This document shows, in pieces, positions 1-64,000 of a stretch of DNA of 64,000 nucleotides; the first letter of the stretch is position 1; the number at the start of each line of letters is the position of its first letter. The notes under the pieces were generated by a model. It was not told where the DNA came from and searched no databases. It saw nothing but the letters and a program-made list of their open reading frames with translations. A program made the translations under genes and the position numbers. This DNA comes from Candidatus Oxydemutatoraceae bacterium (GTDB lineage: Bacteria > Pseudomonadota > Gammaproteobacteria > Poriferisulfidales > Oxydemutatoraceae), in the NCBI GenBank assembly GCA_965220085.1, contig CBDCOZ010000003.1:928001-992000 (forward strand). The letters are read 5' to 3'.

Positions 1-1130
1 ATCTGATTTCCCAACAGGTTTATGACGCGATTGACAAAAGCGGCGCGCATATTGAAAAAGGCGAGTACGCCGAAGCCGAAAGGATATTGAACGGCGCGCA
101 CAAGCGCAAAGGTCAGGAGTTGAATGCATACGAAAAGGCCGTTATCTCTCAGCAACTCGCGGCGATAGACTTTGAACGCGAGGACTATCAATCGGCGCGA
201 CTGCGGTTTGAGAAGTTTTTGCGCGAGGACGGTTTGCCGCGGCCGTTTTTGTCGCAGTTGCGCTTCAATCTCGCTCAGACGTATATGTTGCTTGAGCGCG
301 ATGCCGATGCGGTTGCATTGTTGCGCCCGCTGTTTGAGGGCGATGCGCCGCCGCCGGCCGCTTTTTTTCTGGCTGCTGTCGCGTTGCGCAATATCGGCGA
401 TACCGAAGAGGCATTGCGGCGTGCCGAGCGCGGCTTGGCGTTGGTCGCCGTACCCGATGAAACGCACTATGCGACGGCGCTTTCGCTCTATCTCGCATTG
501 GAGGATTATCGGAATGCCGGGCAAATATTGGAACAGCTCCTCAGGAGATATCCCGACAAGGCGATGTATTGGCGGCAAGCGGCACAGGTGGCGATCCGTT
601 TGGATGATCGCGCGCGCGCGCTGACGCTCGGCGATATGGGCTATCACCGCGGGGCGTTGCGCGAGGAAGAAGATGTGCTGTATCTTGTCAAGTTATACCT
701 TGACCAGGGGGTGCCGCATAGGGCGGCGCGCCTTTTGAGCAAAGCGCTCGCTGACGGGGTCGTCGCAGAAACGGGCGATAACTGGTATTTGCTTTCGCTG
801 GCGTGGAGCGATGCGCGGGAATTTGATCGCGCGATTGAGCCGTTGCGCAAGGCCGCGGAATTGTCCGACCACGGCCGCTTTTATAGCCGCCTCGGCAGAC
901 TCTATATGGAGCAACGGCGGTGGGATGATGCCAGACAGATGTTCGCCTACGCGCTCGACAAAGGCGCGCTCAAGCAGGCGCACAAAACGCGCCTGCTGAA
1001 AGGCATCGCGTTAGTCGAATTGGGACGCATCGAGGAAGCCGAGCAAGAATTCACATACTGTCTTTCGCACCCGGACACCTACGAAGAGGCGGCCGGTTGG
1101 CTGACCTTCCTCGGCGCCGCTTCGCGCTGA
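1..1130 (+). CDS. Tetratricopeptide-repeat protein (5' end lies outside the window)
   Basis: Frame of ORF 87..1130 is open back to position 3; repeated TPR-like helical pairs (e.g. LAWSDAREFDRAIEPLRKAAEL, LGRLYMEQRRWDDARQMFAYAL); resembles TPR proteins that follow tonB/exbBD genes. Confidence 0.8.
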   Translation, partial: LISQQVYDAIDKSGAHIEKGEYAEAERILNGAHKRKGQELNAYEKAVISQQLAAIDFEREDYQSARLRFEKFLREDGLPRPFLSQLRFNLAQTYMLLERDADAVALLRPLFEGDAPPPAAFFLAAVALRNIGDTEEALRRAERGLALVAVPDETHYATALSLYLALEDYRNAGQILEQLLRRYPDKAMYWRQAAQVAIRLDDRARALTLGDMGYHRGALREEEDVLYLVKLYLDQGVPHRAARLLSKALADGVVAETGDNWYLLSLAWSDAREFDRAIEPLRKAAELSDHGRFYSRLGRLYMEQRRWDDARQMFAYALDKGALKQAHKTRLLKGIALVELGRIEEAEQEFTYCLSHPDTYEEAAGWLTFLGAASR

Positions 1131-1136
1131 CACCGG

Positions 1137-2720
1137 TCATAGGTCAAAGACGACGCGGAATCCGATCTGCGGCGAGCGCAATGACAAGGGTATGCGGTTC
1201 TCAAAATCAATCCGCGCCGCGTCTTTTCCGGGCAAGGCATAGTTTCCTCCTTTGACCAGCGCCACATAGTGATCGTCCGCCGCGATGATGCTGCGCGTCC
1301 ATTCGGACACATTGCCGCCCATGTCATAGATGCCGCTTTCGGTCTTGTCCTTTCTGTCGGGGTTTTGTTGCTGTGGCGCCGTGCGCTTGCTCTCGGCCGC
1401 GATGGCGTATCGTCGGCGCGGCTGATTGCCCCACGGGTAGACGCTTCTTGCGCTGTTGGAGCCGGCGATCATCCATTCCTCCGCCGAAGGCAGCCGCCCG
1501 CCGGCCCAATTTGCAAACGCCCACGCCGACCACCAACTGATGCCCGTAATCGGCAAGACATCGTTGGCATCGGGTGTGTCGCTCCAGTCGTCGGGCGCAT
1601 AGCGGTGGCTCTTCGGCTCTTTCTCGTTCGCATACAGACCGATTCGCACAAGCGGGTCGGCGAGAAAGTTTCTATACTGCGCGCGCGTGACCTCGTGGCG
1701 CAAGATGCGAAAGTCCGTTTTTTGTCGGGTTTGATTGAAGAGCGATTCGATCACCGCGACCTTTTGCCCGGAGAGGTTGGCCAGCAGCGCGGGTATGCGC
1801 GCGCCTTCGCGCAGCCCGATGCGGATCGTGTCGGTCGCAATCCGGCGGGTTTGCGGGGGCTTGTCCCCCCAGGGCAAGCGGTCGGGTCTGCGGTCGTAAA
1901 CACAGCGAAAACCGACATACGGGGAGCGGTATTTGCGCGGGGCGTAACGGTAGAAAGCGGCCAGACTGTATATCGCAAACGGGCGGTTATATGCGTTGCC
2001 CCCGTGCAGGCTGGGCCGGCTGTCATCGTTGTCGCCGTCGGCCCACTCGGAAACCGCATCGCCCATGTTATGGATTCCGCTCGGGGTATCGGCGGCGGCA
2101 TGCAGTCCGCATTTTTGCGCGGCGTTCAAACGGCTGTCGAGGTACGGCCAGGCATCGGATACGAATGTGTCTCCCCACGGGTAGAGTCGCTGTTGCTTGC
2201 CGGCGGCGATGGCTATCCATTCCGATTGCCGCGGCAGGCGCCCGCCGCTCGCTTTGCAATATGCGTAGGCGTCGTAGTAACTCACGCCGTTGGCCGGCGC
2301 TTGCAAGCGCCCGCTGACCTTGTGCTCGGCGCTGCTACTCCTGTATTTCCAGTCCGCCGGTTGTCCCGGCGCGGCGATGTCCGCTTGGGGATGGCGTTGT
2401 TGCCATTTGACAAATTTGTAGAAATCGCTTTGTCGCACTTCGCAGCGATCGACCCATGCGGTATTGAGGCGGTAATCAAACGGCGGTTTGTCGAGCAGGT
2501 GGTCAAAAGAGCGTATGTGCTTGAAGTGTCGGATGTTTTCCAGAAGAATCTCGTCAAGGGCGTTGCTCGCGTCGGCGATGTCTTCGGTGTCTGTGCGGAT
2601 CGTGACGGTGTCAAAATCATGCAACGCGGCGGACAGTTTGTAGATGCCAAGAGCGGTGCCGGTGACAACGATAACGACGAGGAAGGAGTTGACGAACTTT
2701 GTAAGGAAACGAAACCGCAT
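1137..2720 (-). CDS. Membrane-anchored protein with two FGE-sulfatase (SUMF1/EgtB/PvdO-type) domains
   Basis: N-terminal TM; two copies of the family signature (GGRLP..EW, YPWG, G(I)xxMGxxVSEW, GG, GFRxV). Confidence 0.85.
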   Translation of the reverse strand: MRFRFLTKFVNSFLVVIVVTGTALGIYKLSAALHDFDTVTIRTDTEDIADASNALDEILLENIRHFKHIRSFDHLLDKPPFDYRLNTAWVDRCEVRQSDFYKFVKWQQRHPQADIAAPGQPADWKYRSSSAEHKVSGRLQAPANGVSYYDAYAYCKASGGRLPRQSEWIAIAAGKQQRLYPWGDTFVSDAWPYLDSRLNAAQKCGLHAAADTPSGIHNMGDAVSEWADGDNDDSRPSLHGGNAYNRPFAIYSLAAFYRYAPRKYRSPYVGFRCVYDRRPDRLPWGDKPPQTRRIATDTIRIGLREGARIPALLANLSGQKVAVIESLFNQTRQKTDFRILRHEVTRAQYRNFLADPLVRIGLYANEKEPKSHRYAPDDWSDTPDANDVLPITGISWWSAWAFANWAGGRLPSAEEWMIAGSNSARSVYPWGNQPRRRYAIAAESKRTAPQQQNPDRKDKTESGIYDMGGNVSEWTRSIIAADDHYVALVKGGNYALPGKDAARIDFENRIPLSLRSPQIGFRVVFDL

Positions 2721-2724
2721 CGCG

Positions 2725-4464
2725 TTACGCTACGCGCCGGAAACGGCGCAGTATTCCGAATAACAGGATCAGCGCGACCGCTCCGAATACAAAAAACGAT
2801 TCCTTTTCTTTGCGGAACGGAATCGGCGGATGAAATGTGTATGTGTGGAGTTGGTTTATTTGCACGCCATTTTCATCGCTGGCGATGACAAACTCGCCGT
2901 CGTCGGCAAAATGCCCGTAGACAAACGACAGCACGTAATCGCCGCGTTTCGGGCTGCTCAAACTGGCCGCGCGCCAACGGTCTTCGGCGGGGGCGATGGT
3001 ATCCGGCGGAATCATCAATATGTGCGATTGGTTGATCGGCGCGGACAACCCTTTGTATATCGCCGGAAAGAGACCGAACCGCATCTGCGCATGCGCTTCT
3101 GCGGGCAGAAAATCCAGCCTGACTTGATCCGGTGTGCCGAGAAAAGAAGCCGTTTTCAGCGGCTTGTTCGCCGCCACCTTCAAGGCGTTGTTGGCGAAGT
3201 CGGGCGATATGTTTTGGTCGACTTCCAAAGCCTTGGGCTCGCCGGGCATCGCCAGCAGACCTTTGACCAGATCGGCAAAGAAAGTCAGCGCAACCGGGTC
3301 GGTCGGCGGCGGGGTGGTCAATGCCGGCACGACGATGTCACGCTGAAAGTGGAAGCGTTCCAAGACAGAATAGTCGCCCGCTTGCGCCGCTAAGTCCGCT
3401 CGCTCCATGAAATTGTACAGAGCGAACATCAAACTCAGATAGCTCACTTCGGGTTGGCGACCGGGGCGCCCTTGCATCTCCAGTATTTGTTGCAACTTTT
3501 CTTGCAACGACTTTTGCGCAGACGGCGTGGCGGCGCGAAATTGCACGATACTGGGCAAGCCGCCGCGCGCGGGTTCTCTTGCGAGGTCGCCGGACATCAT
3601 TTGAGCAAGCGTTTCAAACATCCGATCGCTGAGTCTTGATTCTTGGCTCTCGCTGTCCGTCCGCCGTTCGCTTTGCGCGCCCGGGCCGAAGGCTTCTTGA
3701 TCCTGCGATTGCGACAGTTCGGTATCGTAGGCGAGATCGTCAAAAGGATATTGTTCGTTGGCATCGGACACATCTAGTTCGACCTCGCCGGGGAAGGACT
3801 CCCACATGCGCTCGGCGCTCTCGTTGCCGCCGTCGCGATCGCTCTGACTTTCTCCCGGCAGGCGGGTCTCGTCTTCTTCTTCGGGTTTCTCCTTGTTTTC
3901 CGCGCCTTGGGCGAGTTGTTCGGGGCTGTCGTCGTCGCCGCCTTTCCGCTCGTCCAGAAAATGCCAGTGCGAGGGCAGTCGCCCGTACTTGCGGATGATC
4001 GACATCGTGACATAGAACAACTGTATGTCATAGACATCTATGCGTATGCGGCGATGCTGTTGCGGCGACAAGGTTCGCAGGAAGCGGTCAAAGGCATTTT
4101 CTTGAAGCAACAGCGTGTCGCGCCCAAAGCGTTTGCCGGTGTGGTAATCGCGTATAAACCCTTTGTGCAACTCAATGATGGGCATGATATCCGGGCGCGG
4201 GTTGCGGTCGAGCGGGGAGTTTTCATAGTCGTGCAGACGCGCCAGAGCCGACGTCGGCAGGCTGTTCATAACGACCGAGGTCGCTATGTCACGGCTCAAT
4301 AAAACCGAGACCTCTTCGTATTCGGTCAGTTGTTCCTGTTCCTTCTGGTGCTTGATAGAGATGGTGATGACGATCAGGATGATGATCATCGCCACGCTGT
4401 TGGCAAGGATGTCCGCCAGCCCTATGCCGGCGAATTCGGGCAAAAAAGACGGTTTCTTTTTCAT
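2725..4464 (-). CDS. Hypothetical membrane protein with N-terminal Asp-containing TM (ExbD/MotB-like anchor), acidic linker and C-terminal TM
   Basis: 579-aa ORF; GLADILANSVAMIIILIVI TM; C-terminal hydrophobic segment followed by RRFRR; 4-bp overlap with upstream gene. Confidence 0.65.
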   Translation of the reverse strand: MKKKPSFLPEFAGIGLADILANSVAMIIILIVITISIKHQKEQEQLTEYEEVSVLLSRDIATSVVMNSLPTSALARLHDYENSPLDRNPRPDIMPIIELHKGFIRDYHTGKRFGRDTLLLQENAFDRFLRTLSPQQHRRIRIDVYDIQLFYVTMSIIRKYGRLPSHWHFLDERKGGDDDSPEQLAQGAENKEKPEEEDETRLPGESQSDRDGGNESAERMWESFPGEVELDVSDANEQYPFDDLAYDTELSQSQDQEAFGPGAQSERRTDSESQESRLSDRMFETLAQMMSGDLAREPARGGLPSIVQFRAATPSAQKSLQEKLQQILEMQGRPGRQPEVSYLSLMFALYNFMERADLAAQAGDYSVLERFHFQRDIVVPALTTPPPTDPVALTFFADLVKGLLAMPGEPKALEVDQNISPDFANNALKVAANKPLKTASFLGTPDQVRLDFLPAEAHAQMRFGLFPAIYKGLSAPINQSHILMIPPDTIAPAEDRWRAASLSSPKRGDYVLSFVYGHFADDGEFVIASDENGVQINQLHTYTFHPPIPFRKEKESFFVFGAVALILLFGILRRFRRVA

Positions 4465-4985
4465 CGCCCCCCGGCGCGATCTTTAATCACATCGCTGATG
4501 TACGGCGGTATGTCGTTGAGGCTTACCGATTTCAACAACTCGCGTTCGGCGATGATCCAGCCGATCGCTATCCGTCGGTTCGGCAGCGCACGTCGGATGC
4601 AGTTGCGCGCTTTTGCCATGACCGGAACGCTTTCTTCGGTGATGGTGAAGATCATCTGTTGCTTGGGTTGGCTGTAAATCTTTTTTGCATAAGCGACAAA
4701 GGGATCGTTGGGTTTGCAGATATCGTCATATTTGACTGTCTCGTTCGTTTCAACGATACGCAGTTCGGACGGAAACGTGATGATCGCATAGCCGCTGCCG
4801 CGCGCGCCCCAGCTGACTTTGTAATCGCCGCCGTCGTTGATTTCTTCAAGCCGCTCCCGGATGGACGCTTGTGAGAAGAGGTTGATTAATAAGAATAGCA
4901 CAAGCAAGAGGGCGAATACGCCGCCGAAGATCTCAATCATCGGCGCGTTGTTGCGTTCGCTATCGCGCAGACTATCGTGACGCAT
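4461..4985 (-). CDS. Small single-pass membrane protein (ExbD/TolR-like position and topology)
   Basis: 174 aa; PMIEIFGGVFALLLVLFLLI resembles the ExbD PxIDVxxxLLIFF TM motif with Glu; overlaps both neighbours. Confidence 0.55.
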   Translation of the reverse strand: MRHDSLRDSERNNAPMIEIFGGVFALLLVLFLLINLFSQASIRERLEEINDGGDYKVSWGARGSGYAIITFPSELRIVETNETVKYDDICKPNDPFVAYAKKIYSQPKQQMIFTITEESVPVMAKARNCIRRALPNRRIAIGWIIAERELLKSVSLNDIPPYISDVIKDRAGGR

Positions 4986-6021
4986 TAAAGTTCGGTTTGT
5001 TCGGATGGAGAATGTGATTTTCGCAGGCAGTCAGAATATCATTCTCCCATCTTTGTAATATCGTTTGTATCAGGGTGAGGATGATGCTGAGCGACAATGC
5101 GATCAGCGTCGTATCAAACGCGATGCCAAGCGGCGATATGGCGCCGCTCAGTTCGTCCGATAACTGCGTCAGTCCGTGCTGGCTGCCGATAATCTTTTGA
5201 ATCCCGTCGGCGGCGAGCGATATCCCGTACACGGTGCCGATAAAACCGAGAATCGGTATCGCCCAGTTGAGGTAGCGCGGCAGGATGTAGAAATCGGCCG
5301 ATTTTTTCCATATCAAATCTATGTAAATATCCGGCGTCCCGGCGCGTTCCTCCACGATGGCTTCGTGGTATGCCCGCAGCAGCAAGGAGCGCTTTTCTTG
5401 TGCCAGCGACATCTTTTCGCGCAACAGGATATAGCTCTTGCTGGCCAGAATCACCAGCCCCCAGCAGAATAGCGCCACCGTCAGCGGCGGTATGATGCCG
5501 CGCTCAAGAAACTTTTCGGTGAAGAAGGCCCAATCCGGATAGCGCGCGTCGAGGTTGTGTATTGCGATCATGATATAGGTCGCAACAATGACCGCGACCG
5601 CCAGTGTCAATAGCAACGGCGGTCCAAAGAGCACTGATTCGACCCGATGCATGAGACTTTGACCGCTGTTGTTTGATGCGATGCGATTGAGCAGAATGTA
5701 GAACATATACAATGCGACCGTTGTGACCAGCAACGGCAACAGGCTCTCGACAGAAAACGATTTTCCGTCTAACAGCGGCGCCGAGATTTGATAGGCGACG
5801 ATAAAACTGATGACGATGATCACTATCAGGATGGTCGCTTCAAACAAGCGGGGCGTGAATAACTGTTTGTTCAATGCGCTTGCCAACATCGGCAATGCGG
5901 CAACCGCGGCGCCGAATAGCAGGCCGGATAGGATGCTGTGGTCAATCGCGTGGAAGAGGCTGGCAAATAGGGTCGGCAATAGCGCCGCCCACAGAGTAAG
6001 TATAATCATTTTGTGCAACAT
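4972..6021 (-). CDS. MotA/TolQ/ExbB proton channel family protein with extra N-terminal TM helices
   Basis: WAIPILGFIGTVYGI and LGIAFDTTLIAL motifs typical of the family. Confidence 0.85.
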   Translation of the reverse strand: MLHKMIILTLWAALLPTLFASLFHAIDHSILSGLLFGAAVAALPMLASALNKQLFTPRLFEATILIVIIVISFIVAYQISAPLLDGKSFSVESLLPLLVTTVALYMFYILLNRIASNNSGQSLMHRVESVLFGPPLLLTLAVAVIVATYIMIAIHNLDARYPDWAFFTEKFLERGIIPPLTVALFCWGLVILASKSYILLREKMSLAQEKRSLLLRAYHEAIVEERAGTPDIYIDLIWKKSADFYILPRYLNWAIPILGFIGTVYGISLAADGIQKIIGSQHGLTQLSDELSGAISPLGIAFDTTLIALSLSIILTLIQTILQRWENDILTACENHILHPNKPNFNASR

Positions 6022-6102
6022 AGTTCGGTTATTTGTATTTTGCGTATGAAGGATTCTTATTATACTTCACAATGTTGCGGCGCAGCGCGGCGGCTATTGT
6101 GA

Positions 6103-6738
6103 ATGGCCTTCGTCCGAGTGTTGCCGGAGTTTGTGGGAAACCTAATCGGAGGTTGCGGCGTCTTGAGGCGATCGGTTATGAGTGAAAATTCCGTTCATTT
6201 TGTCAATGGCGAATCCCTGTATCCGCCGTTCCCGCAGGATACCGAACAGGCGGTATTCGGTCTCGGTTGCTTCTGGGGCGCCGAACGCTGTTTTTGGACT
6301 TTGCCGGATGTGCATGTGACCGCCGTCGGTTATGCCGGCGGTCAGGCAGCGAACCCTTCTTATCATCTGGTTTGCGGCGGTACGACCGGGCATGTCGAAG
6401 CAGTCCTGGTTATCTACCGCGGCGGCGATGATGCCTATCGCCGATTGCTCTCTCATTTTTGGCAGGCGCATGACCCGACACAAGGCATGCGCTCGGGCAA
6501 TGATATCGGCGAGCAGTACCGCTCGGTCATTTTTTGTGCGAATCGCGCGCAATATCGGCTCGCTGTCGGCTCGCGCGACGGATACCAGAAGCGGCTGGAT
6601 GCGAGCGGCTACGCAAAGATTACCACCGAGGTTGCGATGCTGCCGGAATTTTATTACGCCGAAGACTATCACCAGCAATATCTGGCAAAAAATCCGCGCG
6701 GGTATTGCGGAATCAAGGGCTTGGGTGTTCCCGCATAG
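6103..6738 (+). CDS. msrA: Peptide-methionine (S)-S-oxide reductase (start may be 6178)
   Basis: GCFWGAE active-site motif; FYYAEDYHQQYL. Confidence 0.95.
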   Translation: MAFVRVLPEFVGNLIGGCGVLRRSVMSENSVHFVNGESLYPPFPQDTEQAVFGLGCFWGAERCFWTLPDVHVTAVGYAGGQAANPSYHLVCGGTTGHVEAVLVIYRGGDDAYRRLLSHFWQAHDPTQGMRSGNDIGEQYRSVIFCANRAQYRLAVGSRDGYQKRLDASGYAKITTEVAMLPEFYYAEDYHQQYLAKNPRGYCGIKGLGVPA

Positions 6739-6755
6739 CGGCGGGGCGCGAAGAT

Positions 6756-7742
6756 TCAGAGCCCGGCACGGAGCAGATCGTGCATATTGAGCGCGCCGAC
6801 GAGCGCGCCTTGATCATCGAGCACAGGCATGGAGTTAATTGCGTTAACCCGCATCATTTCAAGCGCGTCATAGGCCAGCACATCGCGCTTTGTCGAACGG
6901 AACTCGCGTGTCATCAATCCGTCGATCGTTGTCGTTTTGAGGTCTTTGACCGCCGCAAAAGAACGGCGCAAATCGCCGTCGGTGAAGATGCCGACCAGGG
7001 CGCCGCGTTGATCCGCAACCAATGTCATGCCGAGCCCTTTGCGCGACATTTCATACAAGGCATCGGATAACGCGGCGCCCGCCGCGACTTTTGGCATGGC
7101 ATCGCCGGTTCTCATCAAATCGGCGACCGTCACGGTCAAGCGTCTGCCGAGGCGGCCGCCGGGGTGCGCTTTGGCAAAGTCCTTTGACGTGAATCCTTTC
7201 TCGCTTTGCAACACGACCGCGAGCGCATCGCCCATGGCGAGGGCCGCGGTGGTGCTGGCCGTCGGCGCGAGCCCGAGCGGGCAGGCTTCTTTTTTGACGC
7301 TCGTATTGATCACCGCATCGGCACTTTTGCCGAGTGTCGAATCCGGCGTTCCGGTCAGCGCGATGAGCGGGATGCTCAGCCGCTTGAGTGCGGGCAACAG
7401 GGCGTTGATCTCATCGGTCTCGCCGGAATACGACACGATGATCGCGACATCGTCGCCTCCGATCATACCGAGGTCGCCGTGACCGGCTTCGGCGGGGTGG
7501 ATGTAGAATGCCGCATTGCCGGTGCTTGCCAATGTCGAACTGATCTTCTTTGCAATATGTCCGGATTTGCCCATGCCGATCAACACGATGCGCCCGCGGC
7601 ATCCCTCCAGCAACTCGCAGGCATGCAGAAAGTTCTCGTCTATCTGCTCGCATAAGCCGCTCACCGCGGTCGCTTCGGCAGCGATGACTGTCAGCGCAAT
7701 GTCTTTAATCTGTTCGGGTTTTAATCGCATCTTGCTTGTCAT
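6756..7742 (-). CDS. kdsD: Arabinose-5-phosphate isomerase (KpsF/GutQ, SIS plus CBS domains)
   Basis: GMGKSGHIA, HPAEAGHGDLG, HPGGRLG, C-terminal CBS pair. Confidence 0.93.
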   Translation of the reverse strand: MTSKMRLKPEQIKDIALTVIAAEATAVSGLCEQIDENFLHACELLEGCRGRIVLIGMGKSGHIAKKISSTLASTGNAAFYIHPAEAGHGDLGMIGGDDVAIIVSYSGETDEINALLPALKRLSIPLIALTGTPDSTLGKSADAVINTSVKKEACPLGLAPTASTTAALAMGDALAVVLQSEKGFTSKDFAKAHPGGRLGRRLTVTVADLMRTGDAMPKVAAGAALSDALYEMSRKGLGMTLVADQRGALVGIFTDGDLRRSFAAVKDLKTTTIDGLMTREFRSTKRDVLAYDALEMMRVNAINSMPVLDDQGALVGALNMHDLLRAGL

Positions 7743-7757
7743 GCGCGGGTACGGTTT

Positions 7758-8900
7758 CTATGCCAGGACGAGTTCGCTATAGTACAACCAGTATATGTAA
7801 CCGGCAAAGCACGCGAGCAATATGCCGCCGTTTTTGGCGGACAACCGCCCGCTCGGTTTCATCAATATCATCAATAACAATAAAAGGGTCAGCCCGGCTC
7901 CCATGGCAAAGTCGCGCGTCATGATGTCGGAATCGATCGCCAGCGGATGTGCCAGCGCGGCCGCGCCGATGACGCCGAGCGCGTTAAAGATATTGGAACT
8001 CAGTATATTGCCGACCGCGATATCGTGGCGCTTCTTCCATAAGCTGGCGATCACGGTGGCAAGCTCCGGCAGGCTGGTGCCGAGGGCGATCACCGACAAG
8101 CCGATAATAATTTCGTCGATACCCAAGGCGCGGGAAATGGAGACCGCCGATGTGACGACCATATTGGATGCGATTATCAGAAGCGCCAGCCCCGAGAGCA
8201 TGACAAGCCAAAGCAGCGCATGACTTTGCTTGGGCGTTGCCGCAGCCGCAGGGTACGCGGGCGGTCGGAGTTCAAAATAGAGCAACGCGCCGACACATGG
8301 CAAAAAGATGATAGCGCGGGTCATTTCGGTCAGCGGGAAGAGATAGGCGTGCGCTCCTGCGACTAATGCCAGCACAAAGGCGATGCCGATAGTCCGCCAA
8401 ATCTCCCGACCGGTCATCGGACTCGCGGACTCCTCCGGTATCTCTTGCGGCGCGCTGCGCGCCATCTGCCACAGAATCGGAATCAGGCAGGCGATGAGAA
8501 TCATGCCGTCGACTCGGTCCAGTCGCGAGCCCAGCGCCATCAGCGTACCGAGCAGCACGGTGGCGATACCGAGCAGCGAGAAATTGATGGCGATGGTTTT
8601 TTTGGCCAGCGCAATGGTTGTCATGATCGCCCCGATTCCCAATACGAGCCCGATATTCGCGATGTTTGATCCGAGCGCGTTGCCGATGCCGAGTCGCGGG
8701 TTGCCCGCTATCGCCGCGATGACAGACACGACAAATTCCGGCGCCGATGTCGCAAACCCCATGATCACCCCGACGGTAAAAGCGGGAATCCGCAATTTGT
8801 TGGCGAGCGTCACCATGTTCCGCACCATGATGTCGGCGGATAACCAGAGCAATGCTATGCCGCCGATCAAGACCGGATAATTAAGCATGTGACCGAGCAT
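7758..8900 (-). CDS. Calcium/sodium antiporter (YrbG family)
   Basis: Two alpha-repeats (ATSAPEF...GSNIANI; GTSLPEL...SSNIFN); adjacent to kdsD as in other proteobacteria; start chosen at MLGH. Confidence 0.88.
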   Translation of the reverse strand: MLGHMLNYPVLIGGIALLWLSADIMVRNMVTLANKLRIPAFTVGVIMGFATSAPEFVVSVIAAIAGNPRLGIGNALGSNIANIGLVLGIGAIMTTIALAKKTIAINFSLLGIATVLLGTLMALGSRLDRVDGMILIACLIPILWQMARSAPQEIPEESASPMTGREIWRTIGIAFVLALVAGAHAYLFPLTEMTRAIIFLPCVGALLYFELRPPAYPAAAATPKQSHALLWLVMLSGLALLIIASNMVVTSAVSISRALGIDEIIIGLSVIALGTSLPELATVIASLWKKRHDIAVGNILSSNIFNALGVIGAAALAHPLAIDSDIMTRDFAMGAGLTLLLLLMILMKPSGRLSAKNGGILLACFAGYIYWLYYSELVLA

Positions 8901-9025
8901 CTGTTGCGGTTGCGCGCGACATTTGTCGCAAGTATTTTTGTAACGGGGTTTCCAAATCAACAATCGATTGTAATTCTGATATGATAATTGTATCTTAGGA
9001 TGGTTGATAAGCCGCAAATAGATTC

Positions 9026-10303
9026 ATGCTTGATCCCAAATATATTCGCGCCGACGCGACCGAGGTTTTTGCGCAGCTCGCGCGGCGCGGAGCGGAGTTC
9101 TCCTTGGCGGACTATCGGCAACTGGAAAATCAGCGCAAGGTTTTGCAGACAGAGGCCGAGGATTTGCGCGCACAGAGCAAGGCGCGCTCGCAAGAGATAG
9201 GCCGGCTCAAAGCGGCAGGCAAAGACGCCAAGGCGCCGCTGGCCGAAGTCGAGCGGATCAAGCGGCGGTTGCGCGACAAAGAGGAGCGGTTTGCGGCGGT
9301 CAAAGCGCGGCTGGACGAATTCCTGTTGACGCTGCCGAACATGCCGGATGTGTCGGCGCCCGACGGCAAAGATGAGAACGACAATCGCGAAGTCGGCAGG
9401 CACGGCGCGCCGCCGCAGTTTGATTTTGAACCGCAAGACCATATCGCGCTCGGTGAGAAGTTAGGTCTGTTTGATATGCCGGCGGCCGGCAAGGTCGCCG
9501 GTTCGCGTTTTGCGGTGGCCTACGACGGCTTCGCCCGTCTGCACCGCGCGCTGGGGCAGTTTATGCTCGATGTGCACACGTCGCGCCACGGTTACAGAGA
9601 AGCGTATCTCCCTTATATCGTCAATGCCGGCGCTTTGCTCGGCAGCGGCCAACTGCCGAAGTTTGAGGAGGACTTGTTTCGTCTGGCCGACACCCAATTC
9701 TATTTGATTCCGACCGCCGAAGTGCCGCTTGTGAATCTGTATCGCGATGCGATCATCGATGCCGCTTCCCTGCCTGTCAAATTGGCGGCGCATACGCCCT
9801 GTTTCCGTTCCGAAGCCGGCGCCTACGGCAAGGACACGCACGGTTTGATTCGCCAGCATCAGTTTGACAAAGTGGAGTTGGTGCAGCTGACAGCCGCCGA
9901 TGACTCTTGCCGCGCGCTGGAGGAAATCACATCTCACGCGCAAGTTATTTTGCAAGAGCTCAATCTGGCATATCGCACGGTGGAACTGTGTGCGGGCGAT
10001 CTGGGTTTTGCGGCGGCCAAAACGTATGACCTTGAGGTGTGGCTGCCGGGTCAGGGATGCTATCGCGAAATTTCTTCATGCAGCAATACGCTGGACTTTC
10101 AGGCGCGGCGCTTGCAGATCAGAACGCGGGCGAAGGCGGGAGAAAAACCGCGGCTGGTACATACTCTGAACGGTTCGGGGCTTGCGGTCGGGCGCGCGCT
10201 TATTGCGGTGCTGGAGAATTATCAGACTGCGAGCGGGGCGATCACGGTGCCCGAGGTGTTGCGGCCGTATATGAACGGTTGCGACGTGATCGGCGAAGCC
10301 TAA
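9026..10303 (+). CDS. serS: Serine--tRNA ligase
   Basis: MLDPKYIR start, LIPTAEVP, FRSEAG, EISSCSN, HTLNGSGLAVGR. Confidence 0.97.
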   Translation: MLDPKYIRADATEVFAQLARRGAEFSLADYRQLENQRKVLQTEAEDLRAQSKARSQEIGRLKAAGKDAKAPLAEVERIKRRLRDKEERFAAVKARLDEFLLTLPNMPDVSAPDGKDENDNREVGRHGAPPQFDFEPQDHIALGEKLGLFDMPAAGKVAGSRFAVAYDGFARLHRALGQFMLDVHTSRHGYREAYLPYIVNAGALLGSGQLPKFEEDLFRLADTQFYLIPTAEVPLVNLYRDAIIDAASLPVKLAAHTPCFRSEAGAYGKDTHGLIRQHQFDKVELVQLTAADDSCRALEEITSHAQVILQELNLAYRTVELCAGDLGFAAAKTYDLEVWLPGQGCYREISSCSNTLDFQARRLQIRTRAKAGEKPRLVHTLNGSGLAVGRALIAVLENYQTASGAITVPEVLRPYMNGCDVIGEA

Positions 10304-11121
10304 GAGGCGCGTGTTGTCGCGGCGTTATGCGCGCAATCAAATGTCGCAAATAATTGCGAGCGCTCTTGCGAGTCGTCCAGGATCATCCGTTGCGGCGCCA
10401 GATGCAGGCGCCGCAGATCGCGCGCTCCGGGCGCCATCGTGAGGTATTCGCTGTGTCCCAATAGTTGCGCGGATATGGTCAGATACAGGCGTTGCAGGCA
10501 GGCGTCGGCGGCAAATGACTCAAACAACTCGGGGCCGGCACACAGATAAATCCGCTTAAAACCGAGCGTATCCAGTTGCGCTAACAACGCTCTGCCGGTT
10601 ACCCGTTGCCGCCCGGCTTCAATGACGCGGTATCCGCGTTTTTCATAATCTGCGCGCCGCCGCGTGTCGCCGTCGGCGCTGCTTGCGATGATGGTATTTT
10701 GCGGGTTGAGTTCCGCGGGCAGGGGAAACTCCAATGTGTTGCTGCAGATGACGGCCGCGGGTTGGGGGGGCATCGCGTGATCGCGTCGCCATTGCGTCAA
10801 ATCGCCATGCGGCGAATCATCGCCGACGGCGAGAATATCGCCGAGTCGTCCTTGCGCGCGCGCGCGCATATAGCCGCCGTGGGTGATGATGCAATCCGCT
10901 TGCGCCCTGAGTTCGAGAAAAAGCCGCAAGTCGTTGTCGCTTGTCAGCGCGGCGGGCAGCGTCAGGGCGCCGTTTTGCCGTACCGCTATGCGCCCGTCCA
11001 GGCTGGTTAAAAAGTTTGCGTAGACAAACGGTGTCTTTCCGCGCAAGGGAATTTCGTCCAGATAGATGCCGCGGATAGAGCGGTATGTCTTGGCTTCGGG
11101 GAATACTTGTATAATTGGCAT
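10300..11121 (-). CDS. RibD C-terminal / dihydrofolate-reductase-like protein
   Basis: ANFLTSLDGRIA N-terminal motif, ELRAQAD. Confidence 0.75.
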   Translation of the reverse strand: MPIIQVFPEAKTYRSIRGIYLDEIPLRGKTPFVYANFLTSLDGRIAVRQNGALTLPAALTSDNDLRLFLELRAQADCIITHGGYMRARAQGRLGDILAVGDDSPHGDLTQWRRDHAMPPQPAAVICSNTLEFPLPAELNPQNTIIASSADGDTRRRADYEKRGYRVIEAGRQRVTGRALLAQLDTLGFKRIYLCAGPELFESFAADACLQRLYLTISAQLLGHSEYLTMAPGARDLRRLHLAPQRMILDDSQERSQLFATFDCAHNAATTRAS

Positions 11122-11202
11122 CTCGCTATTTGCTTGTGTATAAAACTTTCATTATCGGCTAATCTCCGATGAGCACAGCCTAATGTAGCAGGAATAGAGA
11201 CC

Positions 11203-13008
11203 TTGAACAACATTCGTATTCTGCCTTCGCATCTGATCAACCAAATTGCCGCCGGCGAAGTGATCGAGCGGCCGGCGGCGGTCATTAAGGAATTGGTTGA
11301 AAATAGTCTGGATGCCGGCGCCCATCGCATCACAGCGAAGATCGAGCGCGGCGGCATCAAAAAAATTATTGTCACCGATGATGGCAGAGGCATCGCAAAG
11401 GACGATTTGACACTCGCATTGTCGCGTCACGCGACGAGCAAAATCAGCGAATTTGAGGATCTGGATAAAGTGCTTTCGTTTGGTTTCCGCGGCGAAGCGC
11501 TGCCCAGCATCGCCTCGGTTTCTTATTTGACGATCAAATCCTGCGCGGACGGAGGCAGCGGCTGGGGTTTGACCGCATCGCACGACGAGGAGCGGGAAGA
11601 AATAATTCCCTGCGCGCATCCCCGCGGCACGACGATCGAAGTGGCCGATCTGTTTTCTAATGTGCCGGCGCGCCGCAAGTTCCTCAAGAGCGAGCGTACC
11701 GAATTCATGCACATAAGAAGTTTTTTATACCGTTGCGCGCTCATGCGTTTTGATGTCGAACTGACATTTGAACACAACGGCAAAAATATTTTTCATTTTC
11801 CAAAAGCCGAAGACGAAGCCGCGCGTTTGAAGCGCATAGAAGCGATTATCGGCAGAGATTTTGCCGAGCAGTGCGTATGGTTTTCCAAGCAGGGCGACGG
11901 CATGCGGCTGTCGGGCTGGGTCGGTTTGCCGATTATTTCGCGCAGCCAGCCGGATATGCAATTCAGTTATGTGAACAGCCGAGTCGTGCGCAATAAGACG
12001 ATTAACCATGCGGTCAAGCAGGCGTATCAGGATGTGCTCTACCATGACCGCTTCCCGTATTGGCTGATTTATTTTGATATTGATCCGGCGCAGGTGGATG
12101 TCAATGTGCACCCGGCCAAACACGAGATACGGTTTAGAAACCAGCAACAAGCGCACGGCTTTATTGCCACGGCGATCAAGAGCGTACTTGCCGATATCAC
12201 CCCCGGCGATGCGCCCAACCTTGCCGAGCATCAGCGCGCATTGGCGGATGACAGCGCGCAAAAACAGCCGCCGCAACCCCCGCTCGGCGCATCGTTGCGC
12301 GGTGATTTGCGCCGCCGCGGCGCGGGTGATTTCATCCGCGCCGCCGCCGCGGACGCCAGTCGCGGCTACGGCGCGCAACCCGCGCATAGCGGCTCATCGG
12401 CGCGGGCGGCGATGGATGAGATGCCGCCGCTCGGCTTTGCGCTGTGCCAGATACACAATATTTACATCATTGCGCAGAACGAAGAGGGCATGGTGCTCGT
12501 CGATATGCACGCGGCGCACGAGCGGTGCACATACGAAAGGCTGAAGGATGCGTACAAAGGGGATGGCATTCGCACCCAACTGTTATTGGTGCCGCTATCC
12601 GTTGATGTGACCGAGAGCGAGGCGGATTTGTGCGAGCGCCACCATGACGTATTGCAACGCTTCGGGCTGGGGATAAGCCGCGGCTCGCCGCGCGCATTGA
12701 TTATTCGCAGTGTGCCGGGCTTGCTCGCCGATTCGTGCGATGCCGAAAAATTGCTGCGCGATGTGCTGTCCGACTTGTCCGAACACGGAGATGCGACCCG
12801 TGTCGAGCGCGAACTTGACGGCGTGTTGTCTGCGATGGCATGCCACGCTTCGGTGCGCGCCAATCACAAATTGACAGCGGACGATATGAATGCGTTGTTG
12901 CGCAGCATGGAAGCGAGCGAGAAGAGCGGACAGTGCAACCACGGCCGCCCGACTTGGGTGCAACTGAGCATCGGTCAGTTGGACAAATTGTTCAAGCGCG
13001 GCCAATAG
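11203..13008 (+). CDS. mutL: DNA mismatch repair endonuclease MutL
   Basis: NQIAAGEVIERP, GFRGEAL, DMHAAHER, CNHGRP. Confidence 0.97.
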   Translation: MNNIRILPSHLINQIAAGEVIERPAAVIKELVENSLDAGAHRITAKIERGGIKKIIVTDDGRGIAKDDLTLALSRHATSKISEFEDLDKVLSFGFRGEALPSIASVSYLTIKSCADGGSGWGLTASHDEEREEIIPCAHPRGTTIEVADLFSNVPARRKFLKSERTEFMHIRSFLYRCALMRFDVELTFEHNGKNIFHFPKAEDEAARLKRIEAIIGRDFAEQCVWFSKQGDGMRLSGWVGLPIISRSQPDMQFSYVNSRVVRNKTINHAVKQAYQDVLYHDRFPYWLIYFDIDPAQVDVNVHPAKHEIRFRNQQQAHGFIATAIKSVLADITPGDAPNLAEHQRALADDSAQKQPPQPPLGASLRGDLRRRGAGDFIRAAAADASRGYGAQPAHSGSSARAAMDEMPPLGFALCQIHNIYIIAQNEEGMVLVDMHAAHERCTYERLKDAYKGDGIRTQLLLVPLSVDVTESEADLCERHHDVLQRFGLGISRGSPRALIIRSVPGLLADSCDAEKLLRDVLSDLSEHGDATRVERELDGVLSAMACHASVRANHKLTADDMNALLRSMEASEKSGQCNHGRPTWVQLSIGQLDKLFKRGQ

Positions 13009-13012
13009 CAAT

Positions 13013-13954
13013 TTGACGCCCGCCGCCCGCCGCAAAATTATCTGTTTTATGGGACCGACGGCATGCGGCAAGAGCCGCTTGGCGATGGCCCTTGCCGAAC
13101 ATCTGCCGTGCGAGATTGTCAGCGTTGACTCCATGGCGATATACCGCGGCATGGACATCGGCGCCGCCAAGCCGAGCGTTGATGAGCGACGCAGAGTATG
13201 CCATCACCTGATCGATATCTGCGAACCGTCGCATAATTACTCGGTCGCGGAGTTTTGCGCCGCCGCACAGCGGGCGGTGCGGGCGATATTTGACCGCGGC
13301 AAAACCCCGCTTCTGGTCGGCGGCACGATGTTTTACTTCCATGCTTTGCAACACGGTTTGTCGCCTATGCCCCCGGCGGATGCGGAACTCCGCGACACGA
13401 TCAGGCGCCGGTTTGAGGCGGGCGGCGCAGCCGCATTGCGCGAGTGGTTGCGGCGGCTTGACGCCGATAGCGCCGCGCGCATCCATCCGAACGATGCGCA
13501 ACGGCTGCAACGGGCGATTGAGATATGCATCTTGAGCGGACGGACGATAGGCGATCTGCCGTCGCGACAAGCGCCGTCGTTCGACGCGGCACAGATCCGC
13601 CGCTTTGCCATCGATTTTGAAAACAGATCTTTGTTGCATCGGCGCATCGAGCGCCGCTTTGACAAAATGTTACGACAAGGTTTGGCCGACGAATTGGCCG
13701 GGTTGTTGGCGCAAGGGCGGGTCGGCCCGCGCTGTAATGCGCTGCGCGGAGTCGGTTATCGCCAGATGTGGGAATACCTGAGCGGCAAGGTCGATTATGA
13801 AACGATGCGCCGCCAAGCCATCGCCGCCGGACGCCAATTGGCCAAGCGGCAATTGACCTGGATGCGGCGGATGGATACGCCGCTTTTCCATGCGGATCGT
13901 TTGTCTGACAGGGAAATTATCGCAAAGATTGAGAAAATCGCGGCAAAGGGGTAG
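13013..13954 (+). CDS. miaA: tRNA dimethylallyltransferase
   Basis: GPTACGKS, DSMAIYRGMDIG, AKRQLTW; follows mutL. Confidence 0.96.
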   Translation: MTPAARRKIICFMGPTACGKSRLAMALAEHLPCEIVSVDSMAIYRGMDIGAAKPSVDERRRVCHHLIDICEPSHNYSVAEFCAAAQRAVRAIFDRGKTPLLVGGTMFYFHALQHGLSPMPPADAELRDTIRRRFEAGGAAALREWLRRLDADSAARIHPNDAQRLQRAIEICILSGRTIGDLPSRQAPSFDAAQIRRFAIDFENRSLLHRRIERRFDKMLRQGLADELAGLLAQGRVGPRCNALRGVGYRQMWEYLSGKVDYETMRRQAIAAGRQLAKRQLTWMRRMDTPLFHADRLSDREIIAKIEKIAAKG

Positions 13955-13995
13955 ACTAGGGCTTGTGTAGCATAACGAAATAACGGGGGTCTACA

Positions 13996-14265
13996 ATGAT
14001 ACAACAGCAACCTCTACAAGACGCGTTTCTTAACAATATTCGCAAGAACTCCACGCTTGTGTCCATTTACCTTGTCAGCGGAATCAAACTGCAAGGTCAT
14101 GTCGATTCGTTCGATCAGTTTACAGTGTTTTTAAGAAACAATGTTGTCCAGATGGTATACAAGCATGCGATTGCGACCATCATCCCGATGCAAGGGGATG
14201 GGAATTCGCCGATACCCGGCAAAGTATCGTCTCGCATGTCTGCTGACGCGCCGAGCAAGTTTTGA
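13996..14265 (+). CDS. hfq: RNA chaperone Hfq
   Basis: LQDAFLN, GIKLQG, YKHAI; follows miaA. Confidence 0.96.
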
Positions 14266-15050
14266 TGTGGCGTGTCGAACCGATCCCGGCATTCGCGGAT
14301 AATTATCTGTGGTTGCTGGTCGGCGATACCAAGGATGCGGCAATCGTTGATCCGGGGGATGCCGCCCCGGTGTTGCGGGCGTTAGATGCCCGGCGATTGT
14401 CGCTTTCCGCTATCCTGATTACCCACCATCACGCCGACCATATCGGCGGGGCGGCGGAACTGTTGTCCCGCTTCCCGAATGCCGCGGCATATGGCCCTGC
14501 GGATAAGCGAATCGGCGGTATCACGCGTCGGGTCGCGGAGGGGGATGCCGTCGGTTTGGATTTTTTGCCGGCGCGGTTTCGCGTCGTCGAAGTGCCGGGG
14601 CATACGGCTACGCATATCGCTTACCACACATCCGACGGAGGGCATAGGCTGTTCTGCGGCGACACGCTGTTTGCCTGCGGTTGCGGACGGGTATTTGAAG
14701 GCAGCCACGAACAGATGCGCGACTCTTTGCTCAAGTTGCGGGGCTTGCCGCCGCAGACCGAAATTTATTGCGCGCACGAATATACGCTTGGCAATATCGC
14801 GTTTGCAAAATGTGTCGAACCCGATAACGCGGCGTTGCTTGCGCGCGAACACGACGCGAAGGCGCTGCGCCGCGCCAATCGGCCGACCGTTCCGTCGACC
14901 TTGGCGCTTGAGCGCGAGACCAATCCCTTTCTGCGCTTTGATTGCCCGACCGTGGCGGATATGGCTTCAAGGCATGCGGGGCAGCCGCTGGATTCCGGCG
15001 CGCGGGTGTTTTCCCACATCCGCTCGTGGAAAGATACGTGGTCGGGATAA
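14265..15050 (+). CDS. gloB: Hydroxyacylglutathione hydrolase (glyoxalase II)
   Basis: DNYLW, THHHADHIGG, GDTLF, CAHEYT, NPFLR. Confidence 0.95.
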   Translation: MWRVEPIPAFADNYLWLLVGDTKDAAIVDPGDAAPVLRALDARRLSLSAILITHHHADHIGGAAELLSRFPNAAAYGPADKRIGGITRRVAEGDAVGLDFLPARFRVVEVPGHTATHIAYHTSDGGHRLFCGDTLFACGCGRVFEGSHEQMRDSLLKLRGLPPQTEIYCAHEYTLGNIAFAKCVEPDNAALLAREHDAKALRRANRPTVPSTLALERETNPFLRFDCPTVADMASRHAGQPLDSGARVFSHIRSWKDTWSG

Positions 15051-15059
15051 AGTTATGCG

Positions 15060-16745
15060 TCAACCGGCGTTCGCCGGCGGTTTCCGTTTGATTTTCTCCC
15101 AACTGTCGCAGAGCGTCATGATGCGGTTTATCACAAGCGAGCGGTCGCTGCGGCTGTCGGCGACGAAGTAACCGAGCCTTTCAAACTGGTAGGGTTGCCC
15201 CGCTTGCATAGCGCCAAGACCGGGTTCCAGCATCGCGTTTTCCGCCGCGACCTTTGAGCGCGGGTTGAGAGCGGCGTTCAAATCCTCGCTCGCCGCCGGG
15301 TTGTGTTCGGCAAACAAGCGGTCGTACAGATATACTTTTGCTTTGACCGCATGCGCCGCGCTGACCCAGTGAATCGTGCCTTTGACTTTGCGCCCGTCGG
15401 GGCTGCCGCCGCCGCGAGTCTGCGGGTCATAACGACAGCGCAGTTCCGTAATCTCGCCGTTGGAATCTTTGATGACCTCCTCGCAAGTGATGTAATAGGC
15501 GTATTTCAGCCGCACTTCGCGTTGCGGCGCCAAGCGGAAAAACTTTGCCGGCGGGTTTTCCATAAAGTCGTCTCTTTCAATATATATCTCGCGCGAAAAA
15601 GGCACTTGGCGACTGTCGGAGGGCTGCTTGGGGTTGTTCGCCGCGGCGACCGTCTCGGTTTTGTCCTCGGGATAGTTTGTAATCACCGCTTTAAGAGGAT
15701 TCAAAACCGCCATGGCCCTCGGCGTTGTGAGGTTTAACTCATCGCGGATACACGTTTCCAAAAACTCTATTTCTATCAGGCTGTTCTTTTTTGTCACCCC
15801 GATGCATTCGCAGAATGTGCGGATAGCGGCGGCGGGAATTCCGCGCCGCCGCATGCCGGCGATGGTCAACAGGCGGGGATCGTCCCACCCGTCCGCTGCG
15901 CCGCTATCGATCAATGATTTCAGTTTTCTCTTGCTTGTGATCGTATGGCTCAACTCCAGCCGCGCGAACTCAATCTGTCGCGGATGATGCATCTCCAGCG
16001 TCTCCAGAAACCAGTCGTATAGCGGGCGGTGGTCTTCAAACTCCAGCGTGCACAGAGAGTGCGTGATTCCCTCGATTGAATCGGAAATACAGTGGGCGAA
16101 ATCGTAAGACGGATATATGCGCCATTGCTTTTCGGTGCGGTCATGTCGGCTGTGGCGGATGCGGTATATCACCGGGTCGCGCATATTGATATTCGGCGAG
16201 TCCATCGCGATCTTGGCCCGCAGTACGCGCGCTCCGTCCGCGTACTCCCCGGCGCGCATCTTGTTGAAAAGGTCGATATTTTCTTCGATGCTGCGCGCAC
16301 GGTAGGGGCTGTCGCTGCCGGCTTGGGTCAGGCTGCCGCGGCGTTCGCGAATCTGCTCGTTATTTAGGTCGCACACATACGCTTTGCCTTTTTTGATCAG
16401 CGCGACAGCGCAGTCAAACAGCTTCTCAAAATAATCGGAAGCATGGAGGATATTCTTCTCGCGGTAACCGAGCCAATGCATGTCTTCAATAATGGCGCGT
16501 CTGAATTCGGCCTCTTCCTTTTCCGGATTGGTGTCATCAAAGCGCAGGTTGCAATGGCCGCCGCCGAATTCTTTTGCTATGCCGAAATTAAGCCAAATAG
16601 ACTTTGCGTGTCCGATGTGCAGATAGCCGTTCGGTTCCGGCGGGAAGCGCGTGATCACTTTGCCGTCGTATCTGTTGTTGGCGATATCTTCCCGCACGAG
16701 GGCGCGGATAAAGTTTGCCGGGGTGTCATATTCCGTTTTTTTCAT
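15060..16745 (-). CDS. glnS: Glutamine--tRNA ligase
   Basis: RFPPEPNGYLHIGH, RFDDTNP, QFERLGYF; true start likely MKKTEY at 16745. Confidence 0.96.
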   Translation of the reverse strand: MKKTEYDTPANFIRALVREDIANNRYDGKVITRFPPEPNGYLHIGHAKSIWLNFGIAKEFGGGHCNLRFDDTNPEKEEAEFRRAIIEDMHWLGYREKNILHASDYFEKLFDCAVALIKKGKAYVCDLNNEQIRERRGSLTQAGSDSPYRARSIEENIDLFNKMRAGEYADGARVLRAKIAMDSPNINMRDPVIYRIRHSRHDRTEKQWRIYPSYDFAHCISDSIEGITHSLCTLEFEDHRPLYDWFLETLEMHHPRQIEFARLELSHTITSKRKLKSLIDSGAADGWDDPRLLTIAGMRRRGIPAAAIRTFCECIGVTKKNSLIEIEFLETCIRDELNLTTPRAMAVLNPLKAVITNYPEDKTETVAAANNPKQPSDSRQVPFSREIYIERDDFMENPPAKFFRLAPQREVRLKYAYYITCEEVIKDSNGEITELRCRYDPQTRGGGSPDGRKVKGTIHWVSAAHAVKAKVYLYDRLFAEHNPAASEDLNAALNPRSKVAAENAMLEPGLGAMQAGQPYQFERLGYFVADSRSDRSLVINRIMTLCDSWEKIKRKPPANAG

Positions 16746-16799
16746 TGTGGTATAAAATAATCTCTTCGGCAAAGAATTATAACCGTAGTACTCTTCATT

Positions 16800-17615
16800 A
16801 TGCAGAACAGTTATCCCGCGCGCGCATCCGCCAAAGAGCCTTGGCGGCATTTTGATGCTGCGGCGCTCGTCGCATCGTTGCCGCCGCAGCCCGGAAAGAA
16901 GATTACCGCCTTGGCATTGTTTGACGCGCTCGATTCTACCAATGACTATCTGCTCTCCAAGGGCGCGCCTTGCAAAGGTTTCGCTCTGTGTATGGCCAAA
17001 TCTCAGAGCAAAGGCCGCGGGCGTCGGGGGCGCGCGTGGGCATCGCCTGCGGGCGGCAATATCTATTTGTCGCTTGCTTGGCATAAGCACAAGGGCTATC
17101 GGTGCGACGGTTGGCTGGGTCTGATGATCGCGTTGGAATTGGCGCGTTGCCTGTCGGAGTTCTCTCCGTCTTTTGTCGGTGTGAAATGGCCCAATGATAT
17201 CTGCTGCGAAGGGCGCAAACTCGGCGGTATCTTGGCCGAAAAGGCCGGTTCTTTGTATGTTGTCGGCCTCGGCTTAAATGTGATGACAAACGAGATGCGG
17301 TTGTGCGATATCGGCGGCAACCGGACGAGTTTGCAAGATGTCGGCGTGAGTCTGCATCGCTACCCGCAGATCGTCGCGGCGATCATTGCCAAGATGATCG
17401 ATGCCATTGAGTTTGTCGCCCGCGGCGATATTGCGCGGATGCAGAGTTTGTACCGTCCTTTTGATCTGATCTACGGTCGCAACGTCAGGGTGCGGAGCGC
17501 GGACGGGGATTTCGTCGGCACCGCCGACGGGGTTGACGATCGCGGGCTGTTGCGGGTGACTACGTCCGCCAGCGTCAAACTCTGTTGTTCGAATGAGACC
17601 AGCGTCCGCCTATGA
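16800..17615 (+). CDS. birA: Biotin--[acetyl-CoA carboxylase] ligase (no N-terminal HTH evident)
   Basis: DSTN, GRGRRGRAW, KWPND, KLGGIL. Confidence 0.92.
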   Translation: MQNSYPARASAKEPWRHFDAAALVASLPPQPGKKITALALFDALDSTNDYLLSKGAPCKGFALCMAKSQSKGRGRRGRAWASPAGGNIYLSLAWHKHKGYRCDGWLGLMIALELARCLSEFSPSFVGVKWPNDICCEGRKLGGILAEKAGSLYVVGLGLNVMTNEMRLCDIGGNRTSLQDVGVSLHRYPQIVAAIIAKMIDAIEFVARGDIARMQSLYRPFDLIYGRNVRVRSADGDFVGTADGVDDRGLLRVTTSASVKLCCSNETSVRL

Positions 17616-18358
17616 AGTGGCTGTTTGATATCGGCAACAGCCGTTGCAAATTCGCTCTTTGCCGCGACGGCAGGATGACCGCGCGCAAGGATACCGCGCG
17701 CGACCTCTCGGGCCTGCGCCCGTGGTTAGCCGCTCACGCGGACGGCGCGGAGTCGGTCTGGGTTGCCAGCGTTGCCGGCGCCAAGACCGACAAGAAACTT
17801 GCGGATATGGTCGCAAGCTTTGGCCTGCGGGCATACTTTATCGGCGCAGCGGATGCGGACTGCGGGATGAAAACAGCGTATCGGAGCGAGCAACTGGGCA
17901 TCGACCGCTTGGTATGTTTGATCGCGGCATGGCAGCGCGTGAAACGTTCGTGCATTGTTGCGGACTGCGGCACCGCCACGACAGTCGATTATCTCGATCA
18001 TCGCGGCGAGCACCGCGGCGGCGTTATTTTTTCCGGTCTTGCGACCGCATATGCGGGGTTGCGCCGGGGCACCGCTGCTCTGCCGCGCGGCGGCTTCGGC
18101 AATGCGCTTACCGTGTTTGCAACCTCTACCGAAAGCGCGATTGAAAGCGGTTGCCGCTACGCCCTGATCGCGGGCGTTAAAGAAGCCGTGCAAAGGATGC
18201 GCGCCGCCGCCGACACCGACGCCCCCGCGCTTCTGACCGGCGGTTGCGGCGAGATGGTGTGCGCCGAACTTGGCGAGCGCGCCGAATATATCCGCGACTT
18301 GTCGCTTGAAGGAATCGCTATGTTGTCCGAGCAGAGGGAGAGCCGGTGCCGGCATTGA
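17612..18358 (+). CDS. coaX: Type III pantothenate kinase
   Basis: DIGNSRCK, LGIDR, DCGTATT; follows birA. Confidence 0.92.
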   Translation: MKWLFDIGNSRCKFALCRDGRMTARKDTARDLSGLRPWLAAHADGAESVWVASVAGAKTDKKLADMVASFGLRAYFIGAADADCGMKTAYRSEQLGIDRLVCLIAAWQRVKRSCIVADCGTATTVDYLDHRGEHRGGVIFSGLATAYAGLRRGTAALPRGGFGNALTVFATSTESAIESGCRYALIAGVKEAVQRMRAAADTDAPALLTGGCGEMVCAELGERAEYIRDLSLEGIAMLSEQRESRCRH

Positions 18359-19365
18359 TGATCGGCGTCGAAGGGGAGCGACTGGGCGCGCACGACAGAC
18401 GTCGCCTGGCGCATCCTCTGGTCGGCGGAGCAATCATCATGGCGCGCAACTACTCCGACCGCTCCCAGTTGCGGGACTTGACCGCGGAGATGCGCGCAAT
18501 CGACCCCGAATTAATCATAGCCGTCGATCAGGAAGGCGGGCGGGTGCAGCGGTTGCAAGAGGGCTTTACGCGTTTGCCGGCGATGCGAACGATCGGGGAC
18601 ATATATGTTCAAGATCCTCAGGTCGCGCGACAGCTTGCGCACGACTGCGGCGTTGTCATGGCGACCGAGTTGCGGGCTGTCGGCATCGATATCAGTTTCG
18701 CGCCGGCGCTGGATTTGGACCGAGGCAGCGGTGTCATCGGCGATCGCGCGTTTTCATCCGCGCCGGCAACGGTAACCGAGTTGGGCGGGCGCTTGATTGC
18801 CGGCCTGCGCCGTTGCGGCAGTATCGCGGTGGGAAAACATTTCCCGGGGCACGGTTCGGTCGCGCCGGATACGCACGATGAAGTGGTCTGCGACGAACGC
18901 AAGCCGGAAGACATCATGAACAGCGATGCGCGACCGTTTGCCGATTTGATGGCAGCGGGGCGGTTGGATGCGATAATGCTTTCCCACATTATCTATGCGG
19001 CGGTCGATGCGCGACCGGCCGCTTTGTCGGCGGTATGGTTGCGCGATATATTACGGCGGCGCATGGGTTTTCAAGGCTTTGTATTCGGCGATGATCTGGG
19101 CATGGCGGGCAGCGCAAACCCCGGCCTGCGTCAAATCGGCGACGCGATGGAGAGCGGGTGCGATATGATACTTGCGACGAATGATCACGCTATGGCAGAC
19201 CGTATAATGGGCAGTTTTGACGAGGCGCAAGCGACGGCATACCGTGCCGAGGCGAGGCGCCGCTGGCGGGCGATTTGCGATAAGGTGTCGCGACAGTCCG
19301 TCGGCGAAAGCGATTATGAGGCGGCGGTCGCCCGATTGCGCGCGCTGCATAATGACACACCGTGA
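18346..19365 (+). CDS. nagZ: Beta-N-acetylhexosaminidase (GH3)
   Basis: DQEGGRVQR, KHFPGHG. Confidence 0.93.
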   Translation: MPALMIGVEGERLGAHDRRRLAHPLVGGAIIMARNYSDRSQLRDLTAEMRAIDPELIIAVDQEGGRVQRLQEGFTRLPAMRTIGDIYVQDPQVARQLAHDCGVVMATELRAVGIDISFAPALDLDRGSGVIGDRAFSSAPATVTELGGRLIAGLRRCGSIAVGKHFPGHGSVAPDTHDEVVCDERKPEDIMNSDARPFADLMAAGRLDAIMLSHIIYAAVDARPAALSAVWLRDILRRRMGFQGFVFGDDLGMAGSANPGLRQIGDAMESGCDMILATNDHAMADRIMGSFDEAQATAYRAEARRRWRAICDKVSRQSVGESDYEAAVARLRALHNDTP

Positions 19366-19374
19366 GGAGGACAG

Positions 19375-20487
19375 TTGAAAGAACAAGTATTTGAATGGAT
19401 GTCCCTTTTGGGACTGGAACCGCAGTCCGGCATTGCCGTTGCGGCAGCGGTCTTTGTGATAGTGACCGTTATTTTATCGGTCGGGATGCTGCTCAATTTC
19501 GGCATCAAGAGATTGCTTCTGGCATCACAAAAGACAGCGACCGTATGGGATGATGCCTTGCTTGAGAGTTTCAAGGGCCCGGTCACCCTGCTGGTTTGGT
19601 CCGTCGGTCTGACGTATGCGGCCGAGTTGGCATGGCGGGATGTGGATGAAGGCCTGAACCGCATCATCGCCAATCTGCGCAACCTGGCTGTTATCGTATC
19701 GCTCGCGTGGCTGGTCGTTCGCTTTCTGAACAACATAGAAAAGAGCATCCTTGCGCAAAGGTATCAAAAGATAAAACTGGATGCGGTCGGCTTGCGCGCG
19801 CTGAACAAGGCGCTCAAAGCGGCGACCGTGATCACCGCCGCGTTGATGGCGCTGAGCACGATGGGTTACAGCATCTCCGGAGTGCTCGCTTTTGGCGGCA
19901 TAGGGGGCATTGCCATCGGTTTTGCCGCCCGCGATTTGTTGGCAAACTTCTTTGGCGGTCTGATGATTTACCTCGACCGACCGTTCTCGGAAGGCGAGCG
20001 CATCTCCTCGCCCGACGGCGCGATCAGGGGGACGGTCGAAGATATCGGTTGGCGCCTGACCAAGATACGCACCTTTGAAATGCGCGCGCTGTATGTTCCC
20101 AATTCCACTTTCGCCAACATCGCCATAGAAAACATAAGCCGCATGACCCACCGCCGTATCCGAGAAATGATAGGGGTGCGCTATGACGATGTCGCCAAGG
20201 TGCCCGAGATCGCCAAGCAGATTGAAGAGATGTTCGTTGCGAGCGGCAACATCGATACCAACCAATCGATAGTCGTTCGGCTTGCTAACTTCGGCGCTTC
20301 ATCGGTAGATATTTTTGTCAATGTCTATACGAAAACGGTCGACTGGAGCGAATTTCACGAGGTCAAGCAACAATTGATGATGCAAATTCACCGGATTGTC
20401 GAGGACAACCGCGCCGAGATCGCTTTCCCGACGACGACGGTACATGTCGCCGAACTGCCGTCGGCGAAACCGCCGCCATCATCTTGA
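19375..20487 (+). CDS. Mechanosensitive ion channel, MscS family
   Basis: GGIGGIAIGFAARDLLANFFGG, GTVEDIGWRLT, IAFPT. Confidence 0.92.
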   Translation: MKEQVFEWMSLLGLEPQSGIAVAAAVFVIVTVILSVGMLLNFGIKRLLLASQKTATVWDDALLESFKGPVTLLVWSVGLTYAAELAWRDVDEGLNRIIANLRNLAVIVSLAWLVVRFLNNIEKSILAQRYQKIKLDAVGLRALNKALKAATVITAALMALSTMGYSISGVLAFGGIGGIAIGFAARDLLANFFGGLMIYLDRPFSEGERISSPDGAIRGTVEDIGWRLTKIRTFEMRALYVPNSTFANIAIENISRMTHRRIREMIGVRYDDVAKVPEIAKQIEEMFVASGNIDTNQSIVVRLANFGASSVDIFVNVYTKTVDWSEFHEVKQQLMMQIHRIVEDNRAEIAFPTTTVHVAELPSAKPPPSS

Positions 20488-21645
20488 GCCGGTATCCCGC
20501 GTCATCTCTTTGATTATCCCGACGACATTTTCCGACGCGACCTTGCTGCCCTTGTTGCCCTTGCTATCCAGGCGATTGCGTGTTGCGGCTAATTCCTCGA
20601 CCATGTTTTGATAGCAGGTCGGATCGTTGAGCAGTTTCATGGTCTCGGCGCATATCTTCTCGGGTGTCGCATCGTTTTGTATGAGCTCCGGCACGATGGC
20701 GCGACCGGCGATAATATTCGGCAAACAGAAAAGCGAGATGCCGACCAGCTGTTTGGCAATCAGATAATTCATCCGCGATATCTTGTAGACTACGACGGTC
20801 GGCGTTTGGCACAGCGCGAGTTGCATGACAGCGGTGCCGCAGGCGGCGATGGCGATGTCCGCCGCTTGCATGTGCGCATAGGGATCCCCGGCAACAATGT
20901 CGCAATCAAAGCCGGTGTTTTGCAACCGCGCTTGCAACTGCGCTTCTTTGATAGTGCGCGCTTTGAGCAGGCGAAAGGCGATGCGCTTTTGTGATTGCCG
21001 GCGAATCTGTTTGGCGGCGCGGCAGATGACTGGCAGCAGGCAGTCTATTTCGCTTTTGCGACTGCCGGGGAGCAGCAGAATGGTCGCGCTATCCCTTTGC
21101 GCCGCGGGAGTTTTTGCCGCAGCGGGGGGCTCGGTCAGGTCTTCCGGCAACGGGTGACCGACGAAGGTCGCCGCTATGCCGCGCTCGGCGTATAACGCTT
21201 CTTCAAAAGGCAGGATGACCGCAATGCGATCCGCCAAGCGCGCGATCTTTTTGATGCGCCGCGGTCGCCACGCCCATATTTGCGGCGCGATGTAAATGAG
21301 CACTTTGATGCCGAGCGATTGCGCGACAGCCGCCAGCCGCAAATTAAACTCGGGGTAGTCCACGATGACGAGCAAATCCGGCCGTTGTTCCAGCAACGCC
21401 GCTTTCATGATGTTCATCGCGCGTTTGATCTTCGGGTAGTGATACAGGATATTGACTATCCCCATGACCGCAATGTCGGAGGAGTCAGCCAGCAAGCGCA
21501 TGCCGGCTTGTCGCATTTGGCCGCCGCCCATCCCAAAGCATTCAAAACTTTCATCGCGCCGCAGTCGCGCTATCACTTTGGCGGCGTGTTGATCGCCCGA
21601 TGCTTCGCCGACAGAGAACATAATTTTCAAAGGCTTGCGATTCAT
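20479..21645 (-). CDS. lpxB: Lipid-A-disaccharide synthase
   Basis: GEASGD, DYPEFN, PQIWAWR, FVGHP, LPGSR. Confidence 0.95.
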   Translation of the reverse strand: MNRKPLKIMFSVGEASGDQHAAKVIARLRRDESFECFGMGGGQMRQAGMRLLADSSDIAVMGIVNILYHYPKIKRAMNIMKAALLEQRPDLLVIVDYPEFNLRLAAVAQSLGIKVLIYIAPQIWAWRPRRIKKIARLADRIAVILPFEEALYAERGIAATFVGHPLPEDLTEPPAAAKTPAAQRDSATILLLPGSRKSEIDCLLPVICRAAKQIRRQSQKRIAFRLLKARTIKEAQLQARLQNTGFDCDIVAGDPYAHMQAADIAIAACGTAVMQLALCQTPTVVVYKISRMNYLIAKQLVGISLFCLPNIIAGRAIVPELIQNDATPEKICAETMKLLNDPTCYQNMVEELAATRNRLDSKGNKGSKVASENVVGIIKEMTRDTGSR

Positions 21646-21680
21646 TATGGTGTAAAATTCGTTATTGGATATCCGCACAA

Positions 21681-22367
21681 GTGATTAAAACAGAGACAGC
21701 ATATTATCAGGCCGTCATGGCAATTCCTCAAATAATCCGCCGATCGGCCCCGTTGCCGGACTGCGGCGATGCCATCGTTGCCGGCGCAGATGAAGCCGGG
21801 CGCGGCGCGCTGGCGGGGCCGGTGGTGGCGGCGGCGGTCGTGTTTGACAAACGGCGGGAGATACAGGGATGCGCCGATTCCAAAACGCTGACCGCCGCGC
21901 GGCGGGCGGCTTTGTCGCAAACGATAAAAGACAAGGCGTTGGCGTGGGCGGTTGCGCGCGCCGATGTCGATGAAATCGAAGCGCACAATGTTCTTCATGC
22001 GACGATGCGGGCTATGGCGCGGGCGGTTGCGTCCCTTGCCGTCAAGCCGGATATCGCGTTGATCGACGGCAACCGCGCGCCGGATATGAAGACGCGATCT
22101 TGCGCGATTATCTCCGGCGATGCGCGAGTGGCCGTGATTTCCGCAGCCTCTATTCTGGCCAAGGTCGCGCGCGACGAAGAGATGATCTCGCTGCACGCGC
22201 TCTACCCGCATTATCATTTCGATGCGCACAAAGGCTACGGAACCCGCCGCCATTTGCAAGCGCTGCGGCGTCACGGCCGATGCCCGATACACAGAAAGGG
22301 ATGGAAGAGTGTGCGGCGTTGCGCGGAGCAATCCGGTTTGGAATTTGTCGGCAGACCCGGCGCATAG
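21681..22367 (+). CDS. rnhB: Ribonuclease HII (start may be 21717)
   Basis: GADEAGRGALAGPV, DSK, AASILAKV, HKGYGT. Confidence 0.95.
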   Translation: MIKTETAYYQAVMAIPQIIRRSAPLPDCGDAIVAGADEAGRGALAGPVVAAAVVFDKRREIQGCADSKTLTAARRAALSQTIKDKALAWAVARADVDEIEAHNVLHATMRAMARAVASLAVKPDIALIDGNRAPDMKTRSCAIISGDARVAVISAASILAKVARDEEMISLHALYPHYHFDAHKGYGTRRHLQALRRHGRCPIHRKGWKSVRRCAEQSGLEFVGRPGA

Positions 22368-22373
22368 CGGAAG

Positions 22374-25300
22374 ATGCCGATGAGCGAGTTCGTACATACC
22401 CATGTTCATACCGAGTACTCGATCAGCGACGGGCTGATCAGGATACCCGAGTTGATGCGATCGTTGGCCGCCAAGGGAATGTCGGCGGTTGCGGTCACCG
22501 AACGCAACAATCTGTTTTCCGCGATCAAGTTCCACACCGCCGCGATTGAGCATGGCATCAAGCCGATTGTAGGCTGCGAATTGTCGGTAAAACCCGATGT
22601 CGCCGCCCGCCTTGTCAGCGACATCGTGCTGCTCTGTGCCGACGAGCAAGGCTATCGCAACCTGACGCGGCTGGTCACAAAAGCGTATACCCAAGGGCAA
22701 ACAAACAATCAGTTATTCGTAACATACGACTGGGTTGCCGAGCACAGCGAAGGTCTTCTCGCATTATCGGGCGGTCTGCGCGGCGATGTCGGACGGGCGC
22801 TGTTAGAAGGCGATACCGCCGGTCTCGAGCGGGCGGTGTCTTTTTGGCAAGAGACTTTTCCGCGGCGCTATTATCTGGAGCTCTGGCACACCCAGCGAAA
22901 AAACGAAAAAACATATCTCGTCAAAGCGCTTGAGCTCGCTCGCAAAACAGGTCTGCCGGTCGTCGCGACCAACGATGTGGTGTTTCCGGAGAAAGAAGAT
23001 TTTGAGGCGCACGAAGTGAAGGTCAGCATCCATAAGCGACAGATGTTTGACGACCGGCTGCGCAAAGGGCTGTATAGCCGCGAGCAATACCTCAAGAGCG
23101 CCGATGAGATGGCGGCCTTGTTTAAGCGGGTGCCGAGCGCGCTGGAGAACAGCGTTGAGATTGCCAAGCGTTGCAATGTGCGCTTCGCGCTTCACGAGTT
23201 GCGTCTGCCGGTATTTCCGTTGCCGCAGGGCGGCGATGTGCAAACGCAGATTCAAAACAGCACGGAGCAACAACTGCAAAGTCTGCTGCTGAAAAACCCG
23301 CGGTTAAACGAGGAGGAATATCGCCGGCGTCTTGCTTACGAACTGAAGACTATCCGGCAGATGAGTTACGAAGGCTATTTTCTGATAGTCGCGGACTTTA
23401 TCGCCTGGGCGCGCGCGCATAATATCCCGGTCGGCCCCGGACGCGGTTCCGGCGCCGGTTCTCTGGTCGCATACCTTTTGGGCATCACCGAAATTGATCC
23501 GATTCATTATCAACTGCTCTTTGAACGCTTCTTAAACCCCGAACGAATTTCCATGCCGGACTTTGACATAGATTTCTGCATCGACGGCAGGGACGATGTC
23601 ATCCGCTATGTGATGGAACGCTACGGGCATGACAAGGTGAGCCAGATAAATACCTTCGGCAGTTTTGGCGCCAAAGTGTCGGTGCGCGATGTGGGCCGGG
23701 TGTTTAAGCATCCCTACGGTTTTGTCGACAAGATCGCGCAGATGGTTTCCGACCGGCTCAATATCACGTTGGACGAAGCGCTGAAATCGGATGAACTCAA
23801 AAATGCTTATCAATCCGATGAGAAAATCAAGCAGATTATCAATATGGCGCGCAAAATTGAGGGCTTGGTGCGCAACCCGGGGCGTCACGCGGGCGGTATC
23901 GTCATCTCGCCGGAGCCGCTGGTCGATTACGCCGCTTTGTACTGTGAGCCGAATGAAAAGAACCTCGTTTCGCAGTTGGATATGAAAGACATCGAGAAAA
24001 TCGGATTGGTCAAATTTGATTTTCTCGGCCTCAAGACGCTGACTATCATCAACAAGACCGTTTTGTCCCTGCAAGAGAACGGCGTTGATATCAACATCAG
24101 CGATATCAGTTTGGATGACAAGAAGACCTACGAGTTGTTGCAGGAAGCGCGCACGATCGCTGTGTTCCAACTGGAATCCGAAGGGATTCGCGAACTGATG
24201 AAAGAACTCAAGCCGGACAGCTTTAAGGATATTGTGGCATTGGTCGCATTGTATCGTCCCGGTCCTCTGCAATCCGGCATGAGCAGGGATTACGTAGCGC
24301 GCAAGCACGGCGCCGCCGTACGCTATGAGCACCCGTCGCTTGAGCCGATATTGAAAAACACTTACGGCATCATTCTGTATCAGGAGCAGGTGATGGAAAT
24401 TGCCCGCACTTTGGCCGGTTATACGCTCGGTGCGGCGGACATATTGCGCCGCGCGATGGGCAAGAAAGACCCCGAGGTGATGCGGCAGCAACGGGAAATA
24501 TTTATCAGCGGGGCTGTCAAAAACAACATCAACAAAGGGGTGGCAACCGCCATTTTTGATCTGATGGAATATTTTGCCGGCTACGGTTTTAATAAGTCGC
24601 ATTCGGTCGCCTATGCGCTGATCGCGTATCGCACCGCCTGGCTGAAAGCCAATCACCCGGGCGCTTTTATGGCGGCGGTGCTGTCTGCGGATGCGGACAA
24701 CACCGACAAGATTGTGTCGCTGCTCGAGGAATGCCGCATGATGAATCTCAAAATCATGCCGCCCGATATCAACCGCTCAAAGGCGCGCTTTGTCGCTACG
24801 GCGGATGGCATCCTCTACGGCATGGGAGCGATTCGCAATCTCAGCAAATATGTGGTGGAGGGTCTCACCGCAGAGAGAGAACAAAACGGCGATTTCGTAT
24901 CGCTGTCAAATTTTTGTTCGCGCATGGTCGCGACGGTCAAGCGGGCGTCGATAGAGAATATGATTCGCGCCGGCGTCTTTGACTCGGTGGAGACCGATCG
25001 CGGCGCTATGCTCAATGAGTTGCCGCGCATATTGGCTATGGCCGAGCGCGAGAAAAAAGAAGCCGACATGGGGCAGTCGGCCTTGTTTGATGACGGCTTG
25101 AAAGGCAAAGCGCGCACGAGCTCTTTGCCCAAATTAGCCGCCGAGGAAGCGCTTGGCAGAGAGCAGATACTGAAGATGGAGCGCGACAGTCTGGGCTTGT
25201 ATCTGACCGACCATCCGGTGGCTTTTTATCAGGCGGAAGTCGATAGCATGACCTTTTGTGATCTGGGGAGACTGAAACAGACGAACGACCGCCGCATAGC

Positions 25301-25844
25301 GAAGATGGTAGGCCGCGATTCGTCCCTGTGGGTCGCCGGCGTCATTATGGATATTCGGAGAAAATATATCCGCAACAGCAAGGCTTCGTTTTTCTCTTTG
25401 GATGACGGCAAAGGGCGCATCGATCTGGCGCTCTTTGACAAGGACTATCACAACTGCGAAGACATGCTCGCATACGACAATGTGGTAGTCGTTGAGGTTT
25501 ATCGCCTCAGTGTCAGCGCATCATGGCAGAATTCGCGCTGGCGCGCCTGCGCGATATTGACACTTGACCAAGCGCGCAGAAAGTTTGCCAACGGGGTGTT
25601 GTTCAAACTGGACATGCGGCGGGGAGGGAAGCAGTTGATCGCCAGGGTGAAGGACTGCTTGCTGCCGTTTCGCGAGGCGGGCGGGTGTCCGGTGATGATC
25701 TCGGTTTTGACCGGAGAGGCCGAGGCGCGGATGAGCTTCGGCGACGAATGGACGGTACAGCCGTGCGAATCATTGCTACAGAACTTGGGCCATATCGCCG
25801 GTGTGGAAAATGTGCGGGTCAGTTATTCCGGCAAGGCCGGGTGA
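22374..25844 (+). CDS. dnaE: DNA polymerase III alpha subunit
   Basis: PHP HVHTEYS, GRGSGAGS, PDFDIDF, FNKSHS. Confidence 0.97.
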   Translation: MPMSEFVHTHVHTEYSISDGLIRIPELMRSLAAKGMSAVAVTERNNLFSAIKFHTAAIEHGIKPIVGCELSVKPDVAARLVSDIVLLCADEQGYRNLTRLVTKAYTQGQTNNQLFVTYDWVAEHSEGLLALSGGLRGDVGRALLEGDTAGLERAVSFWQETFPRRYYLELWHTQRKNEKTYLVKALELARKTGLPVVATNDVVFPEKEDFEAHEVKVSIHKRQMFDDRLRKGLYSREQYLKSADEMAALFKRVPSALENSVEIAKRCNVRFALHELRLPVFPLPQGGDVQTQIQNSTEQQLQSLLLKNPRLNEEEYRRRLAYELKTIRQMSYEGYFLIVADFIAWARAHNIPVGPGRGSGAGSLVAYLLGITEIDPIHYQLLFERFLNPERISMPDFDIDFCIDGRDDVIRYVMERYGHDKVSQINTFGSFGAKVSVRDVGRVFKHPYGFVDKIAQMVSDRLNITLDEALKSDELKNAYQSDEKIKQIINMARKIEGLVRNPGRHAGGIVISPEPLVDYAALYCEPNEKNLVSQLDMKDIEKIGLVKFDFLGLKTLTIINKTVLSLQENGVDINISDISLDDKKTYELLQEARTIAVFQLESEGIRELMKELKPDSFKDIVALVALYRPGPLQSGMSRDYVARKHGAAVRYEHPSLEPILKNTYGIILYQEQVMEIARTLAGYTLGAADILRRAMGKKDPEVMRQQREIFISGAVKNNINKGVATAIFDLMEYFAGYGFNKSHSVAYALIAYRTAWLKANHPGAFMAAVLSADADNTDKIVSLLEECRMMNLKIMPPDINRSKARFVATADGILYGMGAIRNLSKYVVEGLTAEREQNGDFVSLSNFCSRMVATVKRASIENMIRAGVFDSVETDRGAMLNELPRILAMAEREKKEADMGQSALFDDGLKGKARTSSLPKLAAEEALGREQILKMERDSLGLYLTDHPVAFYQAEVDSMTFCDLGRLKQTNDRRIAKMVGRDSSLWVAGVIMDIRRKYIRNSKASFFSLDDGKGRIDLALFDKDYHNCEDMLAYDNVVVVEVYRLSVSASWQNSRWRACAILTLDQARRKFANGVLFKLDMRRGGKQLIARVKDCLLPFREAGGCPVMISVLTGEAEARMSFGDEWTVQPCESLLQNLGHIAGVENVRVSYSGKAG

Positions 25845-26021
25845 CGGATAACCCTGCCCGCCCTGCTTGCGGGGGAGTCGCACAAGCCGAATCGCAGGCG
25901 CCGGGCGAGGCGCTCGCAGTGACACCGGCGCGCGCACCGGATGGGCGCGTGTCATATTCGTGTTATATTGAGTTGTCATCATAGCGAATCCTTTTCGGAG
26001 ATTTTTATCGGGACAAATGAT

Positions 26022-26723
26022 ATGAGTAACCAAGCAATAACCGAATCACCGCACTTATCAACGCAGTTTGAGAAAGAAAAAGAGCAGATCAAAGACGATC
26101 TCGTGCGGATGGGCGGGGTCGTTGAGGAATGCATATCCGCGATCGTGCGCGCGCTGTGCGAGGGCAACAATCGGTTGCTTCCCGATGTGACCCAAACAGA
26201 GCAAGACATCAATTCCTATGAGATGAAGGTAGACGAAGGCTGTGTTGAGGTGTTGGCGCGGCGCAACCCGGTGGCGTGTGATTTGCGCCTAATCGTCTCT
26301 ACGATGCGGATCTCTTCCAACCTCGAGCGCATGGGGGATGAAGCAGAGAAAGTGGTCAACTTGCTGAGGGAGTCCAGTCTGGATTTGATTCCCGGCAACA
26401 TGGCGGGAACGGTGAAGCATTTGGCGCGGCAGGTGCTGTCAATGATGTCCGATTCAATGGACAGTTTTGTCCGCCTTGATTCGTCGGCCGCTCAGGCTGC
26501 GGTCCTGAAAGACCGAGAGATCGACGAGGAATATACCGCGATATTGCGGCAACTCATCACGTATATCATGCAAGAGCCGAAGTATATTTCTCATGTCCTC
26601 AACATCATCTGGTGTGTGCGCTCCCTGGAGCGCATCGGCGATCACGCAAAAAACATCGCCGAGCAGGTTGTCTTTGTCGACCGAGCCGAAGACATACGTC
26701 ACGCCGGCGGCACGGGCGACTAG
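26022..26723 (+). CDS. phoU: Phosphate signalling protein PhoU
   Basis: PVACDLR, LERMGD, LERIGDHAKNIAE. Confidence 0.93.
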   Translation: MSNQAITESPHLSTQFEKEKEQIKDDLVRMGGVVEECISAIVRALCEGNNRLLPDVTQTEQDINSYEMKVDEGCVEVLARRNPVACDLRLIVSTMRISSNLERMGDEAEKVVNLLRESSLDLIPGNMAGTVKHLARQVLSMMSDSMDSFVRLDSSAAQAAVLKDREIDEEYTAILRQLITYIMQEPKYISHVLNIIWCVRSLERIGDHAKNIAEQVVFVDRAEDIRHAGGTGD

Positions 26724-26747
26724 GGCGGGTTCGGGGGCGGGCGCGAC

Positions 26748-27644
26748 TCAGCCGAGCAGGTCTTCAAGCAACGCCTTCTGTGCGTGGAGTCTGTTAGCCG
26801 CTTCGTCCCAGACAACGCTTTGCTCGCCGTCTATCACTTCGGCGCTGACTTCTTCGCCGCGGTGCGCGGGCAAGCAGTGCATAAACAAAGCGTCTTTTGC
26901 GGCGCAGGCCATGACCTTGCTGTTGACCTGATAATCGGCAAAGCGCCGGCGCCGGATTTGATTTTCGTCTTCGTTGCCCATGCTGGCCCAAACATCGGTG
27001 ACGACCAAGTGCGCGTTTTCCGCCATCGCCGACGCATCGTTTTCCACCCGCACCCGGTCGCCCGCTTGTGCGACAAGCGCGGCGTCGGGTTCGTACCCCG
27101 GCGGACACGCGATATGCAACTCAAAATCAAATTGCCGCGCGGCATTGATATACGAATGGCACATATTATTGCCGTCGCCAATCCACGCCACCCGCTTGCC
27201 GGTGATATCGCCGCGGTGTTCATGGAAGGTCAGCATATCCGCCAACAACTGACACGGGTGAAAGCGGTCGGTCAACCCGTTGATAACCGGCACCGACGAA
27301 TGCCGGGAAAGTTGCTCGGCGCGTTCGTGTTCAAACGTTCTGATCATGATGCCATCGACCATGCCGGACAAAACCCGGGCGCTGTCTTCTATCGTTTCGC
27401 CGCGTCCCAGTTGCGTATCTTGCTTGCTCAAAAAAATTGCGTTGCCGCCTAACCCTGTCATCGCCGCGTCAAACGCCACGCGCGTGCGGGTGGATGACTT
27501 CTCAAAGATCATGGCCAGGATCTTATTTTTGAGCGCGGTATTGTCGCTCTCGGATTTCATTTCAACCGCTCTGATGATCAGCCGCTTGAGTTGTTGCGGG
27601 GCGAAGTCCGTCAGGGTTAAAAAGTGGCGTGTCGTTTTCATCAT
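26748..27644 (-). CDS. argF: Ornithine carbamoyltransferase
   Basis: [17 protein letters not shown]. Confidence 0.95.
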
Positions 27645-28820
27645 TTAGCTGCCGATAATTCCGGCCAATGCTTCAATGATAATATCCGCTTGTTTTTGCG
27701 CAAGTATCAGCGGCGGGAGCAAGCGTATGGTCGTCGGGTTTGGCATATTGATCAGGAGTTTTCTCTCAAGGGCGGCCGCTGCCAAATCGGGCCGGCTATC
27801 GCGCAACTCAATGCCGATAATCAGACCTTGCCCGCGTATTTCCTTTATGGAATCTTGCGGCAACGCTTGGCGCAAGTTTTCCATCAGGTAGCCGCCGACG
27901 GCGCTCGCGTGTTCCGCCAGTTTGTATTTTTCAATAGTCTGAATCACCGCCAGCCCCGCGGCGCAAGCGAGCGGATTGCCGCCGAATGTGGAACCGTGCG
28001 TTCCCGCTGCCAAGTGTTTGGCCGCCTCGCTCTTTGCGATGCAAGCGCCGATCGGCACGCCGTTGCCGAGCGCTTTTGCAACGGCGACGATATCGGGCGT
28101 GATGCCCTCGTGCTGATAGCAAAACCACTTGCCGGTGCGCGCGATGCCGGTTTGCACCTCATCGACGATCATCAGCAATTTGTTCGCGTCACAAAATTCG
28201 CGCACTTGCGCCGGATACCCCGGCGCCGGCGCTATGACCCCGGCTTCTCCCTGTATCGGCTCCAGCAACACTGCGCACAGTTCGGGGTGTTGTGACGGCA
28301 ACGCCCGCAGTTGTTCCATATCGCCAAACTCAACATGCGCAAAACCCGGCAGCAGGGGGCCGAATGCGGCGCTCTCAAGCGGGCGGGCGGCGCTCGCCGT
28401 AGCGATCGTCCTGCCGTGAAATGCGTTTTTCATGACGGCGATCGTCGGCGTTTTGAAGCCGCGCTGCGCATGCGCGCAGAGGCGGGCAAGTTTGATTGCC
28501 GCCTCGTTCGCTTCCGCTCCGGAGTTGCAGAAAAAGACCGCGTCCAACCCGCTGATCTCCGCCAACTTGGCCGCGAGCAGGCGCTGGTTGCGGATTTGAT
28601 ATAGGTTGGAAGTGTGCAGCAACTTCTGCGCTTGCTCTCGTATCGCGGCGGTCACTTGGGGATGGGCATGGCCGAGCGAACAGACTGCGATACCGGATAC
28701 CGCATCCAGATATTGTGCGCCGTCGGTATCATACAACCATACGCCGTCGCCGCGCTCAAATGTAACCGGCAGGCGCTTGTAGTTCGGCATCAGATGGCTG
28801 TCTTGCATGCTCGCGCTCAC
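27645..28820 (-). CDS. argD: Acetylornithine aminotransferase
   Basis: NSGAEANE, FHGRT, DEVQTG, AKALG; adjacent to argF. Confidence 0.92.
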   Translation of the reverse strand: MSASMQDSHLMPNYKRLPVTFERGDGVWLYDTDGAQYLDAVSGIAVCSLGHAHPQVTAAIREQAQKLLHTSNLYQIRNQRLLAAKLAEISGLDAVFFCNSGAEANEAAIKLARLCAHAQRGFKTPTIAVMKNAFHGRTIATASAARPLESAAFGPLLPGFAHVEFGDMEQLRALPSQHPELCAVLLEPIQGEAGVIAPAPGYPAQVREFCDANKLLMIVDEVQTGIARTGKWFCYQHEGITPDIVAVAKALGNGVPIGACIAKSEAAKHLAAGTHGSTFGGNPLACAAGLAVIQTIEKYKLAEHASAVGGYLMENLRQALPQDSIKEIRGQGLIIGIELRDSRPDLAAAALERKLLINMPNPTTIRLLPPLILAQKQADIIIEALAGIIGS

Positions 28821-30481
28821 AGATAGCCCGCCTGTTCGATGCGGCGGTAGATATAGTTGACCGTTTCCTCGGGCGGCGCAGCGCTGGTATCCACCGTGAT
28901 ATCCGGCGCTGTCGGCGCTTCATACGGGTCATCGATGCCGGTAAAGGATTTGGTCAGCCCTTCGCGCGCCCTCAGATAGAGCCCTTTGATGTCGCGCTGT
29001 TCGCACACATCGAGCGGGGTGCTGACATAGACCTCAATGAAGGTGCCGACTTGCGCTATCAGTTCGCGGTTGGCGCGCCGGTCCGCCGCATACGGAGCAA
29101 TCGGCGCGCAGATGGCCACCCCGCCGTTTTTGGTAATCTCACTGGCCACGAAACCGATGCGCCGCACATTGACGGAACGGTGCTCTTTGGAAAAGCCCAG
29201 TTCGCTGGAAAGGTGGGTGCGCACGATATCTCCGTCCAGCAACGTCACCCTGCGTTTGCTGTTTTCAAGCATCTTGTTCATCAACAACTTGGCCAGCGTG
29301 GACTTGCCCGAACCCGACAAACCGGTGAAGAAAATCGTCACCCCTCTTTCTCTCAGCGGCGGGTACATAGCCTTTAATTCCTGCGCCACTTCCGGCGGCG
29401 TAAACCACTGCGGCAACTGTTCGCCTCGCAACAGCATCTCGCGCATCTTGGTCCCCGAGACAGACAATATGTCATTTTTATTTGTCACGTCGCCGACGGA
29501 CACATAGCGCTTTTTGTTCTTGTCATAAACCAACTCATGAAACATAACCGGTTCAATGCCTGCCTCGTCTTTGTGCTTTTCCAACAACTCCTGCGCGGCA
29601 TACGGCTCATAGAACGGTTTGCCGTTTCCATCCTTGCCGGGCCCCGCGTGGTCGCGTCCGATAATGAAGTGCGTGCAACCGTAATTCTTGCGAATCAGCG
29701 CGTGCCACAAGGCTTCGCGCGGCCCCGCCATCCGCATCGCAAGCGGCAGCAGAGACAACACGCTGCGCTTCGCATCGTAATATTTCATGATGGACACATA
29801 GCAATGCATCCTCGTATGGTAATCGACATCCCCGGCTTGCGTGATACCGGCAATCGGGTGGATGAGCAAGCCGCCGTCAATCGCCTCCATCGCTCTTTTG
29901 GTCATCTCAATATGGGCATAATGCATGGGATTGCGGGTCTGGAACGCAACGGCACATTGCCATCCGCGCTCTTTGATGAACTGTTTGAGTTGTGCCGGCG
30001 AATAGCGGTAGCCGGCATAGTCCGTATGTTGCGGCGGCGAGAGGCACTCTATCGCGCCGCCCAGACATACCGGATGTTCCTCATGCAGGAGGCGGAAGAC
30101 ACCGGAGTGTGTTTCATCCTGCGTGCCGAACACCGCCGCAGCTTCCTCCGCAAGATCGGGCGTCCAGACTTCATCGACGGTCAGTATGGCGATAGGCAAT
30201 CCTTCCGCGTTGCGCAACGTAATGCGCCGCCCGGGTTGCGCCACCGCGGAGAACTTATCGCTGACATTGAGGGTGATCGGCATCGGCCACAGGCTGCCGT
30301 CGCGCAAACGCATATCCGACAGCGCCGAGCGGTAATCGCGCTGTGACATAAACCGGTCGAGCGGCGCGAATGCGCCGTTGAGTATCAACTCAATATCGCA
30401 TAATTGGCGTTTGCTCAGCAACCAAAAGGGCAAACTCGCCGCTTCGCGCATCAATTGTTGTCGTGCCGGATCGTTTCCCAT
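28817..30481 (-). CDS. Bifunctional sulfate adenylyltransferase / adenylylsulfate kinase (Sat-CysC fusion)
   Basis: QTRNPMH and GRDHAG (Sat); GLSGSGKST and LDGD (APS kinase). Confidence 0.93.
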   Translation of the reverse strand: MGNDPARQQLMREAASLPFWLLSKRQLCDIELILNGAFAPLDRFMSQRDYRSALSDMRLRDGSLWPMPITLNVSDKFSAVAQPGRRITLRNAEGLPIAILTVDEVWTPDLAEEAAAVFGTQDETHSGVFRLLHEEHPVCLGGAIECLSPPQHTDYAGYRYSPAQLKQFIKERGWQCAVAFQTRNPMHYAHIEMTKRAMEAIDGGLLIHPIAGITQAGDVDYHTRMHCYVSIMKYYDAKRSVLSLLPLAMRMAGPREALWHALIRKNYGCTHFIIGRDHAGPGKDGNGKPFYEPYAAQELLEKHKDEAGIEPVMFHELVYDKNKKRYVSVGDVTNKNDILSVSGTKMREMLLRGEQLPQWFTPPEVAQELKAMYPPLRERGVTIFFTGLSGSGKSTLAKLLMNKMLENSKRRVTLLDGDIVRTHLSSELGFSKEHRSVNVRRIGFVASEITKNGGVAICAPIAPYAADRRANRELIAQVGTFIEVYVSTPLDVCEQRDIKGLYLRAREGLTKSFTGIDDPYEAPTAPDITVDTSAAPPEETVNYIYRRIEQAGYL

Positions 30482-31248
30482 CAGTTCCCGTCCTTCATTT
30501 TTTGCCGCAAATCTTCAAGGCAGTTTTTTGCGCCTTCTCCGATGAACAGCGTGTCGGTTGCGACCGCTATCAGCGAAAAGCCGTCGCGGATGTAAGGGAC
30601 AACCGCATCCGGCGTGACGCCAAAAAAGCCCAGTGCGATGCCCTTGCGCTGCGCCGCTTCGGTCGTTGTCGCTATGGCTTGCAGCACCTCCGGCGCGTCG
30701 ACCAGACCGGGCTTGCCATAACTGGCGGACAAGTCATAGGGGCCGATCAGAATCGCATCGATGCCATCCACCGCAACGATGTTCTCGATCTCAGCGACCG
30801 CGTCTTTGTGCTCGACCTGCGCGACAACGCAGGTATCGGCGTTCGCATGTTCCAGGTATTCCGCGAAAGTCTGACCATAGCCGTGCGCTCTGGCCAAGCC
30901 GATACCGCGCCTTCCTTGCGGCGGATAACGGCAACTCAAAACCGCCTCTTGCGCCTGCTGCGCGCTGTTGACTTGCGGCACGATGACGCCGGTCGCGCCG
31001 ATGTCCAACGCTTTCTGTATCATAGACGGATCAGCCTTCGGCACCCTGATGAGGGCCGGAACTTTTGATGCTTGCAACAAAGGCAGCGCTTGCTCGGGCG
31101 AGAAAGGGCCGTGCTCGGCATCGATGAACAGCCAATCAAAACCGACGCTTGACAGCAGTTCGGTTATGGCGGGCGAAGGCAGGCAGACAATGGTGCCGAC
31201 AAGTAATTCGCGGTTCCGCAAACGGGCGGAGAATTTTTCATTTTTCAT
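30481..31248 (-). CDS. HpcH/HpaI aldolase family protein
   Basis: GFDWLFIDAEH, YPPQGRRG, IGPYDLS. Confidence 0.88.
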   Translation of the reverse strand: MKNEKFSARLRNRELLVGTIVCLPSPAITELLSSVGFDWLFIDAEHGPFSPEQALPLLQASKVPALIRVPKADPSMIQKALDIGATGVIVPQVNSAQQAQEAVLSCRYPPQGRRGIGLARAHGYGQTFAEYLEHANADTCVVAQVEHKDAVAEIENIVAVDGIDAILIGPYDLSASYGKPGLVDAPEVLQAIATTTEAAQRKGIALGFFGVTPDAVVPYIRDGFSLIAVATDTLFIGEGAKNCLEDLRQKMKDGN

Positions 31249-31351
31249 ATCGCAAAGCCAAAAGAAACTATAGAATAGCGCATAGCGCGGCAAAACAGCG
31301 CGCTATTTTAACAAGTATCGGTTGCGGTTGCACGACAAAAGCGGAGGAAAT

Positions 31352-32575
31352 ATGCGGGGACAAAAAGTTTGCGTACTGGGAGCGGGGATAGTCGGCGTAA
31401 CCGCCGCCTGGATGCTGAGCCGCAAAGGGTGCGAGGTGACGGTCATTGAGCGCGAGGCGGAAGCGGCGCGGGGGACTTCGTTTGCCAACGGCGCGCAAAT
31501 ATCGGTCGCCAACGCGATGCCGTGGTCCAACCCGGACATGCCGAGGCATTTGATGGCCGCTTTGATAAGACGCGACCGGGGGGTGTTCGTCAAACCGCGA
31601 TGGTCGCGGCGGCAGTGGCAGTGGGGCATCGCGTTTCTGCGCAACTGCCGCTTGCGGCAAACCCGACACAATCTGGAAAAGGCGGTTGCGATTTGCGCGC
31701 GCTCGCGACAGCTATACCGGGAACTGATTGCGCGGGAGCCGCTCGAGTTTGATTGCGCGAACAGCGGGACGCTGTCCTTTTGCTCCGACCGCAAAGAGCA
31801 CAACCGGAGCCGGAATAACCAATTGAGTTGGGCGCGCTGCCTCGGCGAATATCGCCGCGAAGTCAGCCCGGCGCAGATACTGTCGATTGAGCCGGCATTG
31901 GAGCCTGTCAAAGATACCCTCGTCGGCGGTTTCTATGCGCGCGAAGATATGACCGGCGATGCGCGCCGATTTAGTGTCGCCCTGGCACAGCGCTGTGTCG
32001 AGCGCGGCGTTGCATTTTGTTACCGCACCGAGGCGCTGCAAATACAACCCGATGACAAAGGAGCGGCAGTGATAACCGACGCGGACAGGTTGCGGTTTGA
32101 CCACATCGTCTGCTGTCTCGGGGTCGAGTCCGATCGCTTGTTAGCCCCGCTGGGCATCGACAGCGGTATCTATCCGGTCAAAGGCTACTCCATCACGATT
32201 GAATTGAGCGATGAAGCATCAAAACAAGCCGCGCCGACCGTGTCGTTGTCGGATGCCCGGCACAAGATCGTCGTCAGCCGCCTCGGCGACCGTTTGCGGG
32301 TGGCGGGCATTGCCGAAATCGGCGACACCGCCGCCGATGTGCGCGCACACCGCATCGACTTATTGACGAAGCGGACGCGGGCGTTGTTTCCCGCGGTATC
32401 TCTGCGCGAGTTTTCGCCTTGGGCCGGTTTGCGTCCGATGACCCCGTCTAACTTGCCGCGCGCAGAGCGCAGCCGTCACCCGCGGGTGTGGCTTAATTGC
32501 GGACACGGCGCGCTCGGTTGGACGGCCGCGATGGCAACGGCGGAGATGATCGCGTGTGATATAATCAAAAACTGA
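31352..32575 (+). CDS. dadA: D-amino acid dehydrogenase family FAD oxidoreductase
   Basis: GAGIVG, TSFANG, YPVKGYS, WAGLRPMTP, GHGALGWT; GGAGG RBS upstream. Confidence 0.85.
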   Translation: MRGQKVCVLGAGIVGVTAAWMLSRKGCEVTVIEREAEAARGTSFANGAQISVANAMPWSNPDMPRHLMAALIRRDRGVFVKPRWSRRQWQWGIAFLRNCRLRQTRHNLEKAVAICARSRQLYRELIAREPLEFDCANSGTLSFCSDRKEHNRSRNNQLSWARCLGEYRREVSPAQILSIEPALEPVKDTLVGGFYAREDMTGDARRFSVALAQRCVERGVAFCYRTEALQIQPDDKGAAVITDADRLRFDHIVCCLGVESDRLLAPLGIDSGIYPVKGYSITIELSDEASKQAAPTVSLSDARHKIVVSRLGDRLRVAGIAEIGDTAADVRAHRIDLLTKRTRALFPAVSLREFSPWAGLRPMTPSNLPRAERSRHPRVWLNCGHGALGWTAAMATAEMIACDIIKN

Positions 32576-32606
32576 CGATCGTTACCGAGTTTGGAGAGTT
32601 TGGACT

Positions 32607-33317
32607 ATGACGGATATTGGAAAGACTTCATTTTTGCCGGTGTTTTTATGCGCATTTCTGAGCCTTGCGACAGCGTGCTCGCAAGACACTGCCGAAGACA
32701 CCCCGCAAGCGCAGGTACAAGGCCCCATCGCGCCGGGCTGGGGCGCTCTTGAGTTTGACTTCCCCGCCGCCGGCAGCTATCGCCTGCATCGCCTGTTTCC
32801 GGCGCCCGGCGGAGAAATTGTGCTGAGCGACGGCCGCCCGACCCGACTGGAGCATCACCTGCGCGACAAGATAACGATTCTCACTTTTATTTATACCAGT
32901 TGCACCGACGCCAACGGCTGTCCCCTCGCCACCTTCGTTTTGCACTCTTTGCAAAAAGCCGTGCACGAGCGGGAAGACTTGAAAGACCGGGTGCGGTTTA
33001 TCAGCCTGAGTTTTGATCCCGAGAACGACACGCCGGAAGTGATGCGCGAATACGGAAAAGACTACCCGAAGAAGGAAGGGTATGAGTGGTTGTTTGCCAC
33101 GACCGCTTCGCAGGATAAATTACAACCGATACTGGACGGCTACGGACAATATGCTTTTAAGATGGAATCCGAAGACGATGAAATCGTATTTGCCCACATC
33201 TTGCGCGCTTATCTGGTTGATGAGAGCGGCCAAGTCAGAAACATATACAGCGTTGATTTTCTCCATCCCACGGTTCTGCTCACCGATATTGAAACGTTGT
33301 TGCTGGGAAGAAGCTGA
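32607..33317 (+). CDS. SCO1/SenC family copper chaperone (probable lipoprotein)
   Basis: LATAC lipobox; FIYTSCTDANGCP; SFDPENDTP; conserved His. Confidence 0.88.
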   Translation: MTDIGKTSFLPVFLCAFLSLATACSQDTAEDTPQAQVQGPIAPGWGALEFDFPAAGSYRLHRLFPAPGGEIVLSDGRPTRLEHHLRDKITILTFIYTSCTDANGCPLATFVLHSLQKAVHEREDLKDRVRFISLSFDPENDTPEVMREYGKDYPKKEGYEWLFATTASQDKLQPILDGYGQYAFKMESEDDEIVFAHILRAYLVDESGQVRNIYSVDFLHPTVLLTDIETLLLGRS

Positions 33318-33350
33318 GTCGCGTTTTTGCCGGCGGGTAAGAATTTCTCG

Positions 33351-34661
33351 ATGAACCGCGCGCTACGCATCGCTTGTTTTGGCGCGCTGGCCGGCATCGC
33401 CGCAGCCATAGCCGCAACGGAAGAACTGCCGCGGGCGGGGGATTACAAAGGCAACTACGAGTCGCCGGACTATAAGACTTCTTCGCTCAGCGTAGAGGAA
33501 CGCAAAGGCAAGCCGGCTGACCTGTATCAACTCTCCCACAACCCGCCCAAAGGCCTGCCGGCGGTTTCGATTCCCGACGACAACCCGCAGACCCGCGAAG
33601 GCATCCTGCTGGGGCGGCGTTTATTCTTTGACCGCCGCCTGTCGCTCAATAACACGATGTCGTGCGCCATATGCCATGTGCCCGAGATGGGGTTTGCGAA
33701 CAATGAGATGAAAACGCCGGTGGGGTTTGAAGGGCGGACGGTCAAGCGCAACGCGCCGACTGTGCTCAACGCCGCCTACAAGACGCGCATGTTTCACGAT
33801 GGCCGCGAGACAAGTTTGGAAAATCAAGTGTGGTCTCCCTTGCTCGCCGGGAACGAGATGGCGAACCCGTCCATCGGCTATGTCATAGAAAAGATACAAG
33901 CGATAGACGAATACAAGGGTTTGTTTGAAAAAGCATTTGCAGGTCGCGGCGCGACAATGGAGACGATTGCCAAGGCGCTGGCGCAATATCAACGCTCGTT
34001 GCTTGCGGGTAATTCGCGCTTCGATCGCTGGTACTACGGCAAAGACGAAAGCGCCTTGAATGCGGAGGAGCAACTCGGGTTTGCGGTGTTTGCCGGCAAA
34101 GGGGCTTGCGCCGCCTGCCATACGATCGGCCCCGAACACGCGCTGTTTACCGACAACAAACTTCATAACACGGGGCTGGGATACGAAATATCCATGAAAA
34201 AAGAAACGCCGACCGAGAGAGTACAGTTAGCGCCGGGGATATTTGTCGATGTCAGGCGCGAGTTTATAAAAGAAGTCACGCGCGTTGGCGCTGCCCAGAA
34301 TGACTTGGGCGCATACGAAGTCACTCAGGATCCGGCGGACCGCTGGAAGTTTGCGACGCCGACATTGCGCAACGTTGAGCTGACCGCTCCGTATATGCAC
34401 AACGGCAGCATGTCGACATTGGAAGAGGTCATTGAGTTTTATGACCGCGGCGGGGTGGCGAACGAACTGCTAAGCCCCCTGATAAAACCGCTCGGCCTCA
34501 GCATCAAAGAAAAAGAAGCGCTACATGCCTTTCTCTTGACACTGACGGCGGGCAACTACACCGAATTAGTGCTCGACGGCTTTGCCGCCCCGGTCGGAGA
34601 GTTGGATGCCAACGATCCGTTCTGGTCCAACCGGCGCAAACCCGGGCAGATCTCTCCCTGA
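33351..34661 (+). CDS. Di-haem cytochrome c peroxidase / MauG family protein
   Basis: Signal peptide; CAICH and CAACH haem motifs; [30 protein letters not shown]. Confidence 0.92.
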   Translation: MNRALRIACFGALAGIAAAIAATEELPRAGDYKGNYESPDYKTSSLSVEERKGKPADLYQLSHNPPKGLPAVSIPDDNPQTREGILLGRRLFFDRRLSLNNTMSCAICHVPEMGFANNEMKTPVGFEGRTVKRNAPTVLNAAYKTRMFHDGRETSLENQVWSPLLAGNEMANPSIGYVIEKIQAIDEYKGLFEKAFAGRGATMETIAKALAQYQRSLLAGNSRFDRWYYGKDESALNAEEQLGFAVFAGKGACAACHTIGPEHALFTDNKLHNTGLGYEISMKKETPTERVQLAPGIFVDVRREFIKEVTRVGAAQNDLGAYEVTQDPADRWKFATPTLRNVELTAPYMHNGSMSTLEEVIEFYDRGGVANELLSPLIKPLGLSIKEKEALHAFLLTLTAGNYTELVLDGFAAPVGELDANDPFWSNRRKPGQISP

Positions 34662-34755
34662 TGTGTCGTTCAATGTGTTCGGTTGAAATATTCAACGGCG
34701 CAGACAACAAGTTTGCGGCTCGGTTTGTTATACTTTCCCCCGAGGATACGGTCGT

Positions 34756-35979
34756 ATGAAAGAATTTGACAAGCAAGAGGCAACGGAGATTATCGCCGGG
34801 GGCGAGGGCGACCGAGTGGAGTTCAAGGAAGCCCTGTCCGGCAAATCCAAGAAGAGCATCATGGAAGCCATCTGCGCCTTTGCCAACGACCTGCCCGGGC
34901 ACGATGAGCCGGGGTATGTCTTTGTGGGTGTGCGCGATGACGGCACCCCCGCCGGCATTCAAATCAGCGACGAGACCTTGCTCAGCCTGGCCGACATACG
35001 CAGCAGCGGCAACATCCTCCCCTTGCCCTCCATGACGGTGGAGCGCATCAGTCTGCGGGGTGAGCAGGTGGCGATGGTCACCGTGCAACCGTCGGATTCC
35101 CCGCCGGTGCGTTGCTACGGCAACATAATGATTCGCACCGGCTCGCGTCGCGGTCTGGCCTCGGCTCAGGATGAGCGCATCCTCAATGAAAAGCGCCGCA
35201 GCCGCGATGCCCGCTATGAGCTGCGCCCGGCACCCCGCGCCAGAATGCAAGATCTGAGCATCACCAGATTCAAAGAAGATTATCTGCGCCACGCTTTCTC
35301 CAAAGAGGTGTTGACGGCTAACGAACGCACCGAGGAGGAGCAACTGGCGGCGCTCAAAATGATAGACAGCGCAGATAATCCGGTGCCCACGGTACTGGGC
35401 ATGCTCAGCATTGGCAGAGACCCGCTGGCCTTCCTGCCCTGCGCCTACATTCAGTTCCTCAGGTTTAAGGGCGACGAAATGTCCGACCAAATTTCCCGCC
35501 ACGTGGAAATCAGCGGCCCCTTGCAAACCATAATGGAGCGTCTGGACGGCATTTTTCAGGCCCACAATCATGAGGCGATAGATACGAGCGGCCCGCGGGA
35601 AAAGCGCATAGCGCTTTACCCCTGGGCAGCGCTACAAGAGCTCAGCCGCAACGCTATCATGCACCGCGACTACGAAACCAGCAACGCGCCGATTCGCATA
35701 CATTGGTTCGACGACCGCGCAGAGATTATCAATGCCGGCGGCGCCTACGGCGAGGTGACAGGGCACCTGGGCGAACCGGGATATGCCGATTACCGCAACC
35801 CCGGTCTGGCCACTGTCATGCGCGACATGGGCCTGGTGCAACGCTTTGGCACAGGCATACAGACAGCCCGCAAAGCCCTGCAAGACGGGGGCAATCCGCC
35901 GCTGGAACTATACGGGGATGACTCCATCGTTCGCGCCACCATCCGCCCCAGCCCGAGGTACACATATGGAACCCGCTGA
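34756..35979 (+). CDS. AlbA_2 (Schlafen-like) domain protein with RecG-C/HATPase-like C-terminus
   Basis: [28 protein letters not shown]; [18 protein letters not shown]. Confidence 0.85.
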
Positions 35980-35992
35980 GACCGATCCCATT

Positions 35993-36138
35993 CATACGAT
36001 AGGCGCTACAACTCCGACTTTGCGCAATGTTGAGTTGACCGCTCCGCATATGCGCAACGGCGGCATGTCAACATTGGCAGAGGTCATTGAATTTTATAAT
36101 CGCGGAGGCGTGGCGAACGAACTGCTGAGCCCCCTGAT
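35993..36138 (+). pseudogene. Fragment of a second copy of the MauG-like gene
   Basis: Encodes [48 protein letters not shown], matching the protein encoded at ~34119-34130 and ~34353-34481. Confidence 0.85.
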
Positions 36139-36183
36139 GCAGAATGCAGTTCCCGATAGCTGGTGTGCATAATGAGTAGTTAG

Positions 36184-39100
36184 ATGAAACAAGAAAATTT
36201 CACCAGTAGCCATGGCATTCGCGACAATCGCGAGCGTGGCAGTGTCGGTGCGGACTTTCTCCGTAGATACTTGCGAAAGGGGACAGATCTCTCCATCGTC
36301 TCGGCCTACTTCACTATTAACGCCTACGAGTACCTGAAGGATGAATTGGAATCTATAAAGGGCCTACGTTTCCTGTTTGGCGAGCCAAGTTTGGTTGGTG
36401 TGAAGCAAGGTGATCAGGAAACCAAGGCATTTCAGTTAACCGATCAAGGCTTGTCGTTGGCCAATCAGCTGGAACAAAGCAGACTTGCCAAAGCGTGTTC
36501 CATTTGGATTCAGGAAAAGGTGCAGATTCGCTCCATGCAACAGGGAGATTTTCTGCACGGCAAGATGTACCACCTACAAAACGACGGAGCATCCAGTGCT
36601 CTGTTGGGCAGTTCTAATTTCACAGCGGCCGGCCTCGGCAGGTATGGTGGTAATGTGGAACTCAACTTAATTGTGGACAGCGACCGAGATCGTCAGGAGC
36701 TATTAAGCTGGTTTGAGCAGTGGTGGGAGGATGACGAGCGCACCGAGGATGTCAAGGAGCATGTGTTACGAGAATTAAAGCGACTCTACGATAATCACCC
36801 GCCTCAATTCATCTACTACCTGACCCTCTTTCACTTGTTCCGTGATGATGCCGAAGATGATGATAGCCAGCGTGATCAGATGGAAGGCCTCAAGCTACCT
36901 GATACGCAAATCTGGGAAAAGCTTTATCAGTTCCAGAAGGACGGAGCCAAGAGTGCTATCAATAAACTACTCAGACTGAACGGTTGCATACTGGCTGACA
37001 GCGTGGGATTAGGTAAGACCTTTACAGCTCTGGCGGTCATCAAGTACTTTGAGCTCAGGAACGAACGCGTCTTGGTGCTATGCCCCAAAAAACTGCACAG
37101 AAATTGGTCTATCTACCGGCAAGGTAACGATCTCCGTAATATCTTGTCGGAAGATCGCTTTGACTACGACCTGCTGGCGCATACCGATCTCAGCCGCACG
37201 AGCGGGACATCTGATACCGGTATGGATTTAGCCAATGTTAACTGGGGTGGCTATAGCCTCGTAGTGATTGATGAATCACATAATTTCCGCAACAACAGGT
37301 ACGCAGGTGAGGAAGGTAAGCAGACACGCTACGAAAAGCTTATCAAAGACATCATCGGTAGCGGTAGCAAAACTAAGGTTCTGCTACTGTCCGCTACCCC
37401 TGTCAATAATGAACTTTCCGACATCCGTAATCAAATTTCACTAATTGCTGGCGGTGATGTCAGCAGAGTACCTGAGGCCGATGCCGCCTTTGCCGCCTCT
37501 CAGACTTCCCTAGGTATCCCATCAGTCAAAGAGACTACTCGCATTGCTCAAAAGTACTTTACTGACTGGGCTAGAGCAGCTGAGACGAGTGAGCGGACCA
37601 CTAGTAGCCTGCTGGAAGTTCTCGGCGGTGATTTTTTTCATATGCTAGATGGTCTGCTTATCGCTCGCTCCCGAAGTAATATCAAGTACGCCTACGCAGA
37701 AGAAATGGGTAAGCTAGGTGGATTCCCAAATCGACCTACCCCGCAATCTATCTACTCACCCTTGGATTTGCTAGATGGTTGCCCATCCTTTGAAGAGATA
37801 GAGGGTAAAATCAGTCAACTTAGCTTAGCTTTGTATAACCCTACCGAATTTTTGAGGGAAGATTTAGACGAGGATACGCGGCTTTCCTATGAAGCTAAAA
37901 TCCACGGTGTCTTTACTCAGATGGGGCGTGAACGGATTCTGGTGGGCATGATGAAGACTAATTTTCTGAAGCGTCTAGAGAGTTCAGTGGATTCCTTCCG
38001 CCATACTCTGGAACGCACCATTGACAAAGCCAATGCTTTGCTAGATAAGCTGAATAGCTTTGCCGCGCGAGATACCAATACCGAGTTAAATGATAGTGAT
38101 GTCAATCCTGATGCTCTGGATGAAGAAGACGAGGAGCTGGTGGTTGGGAAGAAACGCAAAGTTTACTTAGGCCACATCGATATTGCCAGATGGAGAGAGT
38201 GCATTGAGAATGACCAGTGCCTTTTGAAAGGATTGCTAAATAAGACTCGCATAGTGAACCCCGAACGCGATGCCAAGCTGGCACAGCTATGTAAACTCAT
38301 CCAAGACAAGCTGCACAGTCCCAATGTCACCAAGGATGGGCGTGAGAACCGCAAGGTGTTAGTCTTCACCGCCTATGCTGACACTGCCTCGTATCTTTAT
38401 GAGAATCTAGAGAGTGCGGTGCGGTCGGAAGGTTGTCACATTGCTCTAGTACGGGGTGATGGTAACAACCGCAACACTTTGGGCGGTAACGAATTTGGGG
38501 AAATATTGGATTATTTTAGCCCACGATCTAGGATGCCTGAAAGAGAACCCGAAGATGAGGAGATTGACGTACTGATTGCCACCGACTGTATCTCTGAGGG
38601 GCAGAACCTGCAGGACTGCGACATAGTGGTCAATTACGACATTCACTGGAATCCAGTGCGCATTATCCAGCGCTTCGGGCGTATTGATCGCATAGGATCG
38701 AAGAATAGCGAGGTACACCTAGTGAACTTTTGGCCTGTGGAAGATCTGGATAACTATCTTAATCTGAAACACAGGGTGCAAGCTCGTATGGCGCTCGTGG
38801 ACGCAACCGCCACACAATCTGATAACTTGCTCACACAAGAAGGGTTGGAAGAACTGGTCACTAAAGATATACAACTCCAGAATCAACAATTGCATCGTTT
38901 GCAGGAGGAAGTTTTGGATTTGGAAGAGTTGGATGAGGCAGGTATTAACCTCAGTGATTTCTCATTGGAAGAGTTCCGTAACGAGCTCATGCAGTTTCTC
39001 AAAGCTGATCGCCAAGCACTAGAGTCTGCCCCCCTAGGCTTGTACACTGTGGTACAAGCCGACCCCGACATCCCAGCACGACCAGGTGCCGTGTTCTGCC

Positions 39101-39525
39101 TGCGCCAGAGAGAGCGGGAGGGAAGTGAGATGGCATCTAACGAGAGTGGCATCAACCCATTGGGCAGACACTACTTAGTTTATGTACACGACGATGGGGA
39201 GGTACGCCTTACTTTTACTTACCCCAAACAAATTCTGGACTTGTTGCGCCGTATAGCCGCAGGGCATGAGCAGGCATTGGCAGAGTTGTGCGATTTGTTT
39301 GACCGGAATACCGAACATGGCATGAACCTGCAACACTACGATGATTTGATAGAGAAAACCTTGCAATCCATCGCGAATGTCTACAGTAGATGTGCTGACA
39401 GAAATTTAGCTTCAGGGCGTGATGGCAGGCTACCTCTTACCTCTTCTCGTCCTACTAGGGATGAGGAAGACTACGAATTGTTAACTTGGTTTGTCATAAT
39501 TGCCCCCGAGGAGACTGTCTCATGA
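36184..39525 (+). CDS. SNF2-family helicase with N-terminal phospholipase D-type nuclease domain
   Basis: FLHGKMY...GSSNFT (PLD); LADSVGLGKT, DESHNFRN, SATP, SEGQNLQ, QRFGRIDR. Confidence 0.92.
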   Translation: MKQENFTSSHGIRDNRERGSVGADFLRRYLRKGTDLSIVSAYFTINAYEYLKDELESIKGLRFLFGEPSLVGVKQGDQETKAFQLTDQGLSLANQLEQSRLAKACSIWIQEKVQIRSMQQGDFLHGKMYHLQNDGASSALLGSSNFTAAGLGRYGGNVELNLIVDSDRDRQELLSWFEQWWEDDERTEDVKEHVLRELKRLYDNHPPQFIYYLTLFHLFRDDAEDDDSQRDQMEGLKLPDTQIWEKLYQFQKDGAKSAINKLLRLNGCILADSVGLGKTFTALAVIKYFELRNERVLVLCPKKLHRNWSIYRQGNDLRNILSEDRFDYDLLAHTDLSRTSGTSDTGMDLANVNWGGYSLVVIDESHNFRNNRYAGEEGKQTRYEKLIKDIIGSGSKTKVLLLSATPVNNELSDIRNQISLIAGGDVSRVPEADAAFAASQTSLGIPSVKETTRIAQKYFTDWARAAETSERTTSSLLEVLGGDFFHMLDGLLIARSRSNIKYAYAEEMGKLGGFPNRPTPQSIYSPLDLLDGCPSFEEIEGKISQLSLALYNPTEFLREDLDEDTRLSYEAKIHGVFTQMGRERILVGMMKTNFLKRLESSVDSFRHTLERTIDKANALLDKLNSFAARDTNTELNDSDVNPDALDEEDEELVVGKKRKVYLGHIDIARWRECIENDQCLLKGLLNKTRIVNPERDAKLAQLCKLIQDKLHSPNVTKDGRENRKVLVFTAYADTASYLYENLESAVRSEGCHIALVRGDGNNRNTLGGNEFGEILDYFSPRSRMPEREPEDEEIDVLIATDCISEGQNLQDCDIVVNYDIHWNPVRIIQRFGRIDRIGSKNSEVHLVNFWPVEDLDNYLNLKHRVQARMALVDATATQSDNLLTQEGLEELVTKDIQLQNQQLHRLQEEVLDLEELDEAGINLSDFSLEEFRNELMQFLKADRQALESAPLGLYTVVQADPDIPARPGAVFCLRQREREGSEMASNESGINPLGRHYLVYVHDDGEVRLTFTYPKQILDLLRRIAAGHEQALAELCDLFDRNTEHGMNLQHYDDLIEKTLQSIANVYSRCADRNLASGRDGRLPLTSSRPTRDEEDYELLTWFVIIAPEETVS

Positions 39526-42500
39526 CGAATCTCAGCAAGCAAGAAATTCAAGACATCATCGATTGTCTAGCTGGGGGTAATTTGGCGCAGGAGGCGTATG
39601 CCCTGTTTAAGGCGCTTGGTTACCGCAGTGGTCGCACCGGGAATTCATCTGGCGCTGTTGGTGATTTTTTGACTCACGGTGGCTACAAGCTTACCGGCAC
39701 AGAAAGTGAAGCAACCTTTAAGGAGCAGGCTAAGGCCGTGCATATCCTATTCCAGATTACCGAAGACGAGATTAAGGCTGGGGTTGGTAATATGCTTGGG
39801 GAAGATGTCGACTTTAATTCCGGCAACAACAAGAGCTTTGTCTTCGTGGTCTCCGAGCTGTGTGAAGATTCCTATTCTCGTAGCCAATATGCCGCATTCA
39901 CCCGCGAAATCAACAAGCGCCTCCCCATGCCGGTGGTGGTGCTGTTCCGCACGGCATCAGGGCGCGTCTCGCTGGCATTCGTGCACCGCCGTCCTAGCAA
40001 AGTCAACACTGACCGTGATGTGCTTGGTCATGTGTCTCTGGTGCGTGAAGTCAATACACAGGCTCCCCACCGCGCTCACTTACAAACATTGCAAGACCTG
40101 TGCCTGCACAGGCGGCTGGAGTGGATACGCGATCACAGCCGCGATGAGAATTTTGACGGGCTACTGGATGCTTGGCTCGTAGCACTGGACACCCAAGAAC
40201 TCAACAAGCAGTTCTACAAAGAGCTGTTCGACTGGTTTAAGCGCGCAGTTGCAGAGGCAAGCTTCCCAGAGAGTGCTGGTTTGAAGCCCGAAGAGCAGAT
40301 TATCCGTCTCATTACCCGCCTGCTATTCATCTGGTTTATCAAAGAGAAAGGCTTGGTGGCCGATGAACTGTTTGTGGAAGAGCAGGTTGGGGGCCTGTTG
40401 AAGGACTATGATCGGGACAGCGGCGATTCCTATTACCGCGCTGTACTGCAGAATCTGTTCTTTGCCGTCCTCAACACGGAGATTGGGGAGCGCCGCTTCA
40501 GCAAGCAGACAAACGAGACACATCGGGATTTTTCCTGCTACCGCTACCGAAAAGAGATTGTGAAAACGGATCGCTTGCTGGCCATGTTTGACAAAACTCC
40601 CTTCATCAACGGTGGCTTGTTCGATTGCCTTGACGATTTTGAAGGTGTGAAGGAAGGTGGCAAACGAATTGACTACTTCACGGATAATCCTGCCCAGCGT
40701 CGCGGCTATTCCATGCCCAACCACCTGTTTTTTGGCCCCGAGGGACTAATCACGCTGTTTAGTCGCTATCACTTCACTGTAGAGGAGAACACCCCCATCG
40801 AGAGGGAGGTGGCATTGGATCCGGAGCTACTAGGGCGGACTTTCGAGAACCTGCTCGCCGCCTACAACCCAGAGACGAGGGACAAAGCCTCCGAGCGGAA
40901 ACTGACCGGGTCGTTCTACACGCCGCGCGAAGTGGTGGATTACATGGTGGATCAAGCACTATTGGAATCGCTGGCGGCTCTAGTCACTACAGACGAGGCT
41001 AGTTGGTGGCGCGATCGGCTAGGGTATCTGCTGGATTATGCCGATGCCTGTGATGACGCTTGGGAGTTGTTTGATGCCGAGGAGCGTAAACGCATCGTTG
41101 CCGCCGTGGCAAAGGTAAAAATCCTTGACCCGGCGGTAGGTTCCGGGGCATTTCCCATGGGAGTACTCCACAAATTAACGTTAATACTACGTCGCTTGGA
41201 TCCCGACAATAAAAAGTGGCGCAAGGTACAACGCGATCTAGCTACAGAGCGAGCAAGTAAGGCTTTCAAACGAACTGGTAAGGAGCAACGCAAAGAGGCT
41301 CTGCAAGAAATCAACGAACTCTTTGAGAGTTACAGTGGTTCAGATTTTGGTCGCAAGCTGTACCTAATCCAGAACAGCATTTTCGGGGTGGATATACAGC
41401 CAATCGCCTGCCAAATAGCCAAGCTACGCTTCTTTATTTCGCTAGCCATAGAGCAGAGACCAAATAAGAACAAGCAATCAAACTATGGTATCCGGCCACT
41501 ACCCAACTTGGAAACCCGCTTTATTGCGGCTGATTCGCTCATAAATATACTGATTCCTTCTCAGCTAACGATGGTGTCAGATGAAAAAGAAAATATAAAG
41601 CAAGAAATTAAAGATAATCGCGAGTGTTATTTTCATGCCGCCACACGCTCGGATAAAAAGGCGATGATTGAAAAGGATAAAGATCTGCGCATTAAATTAG
41701 CAGACCTACTGTGGCAAGAGTGGGGGCAAGGAGATGCCGGCGAGATTGATGGGGCGAATTTGTGGCGGAATAAAAACAAAGAACATAAAAAGGAAAAGGA
41801 ATATACCGATAAGATAGCTCAATGGGACCCTTACGATCAGAATAGTTATGCAGGTTGGTTTAATTCCGAATACATGTTTGACATTACCGAGGGCTTTGAC
41901 ATCGTCATCGGCAATCCGCCGTACATTCAACTCCAGAAGATAGACAGCAAGATGAAGAAGCTCTACATGGCAGAAGGGTATAAAGTATGTGTGGGCAATG
42001 GGGATATTTATACCCTGTTTTATGAGCGCGGCCTGCAACTGTTGAAAGATGGGGCGCACCTGTGCTTTATCACATCTAATAAATGGATGTGCGCCGGATA
42101 CGGCAAAAAGTTGCGCGAATTGTTCTCCCAGAAATGCCCCAAAAACCTTATCGATTTCAGCGGCTTTCGGGTCTTTGACAGTGCGACCGTGGACACCAAC
42201 ATTATTCTGATAGCCAAAGCCAATATGCCCGCCGATGGCAAGTTGCAGGCCACTTCCATGCGCGATGACTTCAGTCCTGAGAACAGCATACATAAGTATG
42301 TGGAGGACAACAAAATTGACATTAAAGCAGAGAATCTGAAGATGGCGGAGGCACCGTGGATTATCTGCACACCCGCAGAATTTGCCTTGAAAGAAAAGAT
42401 TGAAAGGATAGGTGTGCCCTTGAAAGAGTGGGATATTTCCATTAACTACGGAATAAAGACTGGTTGTAACGATGCGTTTATCATTGATAACGAAACTAGG

Positions 42501-43172
42501 GAAGCCTTACTAGCAGAGGATTCTAAATCCGGAGAGATTCTAAAACCGCTCCTGCGGGGCCGTGACATCAAGCGCTATAGGGCTAAACGGGCTGAGAAGT
42601 GGCTGATTACCACGCATAATGGCTATGGAGATGTGCCACCTATTGATATCGGTGACTACCCAGCTGTGAAAAGACATCTGGATCGGTTCCATTCGCGAAT
42701 AGTGGCACGAGAAGATCAGGGTACCACCCCATATAACCTTCGCCATTGCGCGTACTACCCCGAGTTTATGCGCGATAAGATTGTTTGGAGTGATATTTCC
42801 ACTAAACCAGCATTCACGATGATGAAAGCAGGGGTATATCTCTTGAATACAGCGTATATGATTACTACAGACAAGCCATACCTTCTTGCTTTCTTAAATT
42901 CCAAATTAGCAGGATACTATATGTCCCTGACAGCAACTGGCTTAGGTGGGCATGGGGTCAGATACTTTAAACAATTTGTGGAGAAGGTTCCTGTCCCAAA
43001 GATAAGTGATGATAAGCATAAATCCTTCGCAAACATAGCAGACAGGATTCTGAATTCCGAAAATCAACCAGCCCACGTCACCAAATTAGAGCGGGATATT
43101 GACCATTTAGTCTATGCGCTCTATGACTTCACTGATGCAGAGATTCAGATGATTGAGAGCTACCAATCATAG
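39522..43172 (+). CDS. Type IIG / Eco57I-like N6-adenine DNA methyltransferase with C-terminal TaqI-C-like target recognition region
   Basis: GSFYTP, ILDPAVGSGAF (motif I), IGNPPY (motif IV); ATGA overlap with helicase stop. Confidence 0.9.
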   Translation: MTNLSKQEIQDIIDCLAGGNLAQEAYALFKALGYRSGRTGNSSGAVGDFLTHGGYKLTGTESEATFKEQAKAVHILFQITEDEIKAGVGNMLGEDVDFNSGNNKSFVFVVSELCEDSYSRSQYAAFTREINKRLPMPVVVLFRTASGRVSLAFVHRRPSKVNTDRDVLGHVSLVREVNTQAPHRAHLQTLQDLCLHRRLEWIRDHSRDENFDGLLDAWLVALDTQELNKQFYKELFDWFKRAVAEASFPESAGLKPEEQIIRLITRLLFIWFIKEKGLVADELFVEEQVGGLLKDYDRDSGDSYYRAVLQNLFFAVLNTEIGERRFSKQTNETHRDFSCYRYRKEIVKTDRLLAMFDKTPFINGGLFDCLDDFEGVKEGGKRIDYFTDNPAQRRGYSMPNHLFFGPEGLITLFSRYHFTVEENTPIEREVALDPELLGRTFENLLAAYNPETRDKASERKLTGSFYTPREVVDYMVDQALLESLAALVTTDEASWWRDRLGYLLDYADACDDAWELFDAEERKRIVAAVAKVKILDPAVGSGAFPMGVLHKLTLILRRLDPDNKKWRKVQRDLATERASKAFKRTGKEQRKEALQEINELFESYSGSDFGRKLYLIQNSIFGVDIQPIACQIAKLRFFISLAIEQRPNKNKQSNYGIRPLPNLETRFIAADSLINILIPSQLTMVSDEKENIKQEIKDNRECYFHAATRSDKKAMIEKDKDLRIKLADLLWQEWGQGDAGEIDGANLWRNKNKEHKKEKEYTDKIAQWDPYDQNSYAGWFNSEYMFDITEGFDIVIGNPPYIQLQKIDSKMKKLYMAEGYKVCVGNGDIYTLFYERGLQLLKDGAHLCFITSNKWMCAGYGKKLRELFSQKCPKNLIDFSGFRVFDSATVDTNIILIAKANMPADGKLQATSMRDDFSPENSIHKYVEDNKIDIKAENLKMAEAPWIICTPAEFALKEKIERIGVPLKEWDISINYGIKTGCNDAFIIDNETREALLAEDSKSGEILKPLLRGRDIKRYRAKRAEKWLITTHNGYGDVPPIDIGDYPAVKRHLDRFHSRIVAREDQGTTPYNLRHCAYYPEFMRDKIVWSDISTKPAFTMMKAGVYLLNTAYMITTDKPYLLAFLNSKLAGYYMSLTATGLGGHGVRYFKQFVEKVPVPKISDDKHKSFANIADRILNSENQPAHVTKLERDIDHLVYALYDFTDAEIQMIESYQS
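42437..42583 (+). repeat. Left arm of 147-bp imperfect inverted repeat inside the methyltransferase gene
   Basis: Reverse complement of 43803-43949; about 17 mismatches by hand count; perfect blocks of 21, 26 and 27 bp. Confidence 0.93.
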
Positions 43173-43174
43173 AG

Positions 43175-43957
43175 CTAACGCCGCTCTTCAATTATCGCTA
43201 TCTCAGCTTTTGTTAGACTAAATAGCGTATATGCCAGATTATCTACTTGCTCTTCTAACTTATTCGTGTTCTCGCGCCTCGCTTTCGCTACGCTGATTTT
43301 TTGCAACAGCTCTACAAAAGGTTGCTGCTCGTTTTGCGGTATTCTGGGAATTGTGATGTTCTCTGCAAAAAGTTTCTGCATCAAATACCCCTTGCTATCC
43401 CGTGAATAGACATACAATGGTATCAAAAATCGAACAATCTTCGAGTTTAACATGGTGCACAGATAAGGCAGGTGTTGCCCTGTGATAATGAAGGCAGTCT
43501 TATCTGTTACAAGTTCGTTGCCAAAATCCATAAAGAATCTGGGGAATTCATCAGGCATACCCTTAGCCTCCCTCATCGTTTCAGGATACACAATCTTATC
43601 GCGCATAAACTCGGCGTGGTATGCAATGCTATCTTGAGTCTCATACCATTTGTAGCCAGTTGCCTTTCGGCTACCAGGCGCACCAGTCTGCTGCAGTCGA
43701 TGCTTGCCAAATGAAAGCAGGTGACGCTTTACAGCCTGATAATCATCAATGTCCAATTCTAGTGCAGGCAATGTGGCAATCAACCACAGTTCGGCCCATT
43801 CCGCCCTGTAGCGTTTTATGTCGCGGCCTCGCAGTATCGGCTTCAGAATCTCCTCGGATTTAGGATCCTCTGCTAGTAAGGCTTCCCTAGTCTCGTTATC
43901 AATGATAAACGCATCGTTGCAGCCCGTTTTTATTCCGTAGTTAATGGAATTGTTCAA
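43175..43957 (-). CDS. Alternative, inverted C-terminal specificity (TRD) cassette of the methyltransferase
   Basis: Begins SINYGIKTGCNDAFIIDNETREALLAED, identical to the residues encoded from 42438, then diverges; no MTase motifs; tail-to-tail with the MTase gene. Confidence 0.85.
   Translation of the reverse strand: MNNSINYGIKTGCNDAFIIDNETREALLAEDPKSEEILKPILRGRDIKRYRAEWAELWLIATLPALELDIDDYQAVKRHLLSFGKHRLQQTGAPGSRKATGYKWYETQDSIAYHAEFMRDKIVYPETMREAKGMPDEFPRFFMDFGNELVTDKTAFIITGQHLPYLCTMLNSKIVRFLIPLYVYSRDSKGYLMQKLFAENITIPRIPQNEQQPFVELLQKISVAKARRENTNKLEEQVDNLAYTLFSLTKAEIAIIEERR
43803..43949 (-). repeat. Right arm of 147-bp inverted repeat
   Basis: Matches 42437-42583 on the opposite strand. Confidence 0.93.
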
Positions 43958-44016
43958 TCCTTAACCTCTTTGTTTCTGTTATAAGAGGATTTTCATTTAA
44001 CTGGGAGACCATATCC

Positions 44017-44982
44017 ATGAAATCAATAATTCAACACTCAATCACAGATATTCGCCGAGATATTGTTACTGGTGCTTTGGCTCAAAACACTATCCGCACA
44101 TATAAAAAGGCATGGGACGATTTTTCTGCCTATTGTAAAAGTCGGCGAATTAAGCCACTTGCAGCGACACCAGACACAGTGGCAGAGTTTCTGATAGAGA
44201 GTGCTACTAAACCATCACTTGCTACTGGCCGGCCATTGTCGGTCGGGTCTCTATCAATCCTTAATTGTGCGATTGCAAAACACTTCTGGTTGCATGAGAG
44301 ACAATCACCCACCAACCACCCAAAGGTAGTGACCGCTATGCGAGGACTGGCGCGTATCAACGGTAAGCCGCCCAGACAGGTCAAGGCATTGCGCGAGAAG
44401 CACATAGTCGAAATGATAAAGCAGTGCGATACCGGCACGTTAATAGGGACGCGCGATGCGGCGCTACTGGCGGTGGGTTTCTCTGCTGCGTTGCGTCGTA
44501 GTGAACTTTGTGCATTGCAAGTCGACGACATTGAGGTGATAGATGACGAGGGCGGATTACGTATGATGCTGACCATCCGCAAATCTAAAACCGACCAAGC
44601 TGGACTAGGCCAAGCTATACCGGTGCTAGATGGCAAGTTCATAAGGCCTGTCACCCATTTGCTGCAATGGTTGCACGAATCTGGCATCACCGATGGTTAC
44701 ATATTTCGTTCTTTGCGGCGCGGAGGGCATATGAGGGGTGATTGTTTGCACCACAGTGATATCCCGCGCCTAGTAAAACGCTATGCTGCTGCCATTGGTC
44801 TTGACCCTGCACATTACGCAGGCCATAGCCTACGCGCTGGATTTGTCACTAGTGCCGCTGCTCACGGCGCACGCATGGATAAGATTATGGAGGTCACGCG
44901 GCATACTAACACCCAGACCTTGATGAAGTATATCCGCGATGCCAATGTATTCAGTGAACATGCAGGCACTAAATTTCTGTGA
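44017..44982 (+). CDS. Tyrosine recombinase (phage integrase / Cre-like family)
   Basis: RDAALL..GF..ALRRSEL, KSKTDQ, GHSLRAG, TRH, KY: complete R-K-H-R-H-Y set. Confidence 0.93.
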   Translation: MKSIIQHSITDIRRDIVTGALAQNTIRTYKKAWDDFSAYCKSRRIKPLAATPDTVAEFLIESATKPSLATGRPLSVGSLSILNCAIAKHFWLHERQSPTNHPKVVTAMRGLARINGKPPRQVKALREKHIVEMIKQCDTGTLIGTRDAALLAVGFSAALRRSELCALQVDDIEVIDDEGGLRMMLTIRKSKTDQAGLGQAIPVLDGKFIRPVTHLLQWLHESGITDGYIFRSLRRGGHMRGDCLHHSDIPRLVKRYAAAIGLDPAHYAGHSLRAGFVTSAAAHGARMDKIMEVTRHTNTQTLMKYIRDANVFSEHAGTKFL

Positions 44983-45118
44983 ACAATTTGAATAAGGCCA
45001 GCTGTTAAATCTTGGGTAACCACAAAACATAACCAAAGTTGAGGAGGATGAAAGATGAGTGTCGGTTCGTAGTGGTATAGCTGAATACCTCCTACTTAAA
45101 TCCTAATATCAAATTAGT

Positions 45119-45342
45119 TCAATTGTGCAGAATCAGGATTTCGCCTTTGCCGTTTGCGGCACAGTCGCCGACATAGCGGTTTGCCAGCTTTGGCAAGGGC
45201 AAGGGCTCAAAGCCGATGTCAAGCTTTTGCAAGTAGTTTGACAGTAAGGTCAGAAACTCGGTTTCAAAGTATTTATTCTGGTTGATAAAGGTCTGGGGCA
45301 GGCCGCCCTGCGGTAATTGACGCAGGATGATGCTCCCTCTTT
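45119..45342 (-). repeat. Direct-repeat copy of the last 224 bp of fhcC
   Basis: Near-identical to 49987-50210 (about 5 mismatches by hand count), including the stop codon position. Confidence 0.95.
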
Positions 45343-45461
45343 CCAGAGCGGAATTGACAAGGATGAAGTGTAAAAGGTATGCGGCGGATGTTTTTGAAGG
45401 TGGTGAGGAGGCTTTTAATATGCAAAAATCCAAATATGACTTTTGAATATGGATACAGACA

Positions 45462-46664
45462 ATGCTGAAAAGTGAACTTCTGGAATTAATCGACCAAGGG
45501 GAAGGGCCCAAACTGGAATTTGATCGCGATGATGTCCGCCCTGAAAATCTGGCTAAGGAAATAGTGGCTTTCACCAACATGAACGGCGGCCAAATACTTA
45601 TGGGTGTTGAAAATGATGGAGACATCAGCGGCATACGGAGGAATAACCTTCGGGAATGGGTAATGGATACGGTTATTGGTCGCCATGTTCATCCATATAT
45701 TCATCCGGACTATCAAGAAATTTCGCTTGAAGATAAGAAAGTAGCCGTGATTGATATCCCCATGGGGACTGTCAAGCCATACACTCTCAAACACAATGAT
45801 CGCCAAGATGCGTATGTTCGTTATGGGAATATATGTAAGCCGGTAAATCGTGCACAGCAGGCAAGGTTGTATGCATCCGGCGGGTCTTATTCGATTGAAA
45901 GACTTCCCGTTCCGGGTTCAAAGATTAGTGAACTGAGCAAGCCTCGCTATCTCCAATATTTCTCCGATGTTTTGGAAGAAACGATAGACATTGATGAAGA
46001 GTTTCTTGAAAATCGTTATTTCCTCGTAGATTCAAGTGGTGGCCTATCGTGCAGTTATTTCGCATATGCGCTGTTTGCCAAGAGACCTGGTCTGCGGTTG
46101 CCACAGGCGCCGGTTCGCGTAACTGTATATCCCGGCAATGATAAGGATTACGATACTTCATTGGATGAGAGTCCGGATGTGCCCTATGTGGGGTTATGCA
46201 ATGATGAAGGTGCTGTTGTCGAACCCGCCATTCATGAGAGAGTCATGGCGCTGATACAGTCGCATATCAGTAAAGAACAGTTGGTGGATGCCACCCGAAC
46301 ACGGCTGTGGGACTATCCGCCGGAGGCTATCAGGGAGGCCATAGTCAATGCGCTTGTCCATCGCGATTGGACCAAGACGGGCTGTGTGCGCTTGGAGGTG
46401 TATGGCGACCGCTTGGAAATCCATAGCCCCGGTTCTCTGCCCAATGGCATGACTGTCGATGGGGTAAAACATGGGGCGCGATTTGCCCGCAATCAGCAGT
46501 TGGTTCGCGTATTCAATGATTACGGATATATGGAAGGCCGGGGAATGGGTATACGCCGCAAGATTATCCTGCTGAGCTTGAAACATAGTGGCCGTGAGCC
46601 AGACTTTGAGGCAACAGAAGACCACTTCAAAGTGATACTGTATAAGAAAGATGCTCGCACCTGA
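45462..46664 (+). CDS. Second AlbA_2 domain protein with RecG-C/HATPase-like C-terminus
   Basis: GEGPKLEF, EIVAFTN, GGQILMGVENDG; REAIVNALVHRDW, SPGSLP, RN, GMG. Confidence 0.85.
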   Translation: MLKSELLELIDQGEGPKLEFDRDDVRPENLAKEIVAFTNMNGGQILMGVENDGDISGIRRNNLREWVMDTVIGRHVHPYIHPDYQEISLEDKKVAVIDIPMGTVKPYTLKHNDRQDAYVRYGNICKPVNRAQQARLYASGGSYSIERLPVPGSKISELSKPRYLQYFSDVLEETIDIDEEFLENRYFLVDSSGGLSCSYFAYALFAKRPGLRLPQAPVRVTVYPGNDKDYDTSLDESPDVPYVGLCNDEGAVVEPAIHERVMALIQSHISKEQLVDATRTRLWDYPPEAIREAIVNALVHRDWTKTGCVRLEVYGDRLEIHSPGSLPNGMTVDGVKHGARFARNQQLVRVFNDYGYMEGRGMGIRRKIILLSLKHSGREPDFEATEDHFKVILYKKDART

Positions 46665-47001
46665 AACCGAACAACCGATTATCAACTCGCCATACGAGGA
46701 ACCGAAGGCGCACTGGAAGATTCATGCCCATGAACCGGCAGAGAAGGTGGAGGGGCGGCGCATGGCGGCTTATATGTATCTGCCATCCGGCAAGTCCCAT
46801 GATGTGGAGGATGAGCGCAAGACCGGCTACGAACTGGAATTGCAACTGGTGACACTGTTGCGTGAGCGGGTTACCGAGTGGCGGGAGATGGCACGGCGCG
46901 GCGAGGGCGGTGTCAGCAGGGTGACTATGGAACTGCTGAACTACTGGCGCCGCGAAGGGCGGAAGCATCGGTTGTTCTTTGCGCAGTTGGAAGTAGCGTA
47001 G
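46651..47001 (+). pseudogene. Truncated N-terminus of a type III restriction (Res)-like helicase
   Basis: PIINSPYEEP..HW, LRERVTEWR, ELLNYW, RLFFAQLE resemble Res-subunit N-termini; stops after 116 aa, before any helicase motif. Confidence 0.7.
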
Positions 47002-47080
47002 GTGGTTGTATTTCTAGCCTTTCAGGTTTTGTTTCAGTTATGGTATAACAGCCAGTACCCTTACAACTGGAGACCATACC

Positions 47081-47665
47081 ATGAAAATTTTCATATTCTC
47101 ACCCCAATCCATCTATATGGAGATTTGGCAATGCCTTAAGATTCGCCGCTCTGTTTATGTGCAAAACAGAAATCTATATTTCTTGACGATGCTTGTTGTC
47201 GCACTTACAGCATCTACAGACGCATTCGCCGCAAATCTAGACCAGCACATAAACATGGGCCCTACTGAAAGGGAAATCGGCATGATGCTTGATGAACAAG
47301 TTTTCAAGAATGGAATAGAAGTGTTCAATAAGAAGAACTGGTTTCCCCCTGCTAGATGCAAAGCTTATTTAGGTGGTGCAAAAGACCATCCAACACAAGT
47401 ACGTCTATTAACTGATGCCAAAAAGGGCTACATGCCCATAGTAATAAGGTCATATCTGAGATTCCAAGGGGATGGCTGTAGAGGGGTTTTCAGACCCTTT
47501 GTAAAATCTCAGTATGTAGGATTTGCTGTTAAAATTCTCCCTGCCCCTGCCAATAATCCCAAGTGCGGGAAGATGATTGTATTGGAGAAATCAAATATTA
47601 AGAAATTGCCAGGGATAATAGAAACCAATATAGACAAAAAAATGAAATACCAAATATGCAGCTAG
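47081..47665 (+). CDS. Hypothetical AT-rich protein, probably exported (true start may be downstream, near 47159-47188)
   Basis: 194-aa ORF; hydrophobic stretch ending in AFA; four Cys in the predicted mature part. Confidence 0.55.
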   Translation: MKIFIFSPQSIYMEIWQCLKIRRSVYVQNRNLYFLTMLVVALTASTDAFAANLDQHINMGPTEREIGMMLDEQVFKNGIEVFNKKNWFPPARCKAYLGGAKDHPTQVRLLTDAKKGYMPIVIRSYLRFQGDGCRGVFRPFVKSQYVGFAVKILPAPANNPKCGKMIVLEKSNIKKLPGIIETNIDKKMKYQICS

Positions 47666-47916
47666 TCTACTGGTAACAATTAATATAGCTCTGTATACTG
47701 GCTATTGCAGAGTGCGACTATGATGCTTATATTCAAGTCAAACAGGGATAATAAGCATTACTTAGTCTGGGTGGCGCATTAAGGTGCCGCCCGACGCTGG
47801 GTCAATGCGGTGAACGTCGACGGCAAGCATGGTCATTGGCAATATTGCATGGTGTCAGAAAGCGAGAAGGCCGTTGATGCGGTGGATGATGCCGTCAAAG
47901 CCGCGAGCCGCACATA

Positions 47917-48127
47917 GCCTATGCGCACTATCGGCTCCGAACACGGCGCTGTTTATCGATGCCAAGCTCCATAACACAGGGCCGGGGCACGAAGTATCCG
48001 TCAGAAAAGAGGCACTGACCGAGAGGGTCCGGCCTTCCAAGGCCTTTGTTGGGGCCAAGCATGAGTTTATAAAAGAGGTATCGCGCATCGGCAATAGCCT
48101 GAATGATTTGGGTGCGTATAATGTAAC
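47917..48127 (+). pseudogene. Decayed fragment of the MauG-like gene
   Basis: ALFIDAKLHNTG..E.S..KE..TERV...EFIKEVSRIG...NDLGAY.VT matches the protein encoded at ~34113-34324. Confidence 0.82.
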
Positions 48128-48207
48128 AAGAAAATGGGTGGCAGGTGGCCACTGGGCTGCACATAGGATAAAGATACCTCATTCCACACATATATAAACT
48201 GACTACG

Positions 48208-49383
48208 ATGAAAATTGAACGTATAGAGATTAATAATTTCCGCGCGCTACATAGTGTGGTTCTGAAAGATATTCCCAGCTTAGCTGTTTTTATTGGCAAA
48301 AACGGCAGCGGCAAGTCCACTTTGTTTCAAGTATTTGGTTTCTTAAAAGATGCACTGCAGAATAATGTACAAACAGCTTTGCAAAGAATGGGCGGATACC
48401 ATGAGGTGGCGACGCGAGGTCATTCGGATGAGCCAATCAGCATAGAAATAAAGTTCAGGATGAAGATTGCCGAGAAAGAACGACTGGTCACATACCGCGT
48501 TGAGATTGCCCGCAGAGACGACCGGCCTTTCGTCCGCCGCGAGATACTGCGTTACAAGAGAGGGTCTTTCGGTTCTCCGTTTCATTTTCTGGATTTTAGC
48601 AATGGCAACGGCTACGCGATTAACAATGAGGAGGATTTCAATAAACCGGACATAGAACTGGAGAAAGAGCATCAGAAGTTGCCCGACAATGTTCTGGCCA
48701 TCAAGGGCTTGGGGCAGTTTGAAAGGTTTAAGGCGGCCAGCGCTTTTCGCCATCTGATAGAGAACTGGCATGTCTCCGATTTCCATATAGCCGCCGCACG
48801 GCAGCGCGCAGAAGCCGGTGTGGCCGAGCATCTGTCTCCGACAGGAGACAACCTGCCGCTGGTCGCCCAATATTTGCAGAAGGGGAATCCGGAGGTGTTC
48901 CGGAAGATATTGGATAGGTTCCAAGAGCGGATTCCGGGCATGGGGAAGGTCACCGCGGATGTTACTCAGGATGGGCATGTGCTGCTGCGATTTAGCGATG
49001 CTTCTTTCAAAGATCCTTTCATTGCGCGATTTGTATCTGACGGAACCATTAAGATGTTTGCCTATCTGGTTTTGTTGCATGATCCCGAGCCTCACCCCTT
49101 TTTATGTATTGAGGAACCGGAAAACCAGCTTTACCCGGATCTTTTTGAAGCATTGATGGAGGAGTTGCGCGAATACGGCAGACTGGGAGGACAGGTATTT
49201 GTGTCCACGCATTCGCCGGACATCATGGATTATGCGGAGATTGAGGAAGCATTTCAGTTGGAAAAGAACTCCGGCAAAACTCAGATAAAAGCAATAAAGA
49301 ACAACGAGCAGGTCGCGGCGCTTGTCGAAGGGGGAGACAAACTGGGCTGGCTTTGGAATCAAAATTTGCTGACAGCCGATTAA
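48208..49383 (+). CDS. AAA/ABC-type ATPase (AAA_21/AAA_15-like)
   Basis: GKNGSGKS, SDGT signature, IEEPEN, STHS. Confidence 0.9.
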   Translation: MKIERIEINNFRALHSVVLKDIPSLAVFIGKNGSGKSTLFQVFGFLKDALQNNVQTALQRMGGYHEVATRGHSDEPISIEIKFRMKIAEKERLVTYRVEIARRDDRPFVRREILRYKRGSFGSPFHFLDFSNGNGYAINNEEDFNKPDIELEKEHQKLPDNVLAIKGLGQFERFKAASAFRHLIENWHVSDFHIAAARQRAEAGVAEHLSPTGDNLPLVAQYLQKGNPEVFRKILDRFQERIPGMGKVTADVTQDGHVLLRFSDASFKDPFIARFVSDGTIKMFAYLVLLHDPEPHPFLCIEEPENQLYPDLFEALMEELREYGRLGGQVFVSTHSPDIMDYAEIEEAFQLEKNSGKTQIKAIKNNEQVAALVEGGDKLGWLWNQNLLTAD

Positions 49384-49385
49384 CC

Positions 49386-49985
49386 ATGCCTGAAACCGCA
49401 CATCTGTGTTTGTATGTCATGCTGGAGGAACGTAGCGCCGAGCGCTTGATGAAAGCACTGTTGCCTCATATCCTTCCCGAAGAACTGGCATCCGGCGCCA
49501 TAAGCGCCAAATGCATCCCCCACAGAGGCAGAGGTGATTTGCAAAAGTCTATTCCCAACAAACTGCGTAACTGGCGCACTCCAAACTCCCTTTTTGTGAT
49601 TTTGCACGATCAAGACAATGAGGATTGTCACGGATTAAAAAGAGATTTGCGTTCCCTGTGTGCGGGCAGCCAATGTGAGCATAATCCGCTGATAAGAATC
49701 GTATGCACTGAGTTAGAGTCTTGGTATTTTGGAGATTTGGACGCTGTGGAAGCGGCATACCCCGGATTCAAGGCGGATAGATATCGCAACAAGAGCCAAT
49801 ACAGGGTGCCGGATGCCATTCAAAAGCCGAGTGAGAGGCTTAAGAGCTTAATCAAAGAGTTTGATAAAAGTACGGCTGCCAAGAAAATACCCCGACACAT
49901 GGATATTAACCGTAACCGTTCCGCAAGTTTTATATGTATGGTGGAAGGTATCCGCAATCTGGTGCGCGGAGCAATAGTAGCGTAG
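49386..49985 (+). CDS. DUF4276-like (TOPRIM-related) partner of the ATPase
   Basis: LEERS, LHDQD..DC, ELESWYFGD, NRSASF; 2 bp after the ATPase stop. Confidence 0.75.
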   Translation: MPETAHLCLYVMLEERSAERLMKALLPHILPEELASGAISAKCIPHRGRGDLQKSIPNKLRNWRTPNSLFVILHDQDNEDCHGLKRDLRSLCAGSQCEHNPLIRIVCTELESWYFGDLDAVEAAYPGFKADRYRNKSQYRVPDAIQKPSERLKSLIKEFDKSTAAKKIPRHMDINRNRSASFICMVEGIRNLVRGAIVA

Positions 49986-49986
49986 C

Positions 49987-50799
49987 TTAATTGTGCAAAA
50001 TCAGGATTTCGCCTTTGCCGTTTGCGGCACAGTCGCCGACATAACGGTTTGCCAGCTTTGGCAAGGGCAAGGGTTCAAAGCCGATGTCAAGCTTTTGCAA
50101 GTAGTTTGACAGTAAGGTCAGGAACTCGGTTTCAAAGTATTTATTCTGGTTGATAAAGGTCTGGGGCAGGCCGCCCTGCGGTAATTGACGCAGGATGATG
50201 CTCCCTCTTTTGATTCCTTGTGCGCAAGAATTGCCGCATTGTCCGGAGACGATGACTGTGCCGGCTTTCATCCGTGAAGCGCAGAAAGCTCCCGCATCAC
50301 CGCGTATTGCAATCAGGCCGCGACGCATATGGTCGCCGCTGCGCTCGCCCGCATTGCCCAGCACAAAAATTTCGCCGCCGCGCATTCCTTGTATGGCTCC
50401 TGTTACCGCACCGCCGCAAAAGTCGCCTGCATTGTTGTGCACGATGACGCGCCCGCCGCTCATGGCATGGCCGCAAAAGTTGCCGACATGCCCGCGCACC
50501 CGTATCACTCCTCCGGACAGTTTGGCTGCGGTATAGTGGCCGACATCGCCGGTGACTTGCAACTCGCCTTGGGTCATCGCTGCGCCGACATAATTGAGCT
50601 GCTTACAAGCGCCGGTAATTTCCAACGCTTCTTTTGTGTCCTGTATTACTTCGAACAGATCGCCGACACGGATAGTGTCTCCGGCTGCTTTCAATGTTTG
50701 CCTCTCAATCTCCGAAATGCTCTGCTGCTGACAAAACTCAGGCGTCAGCGGCGACATATCAACACTGTTATCGGGTTTGTTTTTCAGTCTCAATTTCAT
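49987..50799 (-). CDS. fhcC: Formyltransferase/hydrolase complex subunit C (FwdC-like)
   Basis: GXGXG beta-helix repeats (GMRGG, HMRRG); C-terminal GD...GKGEILI; start MKLRLK overlaps the fhcD stop. Confidence 0.92.
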   Translation of the reverse strand: MKLRLKNKPDNSVDMSPLTPEFCQQQSISEIERQTLKAAGDTIRVGDLFEVIQDTKEALEITGACKQLNYVGAAMTQGELQVTGDVGHYTAAKLSGGVIRVRGHVGNFCGHAMSGGRVIVHNNAGDFCGGAVTGAIQGMRGGEIFVLGNAGERSGDHMRRGLIAIRGDAGAFCASRMKAGTVIVSGQCGNSCAQGIKRGSIILRQLPQGGLPQTFINQNKYFETEFLTLLSNYLQKLDIGFEPLPLPKLANRYVGDCAANGKGEILILHN

Positions 50800-51719
50800 G
50801 CGCCCATGATTTCCCACAAATGAAAGTGATAGGGGCCGAGCCGCCCGTCGTAATGGCCGGCGGTAATAGTCGTAATGCCTTGCGCCAGCCCGAGTTCGCA
50901 GACAGCGCTGATGCCGATGCGCATCGCATTGATGATGTCCTGCACGCTCAAGCCGTCGATCACCACCTCCATCGTTGCGGTCGTATCGTCGCGCAAGTTC
51001 GTCGGCACCAACCCCTTGAGTGTCGGGCAATAGGATTCGTGGGTGGATGCGCTAAGCCAGCTATAGCGCGAGCCGACTTTGGAGCCGGAGCGCACGCCGC
51101 CGCCCGGGAAGGGCATAATCAGGTTGGGTAAGCTGGATATCGCATCGATCGCCGCTTCGCAGGCCTGCAATGCCTGCGTCATTGACTTTGCCATAATCAG
51201 AAAGTTGCCGCCGCCGATCGCATTGACCGAGGAAGTGCTTTCTTCGCATAAGAACTCTCCGTCCATAACGGGTATGCGCCAGTATCGTTTGTCTCCGATG
51301 ACCTTTGATATCTGATAGCCGTCCCCGAAGTAGCGTATATATTTACCGAGTGGCAAATCTTTTTCTCCGCCCTCAACGCCCGCAAACACCGCGCTGGTCG
51401 GGCATGTGAGTACACATTGTGCGACGCGTTTGGTCAGTTGCTCCGATAGTGCTTTGGTCGAGATGGCAAACAGCAACACCGAGAAGCCGGTGCGCCCGTC
51501 GGGCGTTTCGGACGGCTTCATTTTGCGCTCGATCCCGGCCTCGACATCACAGCCGATGACCGACGTCGCAAAGCCGACCATCGTATTGGCGGCGTTCTTC
51601 GCCCACTTGTAATTCATCGCCGTGATGATGATTCTGGTGGCGACCATCGGGAACGCCTCGGCAAAGGTGTCTTTTATCTCGACACCGTTTATAACGATGC
51701 CTTTTAGTGGGACTGACAT
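50796..51719 (-). CDS. fhcD: Formylmethanofuran--tetrahydromethanopterin N-formyltransferase
   Basis: DTFAEAF, TSVIGC..EAGIE, TPDGR, GGGNF, SGSKVGS. Confidence 0.95.
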   Translation of the reverse strand: MSVPLKGIVINGVEIKDTFAEAFPMVATRIIITAMNYKWAKNAANTMVGFATSVIGCDVEAGIERKMKPSETPDGRTGFSVLLFAISTKALSEQLTKRVAQCVLTCPTSAVFAGVEGGEKDLPLGKYIRYFGDGYQISKVIGDKRYWRIPVMDGEFLCEESTSSVNAIGGGNFLIMAKSMTQALQACEAAIDAISSLPNLIMPFPGGGVRSGSKVGSRYSWLSASTHESYCPTLKGLVPTNLRDDTTATMEVVIDGLSVQDIINAMRIGISAVCELGLAQGITTITAGHYDGRLGPYHFHLWEIMGA

Positions 51720-53323
51720 GGGTGTACTACTATGGGGCTGCCCATAGCCTCTGACATCTCATCATCACTGATGGCAATATTTTCAAACGCCCGATTGTGG
51801 TATTTCGCATAATACTTCTTCAATCGCTTTTCAATCGCGTCATCGTATTCCGGTTTGACCACATGGGTGCGACCTGTCGGTGCGGCGACTACTTGCCCGT
51901 CTTTGACGACAAGCTCTCCGTGCTTGAACACATACAGCGGTCTGGCGAACATCGCTTCCGGGTCTTGTGACGGCTCGTAGACGACAATATCCGCGTCCGC
52001 TCCGCTCCCAAGGTGTCCTTTGTTTTGGAGCCCCAGACTCTTTGCCGGCGCGGCACGCGTTACGATGGCAATTTCATACAGGCTGTATTCGCGATCAAGC
52101 TGTTTGAGCAGTGTCATCTCTTGCGCTTGCGGATGCAAGCGGCTGAGAATATCGTTGCGGTAGTTGCGTTGCATCAGCAGGGCAATCAGGTGCGGGTAGC
52201 TGTCAAACGGTCCGCCATTCGGGTGGTCGGTCGTCAGGAATACGCGCCACGGGTCTTGAGTCAGCAAAAATATTTCAAGTCCGATTGCCCATTGCAGCGC
52301 ATTGACGAAATTCTGGTCGCGGTACTTGAACGGCACCACGCCGCAACCGGCTTCACACTCAATATCCATTACGACCCATTTGTTTGGCGATGCATGGGCA
52401 CTGTTTAAGTACTGGTGCAGTGTATCGCTTGAGGTGGTCACCGTTTGACCGAACATGACTTGTCCCACATCGGTGGAAACATTCGTGTGCTTGTTGATAG
52501 CGTCGGCGATTTCCTGTGCCGCCGATGAAAATGCCCGCTTGCCTTCGGTGCCGTAGCTGTGAAACTGTACGTGGGTTAAATGCAAGGGACGTCCTTCGGC
52601 AGCGCCGATCGTTTTCAAAGTGCTCTCGTAGTTTCCCGGAACGCCGAGGTTGCTTGTATGCGTGTGCAAGGGGTGTGGTACGCCGAGTTCGTCCAGTGCC
52701 CGTGTCAGTGCCTGCACGACCGCTCTTGGGGTGACATCGTAATAAGGTGTGCGCTCATCTATGTCCAGACCGCGAACATTGAATTTGAATGCATTGATGC
52801 CTCCGGGGTTAACGACCTTGACCGCCAGTGCCTGTGTTGCATCAAGCGTCCAGCCGACATAGTCGCGGATTTCGTCATGACTTGCATTGTTGGCCAGCAG
52901 TTGCATGAAGAAATCGTCATTGCCGAGCATGACGTAAGCGCCGACATCCACGATCGGTGTGTCGGCCATTTCATAGTGTGCCTGACGGGAGTTAGCCGCT
53001 ATCATTGCCGGCTCAAAGCATGCGGTATAGCCCATTTCGGCGTAGCGCAGGCCTGTTTCCACAGTACCCGGCACGATGAGGTCATCGCTCTGTTGTTCGC
53101 ACATCATGCAGCGCGCAATATTGACCTTGCCGCCGCCGATATGCGTGTGAATATCAATTGCACCGGGCATGATGACTTTGCCGCTGACATCGTACTCCTT
53201 AACCGGTTCGGAGGGGGCTGTTGTCGCTTCAATAATCTTGCCGTCCTGTACCAGCACATCGCGCACTTCGCCGTTGATATTATTGAGCGGGTCATAAACC
53301 GTTCCGCCGCATAGTTTCAGCAT
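51704..53323 (-). CDS. fhcA: Formyltransferase/hydrolase complex subunit A (amidohydrolase, FwdA-like)
   Basis: DIHTHI, KVVNPGG, TTDHPNGGPF. Confidence 0.94.
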   Translation of the reverse strand: MLKLCGGTVYDPLNNINGEVRDVLVQDGKIIEATTAPSEPVKEYDVSGKVIMPGAIDIHTHIGGGKVNIARCMMCEQQSDDLIVPGTVETGLRYAEMGYTACFEPAMIAANSRQAHYEMADTPIVDVGAYVMLGNDDFFMQLLANNASHDEIRDYVGWTLDATQALAVKVVNPGGINAFKFNVRGLDIDERTPYYDVTPRAVVQALTRALDELGVPHPLHTHTSNLGVPGNYESTLKTIGAAEGRPLHLTHVQFHSYGTEGKRAFSSAAQEIADAINKHTNVSTDVGQVMFGQTVTTSSDTLHQYLNSAHASPNKWVVMDIECEAGCGVVPFKYRDQNFVNALQWAIGLEIFLLTQDPWRVFLTTDHPNGGPFDSYPHLIALLMQRNYRNDILSRLHPQAQEMTLLKQLDREYSLYEIAIVTRAAPAKSLGLQNKGHLGSGADADIVVYEPSQDPEAMFARPLYVFKHGELVVKDGQVVAAPTGRTHVVKPEYDDAIEKRLKKYYAKYHNRAFENIAISDDEMSEAMGSPIVVHPCQSH

Positions 53324-54582
53324 TGTATCGCTCCGTTGCTTGGCAGTTGCTGCCGGATACCCGCAAGAACCTCTGTCGCGGAGGGCAATTCGGTTTGTCT
53401 GAGTTGTTTTAGCGGCACCATGACAACATTGTCGGTGCGGAATATGTGCCCGTTATGGTCTATGCCCGGAATGCCGACGGGGATATGTACCGCCGCCGGT
53501 TTTGCCGGGACGACATCCGGGCGGGTAATCGCAATCAGAGGGATATCGCAATCCGGAGGCGGGTCGGGGTGTAACGCTGCCGTCCAGATTAACAAATCAC
53601 TTGTCTTGTTGGCGAGCAGATCGGATGTTGCGTACTGTGAGGGGTCATAAGTCGGTGGTGTTGTGCCGAAATCGGTGCGAATCGGCAAACCGCTTTGCCA
53701 CAGGCACACATTGTTGAGGGTTGTACTGTTACCGCTCAGGGGCAAACCCACGCAACGTGTTTCTTTGTTGAAATGTTTGGTCAGGCCTGCGAGTGTTTCA
53801 ACGGTCAAGTCAGCGTGCGGCTGTTGCAAATCACCGGTGTCCCACAGTAGTGCGGTGTAAGCCGAGCTCTTAATTTTATCAACGATGCGCAACAGCGCTT
53901 TGCCGGTTTCGTGTTCCGGCGAGTGGCCGTTGGCAACCGCTGCCAGCATCTGTACACAATCCGGTATCTCTTCTGCCGATACATTGACGGCCTCAAACAG
54001 ATTTTCTTGCAAGTCGTCGGGGATGCGGTCTTGCCATGGCCCGATGAGCACAACTTCCGGTTCGGCGTTTTCATGAAAAAGTCTTGGCCCGGTCAGCACA
54101 CGCTCCACTACGCGCGGGTAGCGGTCTAATATCTGATTGCCGATGACGATGATGAAATCGGCGCGTGTTCTGACTTCGGCCAGTGTTGTCAGCACCCAGC
54201 CGCTATTCTGCAATATTCTGGTATTGCACGCGCTGGCATCGCCATCGCTGTGATCCACAATGCCGCCGCACGCTCTGGCAAGCTTGAGGACTTCCCGCGC
54301 ACCTTCAACATCCAGTGATGCGCTACTCAGCAGGGGCCGTTTTGCCGCTTGAATCAGGTGCGCCGCTTCTGCGACAGCTGCATCAAGCGTAGTGCTTTTG
54401 CCGTCTATTGTCGGCGGCGCGTTGGTGCTCTCTGCGGCACTGTTCTCAAAGTATGCGCGGCAAGTCACGGGCAATGTCTTTGTGGCTTCCAAAGTATGTC
54501 CTTTGCAACTTACCTCAAGGTCGTCGCAAGCAAGCCCGCAAAAAGGGCAAGTCACATTATGAGAGGCGGTGTGTTCGTTCAT
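53317..54582 (-). CDS. fhcB: Formyltransferase/hydrolase complex subunit B (FwdB-like)
   Basis: CPFCGLACDDL, TTLAEVRTRAD, PGIDHNGHIFRTD; first gene of the BADC order. Confidence 0.9.
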   Translation of the reverse strand: MNEHTASHNVTCPFCGLACDDLEVSCKGHTLEATKTLPVTCRAYFENSAAESTNAPPTIDGKSTTLDAAVAEAAHLIQAAKRPLLSSASLDVEGAREVLKLARACGGIVDHSDGDASACNTRILQNSGWVLTTLAEVRTRADFIIVIGNQILDRYPRVVERVLTGPRLFHENAEPEVVLIGPWQDRIPDDLQENLFEAVNVSAEEIPDCVQMLAAVANGHSPEHETGKALLRIVDKIKSSAYTALLWDTGDLQQPHADLTVETLAGLTKHFNKETRCVGLPLSGNSTTLNNVCLWQSGLPIRTDFGTTPPTYDPSQYATSDLLANKTSDLLIWTAALHPDPPPDCDIPLIAITRPDVVPAKPAAVHIPVGIPGIDHNGHIFRTDNVVMVPLKQLRQTELPSATEVLAGIRQQLPSNGAIQC

Positions 54583-54744
54583 GGTTGATATTGGGGGCAC
54601 CCTGTATCAAGGTACAGCGTTTTTATGTTTTGAGTGGCATATTATACGCATAAACAGGTATTGTTGTTTGTTGCGAGCGCCGGCCCGATAATGCCCGAAA
54701 TATTGCGGATTCCTGATATCAACACAAGCCGCGAAGAATGCCCG

Positions 54745-55245
54745 AAACATGCCGGATTCTTGGCTTTAACAAAGGCCGACAGGCAATATCAGCATATCGG
54801 AAACGCCGCCGCAACCTGCCGCCGGAGGCGGTCGCAGAGATTTGACAAAAAAGCGCTTGCAAAGGACTCACTTTGTGGTATAGTGCACGGAATCCATGAA
54901 AAAAGGAGGGCAACGCTTGAACTTAGAAATGACCGAATTTATGAAACAGTGCGACATTAAACAGTTGCATGGAGCACAAACAGTGATGGAACGCAAACAA
55001 TTTAAGAAATCACAAACAACAAAGTTGTTTGTGCTCTTACTACTGTGCTCTTACTACCGTGCCTCATCAAATGTTGCTTGTGCACATATGCCGTACGGTC
55101 ACATCTATCAGGAGTAAAACAATGATCCAACAAAACAACATGAAATTACGAATTACTAATACTACCCCCCCCCCCCCCCCCCCCTCCTTCGCATAGGCGG
55201 ACAGCGCTAACTCGGCTTAGTCTCTGGTCGCTGGTTCTGCCGGCG
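54745..55245 (+). repeat. Upstream/leader region duplicated at ~56705-57288
   Basis: Shared blocks such as GCTTGCAAAGGACTCACTTTGTGGTATAGTGCAC and CACATATGCCGTACGGTCACATC.. TCAGGAGTAAAACAATGAT. Confidence 0.85.
54857..54884 (+). promoter_or_regulatory. Putative sigma70 promoter; identical copy at 56819-56846
   Basis: TTGCAA-16 bp-TATAGT with TG extension, upstream of both poly-C genes. Confidence 0.55.
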
Positions 55246-56454
55246 TTGTTTGCTTGCGCTTGTATCTTCGCCGCGAGCGCCGCACACGCACAAGCCGCTT
55301 GCCCCGCCGGGCAAACGCGAGTCACGAATCAGGCCGGCGCCACCGGTTGCTTTCTTGATGCCAATGTCAAAATTCTGACGGACTGTGAAAACAGCGGATG
55401 GATTGGTCGCGAAGATGTGGCTCTGCCCCCCGATACAGGTTTAGCCTGCGCCATTCGCAGCAGGTTGTTGGGGGGATTAGGCTCTAGCGGCCCGAGCGCA
55501 GGGTTGTGCCTGATTGTCACCGACAATACTTTTCTTCCCACTGTTTTTCCCTCTTGCACCGCAATGTACGGTAACCCGCCGGTTTTTCCGAAAGCGGAGG
55601 ACCATCCTAATGTTGTCAGCCCGATACACCCGAGCGTGGATGGTAGCGGAGATGATTATTTCCACGCAAACTGCGATCGTGACGGGGGTGTCCCCGGCGG
55701 TTATCCGCCGGACCACAACATCAATGGCGAAACCGAATGCGCCTGCGATTTGGACTCGCACATCGGCGAATGGCCGGACTGCGTTGCCGCGCCGGATTTG
55801 ACCCGCGCCCAACGGCAGGGGGTTGGCACATGCGCGAGTCAAGGGTGGAATGTTTCCACCGCCACTGACGCCATCAAATGCGAAATTCCGCTGACTTCGG
55901 GCGGGATGGATTTTCCCGGCGGTTGCTTTTTTGACGAGGGTACGCCGCTGTGCGCGGATGTGTTCGGAGAGACATACGCCTTTCCGGATGGAACTTCGCC
56001 GACGCTCGTGCGGAGTCTTTACGACGGCTTTAACGCCATAAGCTCAGATTCCGCAGAGGTCAGAACCGCGGCGAGAGTTTATCGGGATGCGGTTTTGGCG
56101 CGATACGAAGGCGACCCGAACTATCTTGTCGCGCCGCTCGCCAACATAGAGGGCAACTCCGACAACAATAATCTGGCAATTGTCCGCAGCGTGTTGTTGC
56201 CAGTGTTCTCCGCGAACGACAAGATTCCTTTTGACTTTGTGGGAAGCGGGACAACCGACGCAGAGCGCCTTGCGGCGTTGCCCGGCTTAATCACGGCGGC
56301 GTTTGAGATGATTCCGGTTCGGGACCCGTATGTTTTCAACTGCGGCGCGGGCATGATTCCGGCAACGGTCAACACTGTCGGCGCGACGGAATGCGCTCGC
56401 CAACTGGACCTGCGCTTGCGCTTGCGCGTTTTCCTTGAAGGCCCGTTGCGGTAG
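55122..56454 (+). pseudogene. Cys-rich exported protein, copy 1; frameshifted at the poly-C tract (phase-OFF state or sequencing error)
   Basis: AGGAG RBS and ATG at 55122 are out of frame with the body (ORF 55246..56454); C20 at 55165-55184 plus TCCT leads to TAG at 55194. Confidence 0.8.
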
Positions 56455-56840
56455 CGCGAGTGCTCCCCTTGCAGGACTTGTGCGCACACTCCCCTTGCGG
56501 GAGTCGACAAGCTAAGGGGGCTGGCGGGTAGCCTGACTACTCCGACACGTTGCTATCGCACCATCCCCGCAGGCGCACTGGCGGGAGTGTTGGGTGCGCA
56601 AGCGATATGTGAACACTGCTTAAAGCATGTTTAAGCGGAGGGAAGGGGAGTATTATGGGCGCACAAGGGGAGACAGATACGCTTGCAAATGACTGAAACA
56701 TGTCGGAAACATGCCGGATTGCCGGCTTCGGCAAAGGCCGACAGGCAATAGCAACGCATCGGCAACGCCGCCGCAAGCGGTCGCCGGAGGCGGTCGTTGC
56801 GATTTGAAAAAAAAGCGCTTGCAAAGGACTCACTTTGTGG

Positions 56841-56966
56841 TATAGTGCACGAAATCCATAAGGGGAGAGCAACAGTTGGACTTGTAAATAACTGAACTTA
56901 TGATATAGTGCACGGAATCCATAAGAGGAGAGCAACGATTGAACTTATAAATGACGGAATTTATGA
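56841..56966 (+). repeat. Two tandem 63-bp units beginning at the -10 element
   Basis: TATAGTGCACG..ATCCATAAG.GGAGAGCAAC... at 56841 and 56904; a single unit upstream of copy 1. Confidence 0.85.
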
Positions 56967-57164
56967 TATGGTGCGCCATTAAACAATCCACAAATAGTTT
57001 ATGGAATACAAACAATTTGAAGAAACCACAGACAATTAGATTAAACACACACAAACAACCGAGTGTTGTTTGTGCCTCTTATTACTGTGCTCTCATATCG
57101 TTTGTAGCTTCTTATGTTGCTTGCGCACATATGCCGTACGGTCACATCTTTCAGGAGTAAAACA

Positions 57165-58490
57165 ATGATACAACAAAACAACATGAAATTACGAATTACT
57201 AATACTACCCCCCCCCCCCCCCCCCCCTCGCATAGGCGGACAGCGCTAACTCGGCTTAGCCTCCGGGCGCTGGTTCTGCCGGCGCTGTTTGCTTGCGCTT
57301 GTATCTTCGCCGCGAGCGCCGCACACGCACAAGCCGCTTGCCCCGCCGGGCAAATGCGAGTCACGAATCAGGCCGGCGCCACCGGTTGCTTTCTTGATGC
57401 CAATATCAAAATTCTGACGGACTGTGAAAACAGCGGATGGATTGGTCGCGAAACTAGGGGGGTAACCCCCGCCGTAGGCTTAGCCTGTAGCATTCGCAGT
57501 AGATTGCTTAGGAGGCTCGTCCTTGGCGGCCAGAGCGCAGAGCTGTGCGTAATTGCCACCACCAATACTAGTGTGATCGATTTTATTCCCTTTTGCACTA
57601 CAATGTACGGTAACCCGCCGGTTTTTCCACAAGCGGAGGACCATCCTAATGTTAGCAGCCCGATACATCCGAGCGTGAATAACAGCGGAAAGGACTATTT
57701 CGTGGCAAACTGCGATCATGGCGGGGATGTCCCCGGCGGTTATCCGCCGACCCACAACCTCAACGGCGCAACCGAATGCTCCTGCGATTTGGACTCGCAC
57801 ATCGGCGAATACCCGAACTGCGTTGCCGCGCCGGACTTAACCCGCGCCCAACGGGAGGGGGTTGGCACATGCGCGAGTCAAGGGTGGAATGTTTCCACCG
57901 CCACCGATGCCATCAAATGCGAAATCCCGCTGACTTCGGGCGGGGCGGACTTTGACGGCTGCTTTTTTGACGAGGGCACGCTGCTGTGCGCGGATGTGTT
58001 CGGAGAGACATACGCCTTTCCGGATGGAACTTCGCCGACGCTCGTGCGGAGTCTTTACGACAGCTTTAACGCCATAAGATCAGATAACGCCGAGGTCAGA
58101 ACCGCGGCGAGAGTTTATCGGGATGCGGTTTTGGCGCGGTACGAAAGCGACCCGAACTATCTTGTCGCGCCGCTCGCCAACATAGAGGGCAACTCCGACA
58201 ACAATAATCTGGCAATTGTCCGCAGCGTGTTGTTGCCAGTGTTCTCCGCGAACGACATGATTCCTTTTGACTTTGTGGGAAGCGGGACAACCGACGCAGA
58301 GCGCCTTGCGGCGTTGCCCGGCTTAATCACGGCGGCGTTTGACATGATTCCGGTTCGGGACCCATATGTTTTCAACTGCGGAGCGGGCATGATTCCGGCA
58401 ACGGTCAACACTGTCGGCGCGACGGAATGCGTTCGCCAACTGGACCTGCGCTTGCGGTTGCGCCTCTTTCTGGAAGGCCCGTTGCGGTAG
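57165..58490 (+). CDS. Cys-rich exported protein, copy 2; poly-C tract in frame
   Basis: AGGAG RBS; C20 at 57208-57227 reads T-P6; signal peptide ending AHA-QAA; ends LRLRLRLFLEGPLR. Confidence 0.85.
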   Translation: MIQQNNMKLRITNTTPPPPPPSHRRTALTRLSLRALVLPALFACACIFAASAAHAQAACPAGQMRVTNQAGATGCFLDANIKILTDCENSGWIGRETRGVTPAVGLACSIRSRLLRRLVLGGQSAELCVIATTNTSVIDFIPFCTTMYGNPPVFPQAEDHPNVSSPIHPSVNNSGKDYFVANCDHGGDVPGGYPPTHNLNGATECSCDLDSHIGEYPNCVAAPDLTRAQREGVGTCASQGWNVSTATDAIKCEIPLTSGGADFDGCFFDEGTLLCADVFGETYAFPDGTSPTLVRSLYDSFNAIRSDNAEVRTAARVYRDAVLARYESDPNYLVAPLANIEGNSDNNNLAIVRSVLLPVFSANDMIPFDFVGSGTTDAERLAALPGLITAAFDMIPVRDPYVFNCGAGMIPATVNTVGATECVRQLDLRLRLRLFLEGPLR

Positions 58491-58638
58491 CGCGGGTAAC
58501 CGGCGGCAGAGTAAGAAGAGTGTTATGAGGCGCACAAGAAGATGAGACAGGATCCAAAGATACTTGCGAATGACTTTGTGGCGGAAGCGCTCCTTGCGCA
58601 ACTGCCTTCACGAAACATAAACCAGAAGGAGAATTACT

Positions 58639-59931
58639 ATGAACTGCCAAATTTCTGATACTGCCCCTCGGCATCGGCGGGCAACGCTGACCCGGCTTAG
58701 TTTCCGGGCGCTGGTTCTGCCGGCGCTGTTTGCTTGCGCTTGTATCTTCGCCGCGAGCGCCGCACACGCACAAGCCGCTTGCCCCGCCGGGCAAACGCGA
58801 GTCACGAATCAGGCCGGCGCCACCGGTTGCTTTCTTGATGCCAATGTCAAAATTCTGACGGACTGTGAAAACAGCGGCTGGGTTGGTCGCGAAGATGCGG
58901 CTCTGCCCCCCGACACAGGTTTAGCCTGCGCCATTCGTAGCAGACTGTTGAGGGGATTAGGCTCTGGCGGCTCTAGCTCAGGGTTGTGTCTGATTGTCAC
59001 CGACAATGCTGTTTTCCCCACTTTTATTCCCTTTTGCACCGCAATGTACGGTACCCCGCCGGTTTTTCCGAAAGCGGAGGACCATCCTAATGTTGTCAGC
59101 CCGATACATCCGAGAGTGGATGGCAGCGGAAATGATTATTTCCACGCAAATTGCGATCGTGACGGGGGCGTCCCCGGCGGCTATCCGCCGGACCACAACC
59201 TCAACGGCGCAACCGAATGCTCCTGCGATTTGGACTCGCACATCGGCGAATACCCGAACTGCGTTGCCGCGCCGGACTTAACCCGCGCCCAACGGGAGGG
59301 GGTTGGCACATGCGCGAGTCAAGGGTGGAATGTTTCCACCGCCACCGATGCCATCAAATGCGAAATCCCGCTGACTTCGGGCGGGATGGACTTTGACGGC
59401 TGCTTTTTTGACGAGGGTACGCCGCTGTGCGCGGATGTGTTCGGAGAGACATACGCCTTTCCGGATGGAACTTCGCCGACGCTCGTGCGGAGTCTTTACG
59501 ACAGCTTTAACGCCATAAGATCAGATAACGCCGAGGTCAGAACCGCGGCGAGAGTTTATCGGGATGCGGTTTTGGCGCGGTACGAAAGCGACCCGAACTA
59601 TCTTGTCGCGCCGCTCGCCAACATAGAGGGCAACTCCGACAACAATAATCTGGCAATTGTCCGCGGCGTGTTGTTGCCAGTATTTTCCGCGAACGACATG
59701 ATTCCTTTTGACTTTGTGGGAAGCGGGACAACCGACGCAGAGCGCCTTGCGGCGTTGCCCGGCTTAATCACGGCGGCGTTTGACATGATTCCGGTTCGGG
59801 AGCCGTATGTTTTCAACTGCGGCGCGGGCATGATTCCGGCAACGGTCAACACTGTCGGCGCGACGGAATGCGCTCGCCAACTGGACCTGCGCTTGCGGTT
59901 GCGCGTTTTCCTGGAAGGGCCGTTGCGGTAG
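58639..59931 (+). CDS. Cys-rich exported protein, copy 3; no poly-C tract
   Basis: AAGGAG RBS; same signal peptide core; ends LRLRLRVFLEGPLR. Confidence 0.88.
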   Translation: MNCQISDTAPRHRRATLTRLSFRALVLPALFACACIFAASAAHAQAACPAGQTRVTNQAGATGCFLDANVKILTDCENSGWVGREDAALPPDTGLACAIRSRLLRGLGSGGSSSGLCLIVTDNAVFPTFIPFCTAMYGTPPVFPKAEDHPNVVSPIHPRVDGSGNDYFHANCDRDGGVPGGYPPDHNLNGATECSCDLDSHIGEYPNCVAAPDLTRAQREGVGTCASQGWNVSTATDAIKCEIPLTSGGMDFDGCFFDEGTPLCADVFGETYAFPDGTSPTLVRSLYDSFNAIRSDNAEVRTAARVYRDAVLARYESDPNYLVAPLANIEGNSDNNNLAIVRGVLLPVFSANDMIPFDFVGSGTTDAERLAALPGLITAAFDMIPVREPYVFNCGAGMIPATVNTVGATECARQLDLRLRLRVFLEGPLR

Positions 59932-60076
59932 CGCGAGTAACCGACGGAGCAGGAGAGTGTTATGAGATGCACAAGAGGATGAGACAGGATCCAAAGATAC
60001 TTGCGGATGACTTTGCGGCGGAGAAGGGGAGTGTTATGAGGCGTAAGAGGATGAGACAGGATGTGAAGTATGTACA

Positions 60077-60270
60077 GTTTAATGAGGCACGGTGATAAGA
60101 GCACAGTAATAAGAGCACAGTGATAAGAGCACAAACAACTCAGTTGTTTGTGTGTCCTTGATTAGTTGTTTGTGTGTCCTTGATTAGTTGTTTGTGTGTC
60201 CTTGATTAGTTGTTTGTGGATTGTTTAATGAGGCACGGTGATAAGAGCACAGTGATAAGAGCACAAACAA
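60077..60270. repeat. Short tandem repeat cluster (14-bp GTGATAAGAGCACA units; 22-bp AGTTGTTTGTGTGTCCTTGATT x3)
   Basis: Directly visible; reverse-complement related to 55011-55070 and 56971-57095. Confidence 0.9.
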
Positions 60271-60304
60271 CTTAAGAAACCACAAACAGTTTGCGGAGTT
60301 TGAA

Positions 60305-60604
60305 GCGGGTTTGTTGCCGACCCACATTCGGGTATTCAATAATCATCGGATAAAATATCTGCCATGGTTTAATACCCAACGACCACACTGCGGATTGAGG
60401 CTCCAAACACCTATGAGACAAATTACAAAATATCTGCCCAAAGTTTCCAATATGTCATGGCATCATACATTTAATAATCATCGGATAAAATATCCGCCAT
60501 GGTTTAATACCCAACGACCACACTATGGGTTGAGGCTTCAAACACCTATGAGACAAATTACAAAATATCCGCCTCAGGCATCCGATATGTTATGGCATCA
60601 TACG
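60305..60604 (+). mobile_element. Decayed IS481/IS3-type transposase 3' end, tandemly duplicated (135-bp unit)
   Basis: WFNTQRPHxGLRLQTPM twice (60335-60469, 60470-60604), resembling the YNxxRPHxxL..TP integrase-core C-terminus. Confidence 0.65.
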
Positions 60605-60704
60605 CGGGGTGGCGTTGCGGGCGCGGGTGAGGCATAATGGCATCGGCGCGGGATGGGTCTGCGCTGATTTCTTCTGGCGAAACATTGACAATACGGGGCA
60701 TGCT

Positions 60705-62933
60705 ATGAAAAAGTTTTTTGATGATTTGTTTGGGGTCGCGCGGGTTGCGGGGCGGGTTGCCGCTCTCGCTCTGGCGCTGGCATCATCGCCGGCCATGGGG
60801 CAGAAGGTTACGCTGGTGCCATCGGATGCGAGCCCCATGGAGAATGCCGGCGCCATCACATTGACGGCGACCGCGGACTCTGCGCCATCCGCCGACATCA
60901 CCATCACCGTGACATCATCGGCATCCTACCTGAGAGTGCCCGCGGCCAACACCCTGACCATAGCATCGGGTGCCACCGCATCCACCGGCAGCGGGCTGTC
61001 GCTGACCCTGGTGGATGACATAGTGGCCGGACAGGACAGGACGGCCGTGCTGTCGGCCACCATAGCCAGCACCGACACCGGCGCGGCCGCCCCCGATGAT
61101 GTCACCATCACCATAGTGGAGGACGACGAGTTGCGGATGAATCTGCAGACCAGCAGCCTGTGGCGCGAGGGCAGCGAAGAGCAGGCCTGCGTCACATTCT
61201 CCACGCCTTTTGCCGGCTCCATAACGATGGGCTTCACTGCGACGGCGACCGCGCTGGGCGAGATATTTGACCCCACCGCCAGCACCCGCGCCGAAATCAC
61301 CGAGAACAACTATGAGGACGGCGACTTGGCGCTTCCAAACCCGCCCTCCGTCACCGCCGTCGCCGGTAACACCCAGGTGTGCTTCGAAATCGGCGTCAGG
61401 GACAATGACGAGTCGGACGGCCCGCGATTCTTCACCCTGTCGTTTGGCGATATCAGAACCGAGACCATTAAGTTCCCCATAGTCGGCGACAACACCGCCA
61501 TCCAGCAGATTGCGGATGATGATAATACGCCCGCCACCGGCGCGCCGGCCGTCACAGCGGCGGACAATGCCGACCTGACAATGGCGGGGCCCAATGAGGA
61601 CAGCCTGCTGACCGCCGCTCGCGGCGCCATAGACGATGACGATGGCCTCATCACATTCGCCCCGACCTGGGTCTGGCAACAGGGCGATGCCGCCGATGGC
61701 GTCTTCACCGACATAATATCGGCCACCGCCGCCACCTTCGCGCCCCTGCAGGCCCATGTCGGCAAGTTTCTGCGCGCCTGTGCCACCTTTGACGATTACG
61801 CCGGCAAAAGCGAGACCCGTTGCTGGACCTCGGTCGCCGCCGTCGTCAATGTCGATGATGCTCCGGTTGCGATGGGCAACACCATCCATGTGCCGGTGGG
61901 CGGCAGCTATACGTTCTCGGCGGATGACTTCCTCTTTGCCGATGAGGACGACGATGCGCTGGTCAGCGTTGTCATAGAGGGCGCACCCACCGCCGGCACC
62001 CTGAGCGTGGCGGGCATCTCGTTGACCGCCAACAGTGCGGCCGTGACTGTGTCCGCCGCCGGCATCAACAACAACAGCATCGTATACCAACCGGCGAGCG
62101 GCCAGTCCGCTACCGCTGGCTACGCCACATTCACATTTAATGTGACTGCCAACGCCAAGACCAGCGACAACGATGCCGCCATGACCATAGACCTGGTGCC
62201 ATCTGCCAACACGACGGCCACCGGCGCGCCGACGGTGACGGCTACAACGGGCACCGCCGCCTATGACGAGAATGTGGAACTGACCGCATCCGCCACCGGC
62301 GTAACCGATGCCAACGGCATCCCCGCCCACACCCGCATCTGGCAATGGCAATCCGCCGCCGCCGCCAGCAGCACCCCGACCGCCAGCGCCTACGCCGACA
62401 TCCCCGGGGCCGCCGCCGCCAACTTCACGCCCCGGCGGGTCCATGTCGGCCAATACATCCGCGTCTGCCTCCGCTTCACCGATGGCATAGGCACCACAGA
62501 GGGCGGCGACGCCGCTTCCCCCACGCTGTGCTCCGTCGGCGCCATCATCGCCAGAGCCAATTCGGTGAGTGTGCCGACTACCGCCGACGAATCAAAGCCC
62601 TATGTTTTCAAGCTATCCGACTTCATGTTCCCGGAGGACACCGGCAATCCGCAAAGCATAACCATACGCACCGCCATAGCATCCTACAAGGGCACATTGC
62701 ACAACGGCAGCGACCCGGTGACCGCCGGCGCCACAGTGACCGCCGCCGAGTTGCGCAACGGCGACCTTGCTTTCTATCCCGCGGGCAGATTCGCCGCCGC
62801 CTTCAACTTCGCCAGTTTCGCCTACACCGTGAACTATGGCGGCACAGACACCGAAACCCGCACCATGAACATACATCTGGTAGAGCGCCTGCGCTTGCGC
62901 TTGCGCGTATTCCTCGAAGGCCCCCTGCGGTAG
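60705..62933 (+). CDS. Large exported Ig/cadherin/Calx-beta-like repeat protein (putative adhesin)
   Basis: Signal peptide ending AMG-Q; T/A/D-rich beta sequence; ITIVEDDE and IGVRDNDE Calx-beta-like motifs; two NTxATGAPxVTA...WxWQ repeats; ends LRLRLRVFLEGPLR. Confidence 0.85.
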   Translation: MKKFFDDLFGVARVAGRVAALALALASSPAMGQKVTLVPSDASPMENAGAITLTATADSAPSADITITVTSSASYLRVPAANTLTIASGATASTGSGLSLTLVDDIVAGQDRTAVLSATIASTDTGAAAPDDVTITIVEDDELRMNLQTSSLWREGSEEQACVTFSTPFAGSITMGFTATATALGEIFDPTASTRAEITENNYEDGDLALPNPPSVTAVAGNTQVCFEIGVRDNDESDGPRFFTLSFGDIRTETIKFPIVGDNTAIQQIADDDNTPATGAPAVTAADNADLTMAGPNEDSLLTAARGAIDDDDGLITFAPTWVWQQGDAADGVFTDIISATAATFAPLQAHVGKFLRACATFDDYAGKSETRCWTSVAAVVNVDDAPVAMGNTIHVPVGGSYTFSADDFLFADEDDDALVSVVIEGAPTAGTLSVAGISLTANSAAVTVSAAGINNNSIVYQPASGQSATAGYATFTFNVTANAKTSDNDAAMTIDLVPSANTTATGAPTVTATTGTAAYDENVELTASATGVTDANGIPAHTRIWQWQSAAAASSTPTASAYADIPGAAAANFTPRRVHVGQYIRVCLRFTDGIGTTEGGDAASPTLCSVGAIIARANSVSVPTTADESKPYVFKLSDFMFPEDTGNPQSITIRTAIASYKGTLHNGSDPVTAGATVTAAELRNGDLAFYPAGRFAAAFNFASFAYTVNYGGTDTETRTMNIHLVERLRLRLRVFLEGPLR

Positions 62934-63039
62934 TGCGAGTGACCTGCGGCAGAGAAGGGGAGTATTGTGGGATGCGCAAGGAGTGAGACAAGACACAAAT
63001 GAATGCATTCAATGAACGCTTTAATCGTCTCTTCGGGAA

Positions 63040-63217
63040 AGGCTGCGGAATTTGAAGAGAGTTTGTTGCGGACCGACATTCGGACATTCAATGATTGTCG
63101 GATAAAGTATCTGTCATGGTTTCACACCGTCGCTAAGGGAGCACACTACGGCCTGAGGCTTCAAGCGCCCATGACACCAATCACACAATATCCGCTCCAT
63201 GTGTCGGCATCATACGC
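63040..63217 (+). mobile_element. Third, more decayed copy of the same IS 3'-end remnant
   Basis: RIKYLSWF..HYGLRLQAPM..IT.YP and terminal GGCATCATACG match 60305-60604. Confidence 0.65.
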
Positions 63218-63302
63218 TGACTTGCGATAGCCACTGACTTGCGGTCGCCGATGAACCGTGCCTGCGCGGTATCCGACAATGGTGGTAGTATGGGACGGGC
63301 AG

Positions 63303-64000
63303 ATGGTTAAAAACAAGAAAGTTCTAATCGCCGGCATGGGCAAGCTGGGCAGCGCGCTTGGCGTACGGCTTGCCAAGGCCGGCGCAGAGGCGGCGGGCAT
63401 TCGCCGCCGCGCCGATTTGATTCCGTCAGAGGTGATGGCAATCCGGGCGGATTTGTCCGACCGCAAAGGTTTGGAAAAGGTCAAGGCGTTGTCCGCTCGG
63501 TGGGATGCGGTGGTCTATGCCGTGGCCGCCGGCGCATTTAACGAGGCCGATTACCGGCAGGCGTATTTGGATAACCTCAACAATCTGTTGGCGCGGGCAG
63601 AGGTCGCTGCCGGCGGCAGGATTATCTTTGTGTCCAGCTCCGCTGTGTACGGGCAGGATGACGGCGCGTGGGTGGATGAGGATTCGCGAACGGCTCCGTC
63701 TCACTTTAACGGCAAGATTATGTTGGAGGCCGAGCGCGCTGCGTTGCAAACCGGCATTGCGACCGTCGTGCGCTTTAGCGGCATATACGGCGCCCGGCGC
63801 ACACGCTTGCTTGAGCAGGTCGCCGCCGGGACGGTTGCCCCGTTGCAACCGGTTATCTACAGCAACCGGATTCACGAGGAGGATTGCGTCGGCGTGTTGG
63901 AGTTTTTGCTGACCGATGCGCTGGCAGGCCGAGCGCCGGATGACATATACATCGCATCCGACTGTGAGCCGGCGCCGCTGGCCCAAGTGCAACGCTGGAT
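63303..64000 (+). CDS. NAD-dependent epimerase/dehydratase (atypical SDR, YeeZ-like); runs off the window end
   Basis: My translation: MVKNKKVLIAGMGKLG..., FVSSSAVYGQDDGAWVDE, RFSGIYGAR, NRIHEED; not listed in the ORF track because it has no stop in the window. Confidence 0.88.
   Translation, partial: MVKNKKVLIAGMGKLGSALGVRLAKAGAEAAGIRRRADLIPSEVMAIRADLSDRKGLEKVKALSARWDAVVYAVAAGAFNEADYRQAYLDNLNNLLARAEVAAGGRIIFVSSSAVYGQDDGAWVDEDSRTAPSHFNGKIMLEAERAALQTGIATVVRFSGIYGARRTRLLEQVAAGTVAPLQPVIYSNRIHEEDCVGVLEFLLTDALAGRAPDDIYIASDCEPAPLAQVQRW

Follow-up and report, generated by a model that had tools for sequence, protein, structure and literature searches.

A probable recombinase-linked, invertible recognition-domain switch in the methyltransferase of a two-gene restriction-like system

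Introduction

When a restriction system switches specificity, the resulting population is mixed and phages escape it less easily; gene expression that depends on methylation can be reset as well. What is known of specificity switching comes mostly from the type I hsdS loci of pathogens. In a stretch of 64,000 nucleotides from a Candidatus Oxydemutatoraceae bacterium (contig CBDCOZ010000003.1, positions 928,001 to 992,000; here "the window"), a methyltransferase (MTase) gene is followed by an inverted second version of its own 3' end and by a recombinase gene. This raises the question of whether the locus can invert and so change the sequence that the MTase recognizes. We regard a programmed-inversion (shufflon-type) specificity switch, located in the MTase/recognition subunit of a two-gene defense system, as the probable explanation.

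Results and Discussion

The genes and repeats of the locus are as follows, in window coordinates.

36184..39525, plus strand: PLD(HKD)-SNF2 helicase-nuclease, presumed restriction/motor partner (1113 aa; Pfam, PADLOC)
39486-43172, plus strand: MTase frame in the ORF listing, open back to TTG at 39486
39522..43172, plus strand: N6-adenine MTase with C-terminal TaqI_C-type recognition domain (Pfam, PADLOC)
42437..42613, plus strand: outer inverted repeat, left arm (147-nt core 42437-42583; 177 nt at 85% by blastn)
42750..42784, plus strand: inner inverted repeat, left arm (exact 25-nt core 42760-42784)
42785..43589, no strand: segment between the inner repeat arms, containing both stop codons and, from each recognition domain, the distal part
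43175-43957, minus strand: orphan alternative recognition-domain cassette (260-aa frame; type B first segment)
43590..43624, minus strand: inner inverted repeat, right arm (exact core 43590-43614)
43773..43949, minus strand: outer inverted repeat, right arm, pairing with the left arm
44017-44982, plus strand: Xer-like tyrosine recombinase, presumed invertase (321 aa; Pfam Phage_integrase)

The likely start of the MTase is the ATG at 39522, which overlaps the stop of the upstream gene and gives a protein of 1216 aa. MTase and cassette are arranged tail to tail with 2 bp (43173-43174) between their stop codons, and the recombinase gene begins after a further gap of 59 nt beyond the cassette. Both arrangements had been described in an earlier, sequence-only reading of this DNA, which gave the second spacing as 60 bp, and the ORF coordinates bear them out. 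The cassette is 48% identical to the MTase C terminus and is its sole further copy within the genome. Inverted repeats that overlap a coding sequence with an oppositely oriented partial paralogue, and an adjacent recombinase gene, are both criteria of programmed inversion (Milman et al. 2023), and both were found here.

The MTase matched the Pfam families Eco57I (6.3e-40) and TaqI_C (1.2e-9) and the PADLOC profile REase_MTase_IIG (1.9e-138), and its translation contains an NPPY motif; the orphan cassette matched TaqI_C (2.4e-7). MTase and recognition domain are therefore joined in one chain (Eco57I plus TaqI_C, 1216 aa), as in type IIG/IIL enzymes. The N-terminal 530 aa were modeled and used in a structure search, with Z values that are middling according to the tool's own note. 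In the predicted model, the N-terminal domain weakly resembled the first 142 residues of DrdV (7lo5; Z 6.1, rmsd 3.8, 122 aligned) and the helical domain resembled residues 157-317 of MmeI (5hr4; Z 8.1, rmsd 3.7, 155 aligned). The predicted order of N-terminal and helical domains, gamma-class MTase and C-terminal recognition domain is like that of these type IIL-IIG enzymes, from which the system of the window differs by its separate PLD-SNF2 partner.

This partner is encoded directly upstream of the MTase gene with an ATGA overlap, and it matched PLDc_2 (5.3e-9), SNF2-rel_dom (1.8e-10) and Helicase_C (6.7e-15) in Pfam and "HKD+Snf2" C3a139 (1.1e-121) in PADLOC. No nuclease family was among the Pfam matches of the MTase chain, and the conserved columns of its N-terminal domain (15 homologues) held no invariant acidic/lysine residues of a PD-(D/E)xK site. 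Judged from its sequence, the MTase is probably not a self-contained type IIG enzyme and pairs with a separate PLD-SNF2 helicase-nuclease, which would take the restriction role. The earlier description as a single-chain type IIG-like enzyme probably needs correcting on this point.

Other system types were considered and set aside. For a type I RM hsdS shufflon, no HsdS, HsdR or HsdM_N family appeared when the locus genes were scanned against Pfam. For BREX, the NCBIfam model BREX_1_MTaseX reached 81 bits against a cut-off of 500, and the neighbors are PLD-SNF2 and AlbA_2 proteins. For Class 1 DISARM, DISARM_DrmD reached 161 bits against a cut-off of 610, PADLOC DrmMI matched only at 2e-22, and none of the 8 flanking proteins scanned was DrmA- or DrmB-like.

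The outer repeat coincides with the start of the recognition domain. A repeat search placed its arms at 42424-42613 and 43773-43962 (190 nt, 83% complementary). Within the 147-nt span 130/147 bases are identical (88%), with a longest exact run of 27 nt, and only 9/37 match in the adjacent 37 nt outside it, in agreement with the abrupt onset of similarity noticed earlier at TTCCATTAACTACGGAATAAA. The 147-bp inverted repeats encoding one peptide in one frame are present and in the same frame, but the arms are similar rather than identical: the first 60 aligned codons carry 17 synonymous and 7 non-synonymous differences. Their likeness exceeds what protein homology alone would give, since they are 86% identical over aligned codons, whereas arms taken from different loci have a median identity of 70%. 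The outer arms (88%) are less homogenized than those of several relatives, which reach 98-100%. Outer inversion may be rare or extinct in the genome of the window.

A second, inner inverted repeat, absent from the earlier description, lies in the middle of the recognition domain and comprises 35 nt at 91%, including an exact core of 25 nt. Inverting the sequence in silico at the outer repeat gave an open frame of 1229 aa ending in IIEERR, the in-frame fusion that had been predicted. All four in-silico states are open and in frame (1216, 1229, 1225 and 1220 aa). The nesting of two repeat pairs allows four in-frame alleles, and the two-state switch first envisaged gives way to a four-state one.

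The layout was compared across 79 loci fetched via recombinase homologues. An MTase recognition domain with a tail-to-tail inverted second domain and a recombinase was found in 22/79 loci by a strict script and in 25/79 by eye; the record titles of the loci sharing it name at least 8 higher taxa. In 8 further loci an inverted cassette adjoins the recombinase, but the locus has gaps or reaches the end of a contig. Four loci of relatives contain an MTase homologue without a cassette; the recombinase is absent from these too, and 3/4 show a helicase homologue. A fifth locus is truncated by a contig end.

The first recognition segment occurs as two conserved types, A in 20 and B in 19 of 41 domains, and both are found in the expressed position (A 11, B 9, other 1, of 21) and in the silent one (B 11, A 8, other 1, of 20). 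The distal segment appears to assort independently of the first: 9/35 nearest-neighbor pairs with distal identity of at least 0.6 differ in first-segment type, and the expressed domain of locus L043 (A) and the silent domain of L041 (B) are 97% identical in the distal segment and 36% in the first. Between these two loci, the 910 nt between the inner repeats are inverted (93.6% identity) within collinear flanks of 80% and 86%. The two related genomes thus differ by a clean inner-repeat inversion.

Among 40 other arms, the best nucleotide match of an arm was its own partner in 19/38 cases for the outer repeat and 8/38 for the inner one; for the variable segments the own partner was the best match in only 0/38 and 2/38. 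We read this as concerted evolution of the repeat arms, in support of the switch. Homologues of the cassette are the C termini of MTases of full length: among the 8000 proteins that were scored, 6738 (456-2000 aa) reached E<=0.001. The records contain no alternative fusion that is nearly identical. Of the full-length proteins with the domain of the cassette, the closest is 55% identical, and the metagenome scans found no close relative.

The recombinase matched Phage_integrase (7.5e-15). Its residues R146, K191, H270, R273, H296 and Y305 are invariant in an alignment of 36 homologues, and we read them as the R-K-H-R-H-Y catalytic residues; domain and residues together place the protein in the tyrosine recombinase (Xer/integrase) superfamily. 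An inverted recognition-domain cassette adjoins the recombinase homologue in 30/79 loci and is missing beside it in 49/79. An inverted repeat of at least 35 nt within 5 kb was present for only 12/53 such recombinases, and the cassette-adjacent label requires 14 changes on the recombinase tree. The family as a whole is not dedicated to cassette loci. We infer that in the window the adjacent Xer-like recombinase catalyzes the inversion. Beginning 137 nt past its gene, a 225-bp direct repeat (97%) duplicates the 3' end of a gene with a GXGXG motif and looks like an island boundary.

Indications from the sampled population come from X1, the only run containing the DNA of the window. The Logan assemblies (k=31) yielded X1 contigs spanning 41900-42784, 42760-43614 and 43590-43958. 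Their breaks coincide with the four ends of the exact 25-nt core of the inner repeat, one contig of 855 nt covers exactly 42760-43614, and 2 contig records fit two places. None of the 30-mers at the break positions is repeated within the 2.49-Mb genome, so the repeats of the genome itself do not account for the breaks. The positions of the breaks suggest that both inner-repeat orientations are present in the sample, although none of the contig records listed carries a recombinant junction. This read-level hint is limited to the inner pair and does not extend to the 147-bp pair. Further unexplained contig breaks occur at 41900-41927 and 43929-43958, and the run also contains a related sequence at low depth (3.5), so variants of foreign or strain origin may be partly responsible for the breaks.

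These breaks also bear on the view that the switch is a fossil, left over from a shufflon that was active in the past or was inherited and that has ceased to invert in this genome, with the recombinase serving, now or from the outset, as the integrase of a low-GC defense island of ~14 kb. The divergence of the outer arms to 88%, with no exact run above 27 nt, would fit such a remnant, as would the 97% direct repeat of 225 bp found 137 nt after the recombinase gene, the GC content of 0.44-0.53 across 36000-50000 against 0.55-0.61 in the flanks, and the 49/79 family members without an adjoining cassette. However, without variant junctions the contig breaks at the four inner-repeat ends go unexplained, and the frames are intact in all four states. 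Both inner arms also share the locus-specific peptide EFMRDKIV, unlike the family consensus EFxKEKL, which shows homogenization within this locus, and the recombinase is small, Xer-like and outside the segment bounded by the direct repeat. We therefore consider a fossil unlikely. A recombinase-linked invertible switch of the MTase recognition domain, the core of the original proposal, is well supported by the related loci and indirectly by the X1 contigs.

The same gene pairing has been described in Bacteroides ovatus (CP083813.1 and CP044495.1), where Milman, Yelin and Kishony (NAR 2023, Table 3, PMC9881135) report programmed inversions, confirmed by long reads, in type II RM genes that are Cj0031-like and adjoin a PLD+SNF helicase gene. 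As described there, the helicase CDS lies immediately upstream of the type II RM/MTase CDS and inverted repeats overlap the MTase CDS, as in the window, and long reads showed coexisting variants; the likeness is one of described gene pairing. The belief that such helicase-coupled switches are much less described was therefore mistaken: the switch type has been known since 2023, and the present locus opens no new category. In the family of the window, a tyrosine recombinase is conserved in many uncultured lineages, and A/B domain types and two nested repeats are documented.

The Lactococcus plasmid pLd8 likewise pairs a PLD-SNF2 helicase with a type IIG-like MTase without a restriction domain of its own (orf33/orf34; van Mastrigt et al. 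2018, PMC6098607). On plasmid pJM1F (NZ_CP016750.2), helicase and MTase genes are followed by an inverted TaqI_C orphan of type A, 17 nt behind the MTase, and then by an invertase, with an inverted repeat of 272 nt at 75%. This invertase is a serine (Mpi-family) recombinase, in the position held by the tyrosine recombinase in the window; the MTase core is ~32% and the helicase 26-30% identical between the two systems. By its layout, pJM1F is an apparent independent analogue of the module in the window. The excerpts of PMC6098607 make no mention of inversion in pLd8 or pJM1F.

In pneumococcal SpnIII/cod (PsrA/CreX), as in the window, specificity genes that are silent, inverted and partial adjoin a tyrosine recombinase; several repeat pairs are described there as giving rise to several alleles that differ in methylation motif (PMC7672463). 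Type I hsdS shufflons of this kind act on a separate HsdS with two recognition domains, whereas here the TaqI_C-type C terminus of the MTase itself is shuffled. BREX type 1 PglX of Lacticaseibacillus rhamnosus shares a large Eco57I-type MTase, nested inversions and an adjacent recombinase (PMC9881135). As described there, its middle part is exchanged and its C terminus kept, which leads to unstable one-inversion intermediates; in the window it is the C terminus that is exchanged, and all states are of full length.

Such comparisons bear on the route of inversion. General homologous recombination (RecA) between the repeats, with the recombinase dispensable, is suggested by the length of the outer repeat (147-190 nt) and by the arms of some relatives (112-343 nt at 99-100% identity), but we find it quite improbable: the inner repeat, apparently the active one, is exact over only 25 nt, cassette and recombinase co-occur and are both missing from the 4 cassette-less loci with MTase homologues, in pJM1F this position is taken by a serine invertase unrelated to the recombinase, and a tyrosine recombinase is described as acting on repeat pairs in pneumococcal hsdS loci (PMC7672463). 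That the cassette is instead translated alone, as a separate specificity or regulatory subunit rather than a silent donor, had been raised for its open 260-aa frame and its TTG (43957) with an SD-like GAGG upstream, 4 codons ahead of a conserved motif, but this is very doubtful given that 8/22 orphans lack any in-frame start codon from the upstream stop to that motif, only 4/22 have a start with an SD-like sequence, the homologues are C termini of full-length MTases, and types A and B swap between fused and orphan positions among loci.

In the programmed-inversion mechanism that we propose, the host system would be ATP-dependent and restriction-like, composed of the PLD-SNF2 helicase-nuclease and an MmeI/Eco57I-like N6-adenine MTase whose expressed form would end in a two-segment TaqI_C-type recognition domain. 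A promoterless, 5'-truncated alternative copy, inverted directly behind the MTase, would act as silent donor. Recombination at the outer pair would exchange the whole recognition domain and recombination at the inner pair only its distal segment, with the adjacent Xer-like tyrosine recombinase as the most likely catalyst. The expected result would be a mixed population whose cells differ in the sequences that they methylate and, together with the partner, restrict. The alleles would give different methylation motifs, with m6A motifs predicted to number four and crossover predicted at two sites. As an example of switching in the MTase of a two-gene, helicase-coupled system, the locus is well resolved and has a clear four-allele design in which each state would encode a full-length protein, and this design recurs across many uncultured lineages with tyrosine or serine invertases.

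A more tentative proposal, to which we give somewhat less than an even chance, is that the whole module (PLD-SNF2 helicase-nuclease, MTase, orphan cassette and Xer-like invertase) is a horizontally exchanged four-state shufflon that would serve as a community-level pool of interchangeable restriction specificities across uncultured bacteria of many phyla and not as a private switch. Several observations touch on this proposal. Many record titles carry sponge-symbiont names. The A/B first segment would be ancient and is kept in every locus, and the distal segment seems to be swapped freely between loci. In the L041/L043 pair, the inverted segment (93.6%) is more alike than its flanks (80-86%).

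Nested inverted repeats and encoded alleles

The sequence-only reading had placed an inverted second C-terminus and a recombinase directly behind the N6-adenine methyltransferase (MTase) gene, and its coordinates for all three frames proved right. The features of the locus are as follows.

36184-39525, upstream of the MTase: gene for a PLD/HKD plus SNF2 helicase (Pfam; PADLOC "HKD+Snf2," 1.1e-121)
39486-43172, plus strand: MTase frame; most likely start ATG 39522, forming an ATGA overlap with the upstream stop codon
43175-43957, minus strand: orphan cassette frame of 260 aa, carrying an alternative recognition domain, 2 bp past the MTase end
44017-44982, plus strand: recombinase frame of 321 aa, starting 59 nt beyond the cassette
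42424-42613 and 43773-43962: outer inverted repeat, 190 nt, 83% (repeat search)
42750-42784 and 43590-43624: inner inverted repeat, 35 nt, 91% (repeat search)
42760-42784 and 43590-43614: exact core of the inner repeat, 25 nt

The outer arms are clearly related yet non-identical. Within the 147-nt span originally taken as the repeat, 130 of the 147 bases match, with a longest exact run of 27 nt, whereas just outside it only 9 of 37 nt match. The abrupt edge described for that repeat is thus real, but its arms are not identical and the inner repeat had been overlooked. Differences in the first 60 aligned codons of the outer arms are mostly synonymous (17 synonymous and 7 non-synonymous).

For each repeat pair, the codon phase is the same on both arms. 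Inversion in silico at the outer repeat, the inner repeat, or both gave open MTase frames of 1229, 1225, and 1220 aa, respectively, compared with 1216 aa in the reference, and the orphan frame stayed open in every case. Four full-length alleles, instead of the two states first proposed, can thus be encoded here; the in-frame fusion anticipated from a crossover in the outer repeat is the 1229-aa one. A search of the genome itself returned no cassette copies other than the two known, so it contains no larger cassette array. The interpretation as a specificity switch is supported in substance and corrected in the number of states, the number of proteins, and prior description.

Gene products and probable division of labor

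Pfam matches were obtained for the MTase (Eco57I, 6.3e-40; TaqI_C, 1.2e-9), the cassette (TaqI_C, 2.4e-7), and the recombinase frame (Phage_integrase, 7.5e-15). An alignment of 36 recombinase homologues shows no variation at R146, K191, H270, R273, H296, and Y305, which are read as the tyrosine recombinase catalytic set.

The closest solved relatives of the MTase by sequence are CamA and M.BseCI (~7e-17, residues 804-1209). Its N-terminal 530 residues were modelled from a 15-homologue alignment (mean pLDDT, 73), and a Foldseek search with this model gave no match at E<=0.001. VIA-align matched residues 4-215 to the first 142 residues of DrdV (7lo5; Z 6.1, rmsd 3.8, 122 aligned) and residues 183-466 to the MmeI helical domain (5hr4; Z 8.1, rmsd 3.7, 155 aligned), as well as to M subunits of type I systems (3khk; Z 8.2); the tool itself rates such Z values as middling. 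The conserved columns of the first domain in the 15-homologue alignment contain no acidic/lysine set. Together with the fold placements, this gives the MTase the same order of domains as MmeI/DrdV-type enzymes, its nuclease-like domain being probably dead. Nuclease and motor are likely provided by the PLD-SNF2 neighbor, and the single-chain system suggested previously gives way to a two-protein one. For orf33/orf34 of the Lactococcus plasmid pLd8, the same split of roles has been proposed (PMC6098607).

Assignments to BREX and DISARM were rejected, given that the equivalog scores are far under the cut-off. The BREX work of Goldfarb et al. in 2015 is said to have dealt with irregularities of pglX. 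MANTIS (Gao_RL) was also rejected, since that system comprises four genes including an AAA+ ATPase. In a paper on BREX diversity (PMC12839542), the terms "inversion" and "recombinase" are absent, and an HKD/PLD domain is nowhere tied to an SNF2 helicase among the matches listed (12 of 19).

Recurrence of the module in other genomes

Homologues of the recombinase are abundant, with 2173 of 6010 candidates passing E<=0.001, and a scan of genome_contigs with their alignment yielded 79 loci. The synteny of MTase, inverted recognition domain, and recombinase for which the sequence-only reading had suggested a search does recur. Under a strict criterion (a recombinase within 500 nt and two recognition domains, one forward and the other tail to tail with it at no more than 400 nt), the full layout was found in 22 of the 79 loci, and in 25 by eye with the addition of L021, L022, and L050. 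In another 8 loci, which have gaps or stop at a contig end, only the inverted cassette accompanies the recombinase, and 49 have no such cassette. The titles of the full-locus records name Dehalococcoidia/SAR202, Binatia, Thermodesulfobacteriota, Latescibacterota, Caldilineaceae, Arenicellales, Gemmatimonadetes, Nitrospinaceae, and "Multivorans." Of the 22 strict loci, 13 resemble the window in having a helicase (41-52% identity to that of the window) directly upstream of the MTase; in the others the MTase is shorter and the helicase is distant and elsewhere. Four relatives with an MTase homologue and no cassette lack the recombinase too, three of them having a helicase homologue; a fifth such locus ends at the contig end. 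On the Lactococcus plasmid pJM1F, which also has an inverted TaqI_C orphan, the recombinase position after it is occupied by an unrelated serine invertase.

Across many phyla, members of the recombinase family share ~50-58% identity, suggesting that they are exchanged within a single type of community. Nearly all 79 loci are from uncultured MAGs by their record titles (L018-L096), and several titles hint, by name alone, at sponge symbionts (Spongiihabitans, Poriferihabitaceae, Tethybacter, AqS3).

Some loci are arranged differently. At L045 (7242-10936), two near-identical recombinase genes in mirror orientation flank a tail-to-tail recognition-cassette pair that sits within a 572-nt inverted repeat (99.5%), with no MTase N-terminus detected nearby. 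At L025 (4742-9912) and L094 (5674-9815), the MTase recognition domain begins, is interrupted for ~2.5-3.5 kb, and resumes, with repeats of 112 nt at 100% and 343 nt at 99.7%; the interruption is either an insertion or a larger multi-cassette arrangement. At L027, L037, L054, and L076 the recombinase homologues adjoin large RTX-repeat (HemolysinCabind) proteins, and no cassette was found. At L026, L035, L051, and L055 (~6200-9860 each) they lie beside large nested inverted duplications of 460-930 nt, 84-99% identical, whose ORFs match no Pfam family and which are possible shufflons of some unknown gene family.

Recognition-domain types and repeat evolution

From the window and 22 loci, 41 of 46 possible recognition domains were extracted, two being missed by the motif and three dropped as shorter than 200 aa; this set excludes L025, L045, and L094, whose arrangement is disrupted or atypical. 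The first segment, between the outer and inner repeats, falls into two sharply distinct types, A (...THNGY...TPYNLR) and B (...ATFPAL...SRKKT...WFEMQ), with one of each in almost every locus. Both are found expressed (A 11, B 9, other 1; n=21) and silent (B 11, A 8, other 1; n=20). Among 35 nearest-neighbor pairs with a distal identity of >=0.6, the first-segment types differ in 9, a pattern indicating that the distal segment, beyond the inner repeat, assorts independently of the first. L041 and L043, from two related genomes, give the clearest case: they are collinear up to the inner repeat (80%), inverted over 910 nt (93.6%), and collinear again into the recombinase gene (86%), which marks an inner-repeat inversion fixed between the two genomes. 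Several other locus pairs have exchanged proximal segments.

When each arm was compared with 40 other arms, the best nucleotide match was its own partner for 19/38 outer and 8/38 inner arms; for the variable segments this was so in 0 and 2 of 38. Evolution of the repeats is thus concerted. Both inner arms of the window encode EFMRDKIV, the family form being EFxKEKL. In a comparison of 19 loci across phyla (alignment columns 145-166), the exact core of the inner repeat falls in most on the same nucleotides, (C/T)TGCGCTTACCACG, encoding CAYH; the core of the window is displaced downstream relative to most loci. For the outer repeat, many loci have TTCATCATCGATAAC..ACTAAGGA inside the longest exact run. 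Synonymous positions are conserved at these nucleotides, which are candidate recombinase sites.

Relation to published inversions

Inversions of this kind had been thought much less described. Long-read-confirmed programmed inversions of type II RM genes "homologous to Cj0031" are, however, reported by Milman, Yelin & Kishony NAR 2023 (PMC9881135). There, a PLD+SNF helicase CDS lies immediately upstream of the inverting gene in Bacteroides ovatus CP083813.1 and a helicase CDS lies downstream of it in CP044495.1, homologues of the B. ovatus locus are noted in three phyla, and Eco57I-domain proteins are enriched among inversion targets. The inversions occur in the same gene pairing, and the kind is thus already in print; the supplementary repeat and homologue tables of that work may list close relatives of the locus. 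Allelic diversity of type IIG recognition domains was described by Furuta et al. 2010 (PMC2853133), where none of the matches listed (12 of 17) concerns their inversion. Compared with the published loci by description only, the window and its relatives add a design of two repeats and four alleles, all of them full length, a conserved A/B dimorphism, freely exchanged distal segments, and a module that, with its tyrosine invertase, has spread through many uncultured lineages.

Assembly contigs of the probable source sample

One sequencing run, X1, was the sole run with the window stretch, present as assembly contigs, and is probably the source sample. The Hi-C raw-read run X2 yielded 0 reads there and so speaks neither for nor against inversion. 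The X1 contigs span 41900-42784, 42760-43614, 43590-43958, and 43929-45160, three of these ends and starts coinciding with the boundaries of the 25-nt inner core on each side. One contig of 855 nt is the exact arm-to-arm inner segment, and two records "fit two places." We take the X1 assemblies to be built from 31-mers, in which case a 25-nt repeat alone cannot break a contig; moreover, no 30-mer at the breaks, including 41900-41927 and 43929-43958, occurs twice in the genome. This break pattern is the one predicted for both orientations mixed at the inner repeat and is suggestive of it, and the contig start at 43929 is as would be expected from an outer-repeat junction. No junction-bearing record was found among the X1 matches listed.

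Strain or foreign variants are a possible cause of the same breaks, given that X1 contains low-depth related sequence with a joint and a loose end at 42443. The contig in question (depth 3.5) matches to 41936, immediately after the NPPY codons, and resumes matching at 42421-42443, followed by 11 other letters that would encode an IYRGI variant of the domain head, as in relatives. The sample probably contains a second, related system or strain.

Alternatives to an active switch

The locus could also be a fossil switch whose recombinase is an island integrase. The outer arms of the window are less homogenized than those of several relatives. In the collections searched, no near-identical alternative fusion of the locus is on record, the best full-length protein with the cassette domain being 55% identical. 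In metagenome_contigs, the 25-nt inner core had 0 exact matches and cassette relatives were <=43% identical over most of the query, or reached at most 67% in short stretches at the N-terminus (36-56 residues). Other contexts are also known for the recombinase family: 10 large ORFs neighboring cassette-less homologues comprised 4 RTX-repeat proteins, 1 ResIII protein, 1 sensor kinase, and 4 with no family, so the family is not dedicated to MTase switches. Finally, the recombinase gene lies beside a 225-bp direct repeat at the island boundary, within a low-GC stretch. On these four grounds we keep a fossil switch under consideration, at a low probability.

Separate translation of the orphan, as a subunit of its own, is unlikely, as 8/22 orphans have no start codon at all, an SD-like start occurs in 4/22, and the cassette homologues are C-termini of full-length MTases.

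Surrounding island

The GC content is 0.44-0.53 over 36000-50000 and 0.55-0.61 in the flanks, which marks this stretch as a horizontally acquired defence island of ~14 kb. It is situated between a cytochrome c peroxidase/SCO1 cluster and a GXGXG-motif gene (49987-51030, minus strand). The direct repeat of ~225 bp (45119-45342 and 49987-50210, 97% identical) looks like the island boundary, its right copy being the 3' end of the GXGXG gene, and it accounts for the X1 contig breaks at 45121-45342. The 4.6-kb block between the copies holds an AlbA_2/HATPase_c_4 gene, small ORFs, a HEC-01-like AAA ATPase (PADLOC, 1.8e-181), and a DUF4276 gene. The helicase-MTase-recombinase module lies between two Schlafen AlbA_2 + HATPase_c_4 genes (34756-35979 and 45462-46664), which, at 23% identity, are not the product of a recent duplication.

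Follow-up and report, generated by a model that had tools for sequence, protein, structure and literature searches.

Four plus-strand open reading frames (ORFs) in the window, the whole 64,000-nucleotide stretch of DNA analysed, end at 56454, 58490, 59931 and 62933, and all four close with the peptide LRLRLR(V/L)FLEGPLR followed directly by a stop codon. The sharing of one terminal peptide, as claimed in the original prediction, is visible in the ORF translations.

Genes and tails in the window

Genes 1-3 encode Cys-rich paralogues that are 87-92% identical. In gene 1 (55122..56454, plus strand; ORF and paralogue comparison), AGGAG precedes the ATG at 55122, and the long frame carrying the signal peptide and the tail runs to the stop at 56452-56454. 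A poly-C tract (C20, 55165..55184, plus strand) separates the start codon from the signal-peptide h-region, and since the frame is broken across this tract in this assembly, gene 1 is apparently phase-OFF. Gene 2 (57165..58490, plus strand; ORF and paralogue comparison) stays in frame through its own C20 tract (57208..57227, plus strand), which is read as a Pro run, and is apparently phase-ON in the same assembly. Its signal-peptide-like N-terminus spans ∼57165-57335, with the cleavage site placed by eye. Gene 3 (58639..59931, plus strand, 430 aa; ORF and AF2 model) lacks a poly-C tract and has a signal-peptide-like N-terminus at ∼58639-58776. Its AF2 model is poor overall, with a confident helical domain (residues 280-385) and a disordered tail (pLDDT ∼30).

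Gene 4 (60705..62933, plus strand) is unrelated to genes 1-3 and encodes a tandem Ig/cadherin-like beta-sandwich protein of 742 aa, counted from the ATG at 60705 (MKKFF...), with a signal-peptide-like N-terminus at ∼60705-60800. It scores 25.3 bits against Pfam Cadherin_3 (cut-off 25.5), and Foldseek returns cadherin EC1-2-like matches. The AF2 model of its last 230 aa has a mean pLDDT of 88.5; its fold is complete at strand 207-214, and the tail follows as coil, with pLDDT falling from 76 to 64. A signal peptide had been predicted for each of the four proteins. A signal-peptide-like N-terminus is present in all four, with the reservation that gene 1 goes out of frame at its poly-C tract. Signal-peptide calls throughout were made by eye and with our own heuristic, without a dedicated predictor.

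The tails themselves, all on the plus strand, read LRLRLRVFLEGPLR in gene 1 (56410..56451, stop 56452-56454), LRLRLRLFLEGPLR in gene 2 (58446..58487, stop 58488-58490), LRLRLRVFLEGPLR in gene 3 (59887..59928, stop 59929-59931) and LRLRLRVFLEGPLR in gene 4 (62889..62930, stop 62931-62933). The first three are identified by ORFs, a degenerate DNA pattern for FLEGP and 3'-end alignment, and the fourth by its ORF, the alignment and the structure model. The DNA pattern has 4 matches in the window against 0.07 expected, and none of 100 shuffles reaches 4. In the 3'-end alignment of the four genes, copy 4 resembles the other three only from the first tail codon onward, and the alignment bears out the synonymous differences reported for it (GTA/GTT, CTC/CTT/CTG, CCC/CCG, CTG/TTG).

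The final domain of gene 4 closes with the modelled beta-strand TRTMNIHL, and tail 4 starts 4 residues past it; in the models the tail is placed outside the last folded domain. Linkers found ahead of the tail include SSGSS, EPSEPA and QEPDQEP. Hydrophobic/basic alternation spans nine residues of the tail. As had been noted from the sequence, there is neither a transmembrane helix (two residues only follow FLEGP) nor a terminal aromatic residue, the last residue being R or Q.

The tag across the genome and its relatives

This 2.49 Mb genome contains 215 ends of this type, which occur on 170 of 2034 ORFs and account for ∼20% of coding residues. A six-frame search finds 221 F[LIVM]EG[PA] motifs, 215 of them followed by exactly LR-stop, and the reversed control pattern has 0 matches. 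The carriers fall into at least 52 sequence clusters (including cadherin, fn3, He_PIG, PPC, subtilase and the Cys-rich family) and reach giant sizes of up to 15,133 aa. Pfam assigns extracellular-type domains to 15 of 20 representatives (Cadherin, fn3, He_PIG, PPC, Peptidase_S8 with Calx-beta, Flg_new_2). Poly-C tracts begin 82 of the tagged genes, which suggests that these are phase-variable. The genome also contains 31 short tail-only fragments, as well as tandem tail arrays. In three proteins the tag is placed near the N-terminus, after the signal peptide and ahead of a GGS linker; judged from such sequences, it is portable between protein ends. One of these three proteins is trypsin-like, with a weak score.

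By our heuristic, 159 of 188 tagged frames of at least 100 aa (∼85%) contain an in-frame signal-peptide-like region, compared with 359 of 1864 untagged ORFs; of the remaining tagged frames, 18 have no such segment and 11 have one only in another frame. The description of the carriers as unrelated exported proteins is thus upheld by their cluster diversity and their N-termini, and the enrichment speaks against the carriers being cytoplasmic. Among 224 untagged ORFs scanned for domains (secreted candidates and the type II secretion region), the periplasmic and outer-membrane housekeeping proteins that could be recognised (DsbA/C, TolB, SurA-like, LolA/B, PBPs, BamA, LptD and porins) do not carry the tag.

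The stop codons following the 215 tails are TAG (136), TAA (51) and TGA (28). Within the tail, codon positions 1 and 2 are invariant and position 3 varies, with up to 8 codons used per residue position. Since all three stops are used and third positions vary, selection acts on the peptide, as proposed from the synonymous scatter in the window. Each position of F-L-E-G-P-L is conserved in 214/214 or 213/214 tails in this genome, and in 90/90 foreign tails of the Q type. In relatives, DNA conservation stops at the stop codon, and the tail RNA folds no better than shuffled sequences (mean z -0.3, n=70).

All five genomes of the sister genus carry a variant ending in FLEGPLQ (12-34 copies each), 5 copies occur in a single genome of a third genus, and the remaining 46 genomes of the order have 0-1 copies, which is the control level. 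The motif is thus not confined to the locus; the proposed search for it together with signal peptides and passengers yields, in this genome, 215 ends on diverse passengers enriched in signal peptides and, beyond it, further positive genera. A profile search of 1.84 billion representative proteins returned only 123 matches, with the motif terminal in 122; by our heuristic, 37 of 105 foreign matches have a signal-peptide-like start, many of the foreign matches being fragments. Outside one gammaproteobacterial family, the DNA pattern gave 14 scattered single matches among 74 loci. A similar strand had been suggested for Bacteroidota surface proteins; this found no support, as none of the 123 profile matches inspected looks Bacteroidota-like and the DNA matches are scattered. 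Comparable proteins of tag-negative relatives end in other C-terminal modules, which are GlyGly-CTERM-like or dockerin-like.

A candidate sorting or docking signal and its alternatives

The tail resembles an address or docking tag of a kind not described so far, with the consensus hydrophobic-R-hydrophobic-R-x-(R/K)-hydrophobic-F-L-E-G-P-L-(R/Q). We consider it probable that this 14-residue end serves Sec-exported proteins destined for the cell surface as a portable sorting or docking tag peculiar to the lineage. [quoted passage not shown] The tail, a free cationic amphipathic beta-strand of nine residues capped by the invariant FLEGP turn, would then pair with a conserved component of the envelope, or insert next to it, and so retain the protein at the outer membrane. 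Because FLEGP is strictly invariant, a protein receptor is favoured over plain lipopolysaccharide binding. The tag would thereby serve a very large adhesin-like and enzyme-like surface repertoire, many members of which are probably phase-variable.

This genome has a complete gsp operon for the T2SS, and no other general route of export across the outer membrane was found in it. We know of no precedent for type II secretion of proteins of 10-15 thousand residues. Profiling of co-occurring genes had been proposed as a way to a cognate transporter. None emerged, each machinery tested being present also in tag-negative relatives: GspD and a single Omp85 (BamA) are found in 19/19 family genomes, a GspN-like gene in 18/19, and rhombosortase (TIGR03902, above cut-off) in 18/19, tag-positive and tag-negative alike, so that GspD does not co-vary with the tag. 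Three further genes of this genome considered as readers, and a 276-aa protein adjoining tagged giants in a relative, were rejected, their distributions being unlike that of the tag. A C-terminal R or Q is also atypical for ligands of PDZ or BamA-type strand receptors.

Could the tails need no dedicated receptor? Those of many different proteins might pair into intermolecular beta-sheets, packing through their leucine faces and setting their arginine faces against anionic polymers, and build a shared coat or matrix. The nine-residue alternation, the lack of a receptor gene among the candidates examined and the use of the tag at either protein end agree with such self-assembly, but F-L-E-G-P-L is more strictly invariant than generic sheet formation requires and a Gly-Pro cap would restrict sheet growth, making it an unlikely account. 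We also weighed, and find very improbable, an artefact of recombination or ancestry, in which a 3' cassette without a protein-signal role is kept by gene conversion or for shuffling passenger segments. The codon-periodic variation (up to 8 codons per position, with TAG, TAA and TGA all in use as stops), the presence of the tag on unrelated domain families, and its retention across genera despite differing flanking DNA argue against a cassette, and 42 bases with synonymous scatter make a poor recombination substrate; in its favour, same-strand arrays hold 142 of 184 tagged genes, tail-only fragments and tandem arrays occur, and CGCGAG directly past the stop is ∼60% conserved in this genome, even among 52 cluster representatives.

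The near-universal position at the extreme C-terminus recalls a turnover or quality-control signal, whereby the tail would set periplasmic fate through tail-specific or HtrA-type proteases, or would be a short pro-piece that a secreted serine protease removes by cutting after Glu. Two HtrA-type proteases with PDZ domains are encoded in this genome, as are secreted trypsin-like proteases in a family of 11 copies, and one N-terminally tagged protein is itself trypsin-like, if weakly scored. However, none of the 18 other family genomes, all tag-positive ones included, has the 11-copy family, N-terminal placement followed by a linker argues against a need for a free C-terminus, and placing a degron on 20% of the coding capacity would carry a high cost; we rate turnover just as low as the cassette. 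Least probable is a host-directed motif, in which the cationic amphipathic strand would bind sulfated or anionic glycans or membranes of an animal host, making the tail an adhesive or entry element. The tag-bearing public records are titled as metagenome-assembled genomes of Ca. Oxydemutatoraceae and Ca. Porisulfidus, an Oxydemutator species is described among sponge symbionts (PMC11685487), and the passengers are eukaryote-like adhesion domains. Against this, diverse passenger domains already supply adhesive function, and the invariant FLEGP is left unaccounted for.

Returning to the sorting or docking tag, a more ambitious version holds that the tail is a transferable linear signal, both necessary and sufficient for the export of Sec-exported proteins, folded or bead-like, via a universal machine (most plausibly the T2SS) and for their surface fixing by one beta-strand of outer-membrane length. 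We regard this version as speculative and rather unlikely; to our knowledge, no linear signal is known for the T2SS. If true, it would define a new class of Gram-negative surface anchor, without lipid, transmembrane helix or barrel of its own, and would offer a tractable handle on the long-open question of type II substrate recognition. Several envelope machineries came to light through C-terminal sorting tags, namely sortase, exosortase, rhombosortase and the type IX system. Here the tag is carried by ∼8% of the genes of a reduced, symbiont-type genome. With only 14 residues and none of the features that mark the known classes, it must be read by some component of the envelope. Identifying this reader would explain the display of a huge, probably phase-variable adhesin repertoire, and could provide a surface-display tag of very small size. 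In annotation, a simple tail profile would pick out the surface proteome of this bacterial family, whose tagged proteins are now annotated as 'hypothetical' or 'fibronectin type III domain-containing'.

Comparison with known systems

A match to an already described sorting domain had been raised as an alternative; the four window proteins hit 0 NCBIfam families at E<=1. The closest parallels are the tripartite CTERM systems (GlyGly-CTERM/rhombosortase, PEP-CTERM/exosortase and LPXTG/sortase), which likewise place a short C-terminal signature on many unrelated Sec-exported proteins and show lineage-specific expansion. In those signals the motif is followed first by a hydrophobic transmembrane helix and then by basic residues, and a dedicated membrane protease or transpeptidase is required, whereas in the tag the order is reversed, with the amphipathic basic strand ahead of the motif, no helix, and LR or LQ last. 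GlyGly-CTERM proteins are described as type II secretion substrates retained at the surface (PMC6219818). The tag is not a GlyGly-CTERM, as rhombosortase occurs independently of it and a genuine GlyGly-CTERM protein, encoded beside rhombosortase in this genome, looks quite different.

The C-terminal domain (CTD) of type IX (T9SS) substrates is a folded beta-sandwich of roughly 70-100 residues, cleaved on export and confined to Bacteroidota. It is a signal on Sec-dependent proteins, giant adhesins included, that can make up a large share of the secretome, and both export across the outer membrane and attachment to the surface depend on it (PMC5053529). The tag, at 14 aa, modelled as coil and found in a gammaproteobacterial family, is not such a domain. 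Nor is it a BAM beta-signal or barrel end: R or Q is last and soluble beta-sandwich or helical domains precede the tail, whereas genuine barrel proteins of this genome end in F. A type I (RTX) signal does not fit the signal-peptide-like N-termini (159/188) or the 0 matches to the RTX-repeat family PF00353 in this genome, and type Va autotransporters, with their C-terminal PF03797 beta-barrel, do not fit the lack of PF03797 matches here and of any above cut-off in 19/19 family genomes. One TolC-family gene is present in this genome. Dockerins are duplicated calcium-binding modules of ∼60-70 aa; the tag is 14 aa long without a D-x-D-x-D-G motif, and dockerin-like ends occur instead in tag-negative relatives. 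Type II substrates bear a Sec or Tat signal peptide and depend on a Gsp machinery; here, signal-peptide-like N-termini and a complete gsp operon are present, and tag and machinery show no co-variation.

Donor-strand complementation (chaperone-usher and type V pili) and engineered tag/catcher pairs share with the tag a short terminal beta-strand of alternating hydrophobicity, a flexible linker and tolerance of placement at either end, a likeness in principle only. Usher PF00577 has 0 matches in this genome, chaperone or pilin families are lacking among the 224 scanned untagged ORFs, and no protein with an open groove for the tail as donor strand was identified. Designed and natural cationic amphipathic beta-strand peptides ([XZ]n) are described as binding anionic membranes as beta-strands and self-associating (PMC8757834). 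Like lipopolysaccharide-binding loops, they share with the tag the basic/hydrophobic alternation over about nine positions, but they are free, degenerate sequences, whereas the tag is encoded as part of its protein and capped by an invariant FLEGPL.

The shared tail in the window and in the genome

All four genes, each on the forward strand with a signal-peptide-like segment after its likely start, end in the 14-residue peptide LRLRLR(V/L)FLEGPLR-stop, as the original prediction had stated. Genes 1 to 3 (likely ATG at window 55122, 57165 and 58639; ends at 56454, 58490 and 59931) are Cys-rich paralogues with 87-92% identity among them, and gene 4 (60705 to 62933), an Ig/cadherin-like protein, is unrelated to these. 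In the DNA alignment of the gene ends, the likeness of gene 4 to the others begins at the first tail codon, and the synonymous differences by which its tail had been set apart from the other three are seen there. The back-translated FLEGP pattern has four matches in the window against 0.07 expected. The Cys-rich family has 20 members in the genome holding the window (G000), no homologue among 18 relatives, and Atlas scores of at most 0.84.

The G000 assembly (2.49 Mb, three contigs) contains in its six frames 221 F[LIVM]EG[PA] motifs, 215 of which are followed directly by LR and a stop, and a reversed control pattern does not occur. Codons of the tails are (near-)invariant at their first and second positions and variable at the third, with all six Leu codons used for Leu at -6, four for Gly, and CGA (118), CGG (94) or CGC (3) for the final Arg. 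The 215 tails terminate at TAG (136), TAA (51) or TGA (28), and their RNA (70 of the 215 sampled) folds no better than shuffled sequences (mean z -0.3, 3% below -2). With variable third positions, three stop types and no excess of RNA folding, selection therefore acts on the tail peptide and on its terminal position. A role as an RNA or DNA structural element is rejected on the folding result, and the occurrence of TAG, TAA and TGA speaks against recoding or read-through, which is likewise rejected. The tag is real and strongly selected, and it is undescribed within the NCBIfam, literature and protein collection searches made here.

By our own simple ORF set for G000, 170 of 2034 ORFs are tagged, and these hold 154,077 of 754,856 residues (~20%). 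Most tagged ORFs of at least 100 aa (142/184) form arrays of 2-12 members on one strand, and a further 31 tails sit on short fragments, some of which are tandem copies of gene ends. Such copies produce chains of 22-51-codon mini-frames with a tail at the end of each (outside the window, G000 contig C3:513720-514188, 908934-909438 and 1303832-1303949). CGCGAG follows the stop directly in about 60-80% of the G000 tagged copies, and in about 60% even among the 52 cluster representatives described below; the window sites are at 56455-56463, 58491-58499, 59932-59940 and 62934-62942. The DNA that relatives have 3' of the stop bears no relation to the G000 sequence, and CGCGAG is not kept.

Other features of the window were recorded alongside. 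A short motif, roughly GAGTGTTATGAG-GCGCACAAG-GATGAGACAGGAT, recurs 3' of the tagged genes, sometimes in two copies (about 56470-56900, 58500-58620 and 59940-60280), and looks like a dispersed intergenic repeat. An ORF at 60311-60637 (+) contains a segment in two tandem copies (…NHRIKY.PWFNTQRPH.GLRLQTPMRQITKY…). A frame resembling it at another G000 site matched Pfam rve_3, so it may represent a transposase/integrase tail that was duplicated. The segment 36001-50000 has a G+C content of 0.45-0.49, against 0.53-0.61 in the rest of the window, and is possibly foreign.

Carriers, signal peptides and poly-C tracts

Clustering of the 184 tagged ORFs at 70% mutual coverage gives 52 clusters, the largest being an Ig/cadherin-like superfamily of 97 members; many are singletons, among them proteins of 3,973 to 15,133 aa. 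Pfam searches of 20 cluster representatives (for seven giant ones, the last 1,500 aa only) identify Cadherin, fn3, He_PIG, PPC, Cadherin_4, Flg_new_2 and Peptidase_S8 with Calx-beta, with no Pfam match for five of the 20.

Signal peptides were assigned by a home-made rule to the 188 tagged stop-to-stop frames of at least 100 aa. An in-frame start with a signal-peptide-like h-region is present in 124, an h-region lacking an in-frame start upstream in 35 (33 of these carry a poly-C tract), a signal-peptide-like segment upstream in another frame only in 11, and no such segment was found in 18. Applied to 1864 untagged ORFs, the identical rule is positive for 359. A domain scan covered 224 untagged ORFs (201 having a signal-peptide-like start and no further transmembrane segment, and 23 others from the type II secretion region), and none of the recognisable periplasmic or outer-membrane housekeeping proteins among them is tagged.

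Poly-C tracts of 9-28 bases lie between the start codon and the signal peptide h-region in 82 of the 184 tagged genes; only 90 C/G homopolymers of at least nine bases, and two of A/T, occur in the whole genome. Gene 1 carries a C20 tract (window 55165-55184, +) across which it is out of frame, and gene 2 stays in frame across an identical tract (57208-57227, +). Raw reads at these two tracts yielded poly-C artefact reads only. The tracts look like sites of slipped-strand phase variation that would act on a very large surface repertoire.

The consensus of 214 G000 tails is [LIV]-R-L-R-L-R-[LIV]-F-L-E-G-P-L-R, and that of 90 foreign tails of the Q variant, which ends in FLEGPLQ, is [ILV]-R-[ILV]-R-x-[KR]-V-F-L-E-G-P-L-Q; F, L, E, G, P and L are (near-)invariant in both sets. 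Flexible linkers such as SSGSS, EPSEPA or QEPDQEP precede the tail in many proteins. In an AlphaFold2 model of the 230 C-terminal residues of gene 4 (built on a 21-row alignment; mean pLDDT 88.5), two beta-sandwich domains resembling cadherin EC1-2 pairs by Foldseek end in a last strand at 207-214, and the tail (215-230) is coil whose pLDDT drops from 76 to 64. Gene 3 is modelled poorly (mean pLDDT 57), but helices at 280-385 form a confident domain; the tail has a pLDDT of about 30. Lying beyond the folded domains in these models, the tail is thus an appendage and does not supply a fold's final strand.

Three G000 proteins outside the window (C1:23868-25292, C1:36358-38001 and C3:1171425-1173515) carry the tag near the N-terminus. 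They share a signal peptide (MKKLL...VWA), followed by about 20 residues, PLRLRLRVFLEGPLR, a GGS-rich linker and the passenger, which consists of PPC repeats in two and gives a weak trypsin-like match in one. The carboxyl end of the tag thus need not be free.

Relatives and candidate partners

FLEGP-x-x-stop was counted in the 53 genomes of the order. G000 has 214 copies, a sister genus has 34, 16, 15, 15 and 12 in its five genomes, a third genus has 5 in one genome, and the remaining 46 genomes have 0-1, like the control pattern. Carriers in the relatives are secreted proteins, both giant and small, with tails such as ...VRVRVRVFLEGPLQ, ...IRIRTKVFLEGPLQ and ...LLRVKLFLEGPFR. Scanning prokaryotes for the Q variant, with one genome for each species, gave 74 loci, 60 of them in four MAG records of Candidatus Oxydemutatoraceae or Ca. 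Porisulfidus and 14 scattered as single matches in unrelated taxa; by our own arithmetic about 35 matches would be expected by chance. A profile of 81 tails searched against 1.84 billion representative proteins (E<=0.001) gave 123 matches, 18 of them G000's own proteins, with the motif at the very end in 122 and internal in one; the named ones come from Ca. Oxydemutatoraceae MAGs and are labelled 'hypothetical' or 'fibronectin type III domain-containing'. A word-indexed protein search with the last 40 residues as query returned 14 matches, all apparently G000's own. Full-text literature searches on FLEGP-type motif strings returned nothing relevant, and those on phase-variable, homopolymeric or cadherin features of sponge symbionts returned nothing on this lineage. 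Sponge symbionts are reported to include an Oxydemutator species (PMC11685487), and Porisulfidus has been used as outgroup to SUP05 (PMC9123188).

The family comprises 19 genomes, seven tag-positive and 12 tag-negative. The domain scan of the 224 untagged G000 ORFs disclosed no unexplained machinery that stood out, the tagged-gene neighbourhoods in four relatives have no partner gene in common, and none of ten candidates tested for presence in relatives follows the tag. A 449-aa barrel-like protein and an Asp-protease-TPR protein, considered as receptors, occur in all five genomes tested irrespective of the tag, and a 635-aa protein adjoining an N-tagged gene in none of five. A 276-aa protein adjoining tagged giants in a relative was matched in 16/19 genomes, and is also found inside giant proteins of tag-negative genomes. 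GspD and Omp85 (both 19/19 family genomes), rhombosortase (18/19) and the GspN-like protein (18/19, tag-negative ones included) do not follow the tag either, nor does a secreted S1 (Trypsin_2) protease family restricted to G000 among the 19. This family gives eleven matches, in proteins ending IDNLNRYCSDSN, at C3:189880-221028 and 330328-337636, outside the window. Complex prediction for GspC (residues 60-283, with a weak PDZ-like end) and a 30-residue tail alignment, run without controls, gave a score of 0.00 and a mark of 0.32, which count neither for nor against binding. The general outer-membrane export routes found in G000 are a complete type II system only, plus one TolC-family gene. All machineries tested also occur in tag-negative genomes. 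The reader of the tag is either a universal envelope component or was missed by the search.

Proposed function and known sorting systems

We consider it moderately likely that the tag serves in surface sorting or docking. As a strand, the tail would present leucine on one face and arginine on the other, and its length is about that which spans an outer membrane. Peptides of such alternating pattern have been described as binding membranes as beta-strands and self-associating (PMC8757834). That FLEGPL is invariant argues for a protein as the recognising partner. Competing readings hold that the tail mediates self-assembly, marks a recombination cassette, signals turnover or binds a host.

For a sorting or docking tag, the known systems give the frame of comparison. 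An NCBIfam search with the four proteins of the window gave no match at E<=1. RTX repeats and an usher are absent from G000, the PF03797 barrel is absent from all 19 family genomes, and Omp85 is present as one protein in each. Behind a G000 surface-protein gene, and out of frame with it, lies a barrel-like C-terminal frame with the end ...LQARVRW, and a second fragment directly follows a tail fragment (C3:835474-836031 and C3:1518606-1518761, outside the window); the frame matches no Pfam model at E<=1, and the 18 other family genomes contain no homologue. An autotransporter relic was confirmed no further than the presence of this frame.

Outside the window, C3:449817-475553 combines a complete gspC-M operon, gspA/B and a GspN-like gene with genes for a Wzy_C-TPR protein, a rhombosortase and a GlyGly-CTERM protein of 1369 aa. 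Because rhombosortase and this classical GlyGly-CTERM protein adjoin the gsp operon, the GlyGly-CTERM system is separate from the tag, alongside which it exists in G000. Comparable secreted proteins of tag-negative relatives end in GlyGly-CTERM-like modules (a Gly-rich motif, a helix and RRRR) or dockerin-like modules (D-x-D-x-D-G segments), as in the secreted repeat proteins at loci L247 (genome G009), L242-L246 (G001) and L248 (G006), which fits a use of the C-terminal position for sorting or docking across the family. The tag differs from known sorting signals in having neither a helix after the motif nor a terminal aromatic residue, and we would rate it among the C-terminal sorting or docking tags.
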